The position numbers and the translations under genes were made by a program. A stretch of DNA of 62,255 nt from a bacterium (GTDB lineage Bacteria; Chloroflexota; Dormibacteria; Aeolococcales; Bog-877): contig JAKABB010000004.1 in NCBI GenBank assembly GCA_021802045.1, positions 1 through 62,255 of the forward strand, given 5' to 3'. The notes beneath the pieces were generated by a model. That model was not told where the DNA came from and did not search any database. It saw only the letters and a list, made by a program, of their open reading frames with translations. Of the stretch, positions 1 through 62,255 are shown piece after piece. Positions within the stretch are counted from its first letter, which is position 1, and the number at the start of each line of letters is the position of its first letter.

Positions 1-33
1 CTGTTGCTTTCGCCAGGTGGGTACGATGGGGGG

Positions 34-504
34 ATGGAACAGAGTTCGGCACCCGCCGCGTCGGTGGAGCTCGACGACGAGCTCTACCGGGAGATCATCC
101 TCGACCACTACCGGCATCCCCGCAACGCGCAGCTGGTGGAGCCGGCCGATGCCATGGCCCACGGCCACAACCCGCTCTGCGGCGACGAGGTCGACGTCAG
201 CCTGCGGCTCCGGGCGGGGCGCCTGGAGGCGGTGGGCTTCGTGGGCCAGGGCTGCTCGATCTCGCTGGCCTCGGCCTCGATGATGACCGAGGAGGTGCAG
301 GGCCGCCCGGTGGCGGAGGCGCTGGCGGTGCTGCGCCGCTTCAAGGCGATGATGACCGAGGGCGCCGAGGCACTCGACCTGGGCGACCTGGAGGCGCTCC
401 AGGGGGTTCGCCGCTACGCCGCCCGAGTGAAGTGCGCGGTGCTGCCCTGGAACGCCCTCGAGAGTGGGCTCCGCCAGGCGCAGGCCGCTGAGGAGGCACG
501 GTGA
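34..504 (+). CDS. sufU: SUF-system Fe-S cluster scaffold, SufU/IscU-like
   Basis: ORF 4..504. The translation has the IscU/SufU-type motifs HYRHPRN, NPLCGDE, GQGCSIS and KCAVLPW. ATG at 34 is preferred over TTG at 4. The stop overlaps the next gene's start. Confidence 0.85.
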   Translation: MEQSSAPAASVELDDELYREIILDHYRHPRNAQLVEPADAMAHGHNPLCGDEVDVSLRLRAGRLEAVGFVGQGCSISLASASMMTEEVQGRPVAEALAVLRRFKAMMTEGAEALDLGDLEALQGVRRYAARVKCAVLPWNALESGLRQAQAAEEAR

Positions 505-878
505 TGGCCGATAAGGACCACGACACCGCCCCCGCCGAGGCGGGGGTCGTCGCACCCCCGCCGCCCGGCGAGCGAGCGGCCCCCGACGACATCCGCCAGG
601 CGCTGTGCGCGGTGCTCGACCCCGAGATCGGGATCGACATCGTCGGCCTGGGCCTGGTCTACGGGGTGGAGATCGACGAGGCCGGGACGGCGACGATCAC
701 CATGACCCTGACCACCCCCTTCTGTCCCCTCGGCCCCTACCTGGAGACCGAGGTCCAGAACGCGGTGACCCCCCTGCCCGGGATCACCGGCGCCCGGGTG
801 GACCTGGTCTGGGACCCGCCCTGGGACCCGAGGACGATGGCTTCCGAGGAGGCGCGTCTGGAGCTCGGGATCTACTGA
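504..878 (+). CDS. sufT: DUF59/SufT-like Fe-S assembly protein (PaaD-like)
   Basis: ORF 501..878. It carries the DPEIGIDIVGLGLVY and TPFCP motifs typical of DUF59. GAGGAGG at 491-497 lies upstream of ATG 504, and the start overlaps the sufU stop. Confidence 0.8.
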   Translation: MADKDHDTAPAEAGVVAPPPPGERAAPDDIRQALCAVLDPEIGIDIVGLGLVYGVEIDEAGTATITMTLTTPFCPLGPYLETEVQNAVTPLPGITGARVDLVWDPPWDPRTMASEEARLELGIY

Positions 879-994
879 GGGGCCGGCCCGACCGCCCCTG
901 CCTCCCGTCCCGACCGTCCGCCCGCCCCGGGGGCGCGACCACCGACCCCGGGATCAGCCTCGCAAGCAGTGCCGCCACCCTCTTGGAGACCGCC

Positions 995-1936
995 GTGCCC
1001 TTCACCCGTCCCTCGCTCAACGCCGCCGCCCGCCGGGGCCTGCTGCTGGCGGCCCACAACCCGGTGGCGGAGCGGGTGGTCAGCCGGTGGGGGATGCGCC
1101 TGGGCGCGAGGCGCTTCGTCGCCGGGACCACCCTGGAGGAGTGCCTGGCGGTGCTGGCGGAGCTGAACGGGCTGGGCCTGCGCGCCAACACCACCATCCT
1201 CGGCGAGGGAACCGCCGACCGTGCCAGCGCCGAGGCGGTGGCGGCGGAGTACGCCACCGTGCTGCAGCGCATCGCCGCGGCCGGGCTGGAGGCCAACGTC
1301 TCCCTCAAGCTGACCCACCTGGGGCTGGGCCTCGACCCCGAGCTGGCCCACCGCAACGTGGAGCAGGTGGCCCGCGCCGGCGCCGCGGTGGGCCGCCTGG
1401 TGCGCATGGACATGGAGGAGTCCTGGTGGGTCGACGCCACCCTCGACATCTACCGGCGCCTGCGGGCCGCCGACCTGGCCAACGTGGGGGTGGTGCTGCA
1501 GGCCTACCTGCGGCGCACACCCGCGGACCTGGCCCAGCTGCTGCCGCTGCGGCCCAACCTGCGGCTGGTCAAGGGCGCCTACCTGGAGAGCCCGGCCGTG
1601 GCCCACGCGCGCAAGGCGGACGTCGATCAGGCCTATCTGCAGCTGATGGAGCGGGCCCTGCGGGAGGCGGGCTACACCGCGATCGCCACCCACGACGAGC
1701 GTCTCATCGAGCACGCGGTCGCCTACACCGCCGAGCGGGGCATCCCCCGCGATCGCTTCGAGTTCCAGATGCTCTACGGGGTCCGGCCCGGCCTTCAGCG
1801 TGCCCTGGCCGGACGCGGCTACCGGGTCCTGGTGGCCACCCCCTTCGGCCCCCAGTGGTACCCCTACCTGATGCGCCGCCTGGCGGAGCGGCCGGCCAAC
1901 GTCGGATTCTTCGTCCGCAACCTCTTCCACGCCTGA
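995..1936 (+). CDS. proline dehydrogenase (monofunctional PutA-like)
   Basis: C-terminal 313 aa of ORF 605..1936. Motifs seen: VSLKLTHLG, VRMDMEES, LVKGAY, FEFQMLYG and PYLMRRLAERPAN. The upstream part of the ORF overlaps sufT and is Arg/Pro-rich noise. The start is GTG 995 or TTG 983. Confidence 0.85.
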   Translation: MPFTRPSLNAAARRGLLLAAHNPVAERVVSRWGMRLGARRFVAGTTLEECLAVLAELNGLGLRANTTILGEGTADRASAEAVAAEYATVLQRIAAAGLEANVSLKLTHLGLGLDPELAHRNVEQVARAGAAVGRLVRMDMEESWWVDATLDIYRRLRAADLANVGVVLQAYLRRTPADLAQLLPLRPNLRLVKGAYLESPAVAHARKADVDQAYLQLMERALREAGYTAIATHDERLIEHAVAYTAERGIPRDRFEFQMLYGVRPGLQRALAGRGYRVLVATPFGPQWYPYLMRRLAERPANVGFFVRNLFHA

Positions 1937-1952
1937 GTGGTGGGCGGCGCCG

Positions 1953-2189
1953 TCAGCGCCGCAGCCGCCACAGCCGCCAGCCTCCACTGAGCAGCAGGCT
2001 GAGGCCGGCGCCGCCCTCGATGGCCAGGGCCAGGCCGTTGAACGGCCGGGCGGTCAGGGTGAGCAGGGCGAAGATCGACAGGACCCCGCCCATGATCAGC
2101 GCCGCCAGCTCCGGCCGGCGCGCGGCCGCGCGGTCGTCGTCCGCCCCCGCGCGCGCCCGGCCCGGGTCCCGGCCGGCCCGCGGCGCCAC
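1953..2189 (-). CDS. small two-TM membrane protein (hypothetical)
   Basis: 78-aa ORF starting 13 nt downstream of the zwf stop. The C-terminal 46 aa (MGGVLSIFALLTLT...LSLLLSGGW) form two hydrophobic helices. No recognisable family. Confidence 0.3.
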   Translation of the reverse strand: MAPRAGRDPGRARAGADDDRAAARRPELAALIMGGVLSIFALLTLTARPFNGLALAIEGGAGLSLLLSGGWRLWRLRR

Positions 2190-2201
2190 ACTCGTCGCCG
2201 A

Positions 2202-3629
2202 TCAGCGACCGGTGGCCATGGCGCTGGCCCGCAGCGGCAGGGCGGCCTCCTCCCCGACCGTGATCCAGCGGCCACCGCTGGTGGAGGCCACCAACTCGTG
2301 AGCCCCGTCCGGGCCCCATGATCCGGGGGCGTAGCCCTCGGGGTGCCCGTCGGCCTCCCAGGCCCGGATCAGGGGGTCCACGATCTCCCAGGCCCGGTCG
2401 ATCTCCTCCCCGCCCGGGAAGACGGAGTGGCCGCCGCGCAGGACCTCGCTGAGGACGTGCTCGTAGGCGTCGGGCAGCGCGGTGCGGGAGAGGCGCGAGT
2501 ACTCCAGCCGCATCCCGGCCGGCACCACCTCGAAGCGGCGACCGGGGAGCTTGGCCCCGATCCGCAGGGTGATCCCCTCCTCGGGCTGGATCCGGATCAG
2601 GAGCACGGTGGGGACGGGGCGCTGGCGCCGCCCGTCGAGGCGCAGGTGGGGCGCCTCCCGGAAGCGGATGACCACCTCCGTGACCCGGCGGCGCAGGGCC
2701 TTGCCGCTGCGGACGAAGATGGGCACGCCGTCCCAGCGCCAGTTCTCGATCATCAGCCGCGCCGCCACGTACGTCTCCCGCCTCGAGTCCGGCCTGACCC
2801 CGCGCTCCTGGAGGTACCCGTCGTACTGGCCGCGGACCGCCTGGGAGGGGTCGATGACCGCGACCGCGCGCAGCGCCTCCAGCTTGGCCTTGCGGATGTC
2901 GGCGGCGTCGAAGGTGGTGGGGGGCTCCATCGTCACCAGGGCCAGGAGCTGGAGCACGTGGTTCTGCAGCATGTCCCGCGCCGCCCCCGTCTCGTCGTAG
3001 TACCCGGCCCGCTGCCCGATCCCCTCCTCCTCCGCCGCCGTGATCTGCACCGACTCGATGAGGGTCCGGTTCCAGATGGCCTCGAAGATGGCGTTGCTGA
3101 ACCGGAAGGCCAGCACGTTCTGCACGGTGTCCTTGGCCAGGTAGTGGTCGATGCGGAAGATCTGCGGCTCGCTGAAGGCCTCCCGCAGCTGCTGGTTGAG
3201 CACGCGCGAGCTGGCCAGGTCGTGACCCAGGGGCTTCTCCACCACCACCCGGCGGGCGGGGTCGCCGCGACGGTTGAGGCCGACGGCCGCCAGCGACTCG
3301 ATGATCTGGCCGAAGGTCCCCGGCGGCGTGGCCAGGTAGAAGACGCCGACGCGGTCCGTGGACAGGAGCTCCTGGAGCGCCTGGTAGTGGTCCGGCTGCC
3401 CGTAGTCGAGATGGACCCACTCCGCGGTCGGCGCCAGCTGGACGGTGGCGGGGTCCTCGGCGAGGAGCGATCGGAAGCTCTCCACCGTGAACTCCGACCG
3501 CCCGGCGCCGATCACCCGGACCGGCTCGGGGGCGTCGCCCCGGCGCATCAGGGCCTGGAGGGCGGGCAGCACCTTGCGCCGGGTGAGGTCGCCGGACGCT
3601 CCGAAGACGACGAGGTCAGTGCTCACCAC
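2202..3629 (-). CDS. zwf: glucose-6-phosphate 1-dehydrogenase
   Basis: Motifs seen: VVFGASGDLTRRK, RIDHYLAKDTVQN and EKPLGHDL. GTG start at 3629 (VVSTDLVVFGASGD). The 135 upstream codons of ORF 2202..4034 are Arg/Pro/Gly-rich and not protein-like. Confidence 0.9.
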   Translation of the reverse strand: MVSTDLVVFGASGDLTRRKVLPALQALMRRGDAPEPVRVIGAGRSEFTVESFRSLLAEDPATVQLAPTAEWVHLDYGQPDHYQALQELLSTDRVGVFYLATPPGTFGQIIESLAAVGLNRRGDPARRVVVEKPLGHDLASSRVLNQQLREAFSEPQIFRIDHYLAKDTVQNVLAFRFSNAIFEAIWNRTLIESVQITAAEEEGIGQRAGYYDETGAARDMLQNHVLQLLALVTMEPPTTFDAADIRKAKLEALRAVAVIDPSQAVRGQYDGYLQERGVRPDSRRETYVAARLMIENWRWDGVPIFVRSGKALRRRVTEVVIRFREAPHLRLDGRRQRPVPTVLLIRIQPEEGITLRIGAKLPGRRFEVVPAGMRLEYSRLSRTALPDAYEHVLSEVLRGGHSVFPGGEEIDRAWEIVDPLIRAWEADGHPEGYAPGSWGPDGAHELVASTSGGRWITVGEEAALPLRASAMATGR

Positions 3630-4283
3630 CCCATGATGACCGATGCCCCGCCATGCCCGCCATCGAGCCCGCCGCGCCTGGGGTCCTCCCGGCCACCGCC
3701 CGGGCCCTGGTCCGCCCGGCGGCGCGCCGGGCCCACGGGTCCCGTCTCGGGCCCCACCCACCGACTGACGGCTCAGCCCGAGCCTCGGCGGCCCCTCCCG
3801 CCGGCTCGGCGGACGGCGCTCGGGCGCCCCCCGCGCGCGTCCGGGTGCCGAGCTGCCCTTCCCGCTGGGCGTCACCCTGCTGAGGAGTCCCGGGTCGGCC
3901 GGCAACGGGTGGCAACCGGGCCACACGGCGCCGCGCTCAGGCCGAGGGCCGCTCCACCGCCTCGGCACCCCACGCCGGCGACGAATGCCGGGCGCTGGCG
4001 CCGAGATGACGGTGCGGGCGCTCGCCCTGCCCACCCCACCCAGCGCCGGGACCTTCGAGCCGCTCCGGAGCCTGGCCCCGCGACTCCCACCTCGTCACGG
4101 CGGCCTCCGGGCTGAGCTCCGTTCCCTGGGCCCAGGGGCCGTGAGCCGCAGCCAGCCGCTGCGGCTTCCGCCTTAACTCGGCGGGGAACCCCCGATGCTA
4201 TCGCCGCGCCACCGCCCCACTCTGGCCCTGACCGGAGCATGTCGGCGTGCGCCGCCGGCTGGGCACGTGAGCGGGCAGCCGCG

Positions 4284-7200
4284 ATGGGGGTGCAGGTGGT
4301 GAGGATCTTTCAGAGAGGCGGAGCGGGAACAGTGCGCCGCGGTGGGCTGCGCAGGGCCATCTGGACTCCCACAGTCGTCGCCGGTCTGATCGGCACGGTC
4401 GGTCTGGTGGTCTGGCTGGGGGTGCTGGCAGGGCCCGTGAGCGCCGGGGCGTCGGCCACCTGCACGTGGAATGGCAGCTCGTCGTCGCTCTGGTCCGCCG
4501 GGGCCAACTGGACCACCACCAGCGGTAACTCCTGCACCGGCACGGGCGGCCCGCCAGCTGGCGCGGCCATCATCTTTCCCTCGGGCGCGACGAGGACGAG
4601 CGTGACCTACGACTCCCCTGCCCAGGCCAGCTCCTTCGACTCGATCACCTTCGAGGCTGGGTACACCGTCAGCGAGGGGTCGAGTGCGCCCCCTTCGATC
4701 ACCTTGACCCCGACGGCGGCCACCGCGTGCTCGGGAACCATCACCACGATCGGGCTGTGCGACACCTACACGAGCGCAAGCGTCACGTTCGCGCCGGGAG
4801 TGACCCTCGGGAGCTCCGAGGAGTTCGCCGCCGCCGGTTCCGCCGGCCTCGACCTCACCGGTGTGATCTCCGGGGCCAGCTCGGATGCGCTCACGGTCGG
4901 GGACGCGAGCGACACCGGCATCGTGAAGCTGTCGGGCGCTAACACCTACTCCGGGGCGACCACGGTGTCGTCCGCCCAGCTCTACCTCAACAGCTCGGGC
5001 GCGCTGGGAAGCACCTCGGGGGTCACCGTCGAGGACAACGGCACACTGTCCCTCAACACGGCGAGCGTCAACTATTCCGAGCCGCTCACCTTGGGCTCCG
5101 CGGGCGGAGCGGGGACGCTGCAGGTGGGCAGCAGTGGAACGCACACTTGGTCGGGACCCATCAGCCTGGTCGCCAGTCCGACGCCGGACGCGTTCTACAC
5201 CCCGAACGGCCCGCTCACGGTCGCAGGCGTGATCTCGGGCGGGGGCAGCCTCATGGCGGACGGCGGCCCCACGTTGACTCTGGATGCCCAGAACACCTAC
5301 ACCGGCACGACCGAAGTCGCGAGCACCGTCGCAGACGGGGTGGCCAACGCCCTGCCGACGGGGACGGCGCTCGACGTGGTCGCTACGGCGACCTTCGACA
5401 TGGCGGGCTTCGACCAGAGCGTGGCCGGGCTCAGCGGTGGGGGCACGGTGTTGGACAGCGCTTCCTCTGGCACGTCCACCCTCACCGACACTGCGGGCAC
5501 GACCACGTTCTCCGGGGTCCTCGAGAACAACGCCGGCACCGGCGGTACCGTGGCGCTCACCGTGAACGGCGCCAACCTCACCTTGTCGGGGACGGACACC
5601 TACAGCGGGGCCACCACCGTCAGCTCGGGGACCCTGGCGACGACGATCTCCTCCGGGTTTGGGATTAGCACGGTGAGTGTGGCGGCGGCGGCGACCCTGG
5701 AGCTCTCGGGCGGCGCAGCGCAGCCGTCCAACAACCTCGACCTCGCGGGGACCTTGCAGAGCGTCGGCACCGGCTGCGGCGCGGTCTGGGGCGGCGCCAT
5801 CACCCTGACGGCGTCGACGGCCGCCATCGAGAACGCGAACAGCGGCTGTGACCTGCTCATCGGCGGCGCCATCAGTGGAGCTTTCGATCCGACATTCGCC
5901 AACCCTGGTGGGTATTCGATCGACCTCGAGTCACTGTCGGGCGACAGCTTCACCGGTGCCAGCATCACCTCGGGCTCGGTCGCCGCCGACCACAAGGACG
6001 CCCTGGGCACGGGCGGCACGATCACGGTCAGCTCGGGCGCCCGGGTCGTCATCAACACCCCGACGCCCGCTGGTCCCAGTGTGACCCTGGACATCGCCGG
6101 CGCGGGGCCATTCGCGAGCGGGGCCCTCTACGGCGCCAACGGCGGCGGGACGTGGTCTGGCCCAGTCGTGCTGACGGCCGCGGCCACCATCGGGACCAAC
6201 GCCGCAGGCGATGTCCTCACCGCGAGCGGCGTGATCTACGGCTCAGGGCCCCTGACCGTTGACGGCCCGGGCACCACCAGGATCAGCGCTGCGGGTGACT
6301 ACACCCGTGCGACGACGGTCAGCTCCGGCACATTGGTCAGCGGCGCAGCCAACGCCCTGCCGACGGGCACCACGCTCGACGTGGCCCCGGGGGCGACGTT
6401 CAACCTGGCCGGCCACGCCCAGCAGGTGGCCTCGATCACCGACGACTCCGGCACCATCACCGACTCGGGTGCCGCCGCCGACCTCACCGTCGGCACCCTG
6501 TCGTCGGGTGACTCCGTGGGCGAGTTCCTCACCGGCAACCTGAACCTGGTCGCCGACGGTGGCAACTACAACCTGGCCCTGTCGGGCGCCAACAGCTACT
6601 CGGGCTCGACCAGGGTGTCCACCGGCAGGCTGGAGCTGATGAACAGCACAGCTCTCGGGTCGACCTCAGGGGTGGTGGTGGACAGCGCTGCCGACCTCAT
6701 GCTCGCCGCCCCCGGCGGCGCGAGCTACGGCAAGCCGCTCACCCTGGGCAGCGGCTCCGCGCCTGGCGCCGTCCTCTGGGGCGTGACCCCGGGCAATACC
6801 TGGTCGGGCCCGGTGACGCTGGCGGCGTCCTCGCTGGGCTGGTTCACCGCCGATGCCTCGTACACCCTCACGATCTCGGGGCCGGTCACCGGTTCGGGGG
6901 CCCTCGACACCAACGGCACCGGCACGGTCGTGCTCAGCAACGCGAACGACACCTACACCGGGGCGACCACGGCCGGCGGAGCCCCCGGCTTCACCCTCGA
7001 CGTGACCGGCACCCTGTCGGCCTCGGCCGTCACCGTCGACCCGGAGGCCACCCTCGAGGGCACCGGCACCGTCGCGGGCATCATCTCGGGCGGGACGGTC
7101 CACCCCGGAGCGTCTCCCGGCGTCTTGACCAGCAGCGCGGGCGCGAACCTAGCCAGCGGCAGCACCGGCTCGCTGTCGGTCGACATCACCGGCGCCACCG

Positions 7201-9110
7201 TCGGCGCGGGGTACTCGCAGCTCTCGGCCGCGGGCAGCGCGACCCTGACCGGCGCGACCCTGGCGGTCGCCGACTCCTACCCCGCCGCCTACGGCACGGT
7301 GTTCAAGATCGTCGCCGCGGGGAGCGTCAGCGGCACCTTCGCGAACGCGGCCCAGAACGCGGTCCTCACCGCCGGGGGGCGCAGCCTCCGGGTCGGCTAC
7401 AGCGCGACCGCGGTGACGCTGACCGACGTGACCAACCCGCCGCCGACGGTCACCGCCGTGTCGCCCACCTCGGGCCCGACGACCGGCGGGACCAGCGTGA
7501 CGATCACGGGGACCGACTTCGCGACCGCCGCGGGGGCGACCACGGTGGACTTCGGTGGGACGGCGGCGACATCGGTCTCGTGCAGCTCCACCACCAGTTG
7601 CAGCGGCACGAGCCCGGCCGGGACCGCCGGCACCGTCGACGTGACCGTCACGACGGCCGCGGGGACCAGCGCGACGAGTGCGGCGGACCGGTTCACCTAC
7701 GTGGCGGTCACCACCGGTGCGCCCACGGTGACCGGGGTGACCCCGGGCTCGGGCGGGACGGCGGGCGGGACCGCGGTGACGGTGACCGGCAGCAACTTCG
7801 TGGGTGGGGGCACCACGGTGACCTTCGGCGGGGCGGCGGCCGGCCACGTGGTGGTCCAGTCCCCGACCAGCCTGACGGCCACGACCCCGGCCCATGCCGC
7901 CGGGCCGGTGGCGGTGACGGCGACGACCGTGGCCGGCACCAGCACCCAGGGCTACGCCCAGTACCTCTACCTGGCCCACCCGACGGGGGAGGCCTACACG
8001 GCCCTGCGGCCGTACCGGATCCTGGACACGCGCCCGGCGCACGAGCTGGCCCCCGGGGGCCAGCTGACGCTCCAGGTGACGGGGACCGGCTCGGGCAGCG
8101 ACGCGGTCCCGGCGGGGGCGGTGGCGACGGTGCTGAACGTGACGGTGACCGAGGGGAGCCAGGCGGGGGTGCTGACGGTGTACCCGGAGGGGCTGGGCTC
8201 TCCGCCGACCTCGAACCTGAACTGGGTGAAGGGGCAGACGGTGCCCAATCTGGTCACCGTGCCGCTGAGCCCCGGGGGGGCGGTGGGGATCGTCAACCGC
8301 TCGGCGGGGACGGTGGACGTGGTGGCGGACGTGGAGGGGTACTACGCGGCGCCGGTCTCGGGGGCGGGGCAGTACGTGGCCCTGACCCCGGCGCGGATCC
8401 TGGACACCCGCAGCTGGATCGGGGGGATCGCCGGGCCGATCGCCGGCGGCCAGACGATCACGCCCCAGGTGACGGGGCGGGGCGGGGTGCCGGCCAGCGG
8501 GGTGGCGGCGGTGGTGCTGAACGTGACGGTGACCCAGACCACCCGCTCCGGCTTCCTGACCGCGTACCCGGCGGGAGCGCCGCGGCCGACGGCGTCGAAC
8601 GTGAACTGGGTGAAGGGGGAGACGGTGGCCAACCGGGTCATGGTGCCGGTGGGGTCGACGGGACGGGTGGCGCTGTACAACTCGTATGGGGACACCCAGA
8701 TCGTGGTGGACGTGACCGGGTACCTCACCACCAGTGCGGTGGCGGCGGGGACCGACGGGCTGTTCGTGCCGGTGGCGCCGCACCGGCTGCTGGACACCCG
8801 GGTGACCGGGCAGACGCTGGGACCGGGGCAGGTGCTGACGGTGCCGGTGGCGGGGCAGGCTGCGGCACCGGCGAGCGGGGCCACGGCGGTGGTGATGAAC
8901 GCGACGGTGACCGACACCACGACGGCGGGGTACCTGACGGTCTACCCGGCGGGGGTGGTCCGGCCGACGGCCTCCGACCTCAACTGGGTCAAGGGCCAGA
9001 CGGTCCCCAACATGGTGGTGGCGACGCTGGGGAGCGGCGGTGCCGTCGACGTCTACAACTCCTACGGCCACACCGACGTGGTGATCGACGTCGTGGGCTG
9101 GTTCAGCTAG
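4284..9110 (+). CDS. giant secreted/surface protein: N-terminal signal/TM, autotransporter-associated beta-strand (PATR) repeat region, two IPT/TIG domains, three C-terminal repeat modules
   Basis: One uninterrupted ORF (4239..9110). Hydrophobic N-terminal segment WTPTVVAGLIGTVGLVVWLGVLAGPVSAGA. Many (G)ANTYSGATTVSSGTL-type units lie at 4935-7430. IPT/TIG-like PTVTAVSPTSGPTTGGTSVTITG is at about 7436-7703, with a second copy at about 7716-7972. Three modules of about 125 aa lie at 7994-9107. Confidence 0.85.
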   Translation: MGVQVVRIFQRGGAGTVRRGGLRRAIWTPTVVAGLIGTVGLVVWLGVLAGPVSAGASATCTWNGSSSSLWSAGANWTTTSGNSCTGTGGPPAGAAIIFPSGATRTSVTYDSPAQASSFDSITFEAGYTVSEGSSAPPSITLTPTAATACSGTITTIGLCDTYTSASVTFAPGVTLGSSEEFAAAGSAGLDLTGVISGASSDALTVGDASDTGIVKLSGANTYSGATTVSSAQLYLNSSGALGSTSGVTVEDNGTLSLNTASVNYSEPLTLGSAGGAGTLQVGSSGTHTWSGPISLVASPTPDAFYTPNGPLTVAGVISGGGSLMADGGPTLTLDAQNTYTGTTEVASTVADGVANALPTGTALDVVATATFDMAGFDQSVAGLSGGGTVLDSASSGTSTLTDTAGTTTFSGVLENNAGTGGTVALTVNGANLTLSGTDTYSGATTVSSGTLATTISSGFGISTVSVAAAATLELSGGAAQPSNNLDLAGTLQSVGTGCGAVWGGAITLTASTAAIENANSGCDLLIGGAISGAFDPTFANPGGYSIDLESLSGDSFTGASITSGSVAADHKDALGTGGTITVSSGARVVINTPTPAGPSVTLDIAGAGPFASGALYGANGGGTWSGPVVLTAAATIGTNAAGDVLTASGVIYGSGPLTVDGPGTTRISAAGDYTRATTVSSGTLVSGAANALPTGTTLDVAPGATFNLAGHAQQVASITDDSGTITDSGAAADLTVGTLSSGDSVGEFLTGNLNLVADGGNYNLALSGANSYSGSTRVSTGRLELMNSTALGSTSGVVVDSAADLMLAAPGGASYGKPLTLGSGSAPGAVLWGVTPGNTWSGPVTLAASSLGWFTADASYTLTISGPVTGSGALDTNGTGTVVLSNANDTYTGATTAGGAPGFTLDVTGTLSASAVTVDPEATLEGTGTVAGIISGGTVHPGASPGVLTSSAGANLASGSTGSLSVDITGATVGAGYSQLSAAGSATLTGATLAVADSYPAAYGTVFKIVAAGSVSGTFANAAQNAVLTAGGRSLRVGYSATAVTLTDVTNPPPTVTAVSPTSGPTTGGTSVTITGTDFATAAGATTVDFGGTAATSVSCSSTTSCSGTSPAGTAGTVDVTVTTAAGTSATSAADRFTYVAVTTGAPTVTGVTPGSGGTAGGTAVTVTGSNFVGGGTTVTFGGAAAGHVVVQSPTSLTATTPAHAAGPVAVTATTVAGTSTQGYAQYLYLAHPTGEAYTALRPYRILDTRPAHELAPGGQLTLQVTGTGSGSDAVPAGAVATVLNVTVTEGSQAGVLTVYPEGLGSPPTSNLNWVKGQTVPNLVTVPLSPGGAVGIVNRSAGTVDVVADVEGYYAAPVSGAGQYVALTPARILDTRSWIGGIAGPIAGGQTITPQVTGRGGVPASGVAAVVLNVTVTQTTRSGFLTAYPAGAPRPTASNVNWVKGETVANRVMVPVGSTGRVALYNSYGDTQIVVDVTGYLTTSAVAAGTDGLFVPVAPHRLLDTRVTGQTLGPGQVLTVPVAGQAAAPASGATAVVMNATVTDTTTAGYLTVYPAGVVRPTASDLNWVKGQTVPNMVVATLGSGGAVDVYNSYGHTDVVIDVVGWFS
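7994..9107 (+). repeat. three tandem modules of about 116-130 aa each within the giant protein (units about 7994-8370, 8371-8759, 8760-9107)
   Basis: Each unit contains R(I/L)LDTR ... VLNVTVT ... G(F/Y/V)LT(V/A)YP ... P(P/R)PT(A/S)SN(L/V)NWVKG(Q/E)TV(P/A)N ... (V/I)DV(T/V/E)G(Y/W). Confidence 0.85.
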
Positions 9111-9141
9111 GTCTGCAAGGCGGCGTCTCCCCTGGCCGCCA

Positions 9142-9175
9142 GGAGTGGGGCCCCGGTCCTCCGGGGCGCCACTCC
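9142..9175. terminator. 15-bp GC-rich hairpin between convergent genes (bidirectional terminator candidate)
   Basis: GGAGTGGGGCCCCGG-tcct-CCGGGGCGCCACTCC with one mismatch, 32 nt after the giant protein's stop. Confidence 0.6.
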
Positions 9176-9252
9176 GCTCTCTGGTGGAGGTGCGGGGCGG
9201 AGAGGGGCGCTGAACTCGGCCTGAGCTCGTGGTGGCGACGGCGGGAACTGAT

Positions 9253-9633
9253 TCAGATGGGTTGGCGGTCGGAGAAGCCACGGTCGCGGGCGTGCCACCA
9301 GGCGACGGCGGGCTCGCCCAGCTGCCAGCACCAGAAGATGGGACGATCCTCGCGATGGCCGGGGAAGTCGATCAGCCCCCGCTCGGGGTCGCGCACCACG
9401 ACACCCAGATCCGTGACCGCCTGGAGGTGCCCGTGCCCGCTCGCCGCCGCCCGCAGGAGCTCGCTGCCTGCGGTGCCGCCCCCGTTGGACCCGGCGTGCC
9501 GGCGCACCGTCGCCGCCCGTCCCGGGTCCCGGGCGGTGCGCCAGCCCATGCGCAGGGACTCCAGGAGGGGGATCAGGGTGGGCAGCAGGGCATTGGCCTC
9601 GTCCAGCGAGAAGGAGCGCTCGGTGTCGGCCAT
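9253..9633 (-). CDS. DUF2203-family protein
   Basis: Starts MADTERSFSLDEANALLP and ends GLIDFPGH...IFWCWQLGEPAVAWWH...GFSDRQPI, which matches my memory of DUF2203. The internal ATG at 9633 is chosen over the 9705 start. Confidence 0.6.
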   Translation of the reverse strand: MADTERSFSLDEANALLPTLIPLLESLRMGWRTARDPGRAATVRRHAGSNGGGTAGSELLRAAASGHGHLQAVTDLGVVVRDPERGLIDFPGHREDRPIFWCWQLGEPAVAWWHARDRGFSDRQPI

Positions 9634-9665
9634 GGGCAGCATTCTGGGCCACCGGGAGGGCGCCG

Positions 9666-10280
9666 GTGACCAGCGCCACGCCGTCCCCCGAGCTGCGGGC
9701 GGCACTCGAGCGGTACCTGGACCTGGTGTACGCCGCCAACACCGAGCTCAACCTCACCCGGATCCCGCGCGCCCAGGCCTGGGCGCGACACGTGGAGGAG
9801 TCCCTGGCCCTGCTGCCCCTGCGCTCCTGGCTGCCCGGCGAGGTGGTGGTGGACCTCGGCAGCGGCGCCGGCCTGCCGGGGATCCCGCTGGCCTGCGCCC
9901 GGCCCGACCTGCGCCTGGTGCTCCTGGAGAAGAGCCCGAAGAAGGCGGCGTTCCTGGAACGGGTGGTGGCGGAGTTGGCGCTGGCTCGGGTGACCGTGGC
10001 CGCCGTCACCGCCGAGGCGTGGGCCGCCGCTCCCCCGCACCCCGCGGCAGCGGTCGTCAGCCGGGCCGCGGCACCGCCCCGGGAGCTGCTTCGGTTGGCC
10101 CTCCCCCTGCTGGCCTCGGGGGGTGAGCTGCTGGCCCATGTCGGCGCCTCGGCCGAGGTCGACGGCCCCCTGCGGGCCGCCGCCCGGCGCCTGGGCGGCG
10201 GGCCTCCGGTGATGGAGGTCGCGGGCGTCATCCGCGTCCTGCGGGTGCGCCGGCCCCCGAGTGCCGCCCGCCGTCCCTGA
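9666..10280 (+). CDS. rsmG: 16S rRNA (guanine527-N7)-methyltransferase
   Basis: Contains NLTRI, HVEESL, the SAM motif VVDLGSGAGLPGIPLA and LLEKSPKKAAFL. Confidence 0.85.
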   Translation: MTSATPSPELRAALERYLDLVYAANTELNLTRIPRAQAWARHVEESLALLPLRSWLPGEVVVDLGSGAGLPGIPLACARPDLRLVLLEKSPKKAAFLERVVAELALARVTVAAVTAEAWAAAPPHPAAAVVSRAAAPPRELLRLALPLLASGGELLAHVGASAEVDGPLRAAARRLGGGPPVMEVAGVIRVLRVRRPPSAARRP

Positions 10281-10627
10281 GCGGCGGCCGGCGGCGCTGG
10301 GCCGGGGCGTGCCCGACCGCGGCCCAACGGTTCACCGGCTGACGGTCTGCCCGTCGGCGCCGGGGGTTCTGGGGGAAGCGGATGGCCACTGCCGGAAATG
10401 GTCGGCGGCGCGTGATGTGGTCCTGGTGCCAGGGCCAGGGTCGGACGGAACCCGTCGACGCCGTCAGCCATTTCGCCGGTCCACTCTCCGCAGCTGCCGC
10501 GGTGAACAACTCGCCCCGGCTGCCTTCCGCGAGCGGTACGGTGGACTCCGACGCCGTAGCCAGTCAAGACCCGCCCGGCCGAGGTCCGTCCCTGCCGCGC
10601 TCACCGTGAGCGGGGAAGAGGGAAGCG

Positions 10628-11356
10628 ATGGGCGAGAGGGGATTGCTGACGGATACGACGGTCGGAGAGATCTACCAGAACCACTACGCGGCGGTGCTGC
10701 GCTGCGTGCACCGGCGGGTGGGGTCCCCCCAGACGGCGCAGGACCTCACCGGGGATGTCCTCTGCAAGGCGGTGCGGACCTTCCGCTCCCACCGTCCCCT
10801 GCGGTGGTCGGCGCTCCTTCGGCTGTACACCATTGGCGCCAACACCCTGACCGACCACCACCACCGCCAGCGCCGGACCGCGCCTCTGGGCCGGGTCGGG
10901 GAGGTGGTGTCGCCGGCCGCGGGCCCGGACGAGATGGTTGCCCGGCGAGTCCTGGCGGGTCACATCTGGACGGCCGCGGACCGGCTCCCGGGGTCGCAGC
11001 GGCGGGCCCTGTGGTTGCGCTGCGGGGAGGACCGAGAGGTCGCCGAGATCGCGGACGGGAAGGGGCGCGGCGTGATGGCGGTCAAGCTGCTCGTCCACCG
11101 GGCGGTCGCGGGGGTCCGGGCCCGGCTTGAGCTCGAGAGCCGCCCGCCCGGACGGCGGCGCCGAGCCGGTCCGGCCGCTACCGCGGCGTCGGGTCGCGCC
11201 TGCGGGCGCGCGGCCGCGGCCAGGATCGGGGGCTGGGTCGGGCCAGCCGGGCCCACCGCCAGCCGCCGGGTGCTGGCGGTGGGCTGCCCCCGCGCCGATC
11301 CGCCGTCCTGCTGGGGCAGGAGCGGTCGCGACGACACGCACCCGCAGCGACGCTAG
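10628..11356 (+). CDS. ECF-type sigma-70 family factor with a 70-aa Arg/Ala/Pro/Gly-rich C-terminal tail
   Basis: Region 2 (DLTGDVLCKAVRTF ... LYTIGANTLTDHHHRQRR) and region 4 (LPGSQRRALWLRCGEDREVAEIADGKGRGVMAVKLLVHRAV). Paralog of 12435..13076. Confidence 0.8.
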   Translation: MGERGLLTDTTVGEIYQNHYAAVLRCVHRRVGSPQTAQDLTGDVLCKAVRTFRSHRPLRWSALLRLYTIGANTLTDHHHRQRRTAPLGRVGEVVSPAAGPDEMVARRVLAGHIWTAADRLPGSQRRALWLRCGEDREVAEIADGKGRGVMAVKLLVHRAVAGVRARLELESRPPGRRRRAGPAATAASGRACGRAAAARIGGWVGPAGPTASRRVLAVGCPRADPPSCWGRSGRDDTHPQRR

Positions 11357-11438
11357 GGTGAGCGCCGATCGCCGGCCGCCACCGGCCGCGCCATGAGCGC
11401 GCAGCCGCCGTCCGCGGAGCGGGGCCCGCTCCGCCCCG

Positions 11439-12163
11439 CTAGGTCAGGGGCGGCGCGACCCGGTCGAGTTCGGCCCGGATGACCTGGTAGCACTCGCAGG
11501 ACGTCCTCTCCAGGCCGGGACGATCAACGATCTCGACGTGGCCGCGGTGGTACCGGATGAGGCCGGCCTTCTGGAGCATGCCGGCCGACAGGGACACCGT
11601 GGCACGGCGCGAGCCGAGCATCTGGGCGAGGAACTCCTGGGTGATGAGGAACTCGTCGGAACCGACGCGATCGTGGCTCATCAGGAGCCACCGACTCAGC
11701 CGCTCCTCGTTCGAATGGAGCCGGTTGCAGGCGGCGGCCTGTGAGATCTGCCCGAACAGGGCCTGCACGTAGCGCTGCACCAGTCGGGCCAGCGCCCCCC
11801 CTTAGCCAACTCCGCCAGGAAGACGCCGGCCTCCATGGTCAGACAGCGCCCAGCCACCTGCGAGATGGCTCGCACCGCCAGGCTCCCGCCGAGCACGAGC
11901 GGTACGCCCACCAGGCCCTCGTTGCCGACGGTCGCCACTTCGACGATCGCCCCGTCCTCCAGGGGCGTGACCAGTGACACCACCCCGTCCAGCGGGAAAT
12001 AGACGGCGTCCACCAGCTGACCCGGCTCGAACAGGACCGTCTTGATATTGAGGAACACCGGCGTCAGCCTCGCCAGGAGACGGTCCTTGTCTGGGGCCGG
12101 GAGGCCGTCGAGCAGGCGGTTCCCGACTCGATCGGCACCCCTGCGCGCAACGTCCGCGCTCAT
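11439..12163 (-). pseudogene. Crp/Fnr-family regulator split by a -1 frameshift in a G7 run
   Basis: The N-terminal cNMP-binding half is in ORF 11696..12448 (LFEPGQLVDAVYFPLDGVVSL...). The C-terminal HTH half is in ORF 11439..11780 (SNEERLSRWLL...ITQEFLAQMLGSRRATVSLSAGMLQKAGLI). Adding one G to the run at 11795-11801 joins them as ...AKGGALARLVQRYVQ.... The start, 12163 or 12247, is uncertain. Confidence 0.8.
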
Positions 12164-12434
12164 CCCCCGGCCCCTCGGATCGAGGGGCGATGCTTCTCGC
12201 TCCACTTGGTACGCCACCGGATCGACCTCAGCCAATGCAGTCCTCATCTTAACCGAGTGAAGGGACTCCGCAACAAGGTTTCGGCCCGAGACGTCCGGCA
12301 GCCCTGGCAGGGCCGGGGTTGGGGCAGCAAGGGGGCACACGGTGCAAGCAACTATCAGATGGCTGGGCAGGGAGCGGATCACTCTGCCGCCAGCGCCACC
12401 TCCGGCGGAGCCCACGGAGGACCGGAGAGCATGC

Positions 12435-13076
12435 ATGGATGAAACCATCGGCGAGATGTACCAGCACCACTACGAGGCGGTGCTGCGCTACGTGCAGCGA
12501 CGGGTGGGGTGCCCCCAGGTGGCCCAGGACCTCACCGGGGACGTCTTCTGCAAGGCGGTGCGGACGTTCGGCTCCTACCGCCCGATGCGGGAGTCGGCGC
12601 TCCCGTGGCTCTACGCCATCGCCGGCCACACCGTGATCGACCACTATCGTCGGCAGCACCCAGCCGCTGCCCTTGAGCTCGTCCCCGAGGCCGCCTCCCC
12701 GGAGATGGGCCCCGACGAAGTGGTGGTGTGGCGGGAGTTGGCCGTCCAGGCCTGGGTGGCTGCGGGGCAGTTGCCGCCGGCGCAGCGGCAGGCGCTGTGG
12801 CTGCGCTTCGGGGAGGATCGCGACCTGGCCGAGATCGCGGACGCCATGGGGCGCAGCGTGATGGCGGTCAAGTTGCTGCTCCATCGCGCCACCCGGGGCG
12901 TCCGGGCCCGGCTCGAGCCCGAGCCCCGACGCACGGTGCCGCGCCAGCGCCAGCCCGGACTGGCCGCCACCTCGGCCTCGGGACCGGCGCTTGGGTGTGC
13001 GGCCTCGACCCCGCGCGGCCGCCGGCTGCGGCCCCGCGGGCCCGCCACCGGGCGGCCGGCCCCGGCCCGGGCCTGA
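12435..13076 (+). CDS. ECF-type sigma-70 family factor, paralog of 10628..11356, also with a low-complexity C-terminal tail
   Basis: MDETIGEMYQHHYEAVLRYVQRRVG...DLTGDVFCKAVRTF...LPPAQRQALWLRFGEDRDLAEIADAMGRSVMAVKLLLHRAT. The N-terminal DNA is very similar to the other copy. Confidence 0.8.
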   Translation: MDETIGEMYQHHYEAVLRYVQRRVGCPQVAQDLTGDVFCKAVRTFGSYRPMRESALPWLYAIAGHTVIDHYRRQHPAAALELVPEAASPEMGPDEVVVWRELAVQAWVAAGQLPPAQRQALWLRFGEDRDLAEIADAMGRSVMAVKLLLHRATRGVRARLEPEPRRTVPRQRQPGLAATSASGPALGCAASTPRGRRLRPRGPATGRPAPARA

Positions 13077-13442
13077 CCGCCGGCACCCCGCTGGTCGGAG
13101 GAGCACCCGCGCCCCGCCGCATCGGCCCCGACGCGCGTGAACCGGCAGGTCCAGGGCATCGACCCGCGTGTGGGCCGCCGCCGCCACCCACGACGGCGGG
13201 TCCGGTCGGCGCAGTGGGTGACGGTCGGACCCGTGGTCCCGGCGGGCGGACCGGCCACTCGGTCCACGAGGAGGTGCACCGCTAGGACGCCCGGCATTGC
13301 GCGCAGAGGACCGGGGCCTCGTGGCGGCCACGGCCGCCCACCGCCATGGACCCCACCGCGGTACGCCGTCGACCGGGGTGCTCGCTCGGCCATCCGTCAA
13401 AATAGTTCGTCCTATACCTGCGATGTGTATCATTCGCTGACG

Positions 13443-14036
13443 ATGCATCCGTCGGAGACACTGGCCGACCCAGGAACCGGCTCCCCCGCGATCGGGGAGG
13501 TGGTGGACCGCTTCCTCGCGCTTCGTCCGGACGTGCGGCGGATGCTGTCGTCCGCCCTGCCAATCACCGCTCGCCCGGAGCTGCGGGGGGCCACGCGCCA
13601 CCAGCTGGCGGCGCTGCAGCAGCTGCCGCCTGCTGGGCTCACCATGCGCCAGTTCTCCAGGGCGGTGGGGGTGTCGAGTGCTGCGGCCACCACCCTGGCC
13701 AACCGGCTCGTCGATCGCGAACTGGTCCAACGACGCTTGGACCCCGATGACCGCCGTCGCGTCTGGATCGTCCCCAGCCCCCGAGCACAGGCCATGCTCC
13801 GCGAGCACCAGGCCTGGGAGCGGCGCATGGCAGCCGACGCCATTGCCCGGCTCTCGCCCGAGCGGCTCAACACCCTGGCAGACATCGTCGGCTCCCTGGC
13901 CGGTGCGAGCCGGCCCGGCGCCTCACCAGCTGCGGAGCCGATGGTGTCCCGGCCGCCAGCCCTGCGGCTGGTGGAGCCTCCGCACACGGTCGGGGACACT
14001 GCGCCCGATCCCAGCAGATCGCGAGGCACTGGCTGA
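13443..14036 (+). CDS. MarR-family transcriptional regulator
   Basis: Winged-HTH pattern TRHQLAALQQLPPAGLTMRQFSRAVGVSSAAATTLANRLVDRELVQRRLDPDDRRRVWI. ATG at 13443 within ORF 13137..14036. Confidence 0.75.
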   Translation: MHPSETLADPGTGSPAIGEVVDRFLALRPDVRRMLSSALPITARPELRGATRHQLAALQQLPPAGLTMRQFSRAVGVSSAAATTLANRLVDRELVQRRLDPDDRRRVWIVPSPRAQAMLREHQAWERRMAADAIARLSPERLNTLADIVGSLAGASRPGASPAAEPMVSRPPALRLVEPPHTVGDTAPDPSRSRGTG

Positions 14037-14290
14037 GCGCTGGACGGAGGTGGCGCTCTCGACCTGCGATGACTTCGTGCGCCGGACCGCGGCCGTCCCG
14101 CGCGTCCACAACCTCACCGTCCTGGAGCTGGACGCGATGACCCGGTTGCCGGCCGATGGGCTGGTCCTCCGAGCCGCCACTGGCGGAGCGGACGCGAAGG
14201 CGCCGCCAGGCGCTGGAGGAGGTCCTCCACAGGTTGCCCCCGGAACGGCTGGCCGGTGCCCTTGAGCTGGCCGCTGCTCTGGTCGGGGGG
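14005..14290 (+). pseudogene. possible remnant of a second MarR paralog (wHTH core deleted, frameshifted)
   Basis: One frame gives LTVLELDAMTRLPADGL. The next gives PLAERTRRRRQALEEVLHRLPPERLAGALELAAALVGG, which parallels PRAQAMLREHQAWERRMAADAIARLSPERLNTLADIVGSLAG of the neighbouring MarR. Confidence 0.3.
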
Positions 14291-14585
14291 ACTCCGAGGC
14301 CCCGCGCCCGACCGGCACCCCCTCCGCCAGCTGAGACTGCCCGGAGACCGGTCGCCCCGGGGCACCACGCCGTTCGCCGGGGCGATCGGTCGTCGAGGCG
14401 GGTGGCCACCGGGCTGCAACGGCGGAGCGGCCATCTCCAGCACGGGGTGAGGGAAACGACGCCACCACCGCCGCGTTAGTGGCAGCAGAGGGCCGTGCGG
14501 TGGCCACCGCGGGACCGTTGTCCGACGCCGGTACCGATCGGGAGCGGCTGCGGCCGGCGCCGCTCCCTCATCAAGGAGGCAGACC

Positions 14586-15005
14586 ATGAATCCCAACATG
14601 AGCGAGACCGAAGAGGTGGTGACCCGTCAGACCGGCACCCCCCCAGGGTCTCCGGCGCCATCGGAGGACTCTGCGGTGTACCGTCGGCGCACCCTCACTA
14701 CCGGCTCCCGTCTGGGGCAGTTCGCGTGGCTGGCGGCTGGGGTGGTGGACCTGGTGCTGGCCTTGGATTTCATCCTGAAGCTGGCCGGGGCCAACATCAC
14801 GGGGTTCGTCGCCTTCATCGGCGGCCTGGCGTCGTCGCTGGCCGCCCCGTTTGAGGGCATCTTCGCCAATCACTACGTGGCCAGCGGCCGAGTGACGCAG
14901 TGGGCGGACGTCGTCGCGATCGTCGTCTACACCGCAGCGGCCTGGATCGTGGTGCGGCTGATCGAGATCGCATCGACCCCGCGCTCGCGTCCAAGCCAGG
15001 TGTGA
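14586..15005 (+). CDS. integral membrane protein (hypothetical)
   Basis: AGGAGG lies 6 nt upstream of the ATG. Hydrophobic helices: FAWLAAGVVDLVLALDFILKLAG and VVAIVVYTAAAWIVVRLI. Confidence 0.7.
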   Translation: MNPNMSETEEVVTRQTGTPPGSPAPSEDSAVYRRRTLTTGSRLGQFAWLAAGVVDLVLALDFILKLAGANITGFVAFIGGLASSLAAPFEGIFANHYVASGRVTQWADVVAIVVYTAAAWIVVRLIEIASTPRSRPSQV

Positions 15006-15017
15006 GGAGGGGGCCAG

Positions 15018-15173
15018 ATGGTTCCCATTCTGCTGTTCCTACTCCTGGTGGCCCTGCTGTTCGGGCTCGGCGCGGCGATCCACCTCCTGTGGATCGCCGC
15101 CATCGTCGCCCTGGCGCTGTGGGTGATCGGCTTCTTCGCGCGCCCGCGGGGCGGGCGCTGGTGGTACTGGTGA
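15018..15173 (+). CDS. 51-aa two-TM membrane peptide (resembles the lmo0937-type small membrane protein family)
   Basis: Absent from the ORF track because it is under 60 aa. GAGGAGGGGG lies upstream of ATG 15018. Translation: MVPILLFLLLVALLFGLGAAIHLLWIAAIVALALWVIGFFARPRGGRWWYW. A decayed paralog lies at 20380..20535. Confidence 0.6.
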   Translation: MVPILLFLLLVALLFGLGAAIHLLWIAAIVALALWVIGFFARPRGGRWWYW

Positions 15174-15372
15174 CGGTCGACCTCCGCGGGGTGGCGGCCT
15201 GGACCCGGGCCCGTCGCCGGTCGCGGGCCGGCGGGGCATCGGGAGCGCGCGACCCGTCAGTGTCGCCGCCCGGCTCGTGCCCCGCTGGCCGCGCCGTCGG
15301 GCCGGCGCGGGCCCCGGGGGGCGCCGCGATCCGCTGACCCCGAACCAGTCCCGGGCGGGCGCACGGTCCGCG

Positions 15373-16414
15373 TCACAGGACGAGGTCGCCCCGTCGCCGC
15401 CAGGACCCCGGGTGGCCGGCAGCGACCGCCTGAAGCCCGTCGGTCAGCGACAGCCTCCATGCAGGGTGGTCGGGCTGGCGACCGGGTTCATGCCGGGGGC
15501 GACGGAGTTCCAGCGTGACTGCTGCGCGCACCCCGAGTTCGTCAAGGAGCAGCTCAGCTTCACCGGCGAGGACACCGCGAGGGCCTCGAGCCGGCTCGCC
15601 GGCGCGGGGCCTCCCGGGGGCGGCGGAGATCCTTGAGCGAGGACCAGGAGGCCGAGCCACGCCGGCGGGTCGCTTCCGGGGTACCGGCGGCGGCTCTTGC
15701 TCGTGAGCTCAACGTCGGCCGCGAGACGCTGCACCAGTACCTGGGCGCCGCCTCGTCGAGGGGCGGCAGGGCAACCCGAGCCGTCGGGTGACGTAGCCAG
15801 CCCCGCCGAAAGCCCAGAGTGCGCGCGGCGGAGTAACCGAACACCCGGGCCAGCGGCCGGCCGGGGTCGAAGTGGAGGGTGACCGCCTCGCCGTTCCATC
15901 CCCCGCCGCCGAAGAAGCCTGGCTTCTCATACGAGGCGGGGCTCGCGATGGTGTGACCGACCCGGTGGCCCCGGGAGGAAGGGGGGAGAAAAATGGGGCC
16001 GGCTCTCAGCACGTGGAGCCTCTCGTTGCCCGGGTCGCCCCGAGCCCCACAGGGGCGGCGAGCATGACCGCGATGCCTTGACACCCTCAGCAGCAACAGT
16101 GCCGCGCGACCTCACGGAACGGTGCCAGCTCGGGGCGTCAGGGGATCTCGTGGCCACCCCGGGATCCCTGGTGTTGGACGAAGGGACCACCGCGCCGTGG
16201 CAGCTGCCGTCGACGCGCTTGACCACCAGCTCACCACAGCTCGACCAGCTCCGGTTGGTGGGCGGTGGGGCCAGGTGCACCGATTCGTGGGGTCGGAGTT
16301 ACCCTGTCCGCTGTCCAGACCGGTGGCGGCGCGGTCGACCCGTCTCCCACAGGGGATGGCGCTGTGCTCCACGATCGCCACCGCCCGCCTCAGTCCGTGA
16401 CCCGACGCAGGCAC
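15373..16414 (-). pseudogene. decayed paralog of the YVTN/YncE-like beta-propeller gene at 20562..21506
   Basis: A GTG at 16414 overlaps the ChrB-like stop exactly as in the intact copy. The first 37 codons, VPASGHGLRRAVAIVEHSAIPCGRRVDRAATGLDSGQ, align with MPAPGQGLSRAVEIVGRIAIPGGGEFDHAAVDLDSGR, and the DNA aligns visibly. Further propeller-like fragments appear in other frames (ELVVKRVDGSCHGAVV..., GGWNGEAVTLHFDPGRPLARV, GLATSPDGSG). The lower boundary is uncertain. Confidence 0.55.
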
Positions 16415-16824
16415 CAGGCGTACAGGGCGTCGTACACGAAGCTTCCGCGCGCGAGCAGCTGGTAGTCGTCGGCCTCGGCGTCGAGCCCGCCCTCCCCGAT
16501 GGCGCGGAGACCCGCGCCCAAGGGATCTGCATCGACGTCCTCGACGATGTCTGCGGCATGGACCACTTGGGCAAGCCGGACCAGGGCGTGATCGCTGCCA
16601 AGGTCGAAGGAGTCGATCAACACTTCGAAGGAGCACTTGCCATCCCGGCGGGTGAACTCGGTGCCTGGAGCGTCGAAGGAGTGCGCCCCCTCAGCCTCGG
16701 CCCGCTGGAGGACCTCGGTCGGTGGGACGTAGAGGATCTCGGCGTCGGGGTCGATGAAGCGGCGGATGAGCCAGGGGCAGGCAATTCGGTCGGTCTTCGG
16801 CCGCGCGCGTGTGACCCACTTCAT
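16390..16824 (-). CDS. ChrB C-terminal-domain (chromate-resistance-like) protein, copy 1
   Basis: Begins MKWVTRARPKTDRIACPWLIRRFIDPDAEILYV, as ChrB-C-domain proteins typically do. 144 aa, 124/144 identical to copy 2. Confidence 0.75.
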   Translation of the reverse strand: MKWVTRARPKTDRIACPWLIRRFIDPDAEILYVPPTEVLQRAEAEGAHSFDAPGTEFTRRDGKCSFEVLIDSFDLGSDHALVRLAQVVHAADIVEDVDADPLGAGLRAIGEGGLDAEADDYQLLARGSFVYDALYAWCLRRVTD

Positions 16825-16890
16825 TGGCAGACTCCCTGATTGGCTGGGGCGTCCGGTGGCGAGGCCGGCAGAGACTGATCCGAAAGCGGC
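16390..16890 (-). repeat. duplicated segment, copy 1 (ChrB-like gene plus about 65 nt of leader); partner is 21482..21985
   Basis: Nucleotide alignment by eye is roughly 80-90% identical through the CDS. A conserved leader block, GTCCGG.GG.G.GGCCGG....GACTGATCCGA..GCGG, is present in both. Confidence 0.7.
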
Positions 16891-17369
16891 CGCCCATGTC
16901 GCCTCCGTGCCGCGCGGGCGGCACCGGGTCGGTCAGGGATGACGTGCGAGCGCGCCCCGCCAGGCATGCGCTGGCTATGAAACGGGAGAGCATGGCCGGT
17001 GAGCAACGCTGCCAGGCAAGGCCTCGACCGGCCCGGCGCAGGCGCACGCGGACGGTGGCGTGGTGGCGGCATCTCCTGACGTCGGGATGTGATCCTCGGC
17101 AGCGCACCAAGCCGTGCATGAGCACACCTACATCGGACCGGCGGGAGGCGGCAGCGAGCCACGCGGTGGTGGGAGCCGTTCCCATCCCTGTTTCCGGGTC
17201 GCGGCTGAGATCAAGGACCGGGGACACCAGGCGTAGGTCGAGCTGGTCGCGGAGGGGTGGCCGCTGGTGACCCCGCCCGGCAGGGGCCGTCTCGCGCGGA
17301 CCCGGGGCGGCACGCGCGACCGGTGTCGGGCGCCGACCGCCACCGGTGATCGGCCTGGGGGGCGTCAGC

Positions 17370-17375
17370 TATACT
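17370..17375 (+). promoter_or_regulatory. -10-like hexamer TATACT upstream of the SRPBCC-MarR operon
   Basis: TATACT lies 44 nt upstream of ATG 17419 and overlaps the palindrome at 17373..17403. Confidence 0.3.
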
Positions 17376-17403
17376 ATGCGCGCCGATGATCGGCCGGCAT
17401 AGT
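17373..17403. promoter_or_regulatory. 31-bp near-perfect palindrome, candidate MarR operator
   Basis: ACTATGCGCGCCGATGATCGGCCGGCATAGT. The outer arms ACTATGC/GCATAGT and inner arms GCCGAT/ATCGGC are perfect. It sits immediately 5' of the RBS of 17419..17844. Confidence 0.5.
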
Positions 17404-17418
17404 TTCTGGAGGTATCGA

Positions 17419-17844
17419 ATGTGGACCTATGAGCACAGCCTGGAGACCACGGCTACCAGCGAGCAACTCTGGCGTCTCTACAGTGATGTCGGCAGTTGGC
17501 CGAGTTGGGACAGCTCCAATGAGTACACGACGCTCGACGGCCCATTCGAGACCGGGGCAAGAGGGTCGATGAAGTTCCTCGGCCAGGATCCGCTGCCATT
17601 CACCCTCGTCGAGGTGGACCCGGGGCGGTTCTTCGCCGACGAGACGGACCTTGGAGGTCTCGTGGTCCGTTTCGAGCATGGCCTCCAATCCGAGGCAGGG
17701 GTGACGAGGATCACGACCCGGGTCACCATCTCCGGGCCAACGGCAGACGAGGCTGGGCCGGCGCTTGGGCCCAAGATCACCGCTGACATCCCGGAGCAGC
17801 TGGCCGCGATCGCCCGCCTCGCCCTCGGTGGCAGCGACGGGTGA
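17419..17844 (+). CDS. SRPBCC-superfamily (polyketide cyclase/START-like) protein
   Basis: GGAGG lies 7 nt upstream of ATG 17419. The translation MWTYEHSLETTATSEQLWRLYSDVGSWPSWD... is the typical SRPBCC opening. Confidence 0.7.
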   Translation: MWTYEHSLETTATSEQLWRLYSDVGSWPSWDSSNEYTTLDGPFETGARGSMKFLGQDPLPFTLVEVDPGRFFADETDLGGLVVRFEHGLQSEAGVTRITTRVTISGPTADEAGPALGPKITADIPEQLAAIARLALGGSDG

Positions 17845-18275
17845 CCAGCCGTTACCAGGAGCCCCTGCAGAGCCCGGGGTTTCTCCTCTGGCACGCGACG
17901 CTGCGCTGGCAGCGACTCATGACCGTCACGCTCAAGAAGCACAGCCTCACCCATGGGCAGTTCGTGATGCTGGCCTCGCTGTGGTGGCTCACCGAGCATG
18001 GCGCGCGACCCAGTCAGCGCCAACTCGCCGACCATGCCGGCACCGACCTCACGATGACCAGCCAGGTGCTGCGTGTTCTGGAACGGCAGGGCCACATCGT
18101 TCGAGAGCCAGACCCTCACGACGCCCGCACGAGGTGCCTCGGGCTAACCGCCCAGGGTCGGCGCGTCGTCCTGGGCGCGCTCCCCGAGGTGGAGGAGGCG
18201 GACCACCGCTTCCTGGGCCCGGTGAGCGACGCGGCCTGCTTCACTCAAGGTCTGAAAGAGCTGACCACGACGTAG
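17841..18275 (+). CDS. MarR-family transcriptional regulator
   Basis: GTGA overlap with the SRPBCC gene. LTHGQFVMLASLWWLTEHGARPSQRQLADHAGTDLTMTSQVLRVLERQGHIVREPDPHDARTRCLGLT. Confidence 0.8.
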   Translation: MTSRYQEPLQSPGFLLWHATLRWQRLMTVTLKKHSLTHGQFVMLASLWWLTEHGARPSQRQLADHAGTDLTMTSQVLRVLERQGHIVREPDPHDARTRCLGLTAQGRRVVLGALPEVEEADHRFLGPVSDAACFTQGLKELTTT

Positions 18276-18993
18276 CTACAGAAGGCGCCGGGGAATGCGC
18301 GAGAATCCCGGCGGCCACGTCGGCCGCCGGGAAGGGAGGGTGGAGGGCGCTCTCTGACGGAGCTTCGAGCACCACGCGGACGGCGGGAGACGGCGCCACC
18401 CGTGACGGAAGGGTCGCGATCAGGCCTCCGGGGGCCAGCGCTTCGTCGCCGGAGGCGCATGGGGGCCAGGTCACGGCGCTGGCCAGTTGCTTGAGGGCAA
18501 CGGTAAGGACAGCCCGCCTCGCGGGCCCCGTCTGACCCAGCAGCCGCTCCAACGTCGCCGTCTGGCTGCGGCGATGAGCGCTGGCCATTAGAGCACCCGG
18601 GCCAGTGGCGACCAGGTGCACCAGCGGCCCGTCCAGGCTGTCGCCGTACCGCACCGCGGCGGCCCCGACACTGGTGAGACGGTCGGCTAGCGCGGTGGCC
18701 GCCGCGGTGCTGATGCCCAGCGAGCGGGCGAGAGCGCTCGTGCTCAGCCCCTCAGCTGAGAGGAAGCCGAGTGCGCTGAGCTCTTGTCGGGTCAAGCCGT
18801 TGGCGGCCGGACCCAGCGAGGGTGCCGCGCCGTGTCCGGCCTGGCGGACGAGGTCAATCCAGAGGCCCAAGACATGGCTGGACACGCCGTTGGTGATTCC
18901 GCCCGCCTCCACCATCGTGGCCCCGGCACCGTCGGCGCGCGACATCGCACCCCCGGGCATCGAGCCGACCAGGATCCCTGGGCCACCGGGCAT
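18241..18993 (-). CDS. MarR-like HTH protein with atypical N- and C-terminal extensions
   Basis: LTRQELSALGFLSAEGLSTSALARSLGISTAAATALADRL resembles the MarR at 13443. The start and the reality of the 65-aa tail are uncertain. The 3' end overlaps the convergent gene by 35 nt. Confidence 0.45.
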   Translation of the reverse strand: MPGGPGILVGSMPGGAMSRADGAGATMVEAGGITNGVSSHVLGLWIDLVRQAGHGAAPSLGPAANGLTRQELSALGFLSAEGLSTSALARSLGISTAAATALADRLTSVGAAAVRYGDSLDGPLVHLVATGPGALMASAHRRSQTATLERLLGQTGPARRAVLTVALKQLASAVTWPPCASGDEALAPGGLIATLPSRVAPSPAVRVVLEAPSESALHPPFPAADVAAGILAHSPAPSVATSWSALSDLE

Positions 18994-19047
18994 CCCGGGG
19001 TTCAGCGTTCCGACGGCGCCTGTGACTTCGATCGCCTGACTCCTTAC

Positions 19048-19065
19048 TAATCCGAATTAATCCGA
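19048..19065. promoter_or_regulatory. tandem TAATCCGA-AT-TAATCCGA in an AT-rich patch upstream of 18241..18993
   Basis: Two identical octamers spaced 10 bp centre-to-centre, 55 nt upstream of the ORF start. A local AT-rich island in a 72% GC sequence. Confidence 0.3.
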
Positions 19066-19505
19066 GATCGGCCCCGCCCAGTCGGTGAGAGATCGGGGAG
19101 CCGGATCTTGTCGGAGCCGACGCGATTACATGAGAGCACGGATAGACCGCCGGGTCGGTCCGCTGCCGTACTGAGGGGATCAGACGCACGCAGTGGAAAC
19201 CTGGCCGGTCCCAGGCTCCCGCGCGGGTGCTGTTGGGCGCTCTTGCCGGGCACGGCAGGGCTCGCGCTGGGCATGGGTGGCCGGGACAGGCCCTCACGCC
19301 GACCTCGTCCCGACGCCTTGCGGGCCGCGGGGCGTCGGGCCCGGTGGGCCCGCGGGAGGCAACCCGTGGGGTTGGCGGCATCTGGGCATGTGGGGGGGCC
19401 CCGTGGTCGCGGTCGGACCGGGGGGCTGGACGCGGCTGCGGCCACGAGCTGGGAGCCTTCACCTGATGGACCAGCCGGGCCTGGAGGGGTGTGTCCCCAC
19501 GCGCC

Positions 19506-20372
19506 TAACCTCAGACCATTGGACATGAAGGGTCAAGCGGCGAGTTCGGAATGGTGGATTGCGACCTCGTGGTGCGCACGCCGAGCGGCCACCAGACGCC
19601 CATCTTGACGAGCTTGACGGAGTTGCCGGCGGCCCGAGTGGCGGTGCTCATGTTCGCCCGCTGGCGGCAGGAGAACTTCTTCAAGTACACGGAGGAGCAC
19701 ATGGGGCTGGACCAGTTGCTGGGCTACGCGCACGCGGAGGCCGACGGCAGCCGCTTGGTCCCCAACCCCAAACGCCAAGCGGTGGAGCGCGCGCTCAAGG
19801 GGAAGCGCCAAGCTCTGGCCAAACTGCGCTCCCGGCTGGGCCAAGCGGTGCTGGACGAGCCGCGTGACGCCTCCCGCTCCACCCACGGGCTGAAGACCGC
19901 CCAGAAGGGGCAGGTGCAGCAGATCCGCCAACTGGAGGCGGACGTCTCCGCGCTGCTGGAGCAGCGTGCCGCTCTGCCCACCCACGTGCTGTTGCAGGAA
20001 GCCGGTCACCGGGACGTGATGCGCCTGCAGCAGAAAGCCATCATCGATCGCGTCAAGATGACCGCGTACAACGCCGAGGAGTGGCTCCTGGAGCGGCTCG
20101 CTCCCCACTACGCCAACTCTGACGACATCCGCCTGCTGCTGCGCTCCTTCGCCGAACCCTCCGGCGAGATCCGCCGGACCGCCCAGGGGGTCGCGGTCAC
20201 CCTGGATCCTCCCGACGCCCCCATCTACCGGCGGGCCTTGCGCGGCCTCTGCGCTGACCTGAGCCAGCTCGGCGCCACCTTCCCTGGCACCGACCTACCC
20301 GTCAGCTGCGAGGTCGCGGTGCACCATTCCGAGCGGGCTGCCTGACCCTCCATGTCCAGTGGTCTGAAGTTA
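19506..20372 (+). mobile_element. internally deleted IS element (about 867 bp) with imperfect terminal inverted repeats of about 50 bp
   Basis: Left end, 19506-19556: TAACCTCAGACCATTGGACATGAAGGGTCAAGCGGCGAGTTCGGAATGGTG. Reverse complement of the right end, 20322-20372: TAACTTCAGACCACTGGACATGGAGGGTCAGGCAGCCCGCTCGGAATGGTG. About 43/51 positions match. The repeats enclose only a C-terminal transposase fragment. Confidence 0.7.
19551..20345 (+). pseudogene. C-terminal fragment of a DDE-type transposase
   Basis: 264-aa ORF that starts inside the left IR and ends inside the right IR. It contains FARWRQENFFKY, a motif typical of the C-terminal catalytic region of DDE transposases. The N-terminal two-thirds expected for such enzymes is absent. 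Confidence 0.6.
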
Positions 20373-20379
20373 CTGGTAG

Positions 20380-20535
20380 TGGGTCAAGGCCGGGCTCTTC
20401 GGCCTTGGGGCCGCGGTGTGCCCGCTGTGGATCCTTGCCATCAGCGCCCTGGTCTTCTGGGTGATCGGCCTTGCGGGGCGGGCGCTGGGGTCAGCGGGGC
20501 GCAGGGAGCCGTCCCACCGGCGACCGAGCGCCTGA
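20380..20535 (+). pseudogene. 5'-truncated, 3'-frameshifted paralog of the 51-aa membrane peptide gene (15018..15173)
   Basis: The frame opens at a TAG directly after the right IS end. It reads ...GLFGLGAAVCPLWILAISALVFWVIGLAGRALG, versus LLFGLGAAIHLLWIAAIVALALWVIGFFARPRGG in the intact copy. No start codon sits at the equivalent position. Confidence 0.6.
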
Positions 20536-20561
20536 CCCGGACCATCGGACCAGGACCGACA

Positions 20562-21506
20562 TCAGGCGGGGTAGCGGGCCCGCGCGGCCCCGCAACGGAG
20601 CAGCAGGTCCTGCCCGGATGCCGGCAGCAGGGCGTGGAGGAGTTGCCGGCGTGAGTCGAACGCAAAGGTCGCGGCGCCGAGCTCTGTGGCCTGGCCCTCG
20701 ACTGTGGTCCAGGTCTCGGTGTCGGCCACGACGACGGTGCCCGGATCCCCGACTCCCACGTAGCACTCCCGGGTGAGGGGGTTGTGGAAGGTCACGTCTG
20801 GAGCCCCTGGAAGGGTCAGGCGGCCCTGCTCGGCACCGCTGTCGGCATCGAGGCCAACGAGAACCCCACTGTCGCAGGCGACCAGTACCAGTCGGCGCTG
20901 CGGGTCCAGATCCAACCCATGGGGCCCCTCCGCTGGGACGTCCCAGGCGCCGCAGGGGGCGAAGGTCTGGGAGTCGAGCATCAGCACCTGAGCCGGGGAG
21001 ATGATGTTCACGTAGAACAGCTGGGCCTGCGGGTCGTGCACCGCCCAGCGGGGCCGCCCGGGCAGCGGGCGCGTCGCCACCACCTGGCCGCGCTCGGGGT
21101 CGATCAGGTGGGCTTCGTGCGTCTGGACATCGGTCACCAGCAAGCGCTGCCGGCCGATGTCGAAGGCGAGGCCGTTCGGCGCCGGTCCTACCTTGACCTG
21201 CGACCGCACCTCCAGGCTGGTGCCGTCGATGAGCAGCACGTGGCCGCCGGAGCGGCTGGCCGCGGCCACCAGGCCGTGCTCCGTATCGCAGACCACCCCG
21301 CTGGCCCCGGGACAGCCGCCGATGGTGGTGCGGACGACCATCGCCTCCGCGTCCAGCACGGCGATCGTTCCGGCGCCGGGATGCGCCACGAAGACACGGC
21401 CGCTGTCCAGGTCGACAGCGGCGTGATCGAACTCGCCTCCGCCGGGGATGGCGATGCGCCCGACGATCTCCACGGCCCGGCTCAGTCCTTGACCTGGCGC
21501 AGGCAC
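20562..21506 (-). CDS. YVTN/YncE-like beta-propeller repeat protein
   Basis: 314-aa ORF with repeated G..V.V.D and P.G(L/V)..D motifs (VFVAHPGAGTIAVLD, GPAPNGLAFDIGRQRLLVTD, GPHGLDLDPQRRLVLVACDSGVLVGLD). ATG 21506 overlaps the ChrB-like stop by 25 nt, so the start is uncertain. Confidence 0.65.
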   Translation of the reverse strand: MPAPGQGLSRAVEIVGRIAIPGGGEFDHAAVDLDSGRVFVAHPGAGTIAVLDAEAMVVRTTIGGCPGASGVVCDTEHGLVAAASRSGGHVLLIDGTSLEVRSQVKVGPAPNGLAFDIGRQRLLVTDVQTHEAHLIDPERGQVVATRPLPGRPRWAVHDPQAQLFYVNIISPAQVLMLDSQTFAPCGAWDVPAEGPHGLDLDPQRRLVLVACDSGVLVGLDADSGAEQGRLTLPGAPDVTFHNPLTRECYVGVGDPGTVVVADTETWTTVEGQATELGAATFAFDSRRQLLHALLPASGQDLLLRCGAARARYPA

Positions 21507-21916
21507 CAGGCGTACAGGGCGTCGTACACGAAGCTTCCCCGAGCCAGCAGCTCATGGTCGTCGGCCTCGGCGTCGAGTCCGCCCTCGCCGATGGCGCGGA
21601 GGCCGGCGCCCAGGGGATCTGCATCGACATCCTCGGCGATGTCGGCGGCGTGCACGACCTGGGCGAGTCGCACCAGGGCGCGATCACCTCCCAGGTCGAA
21701 GGCCTCGATCAGCACTTCGAAGGTGCAGCGGCCGTCCCGGTGGGTGAACTCGGCCCCAGGCGCATCGAAGGAGTGGGCCCCCTCGGCCTGGGCCCGCGGG
21801 AGGACATCACTCGGGTTGACGTAGAGGATCTCGGCATCGGGATCGATGAAGCGCCGGATCATCCAGGGGCAGGCAATCCGGTCGGTCTTCGGTCGGGCTC
21901 GGGTTATCCACTTCAT
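21482..21916 (-). CDS. ChrB C-terminal-domain (chromate-resistance-like) protein, copy 2
   Basis: MKWITRARPKTDRIACPWMIRRFIDPDAEILYV.... 144 aa, using the internal ATG of ORF 21482..22021. Confidence 0.75.
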   Translation of the reverse strand: MKWITRARPKTDRIACPWMIRRFIDPDAEILYVNPSDVLPRAQAEGAHSFDAPGAEFTHRDGRCTFEVLIEAFDLGGDRALVRLAQVVHAADIAEDVDADPLGAGLRAIGEGGLDAEADDHELLARGSFVYDALYAWCLRQVKD

Positions 21917-21985
21917 GGGCACTCTCTCTGTGAGACTGGACGGTCCGGCGGTGGGGCCGGAGGGGACTGATCCGAGGCGGGCAAG
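21482..21985 (-). repeat. duplicated segment, copy 2 (partner 16390..16890)
   Basis: See copy 1. Confidence 0.7.
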
Positions 21986-22232
21986 GCTCGCCGCCGCCGG
22001 CTGACTGCGAGCGCATCCCACCGGTGAGGCACCAGACGAGCGTACGCCGCGTCAGTTATGGCGGGGTTATCGAGCAGGGGCGGGCCATCGGTGCACGACG
22101 CTGCGGCGCCACCCCGGGTGCGCACCGGCGCTCGGCCGCTCTAGGGGCGACACCGTGGCGACCGCGCCTGCAGATGGGCCGCGAGCGCCCGCGGCGCAGG
22201 GGATGCGGAGACCGCGGTGGCCGGGGGCGCCA

Positions 22233-24065
22233 CTACCCTCCCGCCACCGCCCGCGGGCGCGCACCCCTCTTGACGCCAGTGTGCTCGGTGCTCAATGCGC
22301 TGACCAGCGCCGGGACCACCACCCGCCAGTCGCCGACAATGCCAACGTCCGCGGCGGCGAACACGGGCGCGCCGGCCGCGCTGTTGATCGCGAGGATCGT
22401 GTTGGCGGACCTCACTCCGATCATGTGGTTGAGCTTCCCCGAGAGTCCGATGGCCACGTAGAGTCGCGGTGCGATGTGCCGCCCCGTGACGCCAATCTGG
22501 CGGGAGCGGGGCAGCCAGCCGCGATCGGTGACTTTCCGCGTGGCGGCCAGGGGCGCGTCCCCGAGGGCGCGCTGGAGCGGTGCTAGGCCTGCGTAGGCGT
22601 CCGGTGGCACCCCCATGCCGACACCGATGACCACCGCCGCGCCGGTCAAGGTGTCCGGGTCGTCCTGAGGGTGCAGTTCGCACATCAGGACGCGCCTCCG
22701 GACGCACGCCGTCAGGGTCGTGGTGGGGGGCGCGACCGTGGCGGGTCGCTCAGCAGGGAGTGGCAGCGTCCCCGGACGCACCGTGACCAGCTGCACCGGT
22801 GAGTCCGTGGTGATCGCCGCGACCAGCTGACCGGCGGCCGCAGGCTTCCAGGCGACCAGGCGTCTCCCGTCCACGGCCAGCTCGATGGCGTCGCCGGTCA
22901 GTCCATACCCGAGGCGCGCGGCCAGCCGTCCGGCCATCTCCCGCCCCCAGGGAGTGCTGGGCGCCAGCAGCGCCCACGGCCCCACCCGCGCGGTCCAGTC
23001 GCCGATGGCCTCGATCAACTCCTCGGGCACGACGCTGCCCGCGACCGCGACCACGGCATCAGCGCCCCAGCGCCCCATCTGCACCATCGTCAGCTCGCCC
23101 TCGTGGCTCGCCGACCTCGAGGGCACGAGGGCCACGCAGTGGCCCCCCAGCTGGGCCCCGAGGGCACTGCCGCTCCCCAGCAGCTCCCGCGCCAGCCGGG
23201 GCCGGCCGGGCTCCACGAGCACCGCCACCACCGGCCCGCTGGGCTGGCGCGCGGCGGGGCTGCCGGGACTCCCTTCACCCTGCCGCGCGCCGGGGTCGAG
23301 GGCTCCCAGCCGCCGCAGCGTACGGACCGCGGCGGACACACCGGCGCGGTCCCCGCGAAGGAGGCGCAGGGCGCGTGCCGCGCGAAGCTCCTGAACCCCT
23401 ATCACCCGGGTGGGGCTTCCCGCCTGCCCCCAGGGGCCGGCGCCCAGAGCCGCCGAACCCAGCTGACGAATGCGCCCTGGTGCCACTGTCAGCCGAGCTG
23501 AGGCATCGGCCTTGGCGGGGGCGCAGAGCCGTTCGGCCGCCGAGACCAGCGCGGGCAGGCGGAGGCGGACCACGGCCAGCCCGTCGTCGCGCTCTGCCGT
23601 CACCACCAGGGCGTCCCCGTCCAACTCCATCTGCCGGGCGGCCGGAAGGAAGGGCAGGTCGAGTAGCTCAGCCAACTCCGGACCGACCTGGCCGGTGTCG
23701 GAATCCACCGAGCTCTTGCCGGTGAGGACCAGGTCGAACGCCCCGTCCCGCCGGATCGCCGCAGCCAGGGCCCGCGCCGTCGCCAGGGTGTCGGAGCCCG
23801 CAAATGCCGCCCCGGTGACGAGCACCGCGTCGTCGGCGCCGCAGGCGATCGCCTCGCGCAGCACCTCCGCGGCGGCGGGCGGTCCCAGGGTGTACACCAC
23901 GCACCGGCCGCCGCTGTCGCGTGCCAGCGCGATGCCTCCGGCCAGGGCGCGCCGACAGTACGGATTCATCTCCTGGGTCACGTCGGTGCGCTCCAGGCGG
24001 CCGTCCGGCCCCAGCCGGAGCTCGTCGATCGCCGGGACCTGCTTCACCAGCACGGCTATCCGCAC
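22233..24065 (-). CDS. fused electron-transfer flavoprotein, beta-subunit domain followed by alpha-subunit domain
   Basis: One 610-aa ORF. The N-terminal 250 aa is EtfB/FixA-like (VLVKQVP, NPYCRRAL, GSDTLATARALA, SSVDSDTGQVGPELAELL). The C-terminal 320 aa is EtfA/FixB-like (LAATRKVTDRGWLPRSRQIGVTGRHIAPRLYVAIGLSGKLNHMIG, ILAINSAAGAPVF). GTG start, with AAGGAGAG 6 nt upstream. Confidence 0.85.
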   Translation of the reverse strand: MRIAVLVKQVPAIDELRLGPDGRLERTDVTQEMNPYCRRALAGGIALARDSGGRCVVYTLGPPAAAEVLREAIACGADDAVLVTGAAFAGSDTLATARALAAAIRRDGAFDLVLTGKSSVDSDTGQVGPELAELLDLPFLPAARQMELDGDALVVTAERDDGLAVVRLRLPALVSAAERLCAPAKADASARLTVAPGRIRQLGSAALGAGPWGQAGSPTRVIGVQELRAARALRLLRGDRAGVSAAVRTLRRLGALDPGARQGEGSPGSPAARQPSGPVVAVLVEPGRPRLARELLGSGSALGAQLGGHCVALVPSRSASHEGELTMVQMGRWGADAVVAVAGSVVPEELIEAIGDWTARVGPWALLAPSTPWGREMAGRLAARLGYGLTGDAIELAVDGRRLVAWKPAAAGQLVAAITTDSPVQLVTVRPGTLPLPAERPATVAPPTTTLTACVRRRVLMCELHPQDDPDTLTGAAVVIGVGMGVPPDAYAGLAPLQRALGDAPLAATRKVTDRGWLPRSRQIGVTGRHIAPRLYVAIGLSGKLNHMIGVRSANTILAINSAAGAPVFAAADVGIVGDWRVVVPALVSALSTEHTGVKRGARPRAVAGG

Positions 24066-24097
24066 TCAGTCTCTCCTTCAAGGGGACGGGCAGCGAC

Positions 24098-24127
24098 GGG
24101 CGAGGGGGCGCCGGCGCCCCCTCGCCC
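24098..24127. terminator. perfect 30-nt GC palindrome after the binding-protein gene
   Basis: GGGCGAGGGGGCGCC/GGCGCCCCCTCGCCC. Confidence 0.5.
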
Positions 24128-24145
24128 GTGCAGGACTCGCGAGGG

Positions 24146-24180
24146 CCGACCGCGGGGCCACCTCGCGGCCCCGCGGTCGG
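24146..24180. terminator. 14-bp perfect stem hairpin, second of two tandem hairpins
   Basis: CCGACCGCGGGGCC-acctcgc-GGCCCCGCGGTCGG, between the ABC operon end (24199) and the etf start (24065). Confidence 0.5.
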
Positions 24181-24198
24181 GGTCGGGCCAGCGCCGGG

Positions 24199-25575
24199 CT
24201 AGAGTCCGCTCGCGCTGGTGAGGTACTTGTGATCGGTCGCGTCCAGTGCCGCCAGGGCCCGGGAGACGGACTCCCGTCCCGTCACCGCGTTGAAGAACGC
24301 GGTGTCCAGGGCCGATTGCACCTCGGCATAGGCGGCCGGGATCGGGCGGGCGATGGTGTGGGGCGAGGCGGCCTCCGCGTTGGAGACCGCAATCCCCGGA
24401 TGGCTGGCCATGAAGCTGGAGGGGATGAGGGCCCGCGCCCCGGCGGAGACCGCCGCGAACCCTGTGTGCATCGACCAGTAGGCCATCGGCTTCGGGGACA
24501 GGAGCCACTTGATGACCTCCCATGCCGCCGCGTCCTGCGCCGGACTGTGGTCGACCATGATCACGAATCCTAGGCCCTGAGCGAGATTCGCGCTGTGGCC
24601 GCTGCTGCCCGCCGGGTAGGGCCACACGCCCACCGGGAACTTGCCGGCCACCGCGTCCAGCGCCTTGGCGTAGCCGGCCGAGGTGCCGTCCCCGATCGCC
24701 AGCTTGCCCGCCGCCAGGTCCGCGCGGATGGTGGCCCCGTGGGAGAAGATCATCAACCCTTGGCGGTAGAGCATGCGGAAGAAGTCGAAGGTCTGCACGC
24801 CGGCCGGGCTGTTCCAGTCAGTCCGGGTGTCATGGCTGCCCGGCTTGAAGATCTCCCCACCGTTGGAGAGGAAGGGCGGGATCTCATGGGCCGAGGAATT
24901 CTTCCAGGCCAGCGGAATCACCTGGGGATCCTTGGCCTTGAGAATCTTCAGGTCCGTGTAGAGGGCGGCCCAGGTCGCCGGTGGGCTGGTGATCCCGGCC
25001 GCCTGCAGAAGGGTCTGGTTGAAGGTCAGCTGCGACACCTTCATGCCAGCCATCAGGCGATAGTGCTGGCCCCCGACTTCCCCATTGGCGAGGAACACCG
25101 GGTCATAGGTGGCCCACTGGGCCCGCGTCAGGCCCCTGGCTCCGTACATGAAGCGGTTCAGGCTGAGCAGGGCGTGGGCACTGACGAAGCTGTTGTCGTA
25201 GTGGCTGATCTCCGCCAAGAGGGGAGGGTGCCCGGCCTCGAACGCCCCCAGCGCCTTGGTGCTGGCACTGGTCACGTTCAGCGAGAGGCGGACGTTCGTG
25301 TGGCTGGCATTGAACTGGCTGGCCAGCGCCGCCACCGCGTTCCCTACCGGCCCCGCCAGGTGCGACTCCCAGAGCACGACCCTGATCACCGGCGGTCGGT
25401 GCCGGTGGCCTCCCGCGGTGGTGGCCGGGGTGGCGCCGCAGCCCGCCGCCGCCAGCCCCAGGGTCGCCAGGATCGCGCCCAGGGCGGCCCGTCGCCCGCC
25501 AGCTCGCAGCTGGCCACGGACCCCTGCACCCCTGGGCACTCTCGCTGCCCAGCCGCTGATCCCGATTGCGCCCAT
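24199..25575 (-). CDS. ABC transporter substrate-binding lipoprotein (family 1, carbohydrate type)
   Basis: AAGGAGAGG RBS before ATG 25575. Lipobox LGLAAAGC. The overall pattern matches sugar-binding proteins. Confidence 0.8.
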   Translation of the reverse strand: MGAIGISGWAARVPRGAGVRGQLRAGGRRAALGAILATLGLAAAGCGATPATTAGGHRHRPPVIRVVLWESHLAGPVGNAVAALASQFNASHTNVRLSLNVTSASTKALGAFEAGHPPLLAEISHYDNSFVSAHALLSLNRFMYGARGLTRAQWATYDPVFLANGEVGGQHYRLMAGMKVSQLTFNQTLLQAAGITSPPATWAALYTDLKILKAKDPQVIPLAWKNSSAHEIPPFLSNGGEIFKPGSHDTRTDWNSPAGVQTFDFFRMLYRQGLMIFSHGATIRADLAAGKLAIGDGTSAGYAKALDAVAGKFPVGVWPYPAGSSGHSANLAQGLGFVIMVDHSPAQDAAAWEVIKWLLSPKPMAYWSMHTGFAAVSAGARALIPSSFMASHPGIAVSNAEAASPHTIARPIPAAYAEVQSALDTAFFNAVTGRESVSRALAALDATDHKYLTSASGL

Positions 25576-25656
25576 GTGTCCTCTCCTTCTGATCAATAGA
25601 ACGACATCCCGCCGCCGGCCCTGAGACCCCTGGCTGCAACTGTCGCGGTGCCTATC

Positions 25657-26556
25657 TCACTCCGTCACTCCCCGGTCCTCGCCGATGACCGCGCGCACCA
25701 TGTAGCGCTGGGTGAAGATGAACACCACCAGCACCGGTGCCAGGGCGATCACCGCGGCCGCCGTGAGGTCCCGCCAGTTGTTGGAGAAGCTCGACATGTA
25801 GTGGGAGAGCGCGAGCTCGATCGGCTGCACCGCCTTGGAGGAGGTCATGATGAGCGGCCACTGGAACTGATTCCAGGAGCTGATGAACGTCAGCAGGATG
25901 GTGGTGGCCACGGCGGGGCGCGCCATGGGCACGGCCACCCGCCACAGGTACTGGAAGACGTTGGCACCCTCCAAGCGGGCCACGTCCCAGAAGCTCTTGG
26001 GCAGCTGGAGGAAGGCCTGCCGAAAGAGGAAGACGCTGGCGCTGGAGGCTGCGAAGGGGAGGATCAGGCCGGCGTAGCTGTCCAGCAGGTGGAGGTGGAA
26101 CATCACATTGAACTGGGTGACGATCAGGGCCTGCTGCGGGAGCAGCATCGCTCCGACCACCACGAGGAAGAGGACCTCGCGACCGCGATAGTGGTAGCCG
26201 GCCAGGCCCCAGCCGGCCAGGACGCCGGTGGTCAGGACCAGAGCGATGGTGGCCCCGGTGATGAAGACGCTGTTCAGGAAGTAGTGGACGATGTGGGTGT
26301 GGCTCAGGACGTACAGCAGCGCACCCAGCCGGAGTCCCGGGAGGAGGACTGGAGGGATGGCGTAGGCATCACCGCGGGCGCCGGTGGCGATGACCAGGAG
26401 CCAGTACACCGGCAAGACGAAGCCAACCCCGATCAGGACGCTGATCAGGCGCCGCCCAGAGCCGGTCAGGCGCCGGGAGTGCCCCGTTGCGGACCTGGCG
26501 TCGCCAGGGGCGGGAGCGCCGTGAGTGTTGGAGTCCGGCGGTCGCACAGGCAGCAC
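25657..26556 (-). CDS. ABC transporter permease (MalG/UgpE-like)
   Basis: Multi-TM protein whose conserved permease-loop region reads FRQAFLQLPKSFWDVARLEGANVFQYLWRVAVPMARP. Confidence 0.85.
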   Translation of the reverse strand: MLPVRPPDSNTHGAPAPGDARSATGHSRRLTGSGRRLISVLIGVGFVLPVYWLLVIATGARGDAYAIPPVLLPGLRLGALLYVLSHTHIVHYFLNSVFITGATIALVLTTGVLAGWGLAGYHYRGREVLFLVVVGAMLLPQQALIVTQFNVMFHLHLLDSYAGLILPFAASSASVFLFRQAFLQLPKSFWDVARLEGANVFQYLWRVAVPMARPAVATTILLTFISSWNQFQWPLIMTSSKAVQPIELALSHYMSSFSNNWRDLTAAAVIALAPVLVVFIFTQRYMVRAVIGEDRGVTE

Positions 26557-26558
26557 CT

Positions 26559-27578
26559 CTAGCGGTAGAAGACCCAGCGACTGGAGAGCTTCTTCTGGAC
26601 GATGGTGATCGCGAGCAAGATGACAAAGAGGATCAGGCTCATGGTGGCCGCCAGCGAGAAGTGCTGGTACGTGAAGGCGGTCTGGTAGATGAGGACGGCG
26701 TCGGTCGAGGTCGAGTAGGCTGGCCCGCCGCCTCGTCCCACCGCTCCTCCGGTGAGGGCGAAGATCTGGGAGAAGGCCTGCATGGTGTTGACGCTGACCA
26801 GGATCAGCACCAGAAATGTGGTCGGGCTGAGCAGGGGCCAGATCACGCGGCGAAAGAGGGCGAAGCCCCTGGCGCCGTCGACCCGGGCTGCCTCGACGAC
26901 CTGCTCGGGGATGACCAGGAGGCCGGCGAGGAAGAGGACCGTGTAGAGGCCGACGGAGTGCCAGAGCGTGTAGAGCATGACTGCGGGCATGGACCAGGCC
27001 GGGTCCTCCAGCCAGCCGAGGCGGGGCAGGCCCAGGTGGCTGAAGACGAAGTTGGCGAGACCGAACTGGGGATTGAAGATCCAGGCCCAGATGATCGAGG
27101 TGGCGATGATCGGCGTTACGTGCGGCAGGAAGATCAGGGAGCGAGCGAGCCCGCCCCGAGCCTGGCGGACGCCCTCCCGGAGGAGCAGCGCCAGTGCCAG
27201 GGCAACCAGCGTCGTCAGCGGCATCATCACCACCACGAAGTAGGCGGTGGTGAGCAGTGACTGCCAGTACAGGGGCTGGTTGAAGAGCACGGCGAAGTTT
27301 CCGAAGCCGCGGAAGGTGGTGGTCCCGAAGACGTTCCAGTGGTAGAACGCGAGAGCGAAGAGCAGAGCCGCCGGCAGGTAGAAGAAGATGACGAAGACGG
27401 CCAGGGACGGGAGCACGAGCAGGTATCCCAGCACGGGCCGGACGAGGGTCGTCACCCGTCCCCTGCCGCGATGAAGCGCGAAGGGCCCGCCCGGCCTCCT
27501 CGCCAGATGGGGGGGCACCACGGAGCGGTCAATCGCGAGGCGCTCCGCGTGGCGGCGGGGGCTCGTCTCCGACGTCAT
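26559..27578 (-). CDS. ABC transporter permease (MalF/UgpA-like)
   Basis: Multi-TM protein. The loop reads VIPEQVVEAARVDGARGFALFRRVIWPLL. ATGA overlap with the ATPase gene. Confidence 0.85.
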   Translation of the reverse strand: MTSETSPRRHAERLAIDRSVVPPHLARRPGGPFALHRGRGRVTTLVRPVLGYLLVLPSLAVFVIFFYLPAALLFALAFYHWNVFGTTTFRGFGNFAVLFNQPLYWQSLLTTAYFVVVMMPLTTLVALALALLLREGVRQARGGLARSLIFLPHVTPIIATSIIWAWIFNPQFGLANFVFSHLGLPRLGWLEDPAWSMPAVMLYTLWHSVGLYTVLFLAGLLVIPEQVVEAARVDGARGFALFRRVIWPLLSPTTFLVLILVSVNTMQAFSQIFALTGGAVGRGGGPAYSTSTDAVLIYQTAFTYQHFSLAATMSLILFVILLAITIVQKKLSSRWVFYR

Positions 27579-28753
27579 CCGTGCCGGCGCCCCTGCTGCA
27601 CGACGTCAGCCGCCAGCGACCCAGCGACAGCCCCGTTGGAGTTGGGAGCGGCGGTGGCGGCGGGCCACCGGATGCCGGTGCCAGCGTCGAACAGATGGAC
27701 TCGATCGGAGCGGAGCGTCAGGTCGACGACCCCGCCGGTCCGCGGGATCCGCTGGCCGGTGGCGACACGGACCACCAGGCCCTGGTCGCGATGGCGACAG
27801 TGCAGGAGCACGTCGTCGCCGGTTCCGGCTTCGACCACGTCAAGGGTCGCGGTGAGATCGGCCGTCTCGCCCGGACCGGTGAGGCGCAGATCGTGGGGTC
27901 GCACCCCGATCCAGACATCGATCGGACCGGCGGCAGCCCGGCGCCACGGGCCCGGGACTGTCCACCGAAGGCCCGAGCCATCGCTTACCAGCGCATCCCC
28001 CGTGCCGTCAATGGTCATCGATGCCCGCCAGACGTTCATCGGCGGCTGGCCGACGAAGCGGGCGACGAACGCCGTCCGCGGGTGGCGGACGATCTCGCCG
28101 GGAGTGCCGACCTGCTCGGCCCGCCCGCCGTTCATCACCATGACCCGGTCGGACATGCTGGTGGCCTCCCTCTGGTCATGGGTGACGTAGATGGTGGTGA
28201 TGCCCAGACGGTCATGGAAGCGCCGGAGCTCGATGCGCATCCGCTCCCGCAGGACGGCATCGAGATTCGAGAGGGGCTCGTCCATCAGGAGCAGGTGCGG
28301 GCGGCGCATGATGGCCCGGCCCAGCGCGACGCGCTGCCGTTGGCCTCCCGACAGCTGCTTGGGTCTGCGGTGGAGCAGGGCCTGCAGGTCGAGGAGGGTC
28401 GCAACCTCTGCGACGCGGGTCTGCACCTCGGTGCGGCGGACATGGCGGACCCGCAGCCCGAAGGCCAGATTCTCGCTGACCGAGAGATGGGGATAGAGCG
28501 CATAGTTCTGGAAGACCATGCCGACGTCGCGCGCTCCCGGGTCGCTGTCGGTCACACGCCGGTCCCCGAACCAGACATCGCCGCTGTCGGGTCGGTCCAG
28601 ACCGGCGAGGATGCGTAGGAGAGTGGTCTTGCCGCAGCCCGATGGGCCGACCATGGTGAAGAACTCCCCGTCGGCGATGTCGATGGTGAGGTCGGTCACC
28701 GCAGCCGCGTCGGCGAAGCGCTTGCTCACTGCATCCAGGCGCACCATGACCAT
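27575..28753 (-). CDS. ABC transporter ATP-binding protein (MalK/UgpC-like)
   Basis: Walker A GPSGCGKTT, signature LSGGQRQRVALGRA, Walker B LLLMDEPLSNLD. Start at MVMVRLDAV (28753), with GGAGG upstream. The rest of ORF 27575..29611 is non-coding-like. Confidence 0.9.
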   Translation of the reverse strand: MVMVRLDAVSKRFADAAAVTDLTIDIADGEFFTMVGPSGCGKTTLLRILAGLDRPDSGDVWFGDRRVTDSDPGARDVGMVFQNYALYPHLSVSENLAFGLRVRHVRRTEVQTRVAEVATLLDLQALLHRRPKQLSGGQRQRVALGRAIMRRPHLLLMDEPLSNLDAVLRERMRIELRRFHDRLGITTIYVTHDQREATSMSDRVMVMNGGRAEQVGTPGEIVRHPRTAFVARFVGQPPMNVWRASMTIDGTGDALVSDGSGLRWTVPGPWRRAAAGPIDVWIGVRPHDLRLTGPGETADLTATLDVVEAGTGDDVLLHCRHRDQGLVVRVATGQRIPRTGGVVDLTLRSDRVHLFDAGTGIRWPAATAAPNSNGAVAGSLAADVVQQGRRHG

Positions 28754-29143
28754 CGGGGCTGCCTCCGTGACCGTGCACTGCTGCTGACGTCCACAGTCTG
28801 CGGGGGCTGGGTTAAGGGGGAGGGAAGCGGGGGTTAGTGAGGAGTTAACAGGACGGACGGACATCTGGTGTAGCGTGGCCGGGCGTGTACCGGAGGACTG
28901 GGGCGGCCACTGGACGGCGGCCCACGGACGGCGGCGCCGACGGGCGAGGTTGGGCGAAGGGCATGGACCCCGCCGGGTTGCGAGGTGGTGGTGTGCGCCA
29001 CCCGGGCGCAGCGAGAAGGCGCGGATGGGCAGGCTGCGGCGGGTCGCGCCGGAGGATTGGATGGATGGTGCCTGGCGGGCGGCAGGTCGATGTGGGGCGG
29101 GACCGCGACCGTGGCCCGTGGAGAAGGGCAGGAGGTGCGAGTG

Positions 29144-29938
29144 ATGTCCGGTGACTCCGTGGCCGCGACGGTGGACGGGGGCCTGCCGGCGTCCCGCGCG
29201 GCGCGGGTTGCTGCGGGATCCGAGCGCGACGAGTTGGCCCGGCGCGCTGGTGTTCGCGAGGTGGTCTTCGGTGTGCAGGATGGACTGCTCACGACGCTGG
29301 GCTTGACCACGGGAGTGGCGACGGCCACCGCCGGTGCGGCCGTGGCCCACACCACGATCCTGATCGCGGGTCTCGTCGGGGCATTGGCAGGGATGGTCTC
29401 CATGGGCAGCGGGGCATACCTGGCGACGGGTGCGGAGCGAGACCTGCTGCGGGCGGCCATCCGCAAGGAGCGGCAGGAGCTCAGGAGCCAGCCCCTTGAG
29501 GAGCACCGGGAGATGGTGGCGATCCTGACGGACCGAGGTGTGCCCGCGGACGAGGCGGAGAGGCTGTCCGGGACGCTGGCCAAGTACCCGCGACTCTGGG
29601 AGGAGACTCACATCGAGAAGGAGCTGGGGATCTCGAGCGAGCTCGAGGAGAGCCCGCTACGGGACGGCGCTGCCATGGCGGCTGCCTTCGTTGTGGGTGC
29701 CATCGGCCCAGTGCTGCCATACGTCTTCATCAACGGCCTGGCCGCGGTGCTGGCCTCGCTGGCCGTCTCCGCGGTGGTGCTGCTGGGCGTGGGAATGGGG
29801 AAGGCCCGGGTCGTCGGGCAGCATGTACTGCTCGGTGGGGCGCAGGTTCTCGGCGTGGGGGCGGTGGCTGCTCTGGCGGGCTATGTCCTCGGAGTGCTGC
29901 TGCCCCACACCTTCGGTCTGCGCCTGCCCCCAACGTGA
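29144..29938 (+). CDS. VIT1/CCC1-family iron/manganese transporter
   Basis: VFGVQDGLLTTLGLTTGVA, a helical ferritin-like middle region, and C-terminal TM helices. ATG 29144 is preceded by GGCAGGAGG. Confidence 0.75.
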   Translation: MSGDSVAATVDGGLPASRAARVAAGSERDELARRAGVREVVFGVQDGLLTTLGLTTGVATATAGAAVAHTTILIAGLVGALAGMVSMGSGAYLATGAERDLLRAAIRKERQELRSQPLEEHREMVAILTDRGVPADEAERLSGTLAKYPRLWEETHIEKELGISSELEESPLRDGAAMAAAFVVGAIGPVLPYVFINGLAAVLASLAVSAVVLLGVGMGKARVVGQHVLLGGAQVLGVGAVAALAGYVLGVLLPHTFGLRLPPT

Positions 29939-30186
29939 GGGGAGCGTGAGGCTCCACAGGGGTCGGCGGCGGCAGGGGCTGGACTGGGGTGGCGCCAGCG
30001 CGTGCCGGCAGGGGTGGGGCGGCGATCGAGGCGCGGGCCCCACCACCCGGGTCCGGCGGTGCCGTCGCTGCAGCAGCAGCCTCGGCGACGGACCGGAGGC
30101 GCCCCGGCCGGGTGCGTCGGCGCTGGGGGCCTGTCAGCCGGTCCGGGCCGGGGTGGGACCCCGCGACGCCATCCGCTCCAGACGGA

Positions 30187-31422
30187 TCAGACGGGCCCCG
30201 GTCGGGGGTCCGGGGGCGAGGGGCTCGGCACGACCGGCTCCCCCCCGCGCCAGACCCGCCGCGGGCGCAGTCCCAGGGCCCAGGCGAAGGCCCCTTCGTG
30301 GTCGGCGTCCCACAGGACGAGGTCGCCGAGCTGCCCCGGTGCCACCGTCCCCCGGTCGGGCAGGCGCAGGGACTGCGCGCCCCCGGCGGTGGCCGCCCGG
30401 AGGGCCTCCGTCACCGACAGCCCCAGGTCGAGGACGGCCAGCCCCACGACCAGGCTCATGCTGGTGATGCCTGAGGTCCCCGGGTTGTGGTCGGTGGCCA
30501 GGGCCAGGGTGACGCCGGCCGCCTGCAGGAGTCGGGCCGGGGGGCGCTGGTGCATCGCCAGGGCGGTGACCGGGGCCAGGGTGGCGACCACGCCGGCCGC
30601 CGCGAGGCGGTGCGCGTCCTCCGCCGTGACCCGGAGCAGGTGATCGGCGGAGTCGGCGCCGAGCTCCGCGGCCAGCTCGGCGCCCCCCGTCCGCTCCAGC
30701 TCGTCGGCGTGGATCCGCAGGCGCAGCCCGGCCGCGCGCCCCGCGCGCAGGATGCGCCGGCTCTCCGCCACCGTGAAGGCGCCGGCGTCGCAGAAGACGT
30801 CGCAGGCCCGGGCCCCGGCGGCGGCCGCGGCCGGGGCCCAGTCGGCGACGGCCTGGACGTAGGCCGAGCGCCCGCCGGGCCAGTCGGCGGGGACGCCGTG
30901 AGCCCCGAGGTAGGTGGCCACCACCCGGGGCAGGCCTGGCGCGCCGTCCAGGGCGCGCAGGCAGTCCAGGGCCCAGAGCTCACCCTGACGCTCCAGGTGA
31001 TATCCCGTCTTGGCCTCCACCGTGGTGGTGCCCTCGCGCAGCCACCGGCCTAGCCGCGCCGCCACCAGGGTCGCCAGCGTCGCCGGCGCCTCGGCGCGGG
31101 TGGCGGCCACGGTGGCGGCGATGCCGCCGCCCGCCGCCGCCAGCTCGGCGTAGGAGGCCCCAGCGGTCCGCCGGGCGATCTCTGCCAGGCGGGCGCCTGC
31201 GTAGACCGGGTGGGTGTGGGCGTCGATCAGCCCGGCGGTGAGCAGCGCCCCGTCGCAGTCCTCCTCCAGCACCGGCCGGCCGCGCGGCGCCGCCGGCGGC
31301 CGGGCGCCGTCCGGCCCCACCCAGGCGATGCGGCCGTCGTCACCCACGGCCACGGCGGCGTGCTCGATGACGCCAGCCCCGGTGCCGGTGAAGCAGCGGC
31401 CGACGCCGCGCAGCACCCTCAT
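30187..31422 (-). CDS. hutI: imidazolonepropionase
   Basis: GLIDAHTHPVYAG, IHADEL and the TDHNPG amidohydrolase motifs. ATGA overlap with hutF. Confidence 0.85.
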   Translation of the reverse strand: MRVLRGVGRCFTGTGAGVIEHAAVAVGDDGRIAWVGPDGARPPAAPRGRPVLEEDCDGALLTAGLIDAHTHPVYAGARLAEIARRTAGASYAELAAAGGGIAATVAATRAEAPATLATLVAARLGRWLREGTTTVEAKTGYHLERQGELWALDCLRALDGAPGLPRVVATYLGAHGVPADWPGGRSAYVQAVADWAPAAAAAGARACDVFCDAGAFTVAESRRILRAGRAAGLRLRIHADELERTGGAELAAELGADSADHLLRVTAEDAHRLAAAGVVATLAPVTALAMHQRPPARLLQAAGVTLALATDHNPGTSGITSMSLVVGLAVLDLGLSVTEALRAATAGGAQSLRLPDRGTVAPGQLGDLVLWDADHEGAFAWALGLRPRRVWRGGEPVVPSPSPPDPRPGPV

Positions 31423-32756
31423 CCGCTCTCCCGGAGGGGGGACAGGGCCGCGGCCAGGGACGGTCCCACCGGTCCCAGGGCCAGGTGCTGGCCGTCCACC
31501 ACCACCGGCTCGCCCCCGACCACCACCGTGCGGACGTCGGCGGCGGTGGCGGCGAAGACCGCGTGGGCGGCGGCGTCGGACGGGCGCAGCCCGGCCAGGC
31601 GGGGCGAGTCGAGGTCCACCGTGATGAAGTCCGCCAGCCGGCCGGGCTCCAAGCGGCCCGCGTCCCAGCCCAAGGCCCGCATGCCGCCCGCGGTTGCGGC
31701 CTCCAGCAGTCGCTCGGGGGGGTGGAGCCCGCGACGCTCCGTGGCCAGCCGCTCGTCGAGCTCGACGGCGCGGGCCTCCTCGAAGAGGTCGATGACAGCG
31801 TGACTGTCGCTGCCCAGGCAGAGCGGGCTGCCAGCCCGCCAGAGGGCCCGGGCGCCGCCGATCCCGTCACCGAGCTCCCGCTCGGTGGTGGGGCAGAGGC
31901 AGATCGCGGTCCGGGTCCCCCCCAGCAGGGCCCGATCCTCCTCGGTCAGGTGGGTCGCGTGCACGGCCGTCGTGCCTGGGCCCAGCACGCCTGCCTCGGC
32001 CGCCAGCTGCGCGGGGGTGTGGCCGGTCGCGCGGAGGCACTGCTCGTTCTCCTGCCGCTGCTCCGACAGGTGCAGGTGCAGCGGCGCCCGCCGGGCCGCC
32101 GCCCAGCCGGCGACGGCCGCCATGCCGGCGGGGTCGACCGCCCGCACGCTGTGGATCGCGGCCCCGACGCGAACGCGGTCCGAGCCGCGCAGGGTGCCCG
32201 CTCGCGCGCTCCAGCGCTCCACCGAGCCGTCGCTGAAGCGCAGCATCGGCTCAGCCAGGGGGGCGGGCTCGAACCCGGCCCGCAGGTAGCAGGTGTCGAG
32301 CAGGGTGAGGCGGAGGCCGGCCGCCTCCGCGGCGGCGGTGAGGGCCTCGCCCATGGCGTTGGGCCGGTCGTACGGTCGTCCCCCGGCGCCGTGGTGCAGG
32401 TAGTGGAACTCGCCGACCGCCGTGACCCCCGCCAGCACCATCTCCTGATAGGTGGCTCGGGCCAGCAGGAAGTAGCGGTCGGGGTCGAGCTGACCCGCGA
32501 CGGCGTACATCCGGTCCCGCCAGCTCCAGAAGTCGCCGGCCTCGGACTCGGTGGCGCCGCGCAGGGCACGGTGGAAGGCGTGGGAGTGGGCGTTGGCCAG
32601 GCCGGGCAGGGTGAGCCCGGGCAGGGGGCGACCGGGGGTGCCCGGCGAAACCCCCGGCGTCACGCGGGCGATCCGGCCGTCCTCGACCTCGATGAGCACC
32701 CGCTCCGCGGCCCGCCCGATCCAGGCGAGCTCCGCCAGCCACCGCGACCCGGCCAC
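31419..32756 (-). CDS. hutF: formimidoylglutamate deiminase
   Basis: LPGLANAHSHAFHRALRG, HLHLSEQ, CLCPTTERELGDG. Position between hutU and hutI. Confidence 0.8.
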   Translation of the reverse strand: MAGSRWLAELAWIGRAAERVLIEVEDGRIARVTPGVSPGTPGRPLPGLTLPGLANAHSHAFHRALRGATESEAGDFWSWRDRMYAVAGQLDPDRYFLLARATYQEMVLAGVTAVGEFHYLHHGAGGRPYDRPNAMGEALTAAAEAAGLRLTLLDTCYLRAGFEPAPLAEPMLRFSDGSVERWSARAGTLRGSDRVRVGAAIHSVRAVDPAGMAAVAGWAAARRAPLHLHLSEQRQENEQCLRATGHTPAQLAAEAGVLGPGTTAVHATHLTEEDRALLGGTRTAICLCPTTERELGDGIGGARALWRAGSPLCLGSDSHAVIDLFEEARAVELDERLATERRGLHPPERLLEAATAGGMRALGWDAGRLEPGRLADFITVDLDSPRLAGLRPSDAAAHAVFAATAADVRTVVVGGEPVVVDGQHLALGPVGPSLAAALSPLRESG

Positions 32757-32766
32757 CCGGGAGCCC

Positions 32767-34452
32767 TCAGCCCTCAGGCAGCATGGGCAGGGTGAGCTGC
32801 TTGGCCCGGGCCACCGTCCGCGCCCCTTCGTAGCCGGCGTCGGCGTGCCGCATCACCCCGCTGCCGGGGTCATTGGTGAGCACCCGCTCCAGCTTGCGGT
32901 CGGCCAAGGGGGTGCCGTCGGCGACCACGACCACCCCGGCGTGGATCGAGCGGCCGATCCCCACCCCGCCGCCGTGGTGGACGCTGACCCAGGTGGCGCC
33001 GCTGGCGGTGTTTAGCAGGGCGTTGAGGATCGGCCAGTCGGCGATGGCGTCGCTGCCGTCGGCCATGGCCTCCGTCTCCCGATAGGGGGACGCCACCGAG
33101 CCGGTGTCGAGGTGGTCCCGGCCGATCACGATCGGGGCCCGGAGCTCGCCGCTGCGGACCATGGCGTTGAAGCGGAGCCCGAGCCGATCTCGCTCGCCCA
33201 GCCCCAGCCAGCAGATGCGTGCCGGCAGGCCCTGGAAGGCCACCCGCTCGGACGCCATCGCGATCCACCGGTGCAGCGCCGGGTTGTCCGGGAAGGTCTC
33301 GAGGACGGCCTGGTCGGTGGCGGCGATGTCGGCGGGGTCCCCGCTCAGCGCCGCCCAGCGGAAGGGGCCGCGCCCCTCGCAGAAGAGAGGCCGGATGTAG
33401 GCGGGGACGAAGCCGGGATAGGCGAAGGCGTTGGCCAGGCCTCCGACGCGGGCTTCGGTGCGCAGGCTGTTGCCGTAGTCGAAGACCTCGGCGCCGCGGT
33501 CCTGGAGGGCGATGAGGGCGGCCACGTGGCGCACCATGCTGGCCCGGGCCTGCCGCACGTACTCCGCCGGGTCCTCCAGGCGCAGGTCGGTCGCCTCGTC
33601 CAGCGTCAGCCCGGTGGGCAGGTACATGAGCGCGTCGTGGGCCGGGGTCTGGTCGGTGGCGACATCGACCGGGAACCCCTCGGCGACCAGCTGGGGCAGG
33701 ACCTCGGCCGCGTTGCCGAGGACGCCGATGGAGAGGGGGCGGCGCTCCGCCCGCGCCTCCAGAGCCAGCTGGCGAGCGGTGGCCAGGTCGGGCGCCACCA
33801 CGTCCAGGTAGCGGTGGGCCAGGCGGCGTTCGATGCGCTGCGGATCGATCTCCACGCACAGGGCGACCCCGCCGTTCATGGTCACGGCCAGCGGCTGCGC
33901 CCCCCCCATCCCGCCGAGCCCGGCGGTCACGGTGATCGTCCCCGCCAGCGAGCCGCCGAAGCGCTTGGCGGCGACGGCGGCGAACGTCTCGTAGGTGCCC
34001 TGGAGGATGCCCTGGGTACCGATGTAGATCCAGGAGCCGGCCGTCATCTGGCCGTACATCGTCAGCCCCAGGTCCTCCAGGCGGCGGAACTCCTCGGCCG
34101 TGGCCCAGTCCGGGACCAGGAGGGCGTTGGCGATCAGCACCCGGGGCGCCCACTCGTGGGTGCGGAAGACCCCCACCGGCTTGCCGGACTGGACCAGGAG
34201 GGTCTCGTCGTCGCCCAGGCGCCGCAGGCTGGCCACGATGGCGTCGAACGCCTCCCACGAGCGGGCCGCCCGCCCGCTCCCCCCGTAGACCACCAGGTCG
34301 TCGGGCCGCTCGGCGACCTCGGGGTCCAGGTTGTTCATCAGCATCCGCAGCGCCGCCTCCTGGGGCCAGGCCCGACAGCTGAGCTCCGGCCCCCGGGGGG
34401 CGCGCACCGGACGGGGGCCGCTACGGGGTGTGTGGGCGGGAGGGATGGGCAC
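32767..34452 (-). CDS. hutU: urocanate hydratase
   Basis: 561 aa. [23 protein letters not shown] and HHGGGVGIG, all characteristic of urocanase. Confidence 0.9.
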
Positions 34453-34932
34453 GGGCGGTTCCTCTGGCGGTGGCGACGATGCACATGGTGGCGGGTGGAG
34501 GAGCGGCGCGGCATGCGCGGACGCGATCAGCAGCCGCCAGCCTGGCGGGGCGGGGGGGGGCGGCCCGGGCCTGATCGGGCAGCGGCGAGGGCGGGGAGCC
34601 CAGCCGATGCAGGCTCATCCCACTCCCCCTCTCCGCCTGGAGGCCGAGCCCAAGCCTCTCCGAGGGCGGTGGCTCACCACGCCAGAGGCGCAGCGGCCTG
34701 ACCGCTTGACACCCGGGGGCTGCGGCCATAATCTCGACTGCATAAATCCAATCATATCCATTGAGGCATGTATGTCTGCCACAGGCGACAGAGCGTGACA
34801 CCGGACGCGGGCGGGCGGGCGACCGATGTCCGCTCATCGCCGGTCTCGGCGGTGTCCGGCCGGCTTCGGTCCGGGGCGCCCGCCAGAGCGGAAGCCGGCC
34901 GGGCGCCGGACCCCGGCGCAGCGGCGGCCGAG

Positions 34933-35754
34933 ATGGTCCGTCTCTTCAGCCTTCACCGCCTGACCCCGGCGCAGCGACGGATCGCCCAGTGCCTGATCGA
35001 TCAAGGGGCGGGCGCGGCCTTTCTCTCCAGCACCGAGGTGGCCGGGTTGGCGGGGGTCAGCCAACCTTCGATCACCCGCTTTGCGGTGGCCCTTGGCTTC
35101 ACCGGATACCCCGCCTTGCGTCGGCAACTGCGCGCGGGCGACGTCGACCCGACACGGTCCGGTGCCGCCAGGCCGCGCCTGAGCGTGCTCCAGGATGCCA
35201 TTGGCGCGGAGATCACCAATCTTCGGGTGCTCCAGACGCAGATGGCCGATGACACCGGCGTCCGCGCGGCCGCCGAGGCGCTGATGGCCTCGCGCCCGGT
35301 CGTGGTCCTGGGTCTGCGCGCGGCCTGCGGCTTGGCGCTCTATTTCACCTACTTCGCGGCCAAGATCCATCCGGACGTTCGGCTCATCACCGAAGGCGGC
35401 AGCCGCGTCGAGGATCGACTGGAGCAGGCCCGGCACGCCGGTGGGACCTGCGCCCTGTCCTTCGTGCTGCCGCGGTACGCGCGTGACGCTGTCACCGCCC
35501 TGGCAGCGGCGCGAGCGCTGGGGTTCCAGACCATCACCGTTTGCGACCGGGAGCTAAGCCCGGTCACCACGCTCAGCGACCTGCTGCTGGTGGCCGCCGT
35601 GGGCACCCGGCTGGTCTTCGACTCGCAGGTTGCACCGATGACCCTCTCCGCCATCCTGCTGCAGGCGATGTGCGACTCGAGCCCGAAGCAGACGCAGGCC
35701 CGCTTGGAGAGCTTCGAGACCGCAGCCACGGCCCGTCGGCTCTTCGCCAGCTGA
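34933..35754 (+). CDS. MurR/RpiR-family transcriptional regulator (HTH plus SIS domain)
   Basis: LTPAQRRIAQCLIDQGAGAAFLSSTEVAGLAGVSQPSITRFAVALGFTGYPALRRQL, followed by an SIS-like domain. ATG 34933 inside ORF 34768..35754. Confidence 0.8.
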   Translation: MVRLFSLHRLTPAQRRIAQCLIDQGAGAAFLSSTEVAGLAGVSQPSITRFAVALGFTGYPALRRQLRAGDVDPTRSGAARPRLSVLQDAIGAEITNLRVLQTQMADDTGVRAAAEALMASRPVVVLGLRAACGLALYFTYFAAKIHPDVRLITEGGSRVEDRLEQARHAGGTCALSFVLPRYARDAVTALAAARALGFQTITVCDRELSPVTTLSDLLLVAAVGTRLVFDSQVAPMTLSAILLQAMCDSSPKQTQARLESFETAATARRLFAS

Positions 35755-35924
35755 GTGATGGACCGCGACCGATCCCATCTGAGACCCATTAAGTCCGAGG
35801 GCATGCTCCGTGCCGGCGGCGGCCACTGCCCTCCGACGACCACCGTACCGGGGCGGCGTCCCCGGAAGCCCGGCGCAGTGATCGCCGCCAGCAGCGCCAA
35901 CGCAGTGTAGACGGAGGAGCTTTC

Positions 35925-37760
35925 ATGCGCACCCTATGGCAGAGACGGCAGCGACTCGGCTCCCGTCGCCTCCCGATGCTGGCGGTCGCCGTGGTGATGC
36001 TCCTCCTGAGCGCGTGCAGCAGCGCGCCGACCGCCGCCCAACGACCCATTCGCGGAGGCACCGCCACCGTGGCTCTGCTCCCGCACATCACCCCCACCTA
36101 CATCTTCCCCCTTTTCCCGCCAGCCGACTACGTGCTGTCGGAGATCGGAGGCTTCACCTGGCTCCAATGGCGACCCCTGTACTGGTTCGGCAACCAGGGC
36201 AAGCCTCTCTTTAATCCCCAGCTGAGCCTGGCCTATCCGCCCGTCTTCTCCAATGGCGGCAGGACGGTGACCATCACCCTCAAGCCCTACCGGTGGTCGA
36301 ACGGGGCACCGGTGACCAGCCGCGACGTCCAGTTCTGGCTCAACTTGCTCATCGCCAACAAGAGCTCCTGGGCCGGGTACGTTCCCGGAGCATTCCCCGA
36401 CAACCTGGTGAGTGAGCGGTACATGTCCGCCACCAAGTTCAGCCTCACCTTCAACGCCGCCTACAATCAACACTGGCTCCTGTACAACGAGCTGGGACAG
36501 ATCACGCCGATCCCGCAGCGGGCGTGGGACAAGACGTCCAGTGGCGGCACGGTGGGAAACTACGATCTCTCCCACAGCGGAGCGGTCGCGGTGTACCACT
36601 TCCTCAACAAGGAGTCACTGTCCCTGGCCACGTGGGCGACCGACCCCTTGTGGCAGGTGGTGGATGGCCCCTGGAAGATCTCCAGTTACTCCCCAGCGAC
36701 AGGCCAGACGGCGCTGGTCGTCAACCAGCGCTACAGCGGGGTACGGCGGGGCCGGCTGACCAAGATCGAGTTCATCCCCTTCCAGAGCGAGGCCTCGGAG
36801 TTCGACGCCCTGCGCTCGGGACAGATCGACTACGGCTACCTGCCGGTGGCGGACCTGTCGCAGCAAGGCTACCTGGCAAGCCACGGGTTCAGCGTGCATC
36901 CTTGGATCCAGTTCGCCATGGGCTACATGCCCTTCAACTTCACCAATCCCACCGTGGGGCCGATGATCCACCAGCTCTACGTGCGGCAGGCGATGCAGCA
37001 CCTGATCAACGAGACGCAGTACATCCGCGATATCTACCATGGTCGCGCCTACCCCACCTATGGACCGGTTCCGGAACAGCCGGCCAGCCCGTACCTCAGC
37101 CCGCAGGCCCACCATGACCCCTATCCCTTCAGCGTGGCCGCCGCACAACAGCTCCTCAGCGCCAACGGGTGGCGGGTCCGTCCTGGACAGACCAGCACCT
37201 GCCAGCATCCTGGCACCGGCAGCCACGAGTGCGGCGCGGGCATTGCGGCCGGGACCGCGCTGAATTTCACCCTGCAGTACGCCTCGGGATCCAGCAGCCT
37301 GACGGCGGCGATGGAGACCCTGAAGTCCGACTTTTCGCAAGCGGGCATCCAGATCCAGTTGCAGAGCGAGCCGTACGCCTCACTGCTGGGGAATTTCACC
37401 TGCGACCGGGCCACCGGCAGCGGGTGCAAGTGGCAGATCGAGAACGAGGGCCTGGGCTGGAGCTACGGCCCGTACGATCCGTACCCTACGGGCGGCGAGA
37501 TCTTCGCCGGTGGGGCACCGTCAAACGTCGGCGGGTACAACAACCCGACCAACAACGCCAACATCGCTGCGTCCCACCTGGCCAACGGGCTGGGATCTCT
37601 TTATCGCTATGAGAACTTCGTGTCCCAGCAGCTGCCGGCACTCTGGGTGCCGATGCCCTACCGGCAAGTGTCGGTGATCCGCGACACCCTTCACGGGGCG
37701 CTGCCACAAGACCCCTACCTCAACCTGAATCCGGAGAACTGGTACTTCACCCACGCCTGA
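35925..37760 (+). CDS. ABC transporter substrate-binding lipoprotein, family 5 (peptide/nickel type), orphan
   Basis: Lipobox LLLSAC, 611 aa. The overall pattern is that of DppA/OppA-like binding proteins. No cognate permease or ATPase genes are adjacent. Confidence 0.75.
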   Translation: MRTLWQRRQRLGSRRLPMLAVAVVMLLLSACSSAPTAAQRPIRGGTATVALLPHITPTYIFPLFPPADYVLSEIGGFTWLQWRPLYWFGNQGKPLFNPQLSLAYPPVFSNGGRTVTITLKPYRWSNGAPVTSRDVQFWLNLLIANKSSWAGYVPGAFPDNLVSERYMSATKFSLTFNAAYNQHWLLYNELGQITPIPQRAWDKTSSGGTVGNYDLSHSGAVAVYHFLNKESLSLATWATDPLWQVVDGPWKISSYSPATGQTALVVNQRYSGVRRGRLTKIEFIPFQSEASEFDALRSGQIDYGYLPVADLSQQGYLASHGFSVHPWIQFAMGYMPFNFTNPTVGPMIHQLYVRQAMQHLINETQYIRDIYHGRAYPTYGPVPEQPASPYLSPQAHHDPYPFSVAAAQQLLSANGWRVRPGQTSTCQHPGTGSHECGAGIAAGTALNFTLQYASGSSSLTAAMETLKSDFSQAGIQIQLQSEPYASLLGNFTCDRATGSGCKWQIENEGLGWSYGPYDPYPTGGEIFAGGAPSNVGGYNNPTNNANIAASHLANGLGSLYRYENFVSQQLPALWVPMPYRQVSVIRDTLHGALPQDPYLNLNPENWYFTHA

Positions 37761-37780
37761 TCCGGACCGTGTCCCTGGTC

Positions 37781-37814
37781 GCCCGTGGCGGCGCCGTGTG
37801 GCGCCGCCACGGGC
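37781..37814. terminator. perfect 15-bp stem hairpin after the family-5 binding-protein gene
   Basis: GCCCGTGGCGGCGCC-gtgt-GGCGCCGCCACGGGC, 21 nt after the stop. Confidence 0.65.
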
Positions 37815-38152
37815 CAGGGCTGGTGACGGCCCTCGATCGTCCCGCCCCCGGCCCGGGGGTCCCCGCGGGGATCCGTCCTGGCTGGGCGAGGTGGCCTGCC
37901 GTGGCGCTGGCGACGGGACGGTCTCGGCTGGCGTCGAGCGGACGAGGAGGAGTGGGGCCGCCGCCGCCACGCGGCGCGGCTCGTCGACGGGCATGCCGCT
38001 GAGAGAGACGAGTCCTCCCGGGGGCTCGCCAACCCGGGCGCGGGCGCCGGGGGTTCGGCCAGGGGTGAGCATCGTCGCGGGCAGGCCTCGGTCTCAGGCG
38101 CTTCCCTCCTTCTCCACCGGAGGAGTTGGTGCCTGGCCTTCGGCCGCAACGG

Positions 38153-39619
38153 TCAGGAGATGCGAGCCGAAGCCTCGTCTGCCACCGCCACCAGTCGACC
38201 AGAGTGGATTAGGTCCACCAGCGGTTCAAGGTCGGCAGGCACGACCTGGCCGCGACCCTGCAGCCGGACCACCGAGCGCGCGAGAGCGTGCGCTGCCCGA
38301 GTACCGCTGCCGAGCCGGGCCAGTCCGCGACGGTCAACGGCCTGGGCCGCCACCACCAACGCGATCGCGAGAACCCGCTCACCGAGGTTGACCATTTCCT
38401 GGAGTCGCCGGGCCGCCAGCGGCGCCATCGTGACGCGATCCTCGATGCCCGCCGCATGGGTAGAGGTGGTCAGTTCGAACGATACGGGCTGGGCGAGGAG
38501 CCGGGCCTCGGCGGTGAGAGCCTGGGCGGTGAGCCCGAACTCGGCCAAACCGTCCTCGGCCAGACCCTCGGCGCTCGCCAGCCCCGCGGGGAGCCCTGTC
38601 AGCCAACCCTGGAGAAGCTTCTCCAGTCGCTCGGCTGCGCTGGTGAGCACCGGGGCCAGAGCGATGCGGCTGAAATCCAGAGCCTGGGCCAACGGGATGA
38701 TGTCGAAGTTGCCGACGGAGCGCACCGTCCGGCTGGCAGTGACCACCAGCGGGTTGCCCTGGGCCGCGTTGAGCTCGATGGCCAGCTGACGGTTGGCGAA
38801 GCGCAGGCCGTCACGGGCTGCCCCGTGGACTTGGGGCAAGCAGCGGAATGTCAGCGGATCCTGGAGGTTGCGGGCCGCTCCTGGCGCCCAGAGGCCGCTG
38901 GCGCGGAGGAGAGCCTGCAGGTGCAGCAGCGTCTCCTGGAGGCCAGGGTATGGTCGTGCGCGGGCCACCGCCGGGTCGAGGGCGGAGAGGTTGGCGCCAA
39001 ACGCCTCGAGGTCGAGGGCACCCGCTACGTCGGCGCTCTCCAGCAGGCGATCGGCATCGTCCAGAGCCAGGGCGGCCGACGCGGTGGCGTAGGCATTGTT
39101 GTCGATGAGGGCCAGGCCCTCGCCTGCGGCCGGCCGGAGGTCGGCCGTCGCCAGCGCGCCGGCGGCGAGGTCGGCGAGCGGTGCGAGGTCGGCCTGGCCC
39201 ACCGACCCTCGACTGCGCACCGTCGGGAGCGGGCCGTTGTTCAGCACGCTGGCCAAGTGCTGGGCCAGCTCAGGTCGGACCCCGGCGTTGCCGCTGGCCA
39301 GGAGGTTGATCAGGCAGACGAGCGTACCCCGCACAATCTCGTCCGTCGCTGGCGGGCCCTGGCCGACGCGGTGATTGGCGATCAAGAGGGAATTGAACGC
39401 CTCTACCGTGCCGGGCTCGACGTGGATGCGCTTGCGCTCGCCGACGCCGGTCGTGAAGCCGTAGACGGTGGCCCCGGCCGCGAGGGTTTCCTCCACCACA
39501 TCGCGGCCGTCGCGCATGCGTTCCACCGCGGACGGGGTCAGCGTGACCGGCTCGCCGGCCCGGGCCACTCGCACCACGTCATCGCGGGTCAGGTGGTTCC
39601 CGTCAAGGAGCACTGTCAC
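38153..39619 (-). CDS. aromatic amino acid ammonia-lyase (HAL/PAL) family paralog lacking the MIO-forming tripeptide
   Basis: 488 aa, colinear with HutH throughout. At the MIO position it reads GSVGQADLAPLAD instead of GS(V/L)G(A/C)SGDLAPLAH. Other family motifs are also altered (see finding). Confidence 0.8.
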   Translation of the reverse strand: MTVLLDGNHLTRDDVVRVARAGEPVTLTPSAVERMRDGRDVVEETLAAGATVYGFTTGVGERKRIHVEPGTVEAFNSLLIANHRVGQGPPATDEIVRGTLVCLINLLASGNAGVRPELAQHLASVLNNGPLPTVRSRGSVGQADLAPLADLAAGALATADLRPAAGEGLALIDNNAYATASAALALDDADRLLESADVAGALDLEAFGANLSALDPAVARARPYPGLQETLLHLQALLRASGLWAPGAARNLQDPLTFRCLPQVHGAARDGLRFANRQLAIELNAAQGNPLVVTASRTVRSVGNFDIIPLAQALDFSRIALAPVLTSAAERLEKLLQGWLTGLPAGLASAEGLAEDGLAEFGLTAQALTAEARLLAQPVSFELTTSTHAAGIEDRVTMAPLAARRLQEMVNLGERVLAIALVVAAQAVDRRGLARLGSGTRAAHALARSVVRLQGRGQVVPADLEPLVDLIHSGRLVAVADEASARIS

Positions 39620-40393
39620 CGCGCCTCTCGTCCCCCTGCGTGCCGGGCCCGCACGGCCGCCGCGGTGTCCCCCCTTGTCGCCGCCAGCCCGACCATCTCA
39701 GCCAGCCACTCCAGACGCACCGGGGTGAACCATCTGTCGCAGGTGGTGCCGCCCCGACTCCCGCGTGACGTGGCGACCGGGGTCGCCCGGCGACAGGTCC
39801 ATCGGCACCGCCCGGCGGGGCCCCTCGAGCGCCCCGACCGAGACGGTGGCTGCGTGACCGCCCCTACCAGCGGACGTCGTGGCGCCGATGCCTTGACGCG
39901 CGGGAGTTGGGAGCGCACACCCGGCTGCACACGTCCAAGCATAAGTCAGGGAGCATGACGGAGAGTTGCGCGGGGAACCGGGCGGGAGCCGAGTCCGCTA
40001 CGGGCGGCGGCACGGCACGCCGACGGATGGCCGATCCATGGTGGGACTGGACGCGCGGTCCGGGTCCGGCGGTGAGAGCCATCAGCCGTCCGCGCCCCCA
40101 AGGTCCGCCGAGCGCTGCCGAGCGACATGCCGAGAGCAACCAGTGCTGCCGCCCGGCTGGGTTCATCGACGGCCGCACCGTGCCGCGGTGCTTCACCCCG
40201 GACCTGAGGAGATCGCCAGCCTGCGGGCGGCCGGCGTAGCCTGACCGGTCCCAGCCGGTGGATCCCCGCCTCCGCCCATTACGCCGATTGGGGGGTGTCC
40301 ATTCCCGTGCCGTGGTGGGGTGGCCGCCGACTCCGCTACGAGTTCGCCTGACCCACCTCAGACTGGGGCCAATTCACTTTGTGACAACCGGCG

Positions 40394-41962
40394 TTAGGCG
40401 AGCGGGCCCGCGTGCGCCTCAGCCGCCTCCAGCGCCAGGCCCGTCACCACCAGCCGCTCCACTGCGGCCAGCTCCGGGGCCACCGCCCGGTCCGGGCCGG
40501 CGGACCCGGCCGCCGCCCGCACCCGTGCCGCCGCCGCCGCCGTCGCCGGCGCCGGCGCCAACGGCTCCCGGAACTCCAGGGCGCGCGTGGCGCTGAGGAG
40601 CTCGATGGCCAGGATGCGGCCGAGGTTGGTAACCACCTCCTGCAGCTTGCGGGCCGCGGCCCAGCCCATCGACACGTGGTCCTCCTGCATCCCTGAGGTG
40701 GGGATGGAGTCGACGCTGGCCGGCTGAGCCAGGCGCCGGTTCTCTGCTACCAGGGCGGCCGCTGTGTACTGGGCGATCATCAGTCCCGAGTTGACCCCCG
40801 CGTCGACGGCGAGGAAGGGCGGCAGGCCATGGGAGCGGGCTGGGTCCAGGAGGCGGTCGACGCGGCGCTCGGCGATGGCGCCGACCTCGCAGAGGGCGAT
40901 GGCGCAGAAGTCGGCGGCGAAGGCCAGCGGCTCTCCGTGGAAGTTGCCGGTGGACTCCACCGCGCCGCTCTCCAGCACCACCGGGTTGTCCACCGCGGCC
41001 GCCAGCTCCCGGGCCGCCACTTCCACGGCGAAGGCGATGGTGTCGCGGGCGGCGCCGGCCACCTGTGGGGAGCAGCGGACCGAGTAGGAGTCCTGGACCA
41101 GGTGGTCCGAGTCGCGGTGGGAGGCCAGGATCGGGGAGCCGTCGAGGAGCCGGACCAGGTTGGCGGCGCTGCGGGCCTGGCCCGGGTGGGGGCGGATCGC
41201 CTGCAGCTCGGCCGCGAAGGGGCGGTCGGTCCCGAGGAGGGCCTCGCAGCTCATGGCGGCGGTGAGGTCCGCCGTGCGCAGGAGCCGGTCGGCGTCGTGG
41301 AGGGCCAGGATTAGCATCCCCAGCATGCCGTCCGTCCCGTTGATGAGCGCCAGCCCTTCCTTGACCTCCAGCCGCAGCGGCTCCAGTCCGGCGGCGCGGA
41401 GGGCCGGCCCGGCGGGGGTCGGCCCTCCCTGCGGGTCCAGGACCCAGCCCTCCCCGAGCAGGGCCAGCGACATGTGGGCCAGCGGGGCCAGGTCGCCGCT
41501 GCAGCCGAGCGAGCCGTGGGTCGGGACCACCGGTGTGAGCCCGGCGTTGAGGCAGGCCACCAGCAGCTCGGCCACGGCCGGCCGGGTCCCGGAGAGGCCC
41601 ATGGCCAGGCTGCGCACCCGCAGGAGCATCATCGCCCGGACCACCTCCCGGGGCATGGCCGGCCCCATGCCGGCGGCGTGGGAGCGGATCAGGGCGTGCT
41701 GGAGGGCGGGCTGCTGCTCCACCGGGATCCGGGTCGCCGCCAGGGCGCCGAAGCCGGTGGAGATGCCGTAGACGGGGCGGGTGTCGGCGGCCGCGGCCAG
41801 CACCCGCTCCCGGCTGCGAGCCATCGCGGCCCGTGCCGCCGGAGCGATCGCCACCGGGGCGCCGCCGCGGGCGACCCGGACGACCTCGGCCGGGGTCAGC
41901 CCGGGGCCGTGGACGACCACCGAGGCCGCCGCGTCGGCGTCGGCCGGTGGCTGCGGGATCAC
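40394..41962 (-). CDS. hutH: histidine ammonia-lyase
   Basis: YGISTGFG, GSLGCSGDLAPLAH (Ser-Gly of the MIO retained), LALINGT, QDSYSVRC, GNFHGEP, QEDHVSMG. The GTG start at 41962 overlaps (GTGA) the stop of the MBL gene. Confidence 0.85.
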   Translation of the reverse strand: MIPQPPADADAAASVVVHGPGLTPAEVVRVARGGAPVAIAPAARAAMARSRERVLAAAADTRPVYGISTGFGALAATRIPVEQQPALQHALIRSHAAGMGPAMPREVVRAMMLLRVRSLAMGLSGTRPAVAELLVACLNAGLTPVVPTHGSLGCSGDLAPLAHMSLALLGEGWVLDPQGGPTPAGPALRAAGLEPLRLEVKEGLALINGTDGMLGMLILALHDADRLLRTADLTAAMSCEALLGTDRPFAAELQAIRPHPGQARSAANLVRLLDGSPILASHRDSDHLVQDSYSVRCSPQVAGAARDTIAFAVEVAARELAAAVDNPVVLESGAVESTGNFHGEPLAFAADFCAIALCEVGAIAERRVDRLLDPARSHGLPPFLAVDAGVNSGLMIAQYTAAALVAENRRLAQPASVDSIPTSGMQEDHVSMGWAAARKLQEVVTNLGRILAIELLSATRALEFREPLAPAPATAAAAARVRAAAGSAGPDRAVAPELAAVERLVVTGLALEAAEAHAGPLA

Positions 41963-42588
41963 CGGCCGCGCGCCACCCACTCCGCCAGGTGGGGCGCCTC
42001 CGTCCCGATGGTGGTCGACGGCCCGTGACCGGTGTGCACCACCGTGCTCGGCGGGAGGGTCAGCAGCCGCTCGGTCAGGGATCGAATCAGGGTCGGGAAG
42101 TCCGAGTAGGAGCGACCGGTCGCCCCGGGGCCGCCCTGGAAGAGGGTGTCGCCGGTCAGGACCGTCGCCAGCTCGGGCAGGTGCAGGCAGACCCCGCCCG
42201 GGGTGTGCCCCGGCGTCAGGAGGACCTCGATGGTGGTCCCGGCCACCGCGATCCGATCGCCGTCGCGCAGCCAGCGGTCGGGGCGGCGGGTGCCGTGGAC
42301 GGCGGCCCACAGGATGGCATCGTCCGAGTGGATGCAGATCGGGGCGTCGACCTGGGCCGCCAGCGGCTGGGCGGCGTTGATGTGGTCGTTGTGCCCGTGG
42401 GTGCACAGGATCGCCCGGACGCGGCGCTCGCCCACCGCCTCGACGATGGCGGTGGCGTCGTGGGCGGGGTCGACGACCACCACCTCGCGGTCGTCACCCA
42501 CCAACCACACGTTGTTGTCGACCGCGATGTCCTCGCCATCGAGCGAGAAGGTCCCGCTGGTGCGGACCTGGTCGATGCGGACCGTCAC
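41959..42588 (-). CDS. MBL-fold metallo-hydrolase (Rv2260-like partner of MscR)
   Basis: THGHNDH metal motif, 209 aa, GTGA overlap with the mscR stop. Confidence 0.85.
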
Positions 42589-43670
42589 AGCACTACGACC
42601 GACCGCAGCACCTCCCCCCGCTGCATCCGGGCGAAGGCGCGCTCGACGTCCTCCAGGCCGATGGTCTCGGAGACGAAGCCGTCCAGATCGAGCTTGCCCC
42701 GCCGGTAGAGGTCGATGAGGACCGGGAAGTCGCGCGACGGCAGGCAGTCGCCGTACCAGGAGGCCTTCAACTGGCCGCCCCGGCCGAACACCTCGGCCAG
42801 GGGCAGCTCGATGGTGGCCGCCGGGGTGGGCACGCCGACCAGGACCAGGGTCCCGGCGTGGTCACGGGCGAGGAAGGCCTGCCGGTAGGTCAGCGGCAGG
42901 CCCACGGCGTCCACCACCAGGTCGGCGCCCACCCCGTCGGTGAGGGCGCGCACCCCCTGCACCGGATCGGTGGTGGCGGCGTCGATGACGTCGGTCGCTC
43001 CGAAGCCCTGGGCCCACTCCAGCTTGCGCCGGTCGACGTCGACGGCGATGACCCGGCGGGCGCCCGCCAGCGCCGCGCCGGCGATGGCGGCCATGCCCAC
43101 CCCGCCGCAGCCGAAGACCGCGACGGTGTCCCCGGGGCCGGCGCGCCCGGTGTGGACCGCGGCGCCGTAGCCGGCCATGACCCCGCAGCCGATCAGGCCC
43201 GCTGCCTCGGGCCGGGCGGCGGGGTCGACCTTCACCGCCTGCCCGGCGGCCACCAGGGTCAGCTCGGCGAAGGCGCCGATGCCGAGGGCGGCGGTGAGGG
43301 GCGTCCCGTCGGCGAGCGTCATCCGCTGGTGGGCGTTGCGGCTGGCGAAGCAGTACCAGGGGCGGCCACGCCGGCAGGAGCGGCAGCTGCCGCAGGGATC
43401 GCGCCAGGCGATGACCACGAAGTCGCCGGGCCGCAGGGCGCCGCCGCCGTCCCCCACGGCCTCGACGGTCCCGGCCGCCTCATGCCCCAGGAGGAAGGGG
43501 AAGTCGCTGCCGATGGCGCCCTCGCGGTAGTGGAGGTCGGTGTGGCAGACCCCGCACGCCCGCACCCGGACCAGGACCTCGCCCGGCCCCGGGTCGGGCA
43601 CCCGGATCGCCTCCACCGAGACCGGGGCGCCGGGACCCCGCGCCACCACGCCCCGCACCTCATGTCCCAT
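42585..43670 (-). CDS. mscR: S-(hydroxymethyl)mycothiol dehydrogenase (class III Zn-ADH)
   Basis: 361 aa from MGHEVRGVV. Near-colinear with my memory of M. tuberculosis MscR ([57 protein letters not shown]). Confidence 0.85.
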
Positions 43671-43757
43671 GGGGCCCACCCTCCGGTCGCGATCGTCCAA
43701 CCCGGCGGCCAGGATTATAGGCGCCCGGCCGGGCCGTCCCCGGCCGGTCCGGTGGCC

Positions 43758-44921
43758 TCATCGGACCGCCGTGGCATAGGGGATCAGCAGTTCGGCGGCG
43801 GTCAGCGACCCGTGGTGCCCGATGAGCTCCGCGAGGCGGCCGTCGATCGAGGGCTGCACGACCCCCGCGGTGCCCCGCGCGGCCACCACCAGGTCGCCGA
43901 TGCGGGCCCGGACCCGGTCCAGCACCTGGGGACCGAACCAGCCTGCGGCGATCGCCGCCTCCCGCTCCAGGACCCAGGCGTGGCCGTCGAGGCGCTCCCG
44001 CCAGGTGGCGAGCACGTCCGCGACGGCGCCCGGCGCCACCACCAGGTGGCGCGCGCGCGGCTCACCGGCCACCATCCGCACCCCCGCCAGGAGCTGGGGC
44101 TCGCGATCGAGGTCGACCTTGTCCGCCTCGCGGAGGTCGACCATGCCGTGGTCTCCGGTCACCACCAGGCGGGTCCCCGCGGGCAGCCGCTCCAGGAGCA
44201 TCGCCACGGCCTGGTCGACCAGTGCCAGGTGCACCCGCCAGGCGTCGGAGTCGACTCCTCGCACATGGCCCAGGAGGTCGAGCTCGGGATGGTAGGCGTA
44301 GACCAGGGTTCGCCCCGGGTCCCGCAGCACGCGGGCGGTCTCGGTGACGACATCGGCCAGGCTGTGGGCGGCGACGTGGGTGCCTCCCCGCAGGCTGGCC
44401 CGGGTCAGGCCGCTCTGGGTGAGCGCCGGCAAGCCGACCAGGGCCACCCTGACCCCCGTATCGGCCAGCCGCTCGAAGGCTGTCCGATCGGGCTGGAACT
44501 GCTCGGGAACGACAGTCTCGCGCAGGTCCACCGGGGCCCCGGGCCCGGCCAGCTCCCAGCGCAGCACGTTGAGGGGGCGGGGCTGTCCGGGGACCGGAAT
44601 CGTGTAGCCCACCAGGCCGTGCTGGCCGGGCGGGCGACCGGTGCCCAGGGAGCTGAGGCTGGTGGCCGTGGTCGAGGGGAAGCCGGCGGTCATCGGCTCC
44701 CCGGCGAGCCCGGCGAGGGTGGGAGCGAGCGTCCGGTGGGCCTGGAGCAGCTGCGCGCCGAGCCCGTCGACCAGCAGGATGGCGGCGCGCTGGCAGGGGC
44801 CGAGCGCCAGCGGGTTGGTGAAGCCCGGTGCCCCCAGGGCGGTCGCGAGCGACGGCACCAGGTCGGCCAGCGAGCGATCGCCGTACCGAGGGATCAGTGG
44901 CTCCGTCGCGTCCCCTGTCAT
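43758..44921 (-). CDS. alkaline-phosphatase-superfamily phosphodiesterase/nucleotide pyrophosphatase-like protein
   Basis: LLVDGLG, FPSTTATSLSSLGTG, YHPELDLLGH, VTGDHGM. ATGA overlap with the murE stop. Confidence 0.7.
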   Translation of the reverse strand: MTGDATEPLIPRYGDRSLADLVPSLATALGAPGFTNPLALGPCQRAAILLVDGLGAQLLQAHRTLAPTLAGLAGEPMTAGFPSTTATSLSSLGTGRPPGQHGLVGYTIPVPGQPRPLNVLRWELAGPGAPVDLRETVVPEQFQPDRTAFERLADTGVRVALVGLPALTQSGLTRASLRGGTHVAAHSLADVVTETARVLRDPGRTLVYAYHPELDLLGHVRGVDSDAWRVHLALVDQAVAMLLERLPAGTRLVVTGDHGMVDLREADKVDLDREPQLLAGVRMVAGEPRARHLVVAPGAVADVLATWRERLDGHAWVLEREAAIAAGWFGPQVLDRVRARIGDLVVAARGTAGVVQPSIDGRLAELIGHHGSLTAAELLIPYATAVR

Positions 44922-46516
44922 CCGCCGCCCGCCGTCCGCGTGAGGGGGAAGCCGCGGCGGCCGAGGGCCGCGGCGGCTTCCCCCCGCTCGTCCCAGGGGT
45001 GGGCGGTGCGTCCCACGATCTGGGTGGCCTCGTGCCCCTTGCCGGCGAGCAGGACGGTGTCGCCCGGCTGGGCCTGGGCGATGGCCCGGTCGATCGCCTG
45101 CTCGCGGTCGAGCACCACATGGACCGACTCGCCCGGCCGCCCCCCACCCTCCGCGGCCCCGGCCACGATCTCGGCGCAGATCGCCGCCGGGTCCTCCTCC
45201 CGGGGGTCCTCGCTGGTCACCACCACCTGGTCGGCCAGGCCGGCGGCGATCCGACCCATCTCGGCCCGCTTGGCCACGTCGCGCTCCCCAGCGCTGCCGA
45301 AGACCACCCACAGGTGGTTGGGCGTGGCCGACCGCAGTGCCTGCAGGACCTGGCCCAGCGCCGCTGGGGTGTGGGCGTAGTCGATGACCACCGTGAAGGG
45401 CTGGCCTCCGTCGACCCGCTCCATGCGCCCGGGGACCCGCTCCACTCGTTCCAAGCCCGCCACCAGGTCGGGCAGGGCGAGGTCCAGGCACAGGCCGGCG
45501 GCGAGCGCCGCCAGGGCGTTGGCGACGTTCCAGCGGCCGGGCATGCGGAGGGAGACCGGCGCCGGGCCGGCCGGCGTCTCCGCGGTGAAGCGGATCCCGT
45601 CGAGGTCGGGAACGACCGCCGTCGCTCGCAGATCGGCGGCCGGGTCACCGGCGGCGCTGTAGGTGCAGCGTCGGCCCACGGGGCGGGCCGCCAGGAGGGG
45701 GAAGGCCCGGGCGTCGTCCCGGTTCAGGACCGCGAACCCGCCGGGTTCGGCGGCGGCGCGGTCGAGCAGGCTGGCCTTGGCCGCGAAGTACGCCTCCCAG
45801 GAGCCGTGGAAGTCCAAGTGCTCGTGGGTGATGGCGGTGTAGACCGCTCCCTGGTAGCGCACCGCGTCCACGCGGTGCAGGGCCAGGGCGTGGGAGGTGG
45901 TCTCCAGGGCCACGTCCTGGCAGCCGTCGTCGACCATCGCCCGCAGCCGGGCCTGGATCTCCAGCGCCTCCAGCGTCGTCTGCCGGGTGCGGTTGGGCTC
46001 GACCGCCGTTCCCAGGCGGAAGTCGACGGTGGTCAGGCTGCCGGCCACCCGGCCGGCGGCCGCCAGCGCCGCCTGCAGGAGGGTGCAGGTGGTGGTCTTG
46101 CCGTCGGTGCCGGTGATCCCCACCACCCGGCAGCTGGCCGAGGGGTGCCCGAAGAAGGCCGCCGCCAGGGGAGCCAGCGCGGCCCGCGCGTCGGGCACCA
46201 CCAGGCAGCGGTCGGGTGGGACCCCGGGCGGGACGGCCTCCACCACCGCCGCCACCGCCCCGGTGGCCAGGGCGCCCGCGACGAAGGCATGGCCGTCGGC
46301 ATGCTGGCCCCGGACGGCCACGAAGACCGTGCCCGGGGTCACCGCACGGGAGTCGTAGGCGAGCCCTCGCACCTCCACGGCCGCCACCGCGGGGTGGGGC
46401 GCGCTCAGCCCCGCGGCACGGGCCAATCCGGTCCAGTCCACGGCGGTCAGGGTACGCGGCGTGGGGACGCCGCCGGGGGACAATCGTGCCGTGACACCCT
46501 CGCGCTTGACCGTCAT
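44918..46516 (-). CDS. murE: UDP-N-acetylmuramoyl-L-alanyl-D-glutamate--2,6-diaminopimelate ligase
   Basis: AYDSRAVTPGTVFVAVRG, GITGTDGKTTT, DYAHTP, GKGHE. The start is uncertain: ATG 46516 shares two bases with the divergent ADH start. Confidence 0.85.
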   Translation of the reverse strand: MTVKREGVTARLSPGGVPTPRTLTAVDWTGLARAAGLSAPHPAVAAVEVRGLAYDSRAVTPGTVFVAVRGQHADGHAFVAGALATGAVAAVVEAVPPGVPPDRCLVVPDARAALAPLAAAFFGHPSASCRVVGITGTDGKTTTCTLLQAALAAAGRVAGSLTTVDFRLGTAVEPNRTRQTTLEALEIQARLRAMVDDGCQDVALETTSHALALHRVDAVRYQGAVYTAITHEHLDFHGSWEAYFAAKASLLDRAAAEPGGFAVLNRDDARAFPLLAARPVGRRCTYSAAGDPAADLRATAVVPDLDGIRFTAETPAGPAPVSLRMPGRWNVANALAALAAGLCLDLALPDLVAGLERVERVPGRMERVDGGQPFTVVIDYAHTPAALGQVLQALRSATPNHLWVVFGSAGERDVAKRAEMGRIAAGLADQVVVTSEDPREEDPAAICAEIVAGAAEGGGRPGESVHVVLDREQAIDRAIAQAQPGDTVLLAGKGHEATQIVGRTAHPWDERGEAAAALGRRGFPLTRTAGGG

Positions 46517-47513
46517 GGAGCTGGAGGCGCCGGGTCCGGTGGCCCGGGGACCCCTCCGGCCGCGCTGGCGTCCGACCCCCGAGCCGGGTCCCGGCGAGGT
46601 GCGACTGCGGATCTCGGCGTGCGGGGTCTGCCGCACCGATCTCCAGCTGGTCGAGGGGGATCTGGCCCTGCACCGGCGACCGCTGGTGCCCGGCCACCAG
46701 GCGGTGGGGCGTGTCGAGGCGGTGGGCCCCGGCGTCTCCGGCCTGGCCCTCGGCGACCGCCTCGGGGTGGGATGGTTGGCGGGCGCCTGCGGCGGCTGCC
46801 CCGCCTGCCGGCGGGGGGCCGAGAACCTCTGCCCACGGGGGACCTTCACCGGCTGGGATCGAGACGGCGGGTACGCCACCCACCAGGTGGTGGCGGCCGA
46901 CTTCACCCTGCCCCTCCCGGCGGCGATGGCGGACGAGGCGGTGGCGCCCTTGCTGTGCGCCGGGATCATCGGCTTCCGGGCCTGGCGGCTGACCGGGCTC
47001 TCCGCCGGGGCCCGCCTGGGGCTCTTCGGCTTCGGCTCCTCGGCCCACCTGGTCTGCCAGGTGGCGCGCCACGCCGGCTGCGCGGTCTATGTCAGCAGCC
47101 GGGGCGCGGCGGCCCGGGCCCGGGCGGAGCGGCTCGGTGCCGCCTGGGTCGGCGGGCCGGGTGAGCAGCCGCCGGTGCCCCTCGACGCCGCCATCACCTT
47201 TGCCCCCAGCGGCCGGGTGGTGGTGGAGGCGCTGGCCGCGCTCGATCGCGGGGGGATCTGCGTGGTCAACGCCATCCATCTCGACGGGGTCCCGGCCTTC
47301 CCCTACCCCCTGCTCTATGGCGAGCGGCGCCTCCAGAGCGTCGCCAACTACACCCGCGACGACGCCCGGGCCTTCCTGGCCCTGGCGGCGCGGATCCCCA
47401 TCGTGCCCGAGATCGAGACCCACCCCCTTGCCGCCGCCAACCAGGCTCTCCAGCGCCTCCGGGCCGGGGCGGTCGAGGGCTCCCTGGTGCTCTCGGTCGG
47501 CCCCTCTTCATAG
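46515..47513 (+). CDS. zinc-dependent alcohol dehydrogenase family protein
   Basis: CGVCRTDL, PGHQAVG, ACGGCPACRRGAENLC, GFGSSAH. Confidence 0.8.
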   Translation: MELEAPGPVARGPLRPRWRPTPEPGPGEVRLRISACGVCRTDLQLVEGDLALHRRPLVPGHQAVGRVEAVGPGVSGLALGDRLGVGWLAGACGGCPACRRGAENLCPRGTFTGWDRDGGYATHQVVAADFTLPLPAAMADEAVAPLLCAGIIGFRAWRLTGLSAGARLGLFGFGSSAHLVCQVARHAGCAVYVSSRGAAARARAERLGAAWVGGPGEQPPVPLDAAITFAPSGRVVVEALAALDRGGICVVNAIHLDGVPAFPYPLLYGERRLQSVANYTRDDARAFLALAARIPIVPEIETHPLAAANQALQRLRAGAVEGSLVLSVGPSS

Positions 47514-47528
47514 AGAGGGCTCGGCGGA

Positions 47529-48806
47529 CTACCCGGCGCTGACCGCCGGGGCCCGGTCCGCCGGCCGGTGGGTGCCCGGGAGCAGCCAGGCCGCCAGCAG
47601 GGCCGCCAGCGCTGCCACCGTGGCGGCAGCCCCCAGGGCACCTACCAGCGAGGTGGCCACGATCATGCCCCCGATGCCGGCCCCGATCGGCGTCCCGGCG
47701 TAGTTGAGACTCATGGAGACCGCGAACGCCCGCCCGTACCAGGCCGGGTCGGTTCGTCGCTGCCGCATCGAGAACATCGCGGTCGTGAGGGGCCCGTCGG
47801 CGCCACCGACGACCACCAGCCCCAGCGCCGCCAGCAGGAGGGCACCGGTCCGCCCAGCGCCCAGCTCCCCCGCGGGGGTGGCGGCCAGCAGGACCGCCCC
47901 CAGGCCCAGGCCGCCGAGGGCGAGCATGCGCACGATCACCCGCCGCTCGCGAGCGTGGGTGCCGCGGTGCCCCGCGACCAAGCCGGCGCCGACCCCGGCC
48001 ATCCCGCCGAGGGCCCACAGCAGGCCCACCATCGCCGGGCCGTCGTGGAGCCGGTGCAGGATCAGCACCGGTAGCCCGACCGTGAGGATGCCCCATCCGA
48101 TCCCGGAGATCGAGAGGGCGATGGCCAGGCTGCGCAGGGTGGGGTGGGCCAGGACGTAGCGCAGTCCGGCAGCGGCCTCATGGAGCAGGGGCCCGGCGGC
48201 GGCCGGCGCTCCCTCCGGGACCCGGGATCCCCCCAGGAGCGCGGCGGCGGCGGCATAGGCGGTGGCCACCAGCAGGAGGGTGCCCCGGGCGCCGACGGTG
48301 GCCACCAGCCCCCCGGCCAGCGCGGGGCCGAGGATCGCGGACGCGGTGAGGCTGGCGCTGTCGAGGGCGTTGGCGCGGTCCCAGCCGGCGCGGGGGACGA
48401 CGGCGGGCCAGACCGCCCTGGCCCCGGCGCCGCTGAGCGGGTAGGTGAGGCTGCTGATGGCCACCAGGGCCAGCATCAGCCAGGGGGTGAGCACCCCGGC
48501 CAGGGCGCACCCGCCGATGACCGCCAGGCCCACAGCGGCCACGCAGTAGTCGGCCAGGATCAGGCGGACCCGGCCGTGGCGATCGAGAAGGGTGCCCGCC
48601 ACCGGGCTGAGGAGCTGGCCCGGGAGGATGGCGAGGACGCTGAGACCGGCGATCTGCGGGGAGCGGAACACCGTCAGGGAGAAGAGCACCAGGGCCACGG
48701 TCTGCATCTGGCCGCCGGTCCGGGCCAGAAGGAAGCTGGCGGAGATGCGTCGGAAGCCGGGCAAGGCCATGACGGCCCGGTAGGAGAGGTGCGGTCCGGA
48801 CGACAT
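47529..48806 (-). CDS. MFS transporter
   Basis: 425 aa, about 12 hydrophobic helices, with the LLDRHGR loop between TM2 and TM3. Confidence 0.8.
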   Translation of the reverse strand: MSSGPHLSYRAVMALPGFRRISASFLLARTGGQMQTVALVLFSLTVFRSPQIAGLSVLAILPGQLLSPVAGTLLDRHGRVRLILADYCVAAVGLAVIGGCALAGVLTPWLMLALVAISSLTYPLSGAGARAVWPAVVPRAGWDRANALDSASLTASAILGPALAGGLVATVGARGTLLLVATAYAAAAALLGGSRVPEGAPAAAGPLLHEAAAGLRYVLAHPTLRSLAIALSISGIGWGILTVGLPVLILHRLHDGPAMVGLLWALGGMAGVGAGLVAGHRGTHARERRVIVRMLALGGLGLGAVLLAATPAGELGAGRTGALLLAALGLVVVGGADGPLTTAMFSMRQRRTDPAWYGRAFAVSMSLNYAGTPIGAGIGGMIVATSLVGALGAAATVAALAALLAAWLLPGTHRPADRAPAVSAG

Positions 48807-48916
48807 CGGCCCAGCCTACTGGGGGGACCGGCCACCGCCCGGCTCGCCGCCGCCTCCCTATGATCCGCGCGGGGTGTCCCCGGTGAGGCCGGGGCGTGCC
48901 CGTCAGGAGGTGGTGC

Positions 48917-50185
48917 ATGGCCGTGGTCGACCTCTCCAACCTGGTGGAGGACCTCCGCCGAGAGCTGGCGACCAGGGTCGCCGGGCGTCGGCGCGGCCAC
49001 CGGCTGGGCATGGTCCTGGAGGCGGGTAACGCCGCCGGCGGCTCGTTCGCCCGCGCCCTCGACCGGGAGGCTGCGGCCGCCGGGATCGCGGTCGACCGCC
49101 GCGAGGTCACCGGCGCCGACCCGGAGGCCACTCTGCTGGCCCTGGACGCTCTGGTGGTCGATCCCACCGTCGACGGGGTGGTCGTCATGCAGCCGGTGAG
49201 CTCCCTCTCCCCGGCAGCGATCGCCGCTCACCTGCCGGCCAGCAAGGACGTGGAGGCGATCACCCCGACCGCGCGGGCCCAGGCCGCGGACGGGCTCCAC
49301 CGGGGCACGCCGGTGGCCGAGGCCTGTCTGGCGGTCCTGGAGCACCTGGGGATCGACTGCGCCCGCAGCCGGATCTTGATCGTCGGCCACGGGCCGTCCG
49401 GCGGGCGGCCGATCACCCAGCGGCTGCTGGCCGCTGGGGCCCAGGTCTGTGTCGTCCAGCAGGACATCGCCGGGGTGGTGCCGGTGCCGCCGTACGACGT
49501 GCTGGTGACCGCCGTGGGCCAGGCGGGCGTCATCCCGCCGGAGGTCGTGCTCCCCGGGGCGACGGTCCTGGACGTCGGGACGGCGTTCGTGGAGGGCCGC
49601 CTGGTGGGGGACGTGGGCCCCGAGGCGGCCGCCCGTGCCGCCCGGGTCACCCCGGTGCCCGGGGGTGTGGGGCGGATCACCGCGATCTGCGCCCTGCTGT
49701 CGCTGACCGAGCTGGAGGGGCGGGTGCCGGGGCCGGTTGCGTCCTGGTCCCTGCTGGAGGCGGCGGCCCGGGTGCTGGCCCCGCGGGACCCGGCCGGGGG
49801 CGCGGCGGTGACCGCCATCACCGGGGCTCTGGGGGCTGCCCTCGACGGACTGTGCCGGCTGCGCGGGTCGCCGCAGGCGATCGCCGAGTCCGGTGGCCTG
49901 GCGGCCCGCCTGCTGCTGGCCGCCGACCGGGACCGGGACGCCTTCGGAGCCTACCAGCGGGCCGTGCGAGCCGGCGACCCGGAGACGATCGCCACCGCCC
50001 GGGCCGCCGCGCTCGCCGTTCCCGGTGAGATCGCGGCGGCGCTGGGCGAGCTCGTCGAGCGGCTGGCCGTCCTGCAGACCTCACCGGCGCTGGACCTGGA
50101 CCGGACCCTGGCGCTGCAGGTGACGGAGGCCGCCCGGTCGGCGGTCCTGCGCCTCCAGCGTGAGTTCGCCAGCCAGGAGGGTTGA
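48917..50185 (+). CDS. FolD-like methylene-THF dehydrogenase domain fused to an FTCD-C (cyclodeaminase/methenyl-THF cyclohydrolase) domain
   Basis: GGAGG lies before ATG 48917. The N-terminal 280 aa follows FolD architecture (KDVEAITP, IVGHGPSGGRPI, VTPVPGGVGRIT). The C-terminal 140 aa matches the FTCD_C pattern (PAGGAAVTAITGALGAAL ... DRDRDAFGAY). Confidence 0.7.
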   Translation: MAVVDLSNLVEDLRRELATRVAGRRRGHRLGMVLEAGNAAGGSFARALDREAAAAGIAVDRREVTGADPEATLLALDALVVDPTVDGVVVMQPVSSLSPAAIAAHLPASKDVEAITPTARAQAADGLHRGTPVAEACLAVLEHLGIDCARSRILIVGHGPSGGRPITQRLLAAGAQVCVVQQDIAGVVPVPPYDVLVTAVGQAGVIPPEVVLPGATVLDVGTAFVEGRLVGDVGPEAAARAARVTPVPGGVGRITAICALLSLTELEGRVPGPVASWSLLEAAARVLAPRDPAGGAAVTAITGALGAALDGLCRLRGSPQAIAESGGLAARLLLAADRDRDAFGAYQRAVRAGDPETIATARAAALAVPGEIAAALGELVERLAVLQTSPALDLDRTLALQVTEAARSAVLRLQREFASQEG

Positions 50186-50273
50186 GCGGCTCGGGACAGG
50201 GCCGGGGGCCAGCCCGTGAAGGTGGGGCACCTCCCCGCTATCCTCAGCGCACCCAGTCCACCGGAGGAGCGCT

Positions 50274-50615
50274 ATGCGCGACGACTGCCTCTTCTGCCGC
50301 ATCGTCGACGGGCACCTGCCCGCCGACGTGGTGCATCGCGAGGACGGCATCGTGGTCTTCCGGGACATCAACCCGGTGGCGGAGACCCACGTCCTGGTCG
50401 TGCCAGAGGAGCACATCGCCGACCTGCGCGAGCTGGAGCCGTCCCAGGCCGACCTCTGGATGCGGCTGACCCGGGTGGCGACCGCGGTGGCCACCCGGCT
50501 CGGGCACGAGGCCGGCTACCGCTTCTACGTCAGCGCCGGGCCGGGTGGGGGGCAGACCGTGCCCCACCTGCACATCCACGTCCTGGGCGGCCGGATGAAG
50601 CGCTTCCCCCAGTAG
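50274..50615 (+). CDS. HIT-family (histidine triad) protein
   Basis: CLFCRIV, and the histidine triad HLHIHVLGG. Confidence 0.9.
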   Translation: MRDDCLFCRIVDGHLPADVVHREDGIVVFRDINPVAETHVLVVPEEHIADLRELEPSQADLWMRLTRVATAVATRLGHEAGYRFYVSAGPGGGQTVPHLHIHVLGGRMKRFPQ

Positions 50616-50637
50616 CGGGTCCGCCGCCGCCGCCCGC

Positions 50638-52128
50638 TCAGGCGAACCCCGGTGGGGGCTCGAACCCGCCGAGTTCATCGGCCAGCAGGGCGGCGAGGGT
50701 GATGGTGGTGCGGTCCTCGAGGTACGGGCCGATGGCCTCCAGACCGATCGGGAGACCCGTCGCCGTCCGTCCGGCCGGGAACTCGGTGGCCGGCTGACCG
50801 CTGAGGGCTGCCAGGCCGGGCAGCACCTCCAGGTACGCGTACGGGAGGGTCGGACCCGCTCCGCGGTCCAGGGTGAGGGTGCGGGCGGGGAAAGGGAGTC
50901 CCGCGTCGATGTGGGGGAAGGCCGGGGTGATCGGGCTGGGCGAGAGCAGGACGTCCCAGTCGCGAAAGAACGCCCGCCACTGGCCCCGCTGGCGCTCGCG
51001 CCGGTGGTGGAGCCCGACCAGCTGGCGGGCGGAGGCCAGGATGCCGGCGGCCCGCGCGGCGCCCACGGGCGCCGGGGTCCGGCGCATGGCAGCCGCCACC
51101 CCCTCCCGCCGGGGGTCGGCGAGGTCGGCGAACATCATCACCCCGATCAGTTGGCTGTACAGCTCCTCGTGCCGGCGCAGGTCGAAGCCCTCCGGGAGGG
51201 CGAAGGCGACCCGGGCCCCGGCCCGTCGGAGCACGGCCGCGACCCGGTCCTGGGCCGCGCGGACCTCGGCGTCGACCGGCAGCCAGTCCACCTCGGGCAC
51301 CAGGGCGACGCGGAAGTCGCGCAGCCGGTGGTGGCGGGCCGGGGGCAGGTCGAGGCGCCAGGCCGTGGCCTCGCCGGCCACCGGCCCGCCGATGACATCG
51401 AGGGCGAGGGCCAGGTCGCGGGCGTCTCGGGCGAGCGGCCCCAGGACTCCCATCACCACCGCCGGGTTGGGCAGCGCCGTTCCCGGGACGTGGCCGTGGC
51501 GAGGCGCCAGGGTCTCGCTGGGCCGGTGGCCGTACACCCCGCAGAAGGCGGCCGGGACGCGAATCGACCCCCCGATGTCGCTGCCGAACTCCATGGCGCT
51601 GAGCCCTGTGGCCAGCGCGGCCGCCCCGCCCCCGGTGCTCCCGCCGGGAGTGCGGGCGGAATCCCAGGGGTTGAGGGTCCGGCCGAAGAGCGGGTTGTCG
51701 GTCTGCCAGTCGGAGGTGTGCGTCGGGACGTTGGTCTTGCCCAGGAGCACCGCGCCGGCCTGCAGCACCGCCGCCGCCAGCGGGCTGTCCCGCTCGGCGC
51801 GCGCCCGGGCCCGCGCCGGTACCCCGGAGGTAGTGGGCAGGCCGGCGACGTCGATGGCATCCTTGATGGTGACGGGGAGTCCTTGGAGCAATCCCGGGAC
51901 CGCCCCACGGGCCCGGGCGGCGTCGGCCCGGCGCGCCGCCTCCCGGGCGGACTCCAAGTTGGGGGTGACAATGGCGTTGAGGGCCGGGTTGTACCGGGCG
52001 ATCCGCTCCAGGTGCAGGGCCAAGAGCTCCTCGGCGCCGATCTCGCCGGCGGCCAGCGCCCGCAGCTGGACATGGGCTGGGCGGAGCGGGAGGGGCCGGT
52101 CCGCCGCCCCGGACGTTCCACCTCCCAT
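50638..52128 (-). CDS. amidase-signature family amidase
   Basis: GGSTGGGAAALATG...GSDIGGSIRVPAAFCG signature. 496 aa. Confidence 0.85.
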   Translation of the reverse strand: MGGGTSGAADRPLPLRPAHVQLRALAAGEIGAEELLALHLERIARYNPALNAIVTPNLESAREAARRADAARARGAVPGLLQGLPVTIKDAIDVAGLPTTSGVPARARARAERDSPLAAAVLQAGAVLLGKTNVPTHTSDWQTDNPLFGRTLNPWDSARTPGGSTGGGAAALATGLSAMEFGSDIGGSIRVPAAFCGVYGHRPSETLAPRHGHVPGTALPNPAVVMGVLGPLARDARDLALALDVIGGPVAGEATAWRLDLPPARHHRLRDFRVALVPEVDWLPVDAEVRAAQDRVAAVLRRAGARVAFALPEGFDLRRHEELYSQLIGVMMFADLADPRREGVAAAMRRTPAPVGAARAAGILASARQLVGLHHRRERQRGQWRAFFRDWDVLLSPSPITPAFPHIDAGLPFPARTLTLDRGAGPTLPYAYLEVLPGLAALSGQPATEFPAGRTATGLPIGLEAIGPYLEDRTTITLAALLADELGGFEPPPGFA

Positions 52129-52269
52129 GGCGGGGGAGGATACCGGGCAGGCGGCCCCGGGGCGGTTCCCTGGGCTCAGGGACTGGGCAGGGGACGGCCC
52201 GAGGGGGTATTGTTGACCGAGACAGTCTGCTTTGACGGCAGTGGGCGGGGAGTGACAGGGGTAGTGGGC

Positions 52270-53523
52270 ATGGCGAGCAGTTCTCGGGACCTAGTCAGCC
52301 GCGCTCGGGGCGTGATCCCCGAGGTGACGGCCCAGCAGGTCAAGGAGCGGATGGACCGCGGGGCGCTCGGGGTCCTGGTCGACGTGCGCGAGCAGGTCGA
52401 GGTCGACCAGGGGCAGATCCCCGGGGCGGTGCACGTACCGCGAGGCTTCCTCGAGTTCCAGATCGAAGAGCAGATCGCCGACCAGAGCACACCGATCACG
52501 CTCTACTGCGCCGGCGGGGTCCGCTCACTGCTGGCGGCCGAGACCCTGCGCCAGATGGGGTATTCACGGGTGGAGTCGATGGCCGGTGGCTTCAACGCGT
52601 GGAAGGATGCCGGCTACGGCTTCAGTCGGCCCCGGGCCTACACCGTCGAGCAGCGGGAGCGGTACAGCCGACACTTCCTCCTGCCAGAGGTCGGGGAGAG
52701 CGGCCAGGCCAAGCTGCTCGACAGCCGGGTCCTGCTGATCGGGGCCGGTGGGTTGGGCGCGCCAACGGCCCTCTACCTGGCCGCGGCCGGGGTGGGAACG
52801 ATCGGGCTGGTGGACTTCGACGTTGTCGATCGGAGCAACCTCCAGCGCCAGATCATCCACACCGAGGAGCGGATCGGGATGCTGAAGACCGAGTCCGCCG
52901 CCGTCGCCATCCGGGCCCTCAACCCGGACGTCGCGGTGGTGCAGCACAACGTGCACCTGGACAGCGGGAACGCCGCGGACCTCTTCTCCCAGTACGACAT
53001 CATCGTCAACGGCTGCGACAACTTCCCCACCCGCTACCTCGCCAACGACGTGGCGCTCTTCCTGCGCAAGCCCCTGGTCGACGGTGGCATCTTCCGCTTC
53101 GAGGGCCAGGCCACCACCATCCTGCCCTTCGAGTCCCCCTGCTACCGCTGCCGCTACCCGGCGCCTCCGCCACCCGAGGAGGCGCCCAGTTGCGCCGAGG
53201 CCGGGGTTCTGGGCGTGCTTCCGGGCCTGGTCGGCCTGGTCCAGGCCACTGAGGTGGTGAAGCTGGTCCTGGGGGTGGGCGAGCCGCTGAGTGGTCGCCT
53301 CCTGCACGTGGACGCCCTGTCCATGGAGTTCCGCGAGTTCAAGGTCCGCCGGGACCCGAACTGCCCGGTCTGCGGTGAGCGTCCGACCATCACGGAGCCC
53401 ATCGACTACGAGGGGTTCTGCCTCAACCCCAATCTGCCGGTGATCGTGGCCCAGGCCGCGATCGACCAGGGGCAGGCCGGGTCGGCCCGCGACCAGTCGT
53501 CGGTCTCCGCCGCTGCCCACTGA
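52270..53523 (+). CDS. MoeB/ThiF-family adenylyltransferase with an N-terminal rhodanese domain
   Basis: The real gene is the last 417 aa of ORF 50911..53523. Rhodanese active loop LYCAGGVRS. ThiF motifs YSRHFLLPEVG, LLIGAGGLGAP, VDFDVVDRSNLQRQ. Zinc cysteines CYRC...CPVCG. Confidence 0.85.
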   Translation: MASSSRDLVSRARGVIPEVTAQQVKERMDRGALGVLVDVREQVEVDQGQIPGAVHVPRGFLEFQIEEQIADQSTPITLYCAGGVRSLLAAETLRQMGYSRVESMAGGFNAWKDAGYGFSRPRAYTVEQRERYSRHFLLPEVGESGQAKLLDSRVLLIGAGGLGAPTALYLAAAGVGTIGLVDFDVVDRSNLQRQIIHTEERIGMLKTESAAVAIRALNPDVAVVQHNVHLDSGNAADLFSQYDIIVNGCDNFPTRYLANDVALFLRKPLVDGGIFRFEGQATTILPFESPCYRCRYPAPPPPEEAPSCAEAGVLGVLPGLVGLVQATEVVKLVLGVGEPLSGRLLHVDALSMEFREFKVRRDPNCPVCGERPTITEPIDYEGFCLNPNLPVIVAQAAIDQGQAGSARDQSSVSAAAH

Positions 53524-53771
53524 GGCGCTCGGCGGGAACGGCCGGCCCGGGCACCGCTCCTGGACCGGCGGGTCCCCCGCGTCATCCGCTCCGGCCGGTC
53601 CGCGGTGATGGGCCTGCGCCCGTGGCGTCGGACCGCGCCCGGCGCGGGGACTGTCCTGCTCGCCCCTCGCCGTCGACAGGCTCCGCCGTCCCTGTGTCCG
53701 GCCGCCCGCCGGCCGGCGGCTCAGGCATCCGCGAACCTGGCTCCGGCGTCGGCCGAGCTTGGGTCGGTCTC

Positions 53772-54239
53772 GTGACGACCGCCGAGCTGTCGCCCCGGCT
53801 GGACCTTGGCGACTGGGCGGGGATCGCCGCCTCCACCCTCCTGCTGGCCACCTTCTTCCTCCCCTGGTACGGGATCTCCGTCGGGGCGGCGACGTTCACG
53901 GTCAACGGCTTTCGCAGCTGGGGCTGGCTGACCTTCGCGGCGCTGCTGGTGGTGGTGGCCCTGTTCCTCTTGGACCTGCGGCCCGGACCGGGCCTGCCGC
54001 GCCTGACCAGACTCGGGGGTCGGAGGGGGGTGCTGGTGGTTGGAGGCGCGGTGGAAGCCATGGGGGCCATCCTCTTCCTCCTCACCGCCACCAGCGGATC
54101 GGTGCTCGGGTTGTCGATCGGTCCCCGCTTCGGGGTCTTCGTCGCCCTGGTGGCCGCCGCCGTCACCATGATGGCGGGGTTCCTGAAGGGGCGAGGAACC
54201 CGCGGGTCGGCCTCCGGCCCTCTGCCTCCCGGACCCTGA
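53772..54239 (+). CDS. integral membrane protein (hypothetical)
   Basis: Four hydrophobic helices (WAGIAASTLLLATFFLPWY, WGWLTFAALLVVVALFLL, and others). GTG 53772 is chosen; the upstream part of ORF 53622..54239 is Arg/Pro-rich. Confidence 0.55.
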   Translation: MTTAELSPRLDLGDWAGIAASTLLLATFFLPWYGISVGAATFTVNGFRSWGWLTFAALLVVVALFLLDLRPGPGLPRLTRLGGRRGVLVVGGAVEAMGAILFLLTATSGSVLGLSIGPRFGVFVALVAAAVTMMAGFLKGRGTRGSASGPLPPGP

Positions 54240-54272
54240 AGTGGTCGGGGTGTGGCGCGTGCCCGTCCAGGG

Positions 54273-54278
54273 TAGACT
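54273..54278 (+). promoter_or_regulatory. -10-like TAGACT positioned for a leaderless transcript of 54285..54503
   Basis: TAGACT ends 6 nt before GTG 54285. The same hexamer occurs at 59821 upstream of rpsF. Confidence 0.3.
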
Positions 54279-54284
54279 GAACCG

Positions 54285-54503
54285 GTGAAGGCCGCATCCA
54301 CGGTTACCATCGACGACCTGATGGTCGCCATCGAGACTGCGCGGGACAAGGTCATGGCGGACGAGGTCCGGTCCCTTGTCAAGTTCGGGATTCCCCGGGC
54401 AATGGCCCACCAGATGGTGGCGGCGCGCTACCAGCAGAAGGTTGTCGTGGAAGAGGGCGAGGCGGTCGAGGGCGAGGCCGCACCCTGGCCGGACATCAGC
54501 TGA
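54285..54503 (+). CDS. 72-aa helical protein, unknown function
   Basis: ORF with a GTG start. No family recognised. First gene of the lower-GC cassette. Confidence 0.45.
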   Translation: MKAASTVTIDDLMVAIETARDKVMADEVRSLVKFGIPRAMAHQMVAARYQQKVVVEEGEAVEGEAAPWPDIS

Positions 54504-54590
54504 GCGGGTAGAGGTCGGCGTATCTGGCCGGCTGGCCAGGACGCTACTCCCCGGGCGACCCTCTGGAGCCGGGAGCCGTCGCGTGCGACA

Positions 54591-55745
54591 GTGGAGCGGC
54601 ATGAGCCGCGCCCCAGCGCAGGCGTGCCGTCGGACCCAGAGAGCGTGGACAGCGCTCAACGCCCCGCCCGTTACCGCAGCAGTCAGGCCTACGCGGGGCT
54701 CTTCACCTACCGGACTCTGCGCGTGGACCCCGAGCAGTTTCTTGTCGACCAGTTCGGTGTTGAGGTTCGGGTCGCGTCGCGATCGGGGAGTGAGTGGGCG
54801 GAGCGTGTGCAGGTGGTGTGTGCCGAGATCGACGCGCTTCCCCTGCAGGCCAAGGACGTGATCCGGCACGGCATTGACGAGATTCGCATTCAAGGGGACG
54901 AGTCGTTCGTCCCCGGCACCACCGGCACATGGAGCGCGGGCATCTTGCGCATCAATGCCGAGGCGCCCAGCCTGTTCCGCTCGCCGTGTCCCGAGGGGGT
55001 TGCCCGGACCAGGTCGACCGTCCTGCGGAGCACGATCCTCCACGAATGCGGCCACGCGCTGGTGGAGGATCCGCGGGTTGGGCTATTGCTGCGGGACTAT
55101 GTTCGGCTGGTCGCTGCCGCCGGGTGGTTGCCGGACCCCCGAAAGGATCCGCTGGCGTACGGCCCCTGCGGAGACAGCCTCGACACGCTGACCGATCACT
55201 ACGTCAGCGCCCTCCGAGAGATCGACAGCCGTTGGGAGCCGGATCGCTCGGTCGGTGCCATCGAGGGCCCAGGCACGTTCCAGTTGGATCGGGACATGAT
55301 GGCGGTGCCTCCGCCCGGACCGCGGCCGGAGCTGCCGGGGCGACCGTCCCTGGGACTTCGGGCGCCGCGCGATCTTGCTCGAGCTCTGGCCACGGATGGT
55401 GAACGGGGCCTCCTGTCCGGAGGCCTCGAGGACTGCGGCATCTCCCTGGCGACGGTGGATCGGGCCATCAACCGGCGCCCGGCACCCTCCGTCTACGCCC
55501 AAGAGGGGGTCGCGGAAACGCCCGCCGAGCTCTTCCGCTGCCTTCACCAACGGACCCCTGGCGACCGCGTCTGGTCAGAGGCCATGCGGGAGGCCCGCCG
55601 CTGCCTGCTCGATCCCTGGCGGAAGGCGGAGCGCCTTGGACCACCCCGGGCCCTGGCGCCCGGCATCCTCGTTGTCAGCCCGCGCGGCTTCCGGCCGCGG
55701 AGTGATTCGCTCCGGCGGCGGCGCGCATCCAGGGGCAGGGAATGA
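54591..55745 (+). CDS. HExxH (zincin-like) protein, unknown family
   Basis: 384-aa ORF. HECGH lies at 55041-55055 within TVLRSTILHECGHALVEDP. No signal peptide at the annotated start; the start is uncertain. Confidence 0.6.
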   Translation: MERHEPRPSAGVPSDPESVDSAQRPARYRSSQAYAGLFTYRTLRVDPEQFLVDQFGVEVRVASRSGSEWAERVQVVCAEIDALPLQAKDVIRHGIDEIRIQGDESFVPGTTGTWSAGILRINAEAPSLFRSPCPEGVARTRSTVLRSTILHECGHALVEDPRVGLLLRDYVRLVAAAGWLPDPRKDPLAYGPCGDSLDTLTDHYVSALREIDSRWEPDRSVGAIEGPGTFQLDRDMMAVPPPGPRPELPGRPSLGLRAPRDLARALATDGERGLLSGGLEDCGISLATVDRAINRRPAPSVYAQEGVAETPAELFRCLHQRTPGDRVWSEAMREARRCLLDPWRKAERLGPPRALAPGILVVSPRGFRPRSDSLRRRRASRGRE

Positions 55746-56029
55746 GCCTCCTCCGCCACGAACTCAGGGATCCTGACACCGGGTCGACGGTAGTGGTCGA
55801 GGAGGCCCCGCTCACCTTGTCCGGCGACGAACACTTGCGTGCCCAGGTCGCCGGTTACCTGATCGGGCCCGTCGAGGTGCTGGCTCCCGCCATTCCGGAA
55901 CACCCGTACGAGAGGGGGACGCGTGTCGAACTCCTGTGCCCCGATCAAGAGGGATGGCTCGACGCGTGTCTGGAACGAGCTGCGAGCGACCTCGGCCTTC
56001 AGCACCACCGGCGACTGACCAAGACGTAA
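55742..56029 (+). CDS. 95-aa acidic protein, translationally coupled to the HExxH gene
   Basis: ATGA overlap with the upstream stop. No family recognised. Confidence 0.5.
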   Translation: MSLLRHELRDPDTGSTVVVEEAPLTLSGDEHLRAQVAGYLIGPVEVLAPAIPEHPYERGTRVELLCPDQEGWLDACLERAASDLGLQHHRRLTKT

Positions 56030-56181
56030 TCCAGAGGGCCGTGGGTGGATGTCGTTGCCTTCTATCGTTCGGCCGGCTACGCTCCCTCTTGCTCTGCGCC
56101 GCTGGGAGCGATGCCGGGAGGATGGCCCGCACCACGCAGGGCCCTTGGGTGAGCGGGATGGCGCGAAACTGTGGGCTTGCC

Positions 56182-56805
56182 ATGACCAGCGGTCGGTTGT
56201 TGGCGCCACGGATGGCCTCAGTGCTACTGGTCGCGCTTGTATCGCCTGCGGTTGCCGCCGGATGCGGCGGCGGCGCGCCGATACGGATTCCCAAGCCCAC
56301 GGCGGCGCATGCCACTCCGCTCCCCACGCCAGTGCAGTTGGCGCCTGGTGTCGCGGTGTCCCCGAGGCAGCTGACGATCCCTCCGTACACGATCAGCGGT
56401 GCGCATCCGCCTCCCGCGGGAACGCCGGTGCGCACCGTCATGCTCAATCTCGTGGAGGACAACTATATTGAGAATATTGCGATAGAACGAGCCAACAAGA
56501 GTCTCCTGAAGTTTGCCGATGCGGGTGCACTCCTGAGCGCTGAGGCAGCCACGATAGCCAGCAATCAGAGCAAGGGAATACACGTCACTTCAATTGTGGA
56601 CCACATTGCGTCGGCGACTGTGGGATCACAGCAAGACCCCGGACTTCCCGGTACCACGCTGGCAGTAATTCTGAGCGGAACAGAGATAGCGGTTCACAAG
56701 GTTGGAGCGGCGGCGCCCGTCCAGCAGTCTTTGACATTCAATGTCATCGTATGGCTGCATGAATCCTCAGGGAAGTACTTGCTCGTGGATTTGGCCCGAG
56801 CATGA
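56182..56805 (+). CDS. lipoprotein, unknown function
   Basis: MTSGRLLAPRMASVLLVALVSPAVAAGCGG: a signal peptide with a lipobox. Lowest-GC stretch of the window, about 55% by eye. Confidence 0.6.
   Translation: MTSGRLLAPRMASVLLVALVSPAVAAGCGGGAPIRIPKPTAAHATPLPTPVQLAPGVAVSPRQLTIPPYTISGAHPPPAGTPVRTVMLNLVEDNYIENIAIERANKSLLKFADAGALLSAEAATIASNQSKGIHVTSIVDHIASATVGSQQDPGLPGTTLAVILSGTEIAVHKVGAAAPVQQSLTFNVIVWLHESSGKYLLVDLARA

Positions 56806-62255: not shown

Follow-up and report, generated by a model that had tools for sequence, protein, structure and literature searches.

A predicted MIO-independent trimethylammonia-lyase for a histidine betaine encoded within a hut cluster

Described trimethylammonia-lyases and the gene next to hutH

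Known MIO-independent trimethylammonia-lyases include the ergothionase of Treponema denticola (Td_ETL, Protein Data Bank entry: 6s7j), Swoo_3913, SO_3057 and SO_3299. The missing MIO is characteristic of these enzymes, all of which require a trimethylamino group in the substrate; ammonia is a poor leaving group without MIO. Swoo_3913 from Shewanella woodyi is a hercynine-specific histidine betaine trimethylammonia-lyase (HBTL) yielding urocanate and trimethylamine; this periplasmic, Mg2+-dependent enzyme is linked to a urocanate reductase of respiration (bioRxiv 10.1101/2025.08.13.670108). In Shewanella oneidensis, SO_3057 is an ergothionase and SO_3299 is an N(pi)-methyl histidine betaine lyase which rejects hercynine, both being periplasmic and respiratory (bioRxiv 10.64898/2026.04.22.720169). 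In Td_ETL the thiolate is bound by Lys384, an essential residue for this activity according to the literature. This lysine gives way to a neutral residue in lyases of sulfur-free betaines, and its absence has twice correctly predicted a specificity other than that of ergothionase.

The window analyzed here, i.e., the whole stretch of 62,255 nucleotides, contains a hut cluster in which a gene for a protein of the histidine ammonia-lyase (HAL) fold lies between hutH and hutU-hutF-hutI (Table 1). Its product, called the lyase below, is predicted to be a trimethylammonia-lyase for a histidine betaine. An earlier note on this DNA had described a full-length, intact ORF of 488 residues at 38153-39619, colinear with HutH. 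This was confirmed: the gene is located on the minus strand, which the note left unstated, and the two proteins are 40% identical across 467 residues. The GTG start of the lyase was backed by the homologue consensus MTVVLxGxxLT (alignment A1), and the Pfam scan matched PF00221 (Lyase_aromatic) over its full length (368.5 bits, profile positions 1-465 of 466). No signal peptide or leader was detected in the lyase, whose N-terminus aligned with cytoplasmic HALs from residue 1.

Table 1. Positions of the lyase gene, its predicted functional residues and the surrounding genes in the window.
Feature	Position	Strand	Evidence and remarks
hutI	30187-31422	minus	TIGR01224 340.5 bits; later Hut step
hutF	31419-32756	minus	NF006681 617.8 bits; later Hut step
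hutU, urocanate hydratase, predicted consumer of the lyase product	32767..34452	minus	TIGR01228 912.8 bits
RpiR-type HTH regulator	34768-35754	plus	Pfam; between lyase and hutU
Orphan SBP_bac_5 solute-binding protein (SBP5)	35925-37760	plus	Pfam; between lyase and hutU
MIO-less HAL-fold lyase gene	38153..39619	minus	488 codons, GTG start; ORF and translation
Glu393-Asp-Arg395; Glu predicted imidazole binder	38435..38443	minus	at least 90% conserved in A1; Arg395 for His is a subclade signature
Leu363 at the ergothionase Lys384 position	38531..38533	minus	same register in five alignments; Asn in Swoo_3913, Gln in SO_3299
Asn289 (in GNP), predicted carboxylate binder	38753..38755	minus	invariant in A1; role by homology
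Q253-DPLTF-R259-C260; Gln and Arg predicted carboxylate binders	38840..38863	minus	matches ergothionase QDPLSFRC, not HAL QDSYSVRC
Loop G138-SVGQADLAP-L148 in place of the MIO-forming segment	39176..39208	minus	one residue shorter than HutH GSLGCSGDLAPL, without Ser-Gly
His83, predicted imidazole-nitrogen binder	39371..39373	minus	invariant in A1; role by homology
Tyr53, predicted beta-proton-abstracting base (corresponds to Swoo_3913 Tyr77)	39461..39463	minus	invariant in A1; role from literature
Spacer between hutH stop and lyase start	39620..40393	none	774 bp, non-coding
hutH, genuine histidine ammonia-lyase with Cys-Ser-Gly MIO triad	40394..41962	minus	upstream of lyase; passes the cut-offs of TIGR01225 (648.6 bits) and NF006871 (673.5 bits)

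At the MIO position HutH has GSLGCSGDLAPLAH and the lyase GSVGQADLAPLAD; the interval given earlier for this position, 39176-39208, coincides exactly with residues G138-L148. In the lyase loop (GSVG-QADL) one residue is deleted and no Ser-Gly stands in register, an arrangement recovered in four independent alignments. The claim that the protein cannot form MIO holds. The same deletion register was found in ergothionase (SSIG-EGDIT) and in Swoo_3913 (GSVGLSDI). The other motif strings tabulated in the note were also present as written in both proteins (HutH vs lyase: TGFG/TGVG, LALINGT/LALIDNN, QDSYSVRC/QDPLTFRC, GNFHGEP/GNFDIIP, QEDHVSM/IEDRVTM). HutH and the HAL of P. putida (Protein Data Bank entry: 1b8f) have the same fold, length and Tyr/His/Glu substrate-binding scaffold as the lyase, whereas the MIO triad and an equivalent of Tyr280 are missing from the latter. 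Moreover, the lyase remained below the cut-offs of both NCBIfam equivalogs for HAL (313.7 vs 539.15 bits for TIGR01225 and 327.3 vs 524 bits for NF006871).

Comparison of the lyase with Td_ETL by HMMER gave a single full-length stretch (3-477, E 2.5e-49), and the two proteins agree motif for motif at exactly those positions which depart from HAL. Td_ETL has the HAL fold without MIO and a loop one residue shorter (G-EGD, corresponding to G-QAD in the lyase), as well as QDPLSFRC and NFEI (QDPLTFRC and NFDI in the lyase); both proteins are cytoplasmic and retain IED together with the catalytic Tyr, His, Glu, Gln, Arg and Asn. However, Td_ETL differs in Lys384 (Leu363 in the lyase), in IEDH (IEDR in the lyase) and in belonging to a separate subclade, and unlike in the ergothionase pathway no thiourocanate hydratase accompanies the lyase within the window. 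Swoo_3913, whose reaction would be the one predicted for the lyase, resembles it in the missing MIO, the shortened loop (GSVGLSD), the NNA and NFD motifs and the lack of a lysine at the specificity position. It differs in having Asn instead of Leu at this position and IENF instead of IEDR, clusters with the ergothionases and is periplasmic, whereas the lyase is leaderless; the scanned genes of the window included neither a urocanate reductase nor a flavocytochrome c. SO_3299 and SO_3057, likened by description, are MIO-less PF00221 proteins as well, and SO_3299, in which a neutral residue takes the place of Lys384, has a sulfur-free substrate. Its rejection of hercynine warns against deducing the substrate from the Lys384-equivalent position alone.

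The AlphaFold2 model of the lyase (pLDDT 87.9, pTM 0.91) superimposed on HAL and ergothionase structures with TM values of 0.85-0.89. The first-ranked fold match in the Protein Data Bank was ergothionase 6s7j (Foldseek E 3e-27, TM 0.88), but HAL followed with an almost equal E of 3e-26; the fold alone cannot separate the two and was given little weight.

Clade placement and predicted active site

The relationship of the lyase to HALs was analyzed with a distance-based neighbor-joining tree with bootstrap, computed from the 106 full-length sequences among the best 150 representatives of 8354 matches. The 70 MIO-less sequences with the shortened loop, including the lyase, Td_ETL and Swoo_3913, formed a clade in 100 of 100 replicates, with all MIO-bearing HALs outside. 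Some basal HAL-like sequences shift position, so that the HAL clan as delimited by hand appeared as an exact split in none of the replicates (0/100); the complementary MIO-less clade, in which the lyase stands outside the HAL clan, is robust. Within it, the lyase belongs to a subclade of 54 taxa (95/100), named here the IEDR subclade, which contains no characterized member. Swoo_3913 groups with Td_ETL (88/100) outside this subclade, and the lyase lies outside the LQKT/EDH group holding Td_ETL. The identity of the lyase is 27% to Td_ETL and 25% (118 bits) to Swoo_3913. Composition-adjusted scores were higher for ergothionase (200 bits) than for the neighboring HutH (184 bits). The phylogeny suggested earlier revealed an old clade of MIO-less members. 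With this placement the gene, called a HAL-family paralog in the note, is neither a young nor a decayed copy of the adjacent hutH. The expectation of an undescribed function has to be narrowed likewise: the enzyme class is already known from ergothionase 6s7j, Swoo_3913, SO_3057 and SO_3299, and it is the substrate of the lyase's own subclade that is predicted here.

The alternative motifs of the lyase were conserved to more than 90% across its 120 closest homologues. This conservation, together with the loop common to the 70 representative sequences, indicated that the loop did not arise by chance degeneration. The earlier assumption that the intact ORF is retained under selection was upheld. 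The closest relative found in reference genomes and metagenome contigs is 63% identical, a distance at which dN/dS is not feasible, and retention was assessed by the weaker test on near-invariant columns. Among 184 such columns of the family, 16 carry a deviating residue in the lyase; these deviations are conservative or recur in other members.

Tyr53, His83, Arg259 and Asn289 do not vary among the 38 aligned sequences of A1, and the conservation of Gln253 and Glu393 is at least 90%. Tyr53 lies in the region of a mobile loop of low pLDDT (residues 56-61) in the AlphaFold2 model. Residues 393-396 form a strand in this model, so that residues 393 and 395 probably face the same way. Arg395, beside the imidazole-binding Glu, might interact with a negatively charged group on the ring (thiolate, sulfinate or sulfonate), in which case a sulfur-bearing substrate would be favored. 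At the specificity position, Leu363 is a neutral residue in place of Lys384, as found in histidine betaine lyases, and not the lysine of ergothionase sensu stricto; the known sulfur-free betaine lyases have Asn or Gln here, and across the subclade the position is occupied by L, V, I, N, H, W or G.

With a probability of about 0.6, we regard the lyase as a cytoplasmic MIO-independent trimethylammonia-lyase of the ergothionase/histidine-betaine-lyase branch which would convert hercynine to urocanate and trimethylamine. The alpha-amino group of this substrate would already be a quaternary trimethylammonium and thereby a good leaving group, making the MIO electrophile unnecessary. Gln253, Arg259 and Asn289 would hold the carboxylate and His83 and Glu393 the imidazole, Tyr53 on its mobile loop would take the beta-proton, and trimethylamine would leave by 1,2-elimination to give the trans-enoate. 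HutU, HutI and HutF would then carry urocanate on to glutamate. From sequence we infer both catalysis and this link to Hut; hercynine is the most likely substrate because Lys384 is replaced by Leu363 and an ordinary urocanase is the sole downstream enzyme at hand.

Gene context in the window and in related loci

The window's only urocanase, HutU, scored above the plain hutU cut-off and below the two thiourocanate-type cut-offs (NF058530 and NF058531), including that for S-methyl-thiourocanate. The GC3 of the lyase gene (0.84) is lower than that of its neighbors (about 0.95), and the syntenic relatives L017, L018 and L019 have no lyase gene. These two observations point to a lineage-specific acquisition of the lyase, and clade placement and GC3 difference together argue that it was not derived from the neighboring hutH. 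Since the adjacency to the hut genes is lineage-specific, the context argument rests on one genome. The region of the RpiR-type regulator and the solute-binding protein SBP5 has a GC3 of 0.86, low like that of the lyase. SBP5 is 51% identical to its counterpart in L017 and unrelated to the lyase-linked SBP5s of other loci; it may be a vertical ortholog, although the backbone genes reach 62-84%. When co-acquisition of the two genes with the lyase was examined, RpiR had no match. In the 774-bp spacer, no Rfam family and no promoter or terminator consensus was found. The spacer was also considered as a remnant of a MetE-like partner or of genes of the syntenic relatives, which was rejected as the matches were at chance level only.

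Relatives with 44-63% identity have a cupin resembling ergothioneine dioxygenase either joined to the lyase in one protein or encoded next to it, and in some of them the lyase stands beside a hutU-type urocanase. Ten loci at 44-46% identity encode a fusion of the lyase with a CDO-like cupin, and a hutU-type urocanase adjoins the fused lyase in all seven fusion loci with enough upstream sequence. This neighboring urocanase exceeds no cut-off other than that of plain hutU (675 bits on TIGR01228 in L010). Four loci at 56-60% identity (L007, L014, L021 and L022) have the operon order MetE-like, lyase, HMT. This is followed by Amidohydro_2 and CDO-like genes in L014 and in the Gaiellales-type operons of L021 and L022; in L007 a CDO-like gene alone was mapped after HMT, about 3 kb further on. 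None of these usual partners (MetE-like, HMT, CDO-like, Amidohydro_2) is present within the window. The CDO-like cupin matched Protein Data Bank entries 8qfl-8qfr at E of about 1e-15, vs about 3e-3 for canonical cysteine dioxygenases; 8qfl is, as we take it, ergothioneine dioxygenase. No NCBIfam model exists for the CDO-like and Amidohydro_2 partners, and a model of P0160, one of the fusion proteins, built from its sequence alone was unusable (pLDDT 35).

An ergothioneine dioxygenase with a desulfinating sulfinate product is documented, and hercynine is an oxidation product of ergothioneine. Nalivaiko, Vasseur and Seebeck reportedly described in 2024 an ergothioneine dioxygenase together with a desulfinase yielding hercynine. 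We tentatively propose, though the odds are somewhat against it, that the IEDR subclade supplies the missing last step of an O2-dependent ergothioneine catabolism in soil Actinomycetota, Thermoleophilia and Dormibacterota. Ergothioneine would be oxidized to the sulfinate by the cupin and desulfinated to hercynine by an Amidohydro_2-type enzyme, after which the lyase would release urocanate and trimethylamine and deliver urocanate to Hut. The organism of the window would have captured the lyase alone and, by joining it to the hut cluster, gained a means of scavenging hercynine. In a stronger version, Arg395, the variable specificity position and the constant MetE-like and Hcy-methyltransferase partners may be signs of a new substrate or of an as yet undescribed, coupled methyl-salvage chemistry.

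Alternative reactions and wider meaning

The same operons with CDO-like and Amidohydro_2 genes would fit equally well an order of dioxygenase, lyase and desulfinase, in which the lyase acts on a modified histidine betaine and not on hercynine, and the resulting substituted urocanate is processed further, e.g., by desulfination through the Amidohydro_2 enzyme. Ergothioneine sulfinate or sulfonate, S-methyl-ergothioneine, N(pi)-methyl histidine betaine and a selenium analogue are candidates for such a substrate. The wide variation of the specificity position across the subclade suggests several substrates, and Arg395, a cationic residue specific to the subclade, shares its strand with the imidazole-binding Glu two positions before it. 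SO_3299 demands an unexpected methylated betaine despite the close similarity among these enzymes, and the model for an S-methyl thiourocanate hydratase in NCBIfam implies that pathways of this kind exist, although a literature search on the S-methyl-thiourocanate pathway returned nothing relevant. This reading is nevertheless unlikely: the window offers no partner for a substituted urocanate, its HutU falling below both thiourocanate-type cut-offs, the urocanase next to the fused lyases is equally of the plain type, and the hydrophobic Leu363 is no obvious binder of an anionic group.

Conversion of ergothioneine to thiourocanate and trimethylamine by a true ergothionase appears improbable. 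Td_ETL is the best full-length match in sequence plus fold among solved structures, the QDPLxFRC, NF(D/E)I and IED motifs are common to both, and Arg395 could conceivably replace Lys384 in thiolate binding. However, Leu363 occupies the very place of the lysine reported as essential, the lyase stands apart from the LQKT/EDH group, and a thiourocanate hydratase is absent within the window.

The earlier note had listed an enzyme with different chemistry, a pseudoenzyme and a regulator or binding protein as options, of which the first was upheld. A pseudoenzyme devoid of catalysis, or a subunit with a ligand-binding or regulatory role such as a HutH modulator, kept after loss of MIO, could explain the lack of MIO and of a HAL Tyr280 equivalent, the position next to hutH and the 16 deviating near-invariant positions. 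It is very unlikely, as every residue required for MIO-independent elimination is conserved (the catalytic Tyr, His, Gln, Arg, Asn and Glu being invariant or nearly so), the clade includes two biochemically active members, the deviations are conservative or recurrent, the protein does not descend from the neighboring hutH, and the syntenic relatives do without it. Finally, a MIO-independent isomerase, aminomutase or lyase for another leaving group acting on a non-betaine substrate would suit a subclade without characterized member and recurrent MetE-like and Hcy-S-methyltransferase partners which a simple lyase role does not explain, but it is highly doubtful given that all known MIO-deficient members need trimethylammonium, that ammonia leaves poorly without MIO and that the residues binding imidazole and carboxylate are conserved, which suggests a substrate with a histidine skeleton.

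If the lyase is indeed a hercynine lyase, the ordinary breakdown of histidine in aerobic soil bacteria would gain a direct link to hercynine, a precursor as well as an oxidation product of ergothioneine. To our knowledge, cleavage of hercynine has so far been known only from the periplasmic respiratory Shewanella enzyme. The recurrent cupin fusion and operon would then suggest a complete oxidative route from ergothioneine to glutamate, and the reaction would constitute an additional source of trimethylamine in soil. As this case illustrates, a protein with a lost cofactor motif should not be labeled a pseudoenzyme until it has been compared with sister clades that work without the cofactor. 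Many thousands of "histidine ammonia-lyase" and "aromatic amino acid lyase" labels in soil bacteria would have to be re-annotated; about 70 of the 106 full-length sequences taken from the best 150 representatives of 8354 matches are MIO-less.

The MIO-less lyase and its match to ergothionase

The product of the MIO-less lyase gene is a full-length match to Pfam Lyase_aromatic (368 bits). It scored well under the NCBIfam histidine ammonia-lyase (HAL) cut-offs, whereas the same-strand gene at 40394..41962 passed them and is, as the earlier note had it, a genuine hutH. The two proteins align colinearly, as had been claimed, with an identity of 40%, and all 12 motif strings which that note tabulated for them were found. 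The MIO segment, where the Ala/Cys/Thr-Ser-Gly triad forms the HAL cofactor, reads GSVG-QADL in the window lyase (residues 138-148, positions 39176-39208) and GSLGCSGDL in HutH; the loop is one residue shorter and without Ser-Gly, which bears out the proposed loss of MIO. The HutH triad is Cys-Ser-Gly (GSLGCSGDLA); nearly all MIO-bearing representatives have Ala-Ser-Gly or Ser-Ser-Gly.

The description of the ORF as intact and full-length stood, and only its strand, which is minus, had been left unstated. No stop codons or frameshifts were found in it, and of 184 columns with a conservation of 95% or more among its 120 closest homologues it retains 168. These homologues (59-63% identical) derive mostly from soil metagenomes and from MAGs of Gaiellaceae and other Thermoleophilia, bear generic names only and share the alternative, non-HAL motifs at more than 90% conservation. 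The window lyase is an outgroup to them, with 61% identity to them versus 73% among them, and no nearer relative was found in the collections searched. Where it deviates, the change is conservative or is seen in other members too; Asp173, for example, also occurs in a relative's locus (L013) and in several representative proteins (e.g. P0124-P0126, P0129).

The best full-length match among solved structures was Td_ETL, the ergothionase of Treponema denticola (PDB 6s7j), in a single stretch over residues 3-477 (E 2.5e-49). Every departure of the window lyase from HAL is mirrored in this enzyme: G-QAD corresponds to G-EGD in the MIO loop, QDPLTFRC to QDPLSFRC, NFDIIPLA to NFEITSLA and IEDR to IEDH. 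A decayed HutH was rejected, since the non-HAL motifs recur in ergothionase. Composition-adjusted scores were 200 bits for Td_ETL, 184 for the neighbouring HutH and 118 for Swoo_3913, the hercynine (N-alpha-trimethylhistidine) lyase of Shewanella woodyi. A confident AlphaFold2 model (pLDDT 87.9, pTM 0.91) also had 6s7j as its top PDB fold match, but fold alone does not separate ergothionase from HAL, because HAL structures scored almost equally.

Two 2025-26 preprints (bioRxiv 10.1101/2025.08.13.670108; bioRxiv 10.64898/2026.04.22.720169) describe PF00221 proteins without the Ala-Ser-Gly triad as trimethylammonia-lyases, in which MIO is unnecessary because trimethylamine is a good leaving group. 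Conserved in these enzymes are the Tyr that abstracts the beta-proton, the His and Glu that bind the imidazole, and the Gln, Arg and Asn that bind the carboxylate. According to the same preprints, ergothionase activity requires Lys384 of Td_ETL, which binds the thiolate of ergothioneine, and sulfur-free betaine enzymes carry a neutral residue at this position (Asn in Swoo_3913, Gln in SO_3299, the Shewanella oneidensis N(pi)-methyl histidine betaine lyase). In an alignment of 38 sequences, Tyr53, His83, Arg259 and Asn289 of the window lyase do not vary, and the conservation of Gln253 and Glu393 is 90% or more. Leu363 occupies the Lys384 position in all alignments made.

An uncharacterised subclade of MIO-independent lyases

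A scan of 1.84 billion representative proteins yielded 8354 relatives, of which the best 150 were aligned with the neighbouring HutH, Td_ETL and Swoo_3913 (sequence from the preprint supplement). The alignment contained a MIO-bearing HAL clan (GASGDLA, QDAYSLRC, GNFHGQP, QYTA, QEDHV) and, as a large set, MIO-less proteins that have QDPLSFRC and the shortened loop. In a neighbour-joining tree (106 taxa, 472 columns) all 70 shortened-loop sequences, among them the window lyase, Td_ETL and Swoo_3913, formed one clade (100/100 bootstrap), answering the phylogeny check that the earlier note had proposed. Within it, Td_ETL, Swoo_3913 and two relatives clustered at 88/100, and the window lyase fell into a 54-taxon subclade without Td_ETL and Swoo_3913 (95/100), to whose core IEDR is common. 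The window lyase is therefore a member of the known clade of MIO-independent lyases and lies in a subclade without a characterised member. The suggestion of an undescribed function does not hold for the enzyme class, which is known from the ergothionase structure released in 2019 and, since 2025, from the hercynine lyase preprint. The subclade is distinct and uncharacterised; IEDR, together with a specificity residue other than Lys, Asn or Gln, sets it apart, and it is cytoplasmic and linked to Hut and ergothioneine-dioxygenase-like genes. Soil Actinomycetota and their neighbours carry it very commonly, annotated wrongly or generically.

Two representatives inside the MIO-bearing HAL clan (P0205, P0240) have lost the triad by a three-residue deletion (SVGY---L); this loss is independent and differs from the deletion of one residue in the trimethylammonia-lyase clade. 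The wider clade has varied fusion partners (GNAT, PAS-GGDEF-EAL, cNMP-binding and arginase-family domains), which makes functional heterogeneity likely. Some of the listed fusions could be gene-call artefacts. One relative's locus (L009, 9953-12937) has a 994-aa ORF in which the MIO-less lyase is followed by about 500 residues without a Pfam match.

MIO-less lyase genes, operons and fusions in the window, in relatives' loci (L) and in representative proteins (P)
Feature	Source	Coordinates	Strand	Remark
MIO-less lyase gene	window	38153..39619	-	intact 488-codon ORF, GTG start
Gaiellales-type operon	L021	1-4208		MetE-like, lyase, HMT, Amidohydro_2, CDO-like cupin, often divergent ATP-grasp
Gaiellales-type operon	L022	1-4773		as L021
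Gaiellales-type operon	L014	8877-15488		as L021
Gaiellales-type operon	L007	3594-10682		as L021 to HMT; beyond it only CDO-like mapped
Lyase-CDO-like cupin fusion	L010	9935-12097
Lyase-CDO-like cupin fusion	L011, L012, L029, L030, L032-L034, L037; P0160
Lyase fusion, PAS-GGDEF-EAL	P0143, P0149			N-terminal
Lyase fusion, cNMP-binding domains	P0181, P0183, P0211			ergothionase-like (LQKT) members
Lyase fusion, arginase-family domain	P0206
Lyase fusion, GNAT	P0122			C-terminal

Gene neighbourhood in the window and in relatives

The minus-strand order in the window is FDH, Lactamase_B, hutH (41962-40394), a 774-bp spacer, the lyase (39619-38153) and, further on, hutU, hutF and hutI (34452-30187), with a plus-strand RpiR-type regulator and an orphan SBP_bac_5 gene between lyase and hutU. 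The nearest named relative of HutH is from a Candidatus Dormibacterota MAG (GCA_035531895.1, 93% identity). The syntenic relatives L017 and L018 share with the window the backbone HIT, FolD, Mur ligase, phosphodiesterase, FDH, Lactamase_B and hutH; the MIO-less lyase gene is absent from both, and in L018 and L019 hutU directly follows hutH. GC3 is 0.84 for the lyase and 0.86 for RpiR and SBP_bac_5, against 0.94-0.96 for hutH, hutU, hutF, hutI and FDH. This lower GC3 and the absence from syntenic relatives suggest that the lyase is a lineage-specific gain, probably by horizontal transfer, into the hut cluster. The ~6-kb block 34768-39619 (RpiR, SBP_bac_5, lyase; GC3 0.84-0.86), set between hutH and hutU, looks like an insertion splitting the hut operon. 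Neither a convincing ORF nor a gene remnant was found in the spacer (39620-40393, hutH stop to lyase start). It resembles no gene of the syntenic relatives, nor the MetE-like gene that usually accompanies the lyase, and searches for Rfam families and for sigma-70 or terminator consensus sequences were negative; the spacer may represent an insertion scar or hold an unrecognised regulatory element.

Partner genes were mapped over 34 loci by local tblastn. In the closer group (56-63% identity) the lyase start and the stop of a MetE-like gene (PF01717) overlap, with a divergent ATP-grasp gene upstream, and GNAT and/or BHMT-type homocysteine S-methyltransferase (HMT, PF02574) genes follow. These are in turn followed by an SBP5-type ABC transporter in L001, L005, L006 and L027, or by an Amidohydro_2 gene (PF04909) and a CDO-like cupin in L014, L021 and L022; in L007 the CDO-like gene, the only one mapped beyond the methyltransferase, lies ~3 kb past it. 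The MetE-like and homocysteine methyltransferase genes, constant partners here, are absent from the window, and the window SBP5 is unrelated to those accompanying the lyase elsewhere. Ten loci of the more distant group (44-46% identity), mainly from Solirubrobacteraceae, have the lyase C-terminally fused to the same CDO-like cupin; in the 7 of these with enough upstream sequence it adjoins a 3-hydroxyacyl-CoA-dehydrogenase-like gene and a urocanase.

An ergothioneine dioxygenase with a 3-His iron site, whose sulfinate product desulfinates, has been described in a preprint. Against PDB 8qfl-8qfr, entered there as "Cysteine dioxygenase", the CDO-like cupin gave E values of 1e-13 to 1e-15, versus 3e-3 to 0.1 for canonical cysteine dioxygenases. 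8qfl is probably the ergothioneine dioxygenase that Nalivaiko, Vasseur and Seebeck studied (Angew. Chem. 2024); they reportedly also found a metal-dependent desulfinase converting the sulfinate to N-alpha-trimethylhistidine. The Amidohydro_2 family comprises metal-dependent decarboxylases that act non-oxidatively, and the partner protein shows distant similarity to IDCase and ACMSD, which would make it a fitting candidate for a desulfinase.

Proposed reaction and substrate

With a probability of about 0.8, the window lyase is a MIO-independent trimethylammonia-lyase. This cytoplasmic enzyme would act on a histidine betaine, most likely hercynine, for which we put the chance at even or slightly less; urocanate and trimethylamine would be released, and the urocanate would pass to HutU, HutI and HutF. 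Three separate lines of context point to a sulfur-free product: the lyase is embedded in the hut cluster of the window, although in this one genome only; it is fused elsewhere to a dioxygenase-like cupin with a hutU-type urocanase nearby; and it shares operons with dioxygenase-like and Amidohydro_2 genes. The window hutU passes the NCBIfam urocanate hydratase cut-off only and is below those for thiourocanate and S-methyl-thiourocanate hydratases; the urocanase beside the fused lyase of L010, the one copy scanned, likewise passes the plain hutU cut-off only. The residue pattern (no MIO, no thiolate-binding Lys, imidazole and carboxylate binders intact) agrees with a sulfur-free product.

Ergothioneine sulfinate or sulfonate, or ergothioneine itself, are substrates still in play. 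The subclade-specific Arg395 lies two residues past Glu393 on the same strand of the AlphaFold2 model and is for this reason predicted to face the pocket, where it could bind an anionic ring substituent. Moreover, SO_3299 illustrates that neutrality at the specificity (Lys384) position is no guarantee of hercynine, and members of the subclade differ in the residue they have there (L, V, I, N, H, W, G).

Elsewhere in the window, the protein at 42585-43700 passes the NCBIfam S-(hydroxymethyl)mycothiol dehydrogenase equivalog (615 bits, cut-off 513), yet the closest named relatives of the window are Candidatus Dormibacterota MAGs, not Actinomycetota. L017 (11726-13792) and L018 (13592-15541) carry a biosynthetic fusion of histidinol dehydrogenase and imidazoleglycerol-phosphate dehydratase (649-688 aa) amid histidine-utilisation genes. 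Two ChrB_C-domain genes flanking a transposase fragment (Transposase_29, C-terminal part only; 16390-16824, 19551-20345, 21482-22021) suggest a mobile or rearranged chromate-resistance region. A single 610-aa ORF at 22233-24065 combines the ETF (beta-type) domain with the ETF_alpha FAD-binding domain; it represents either an electron-transfer flavoprotein fusion or two genes that the ORF call joined.
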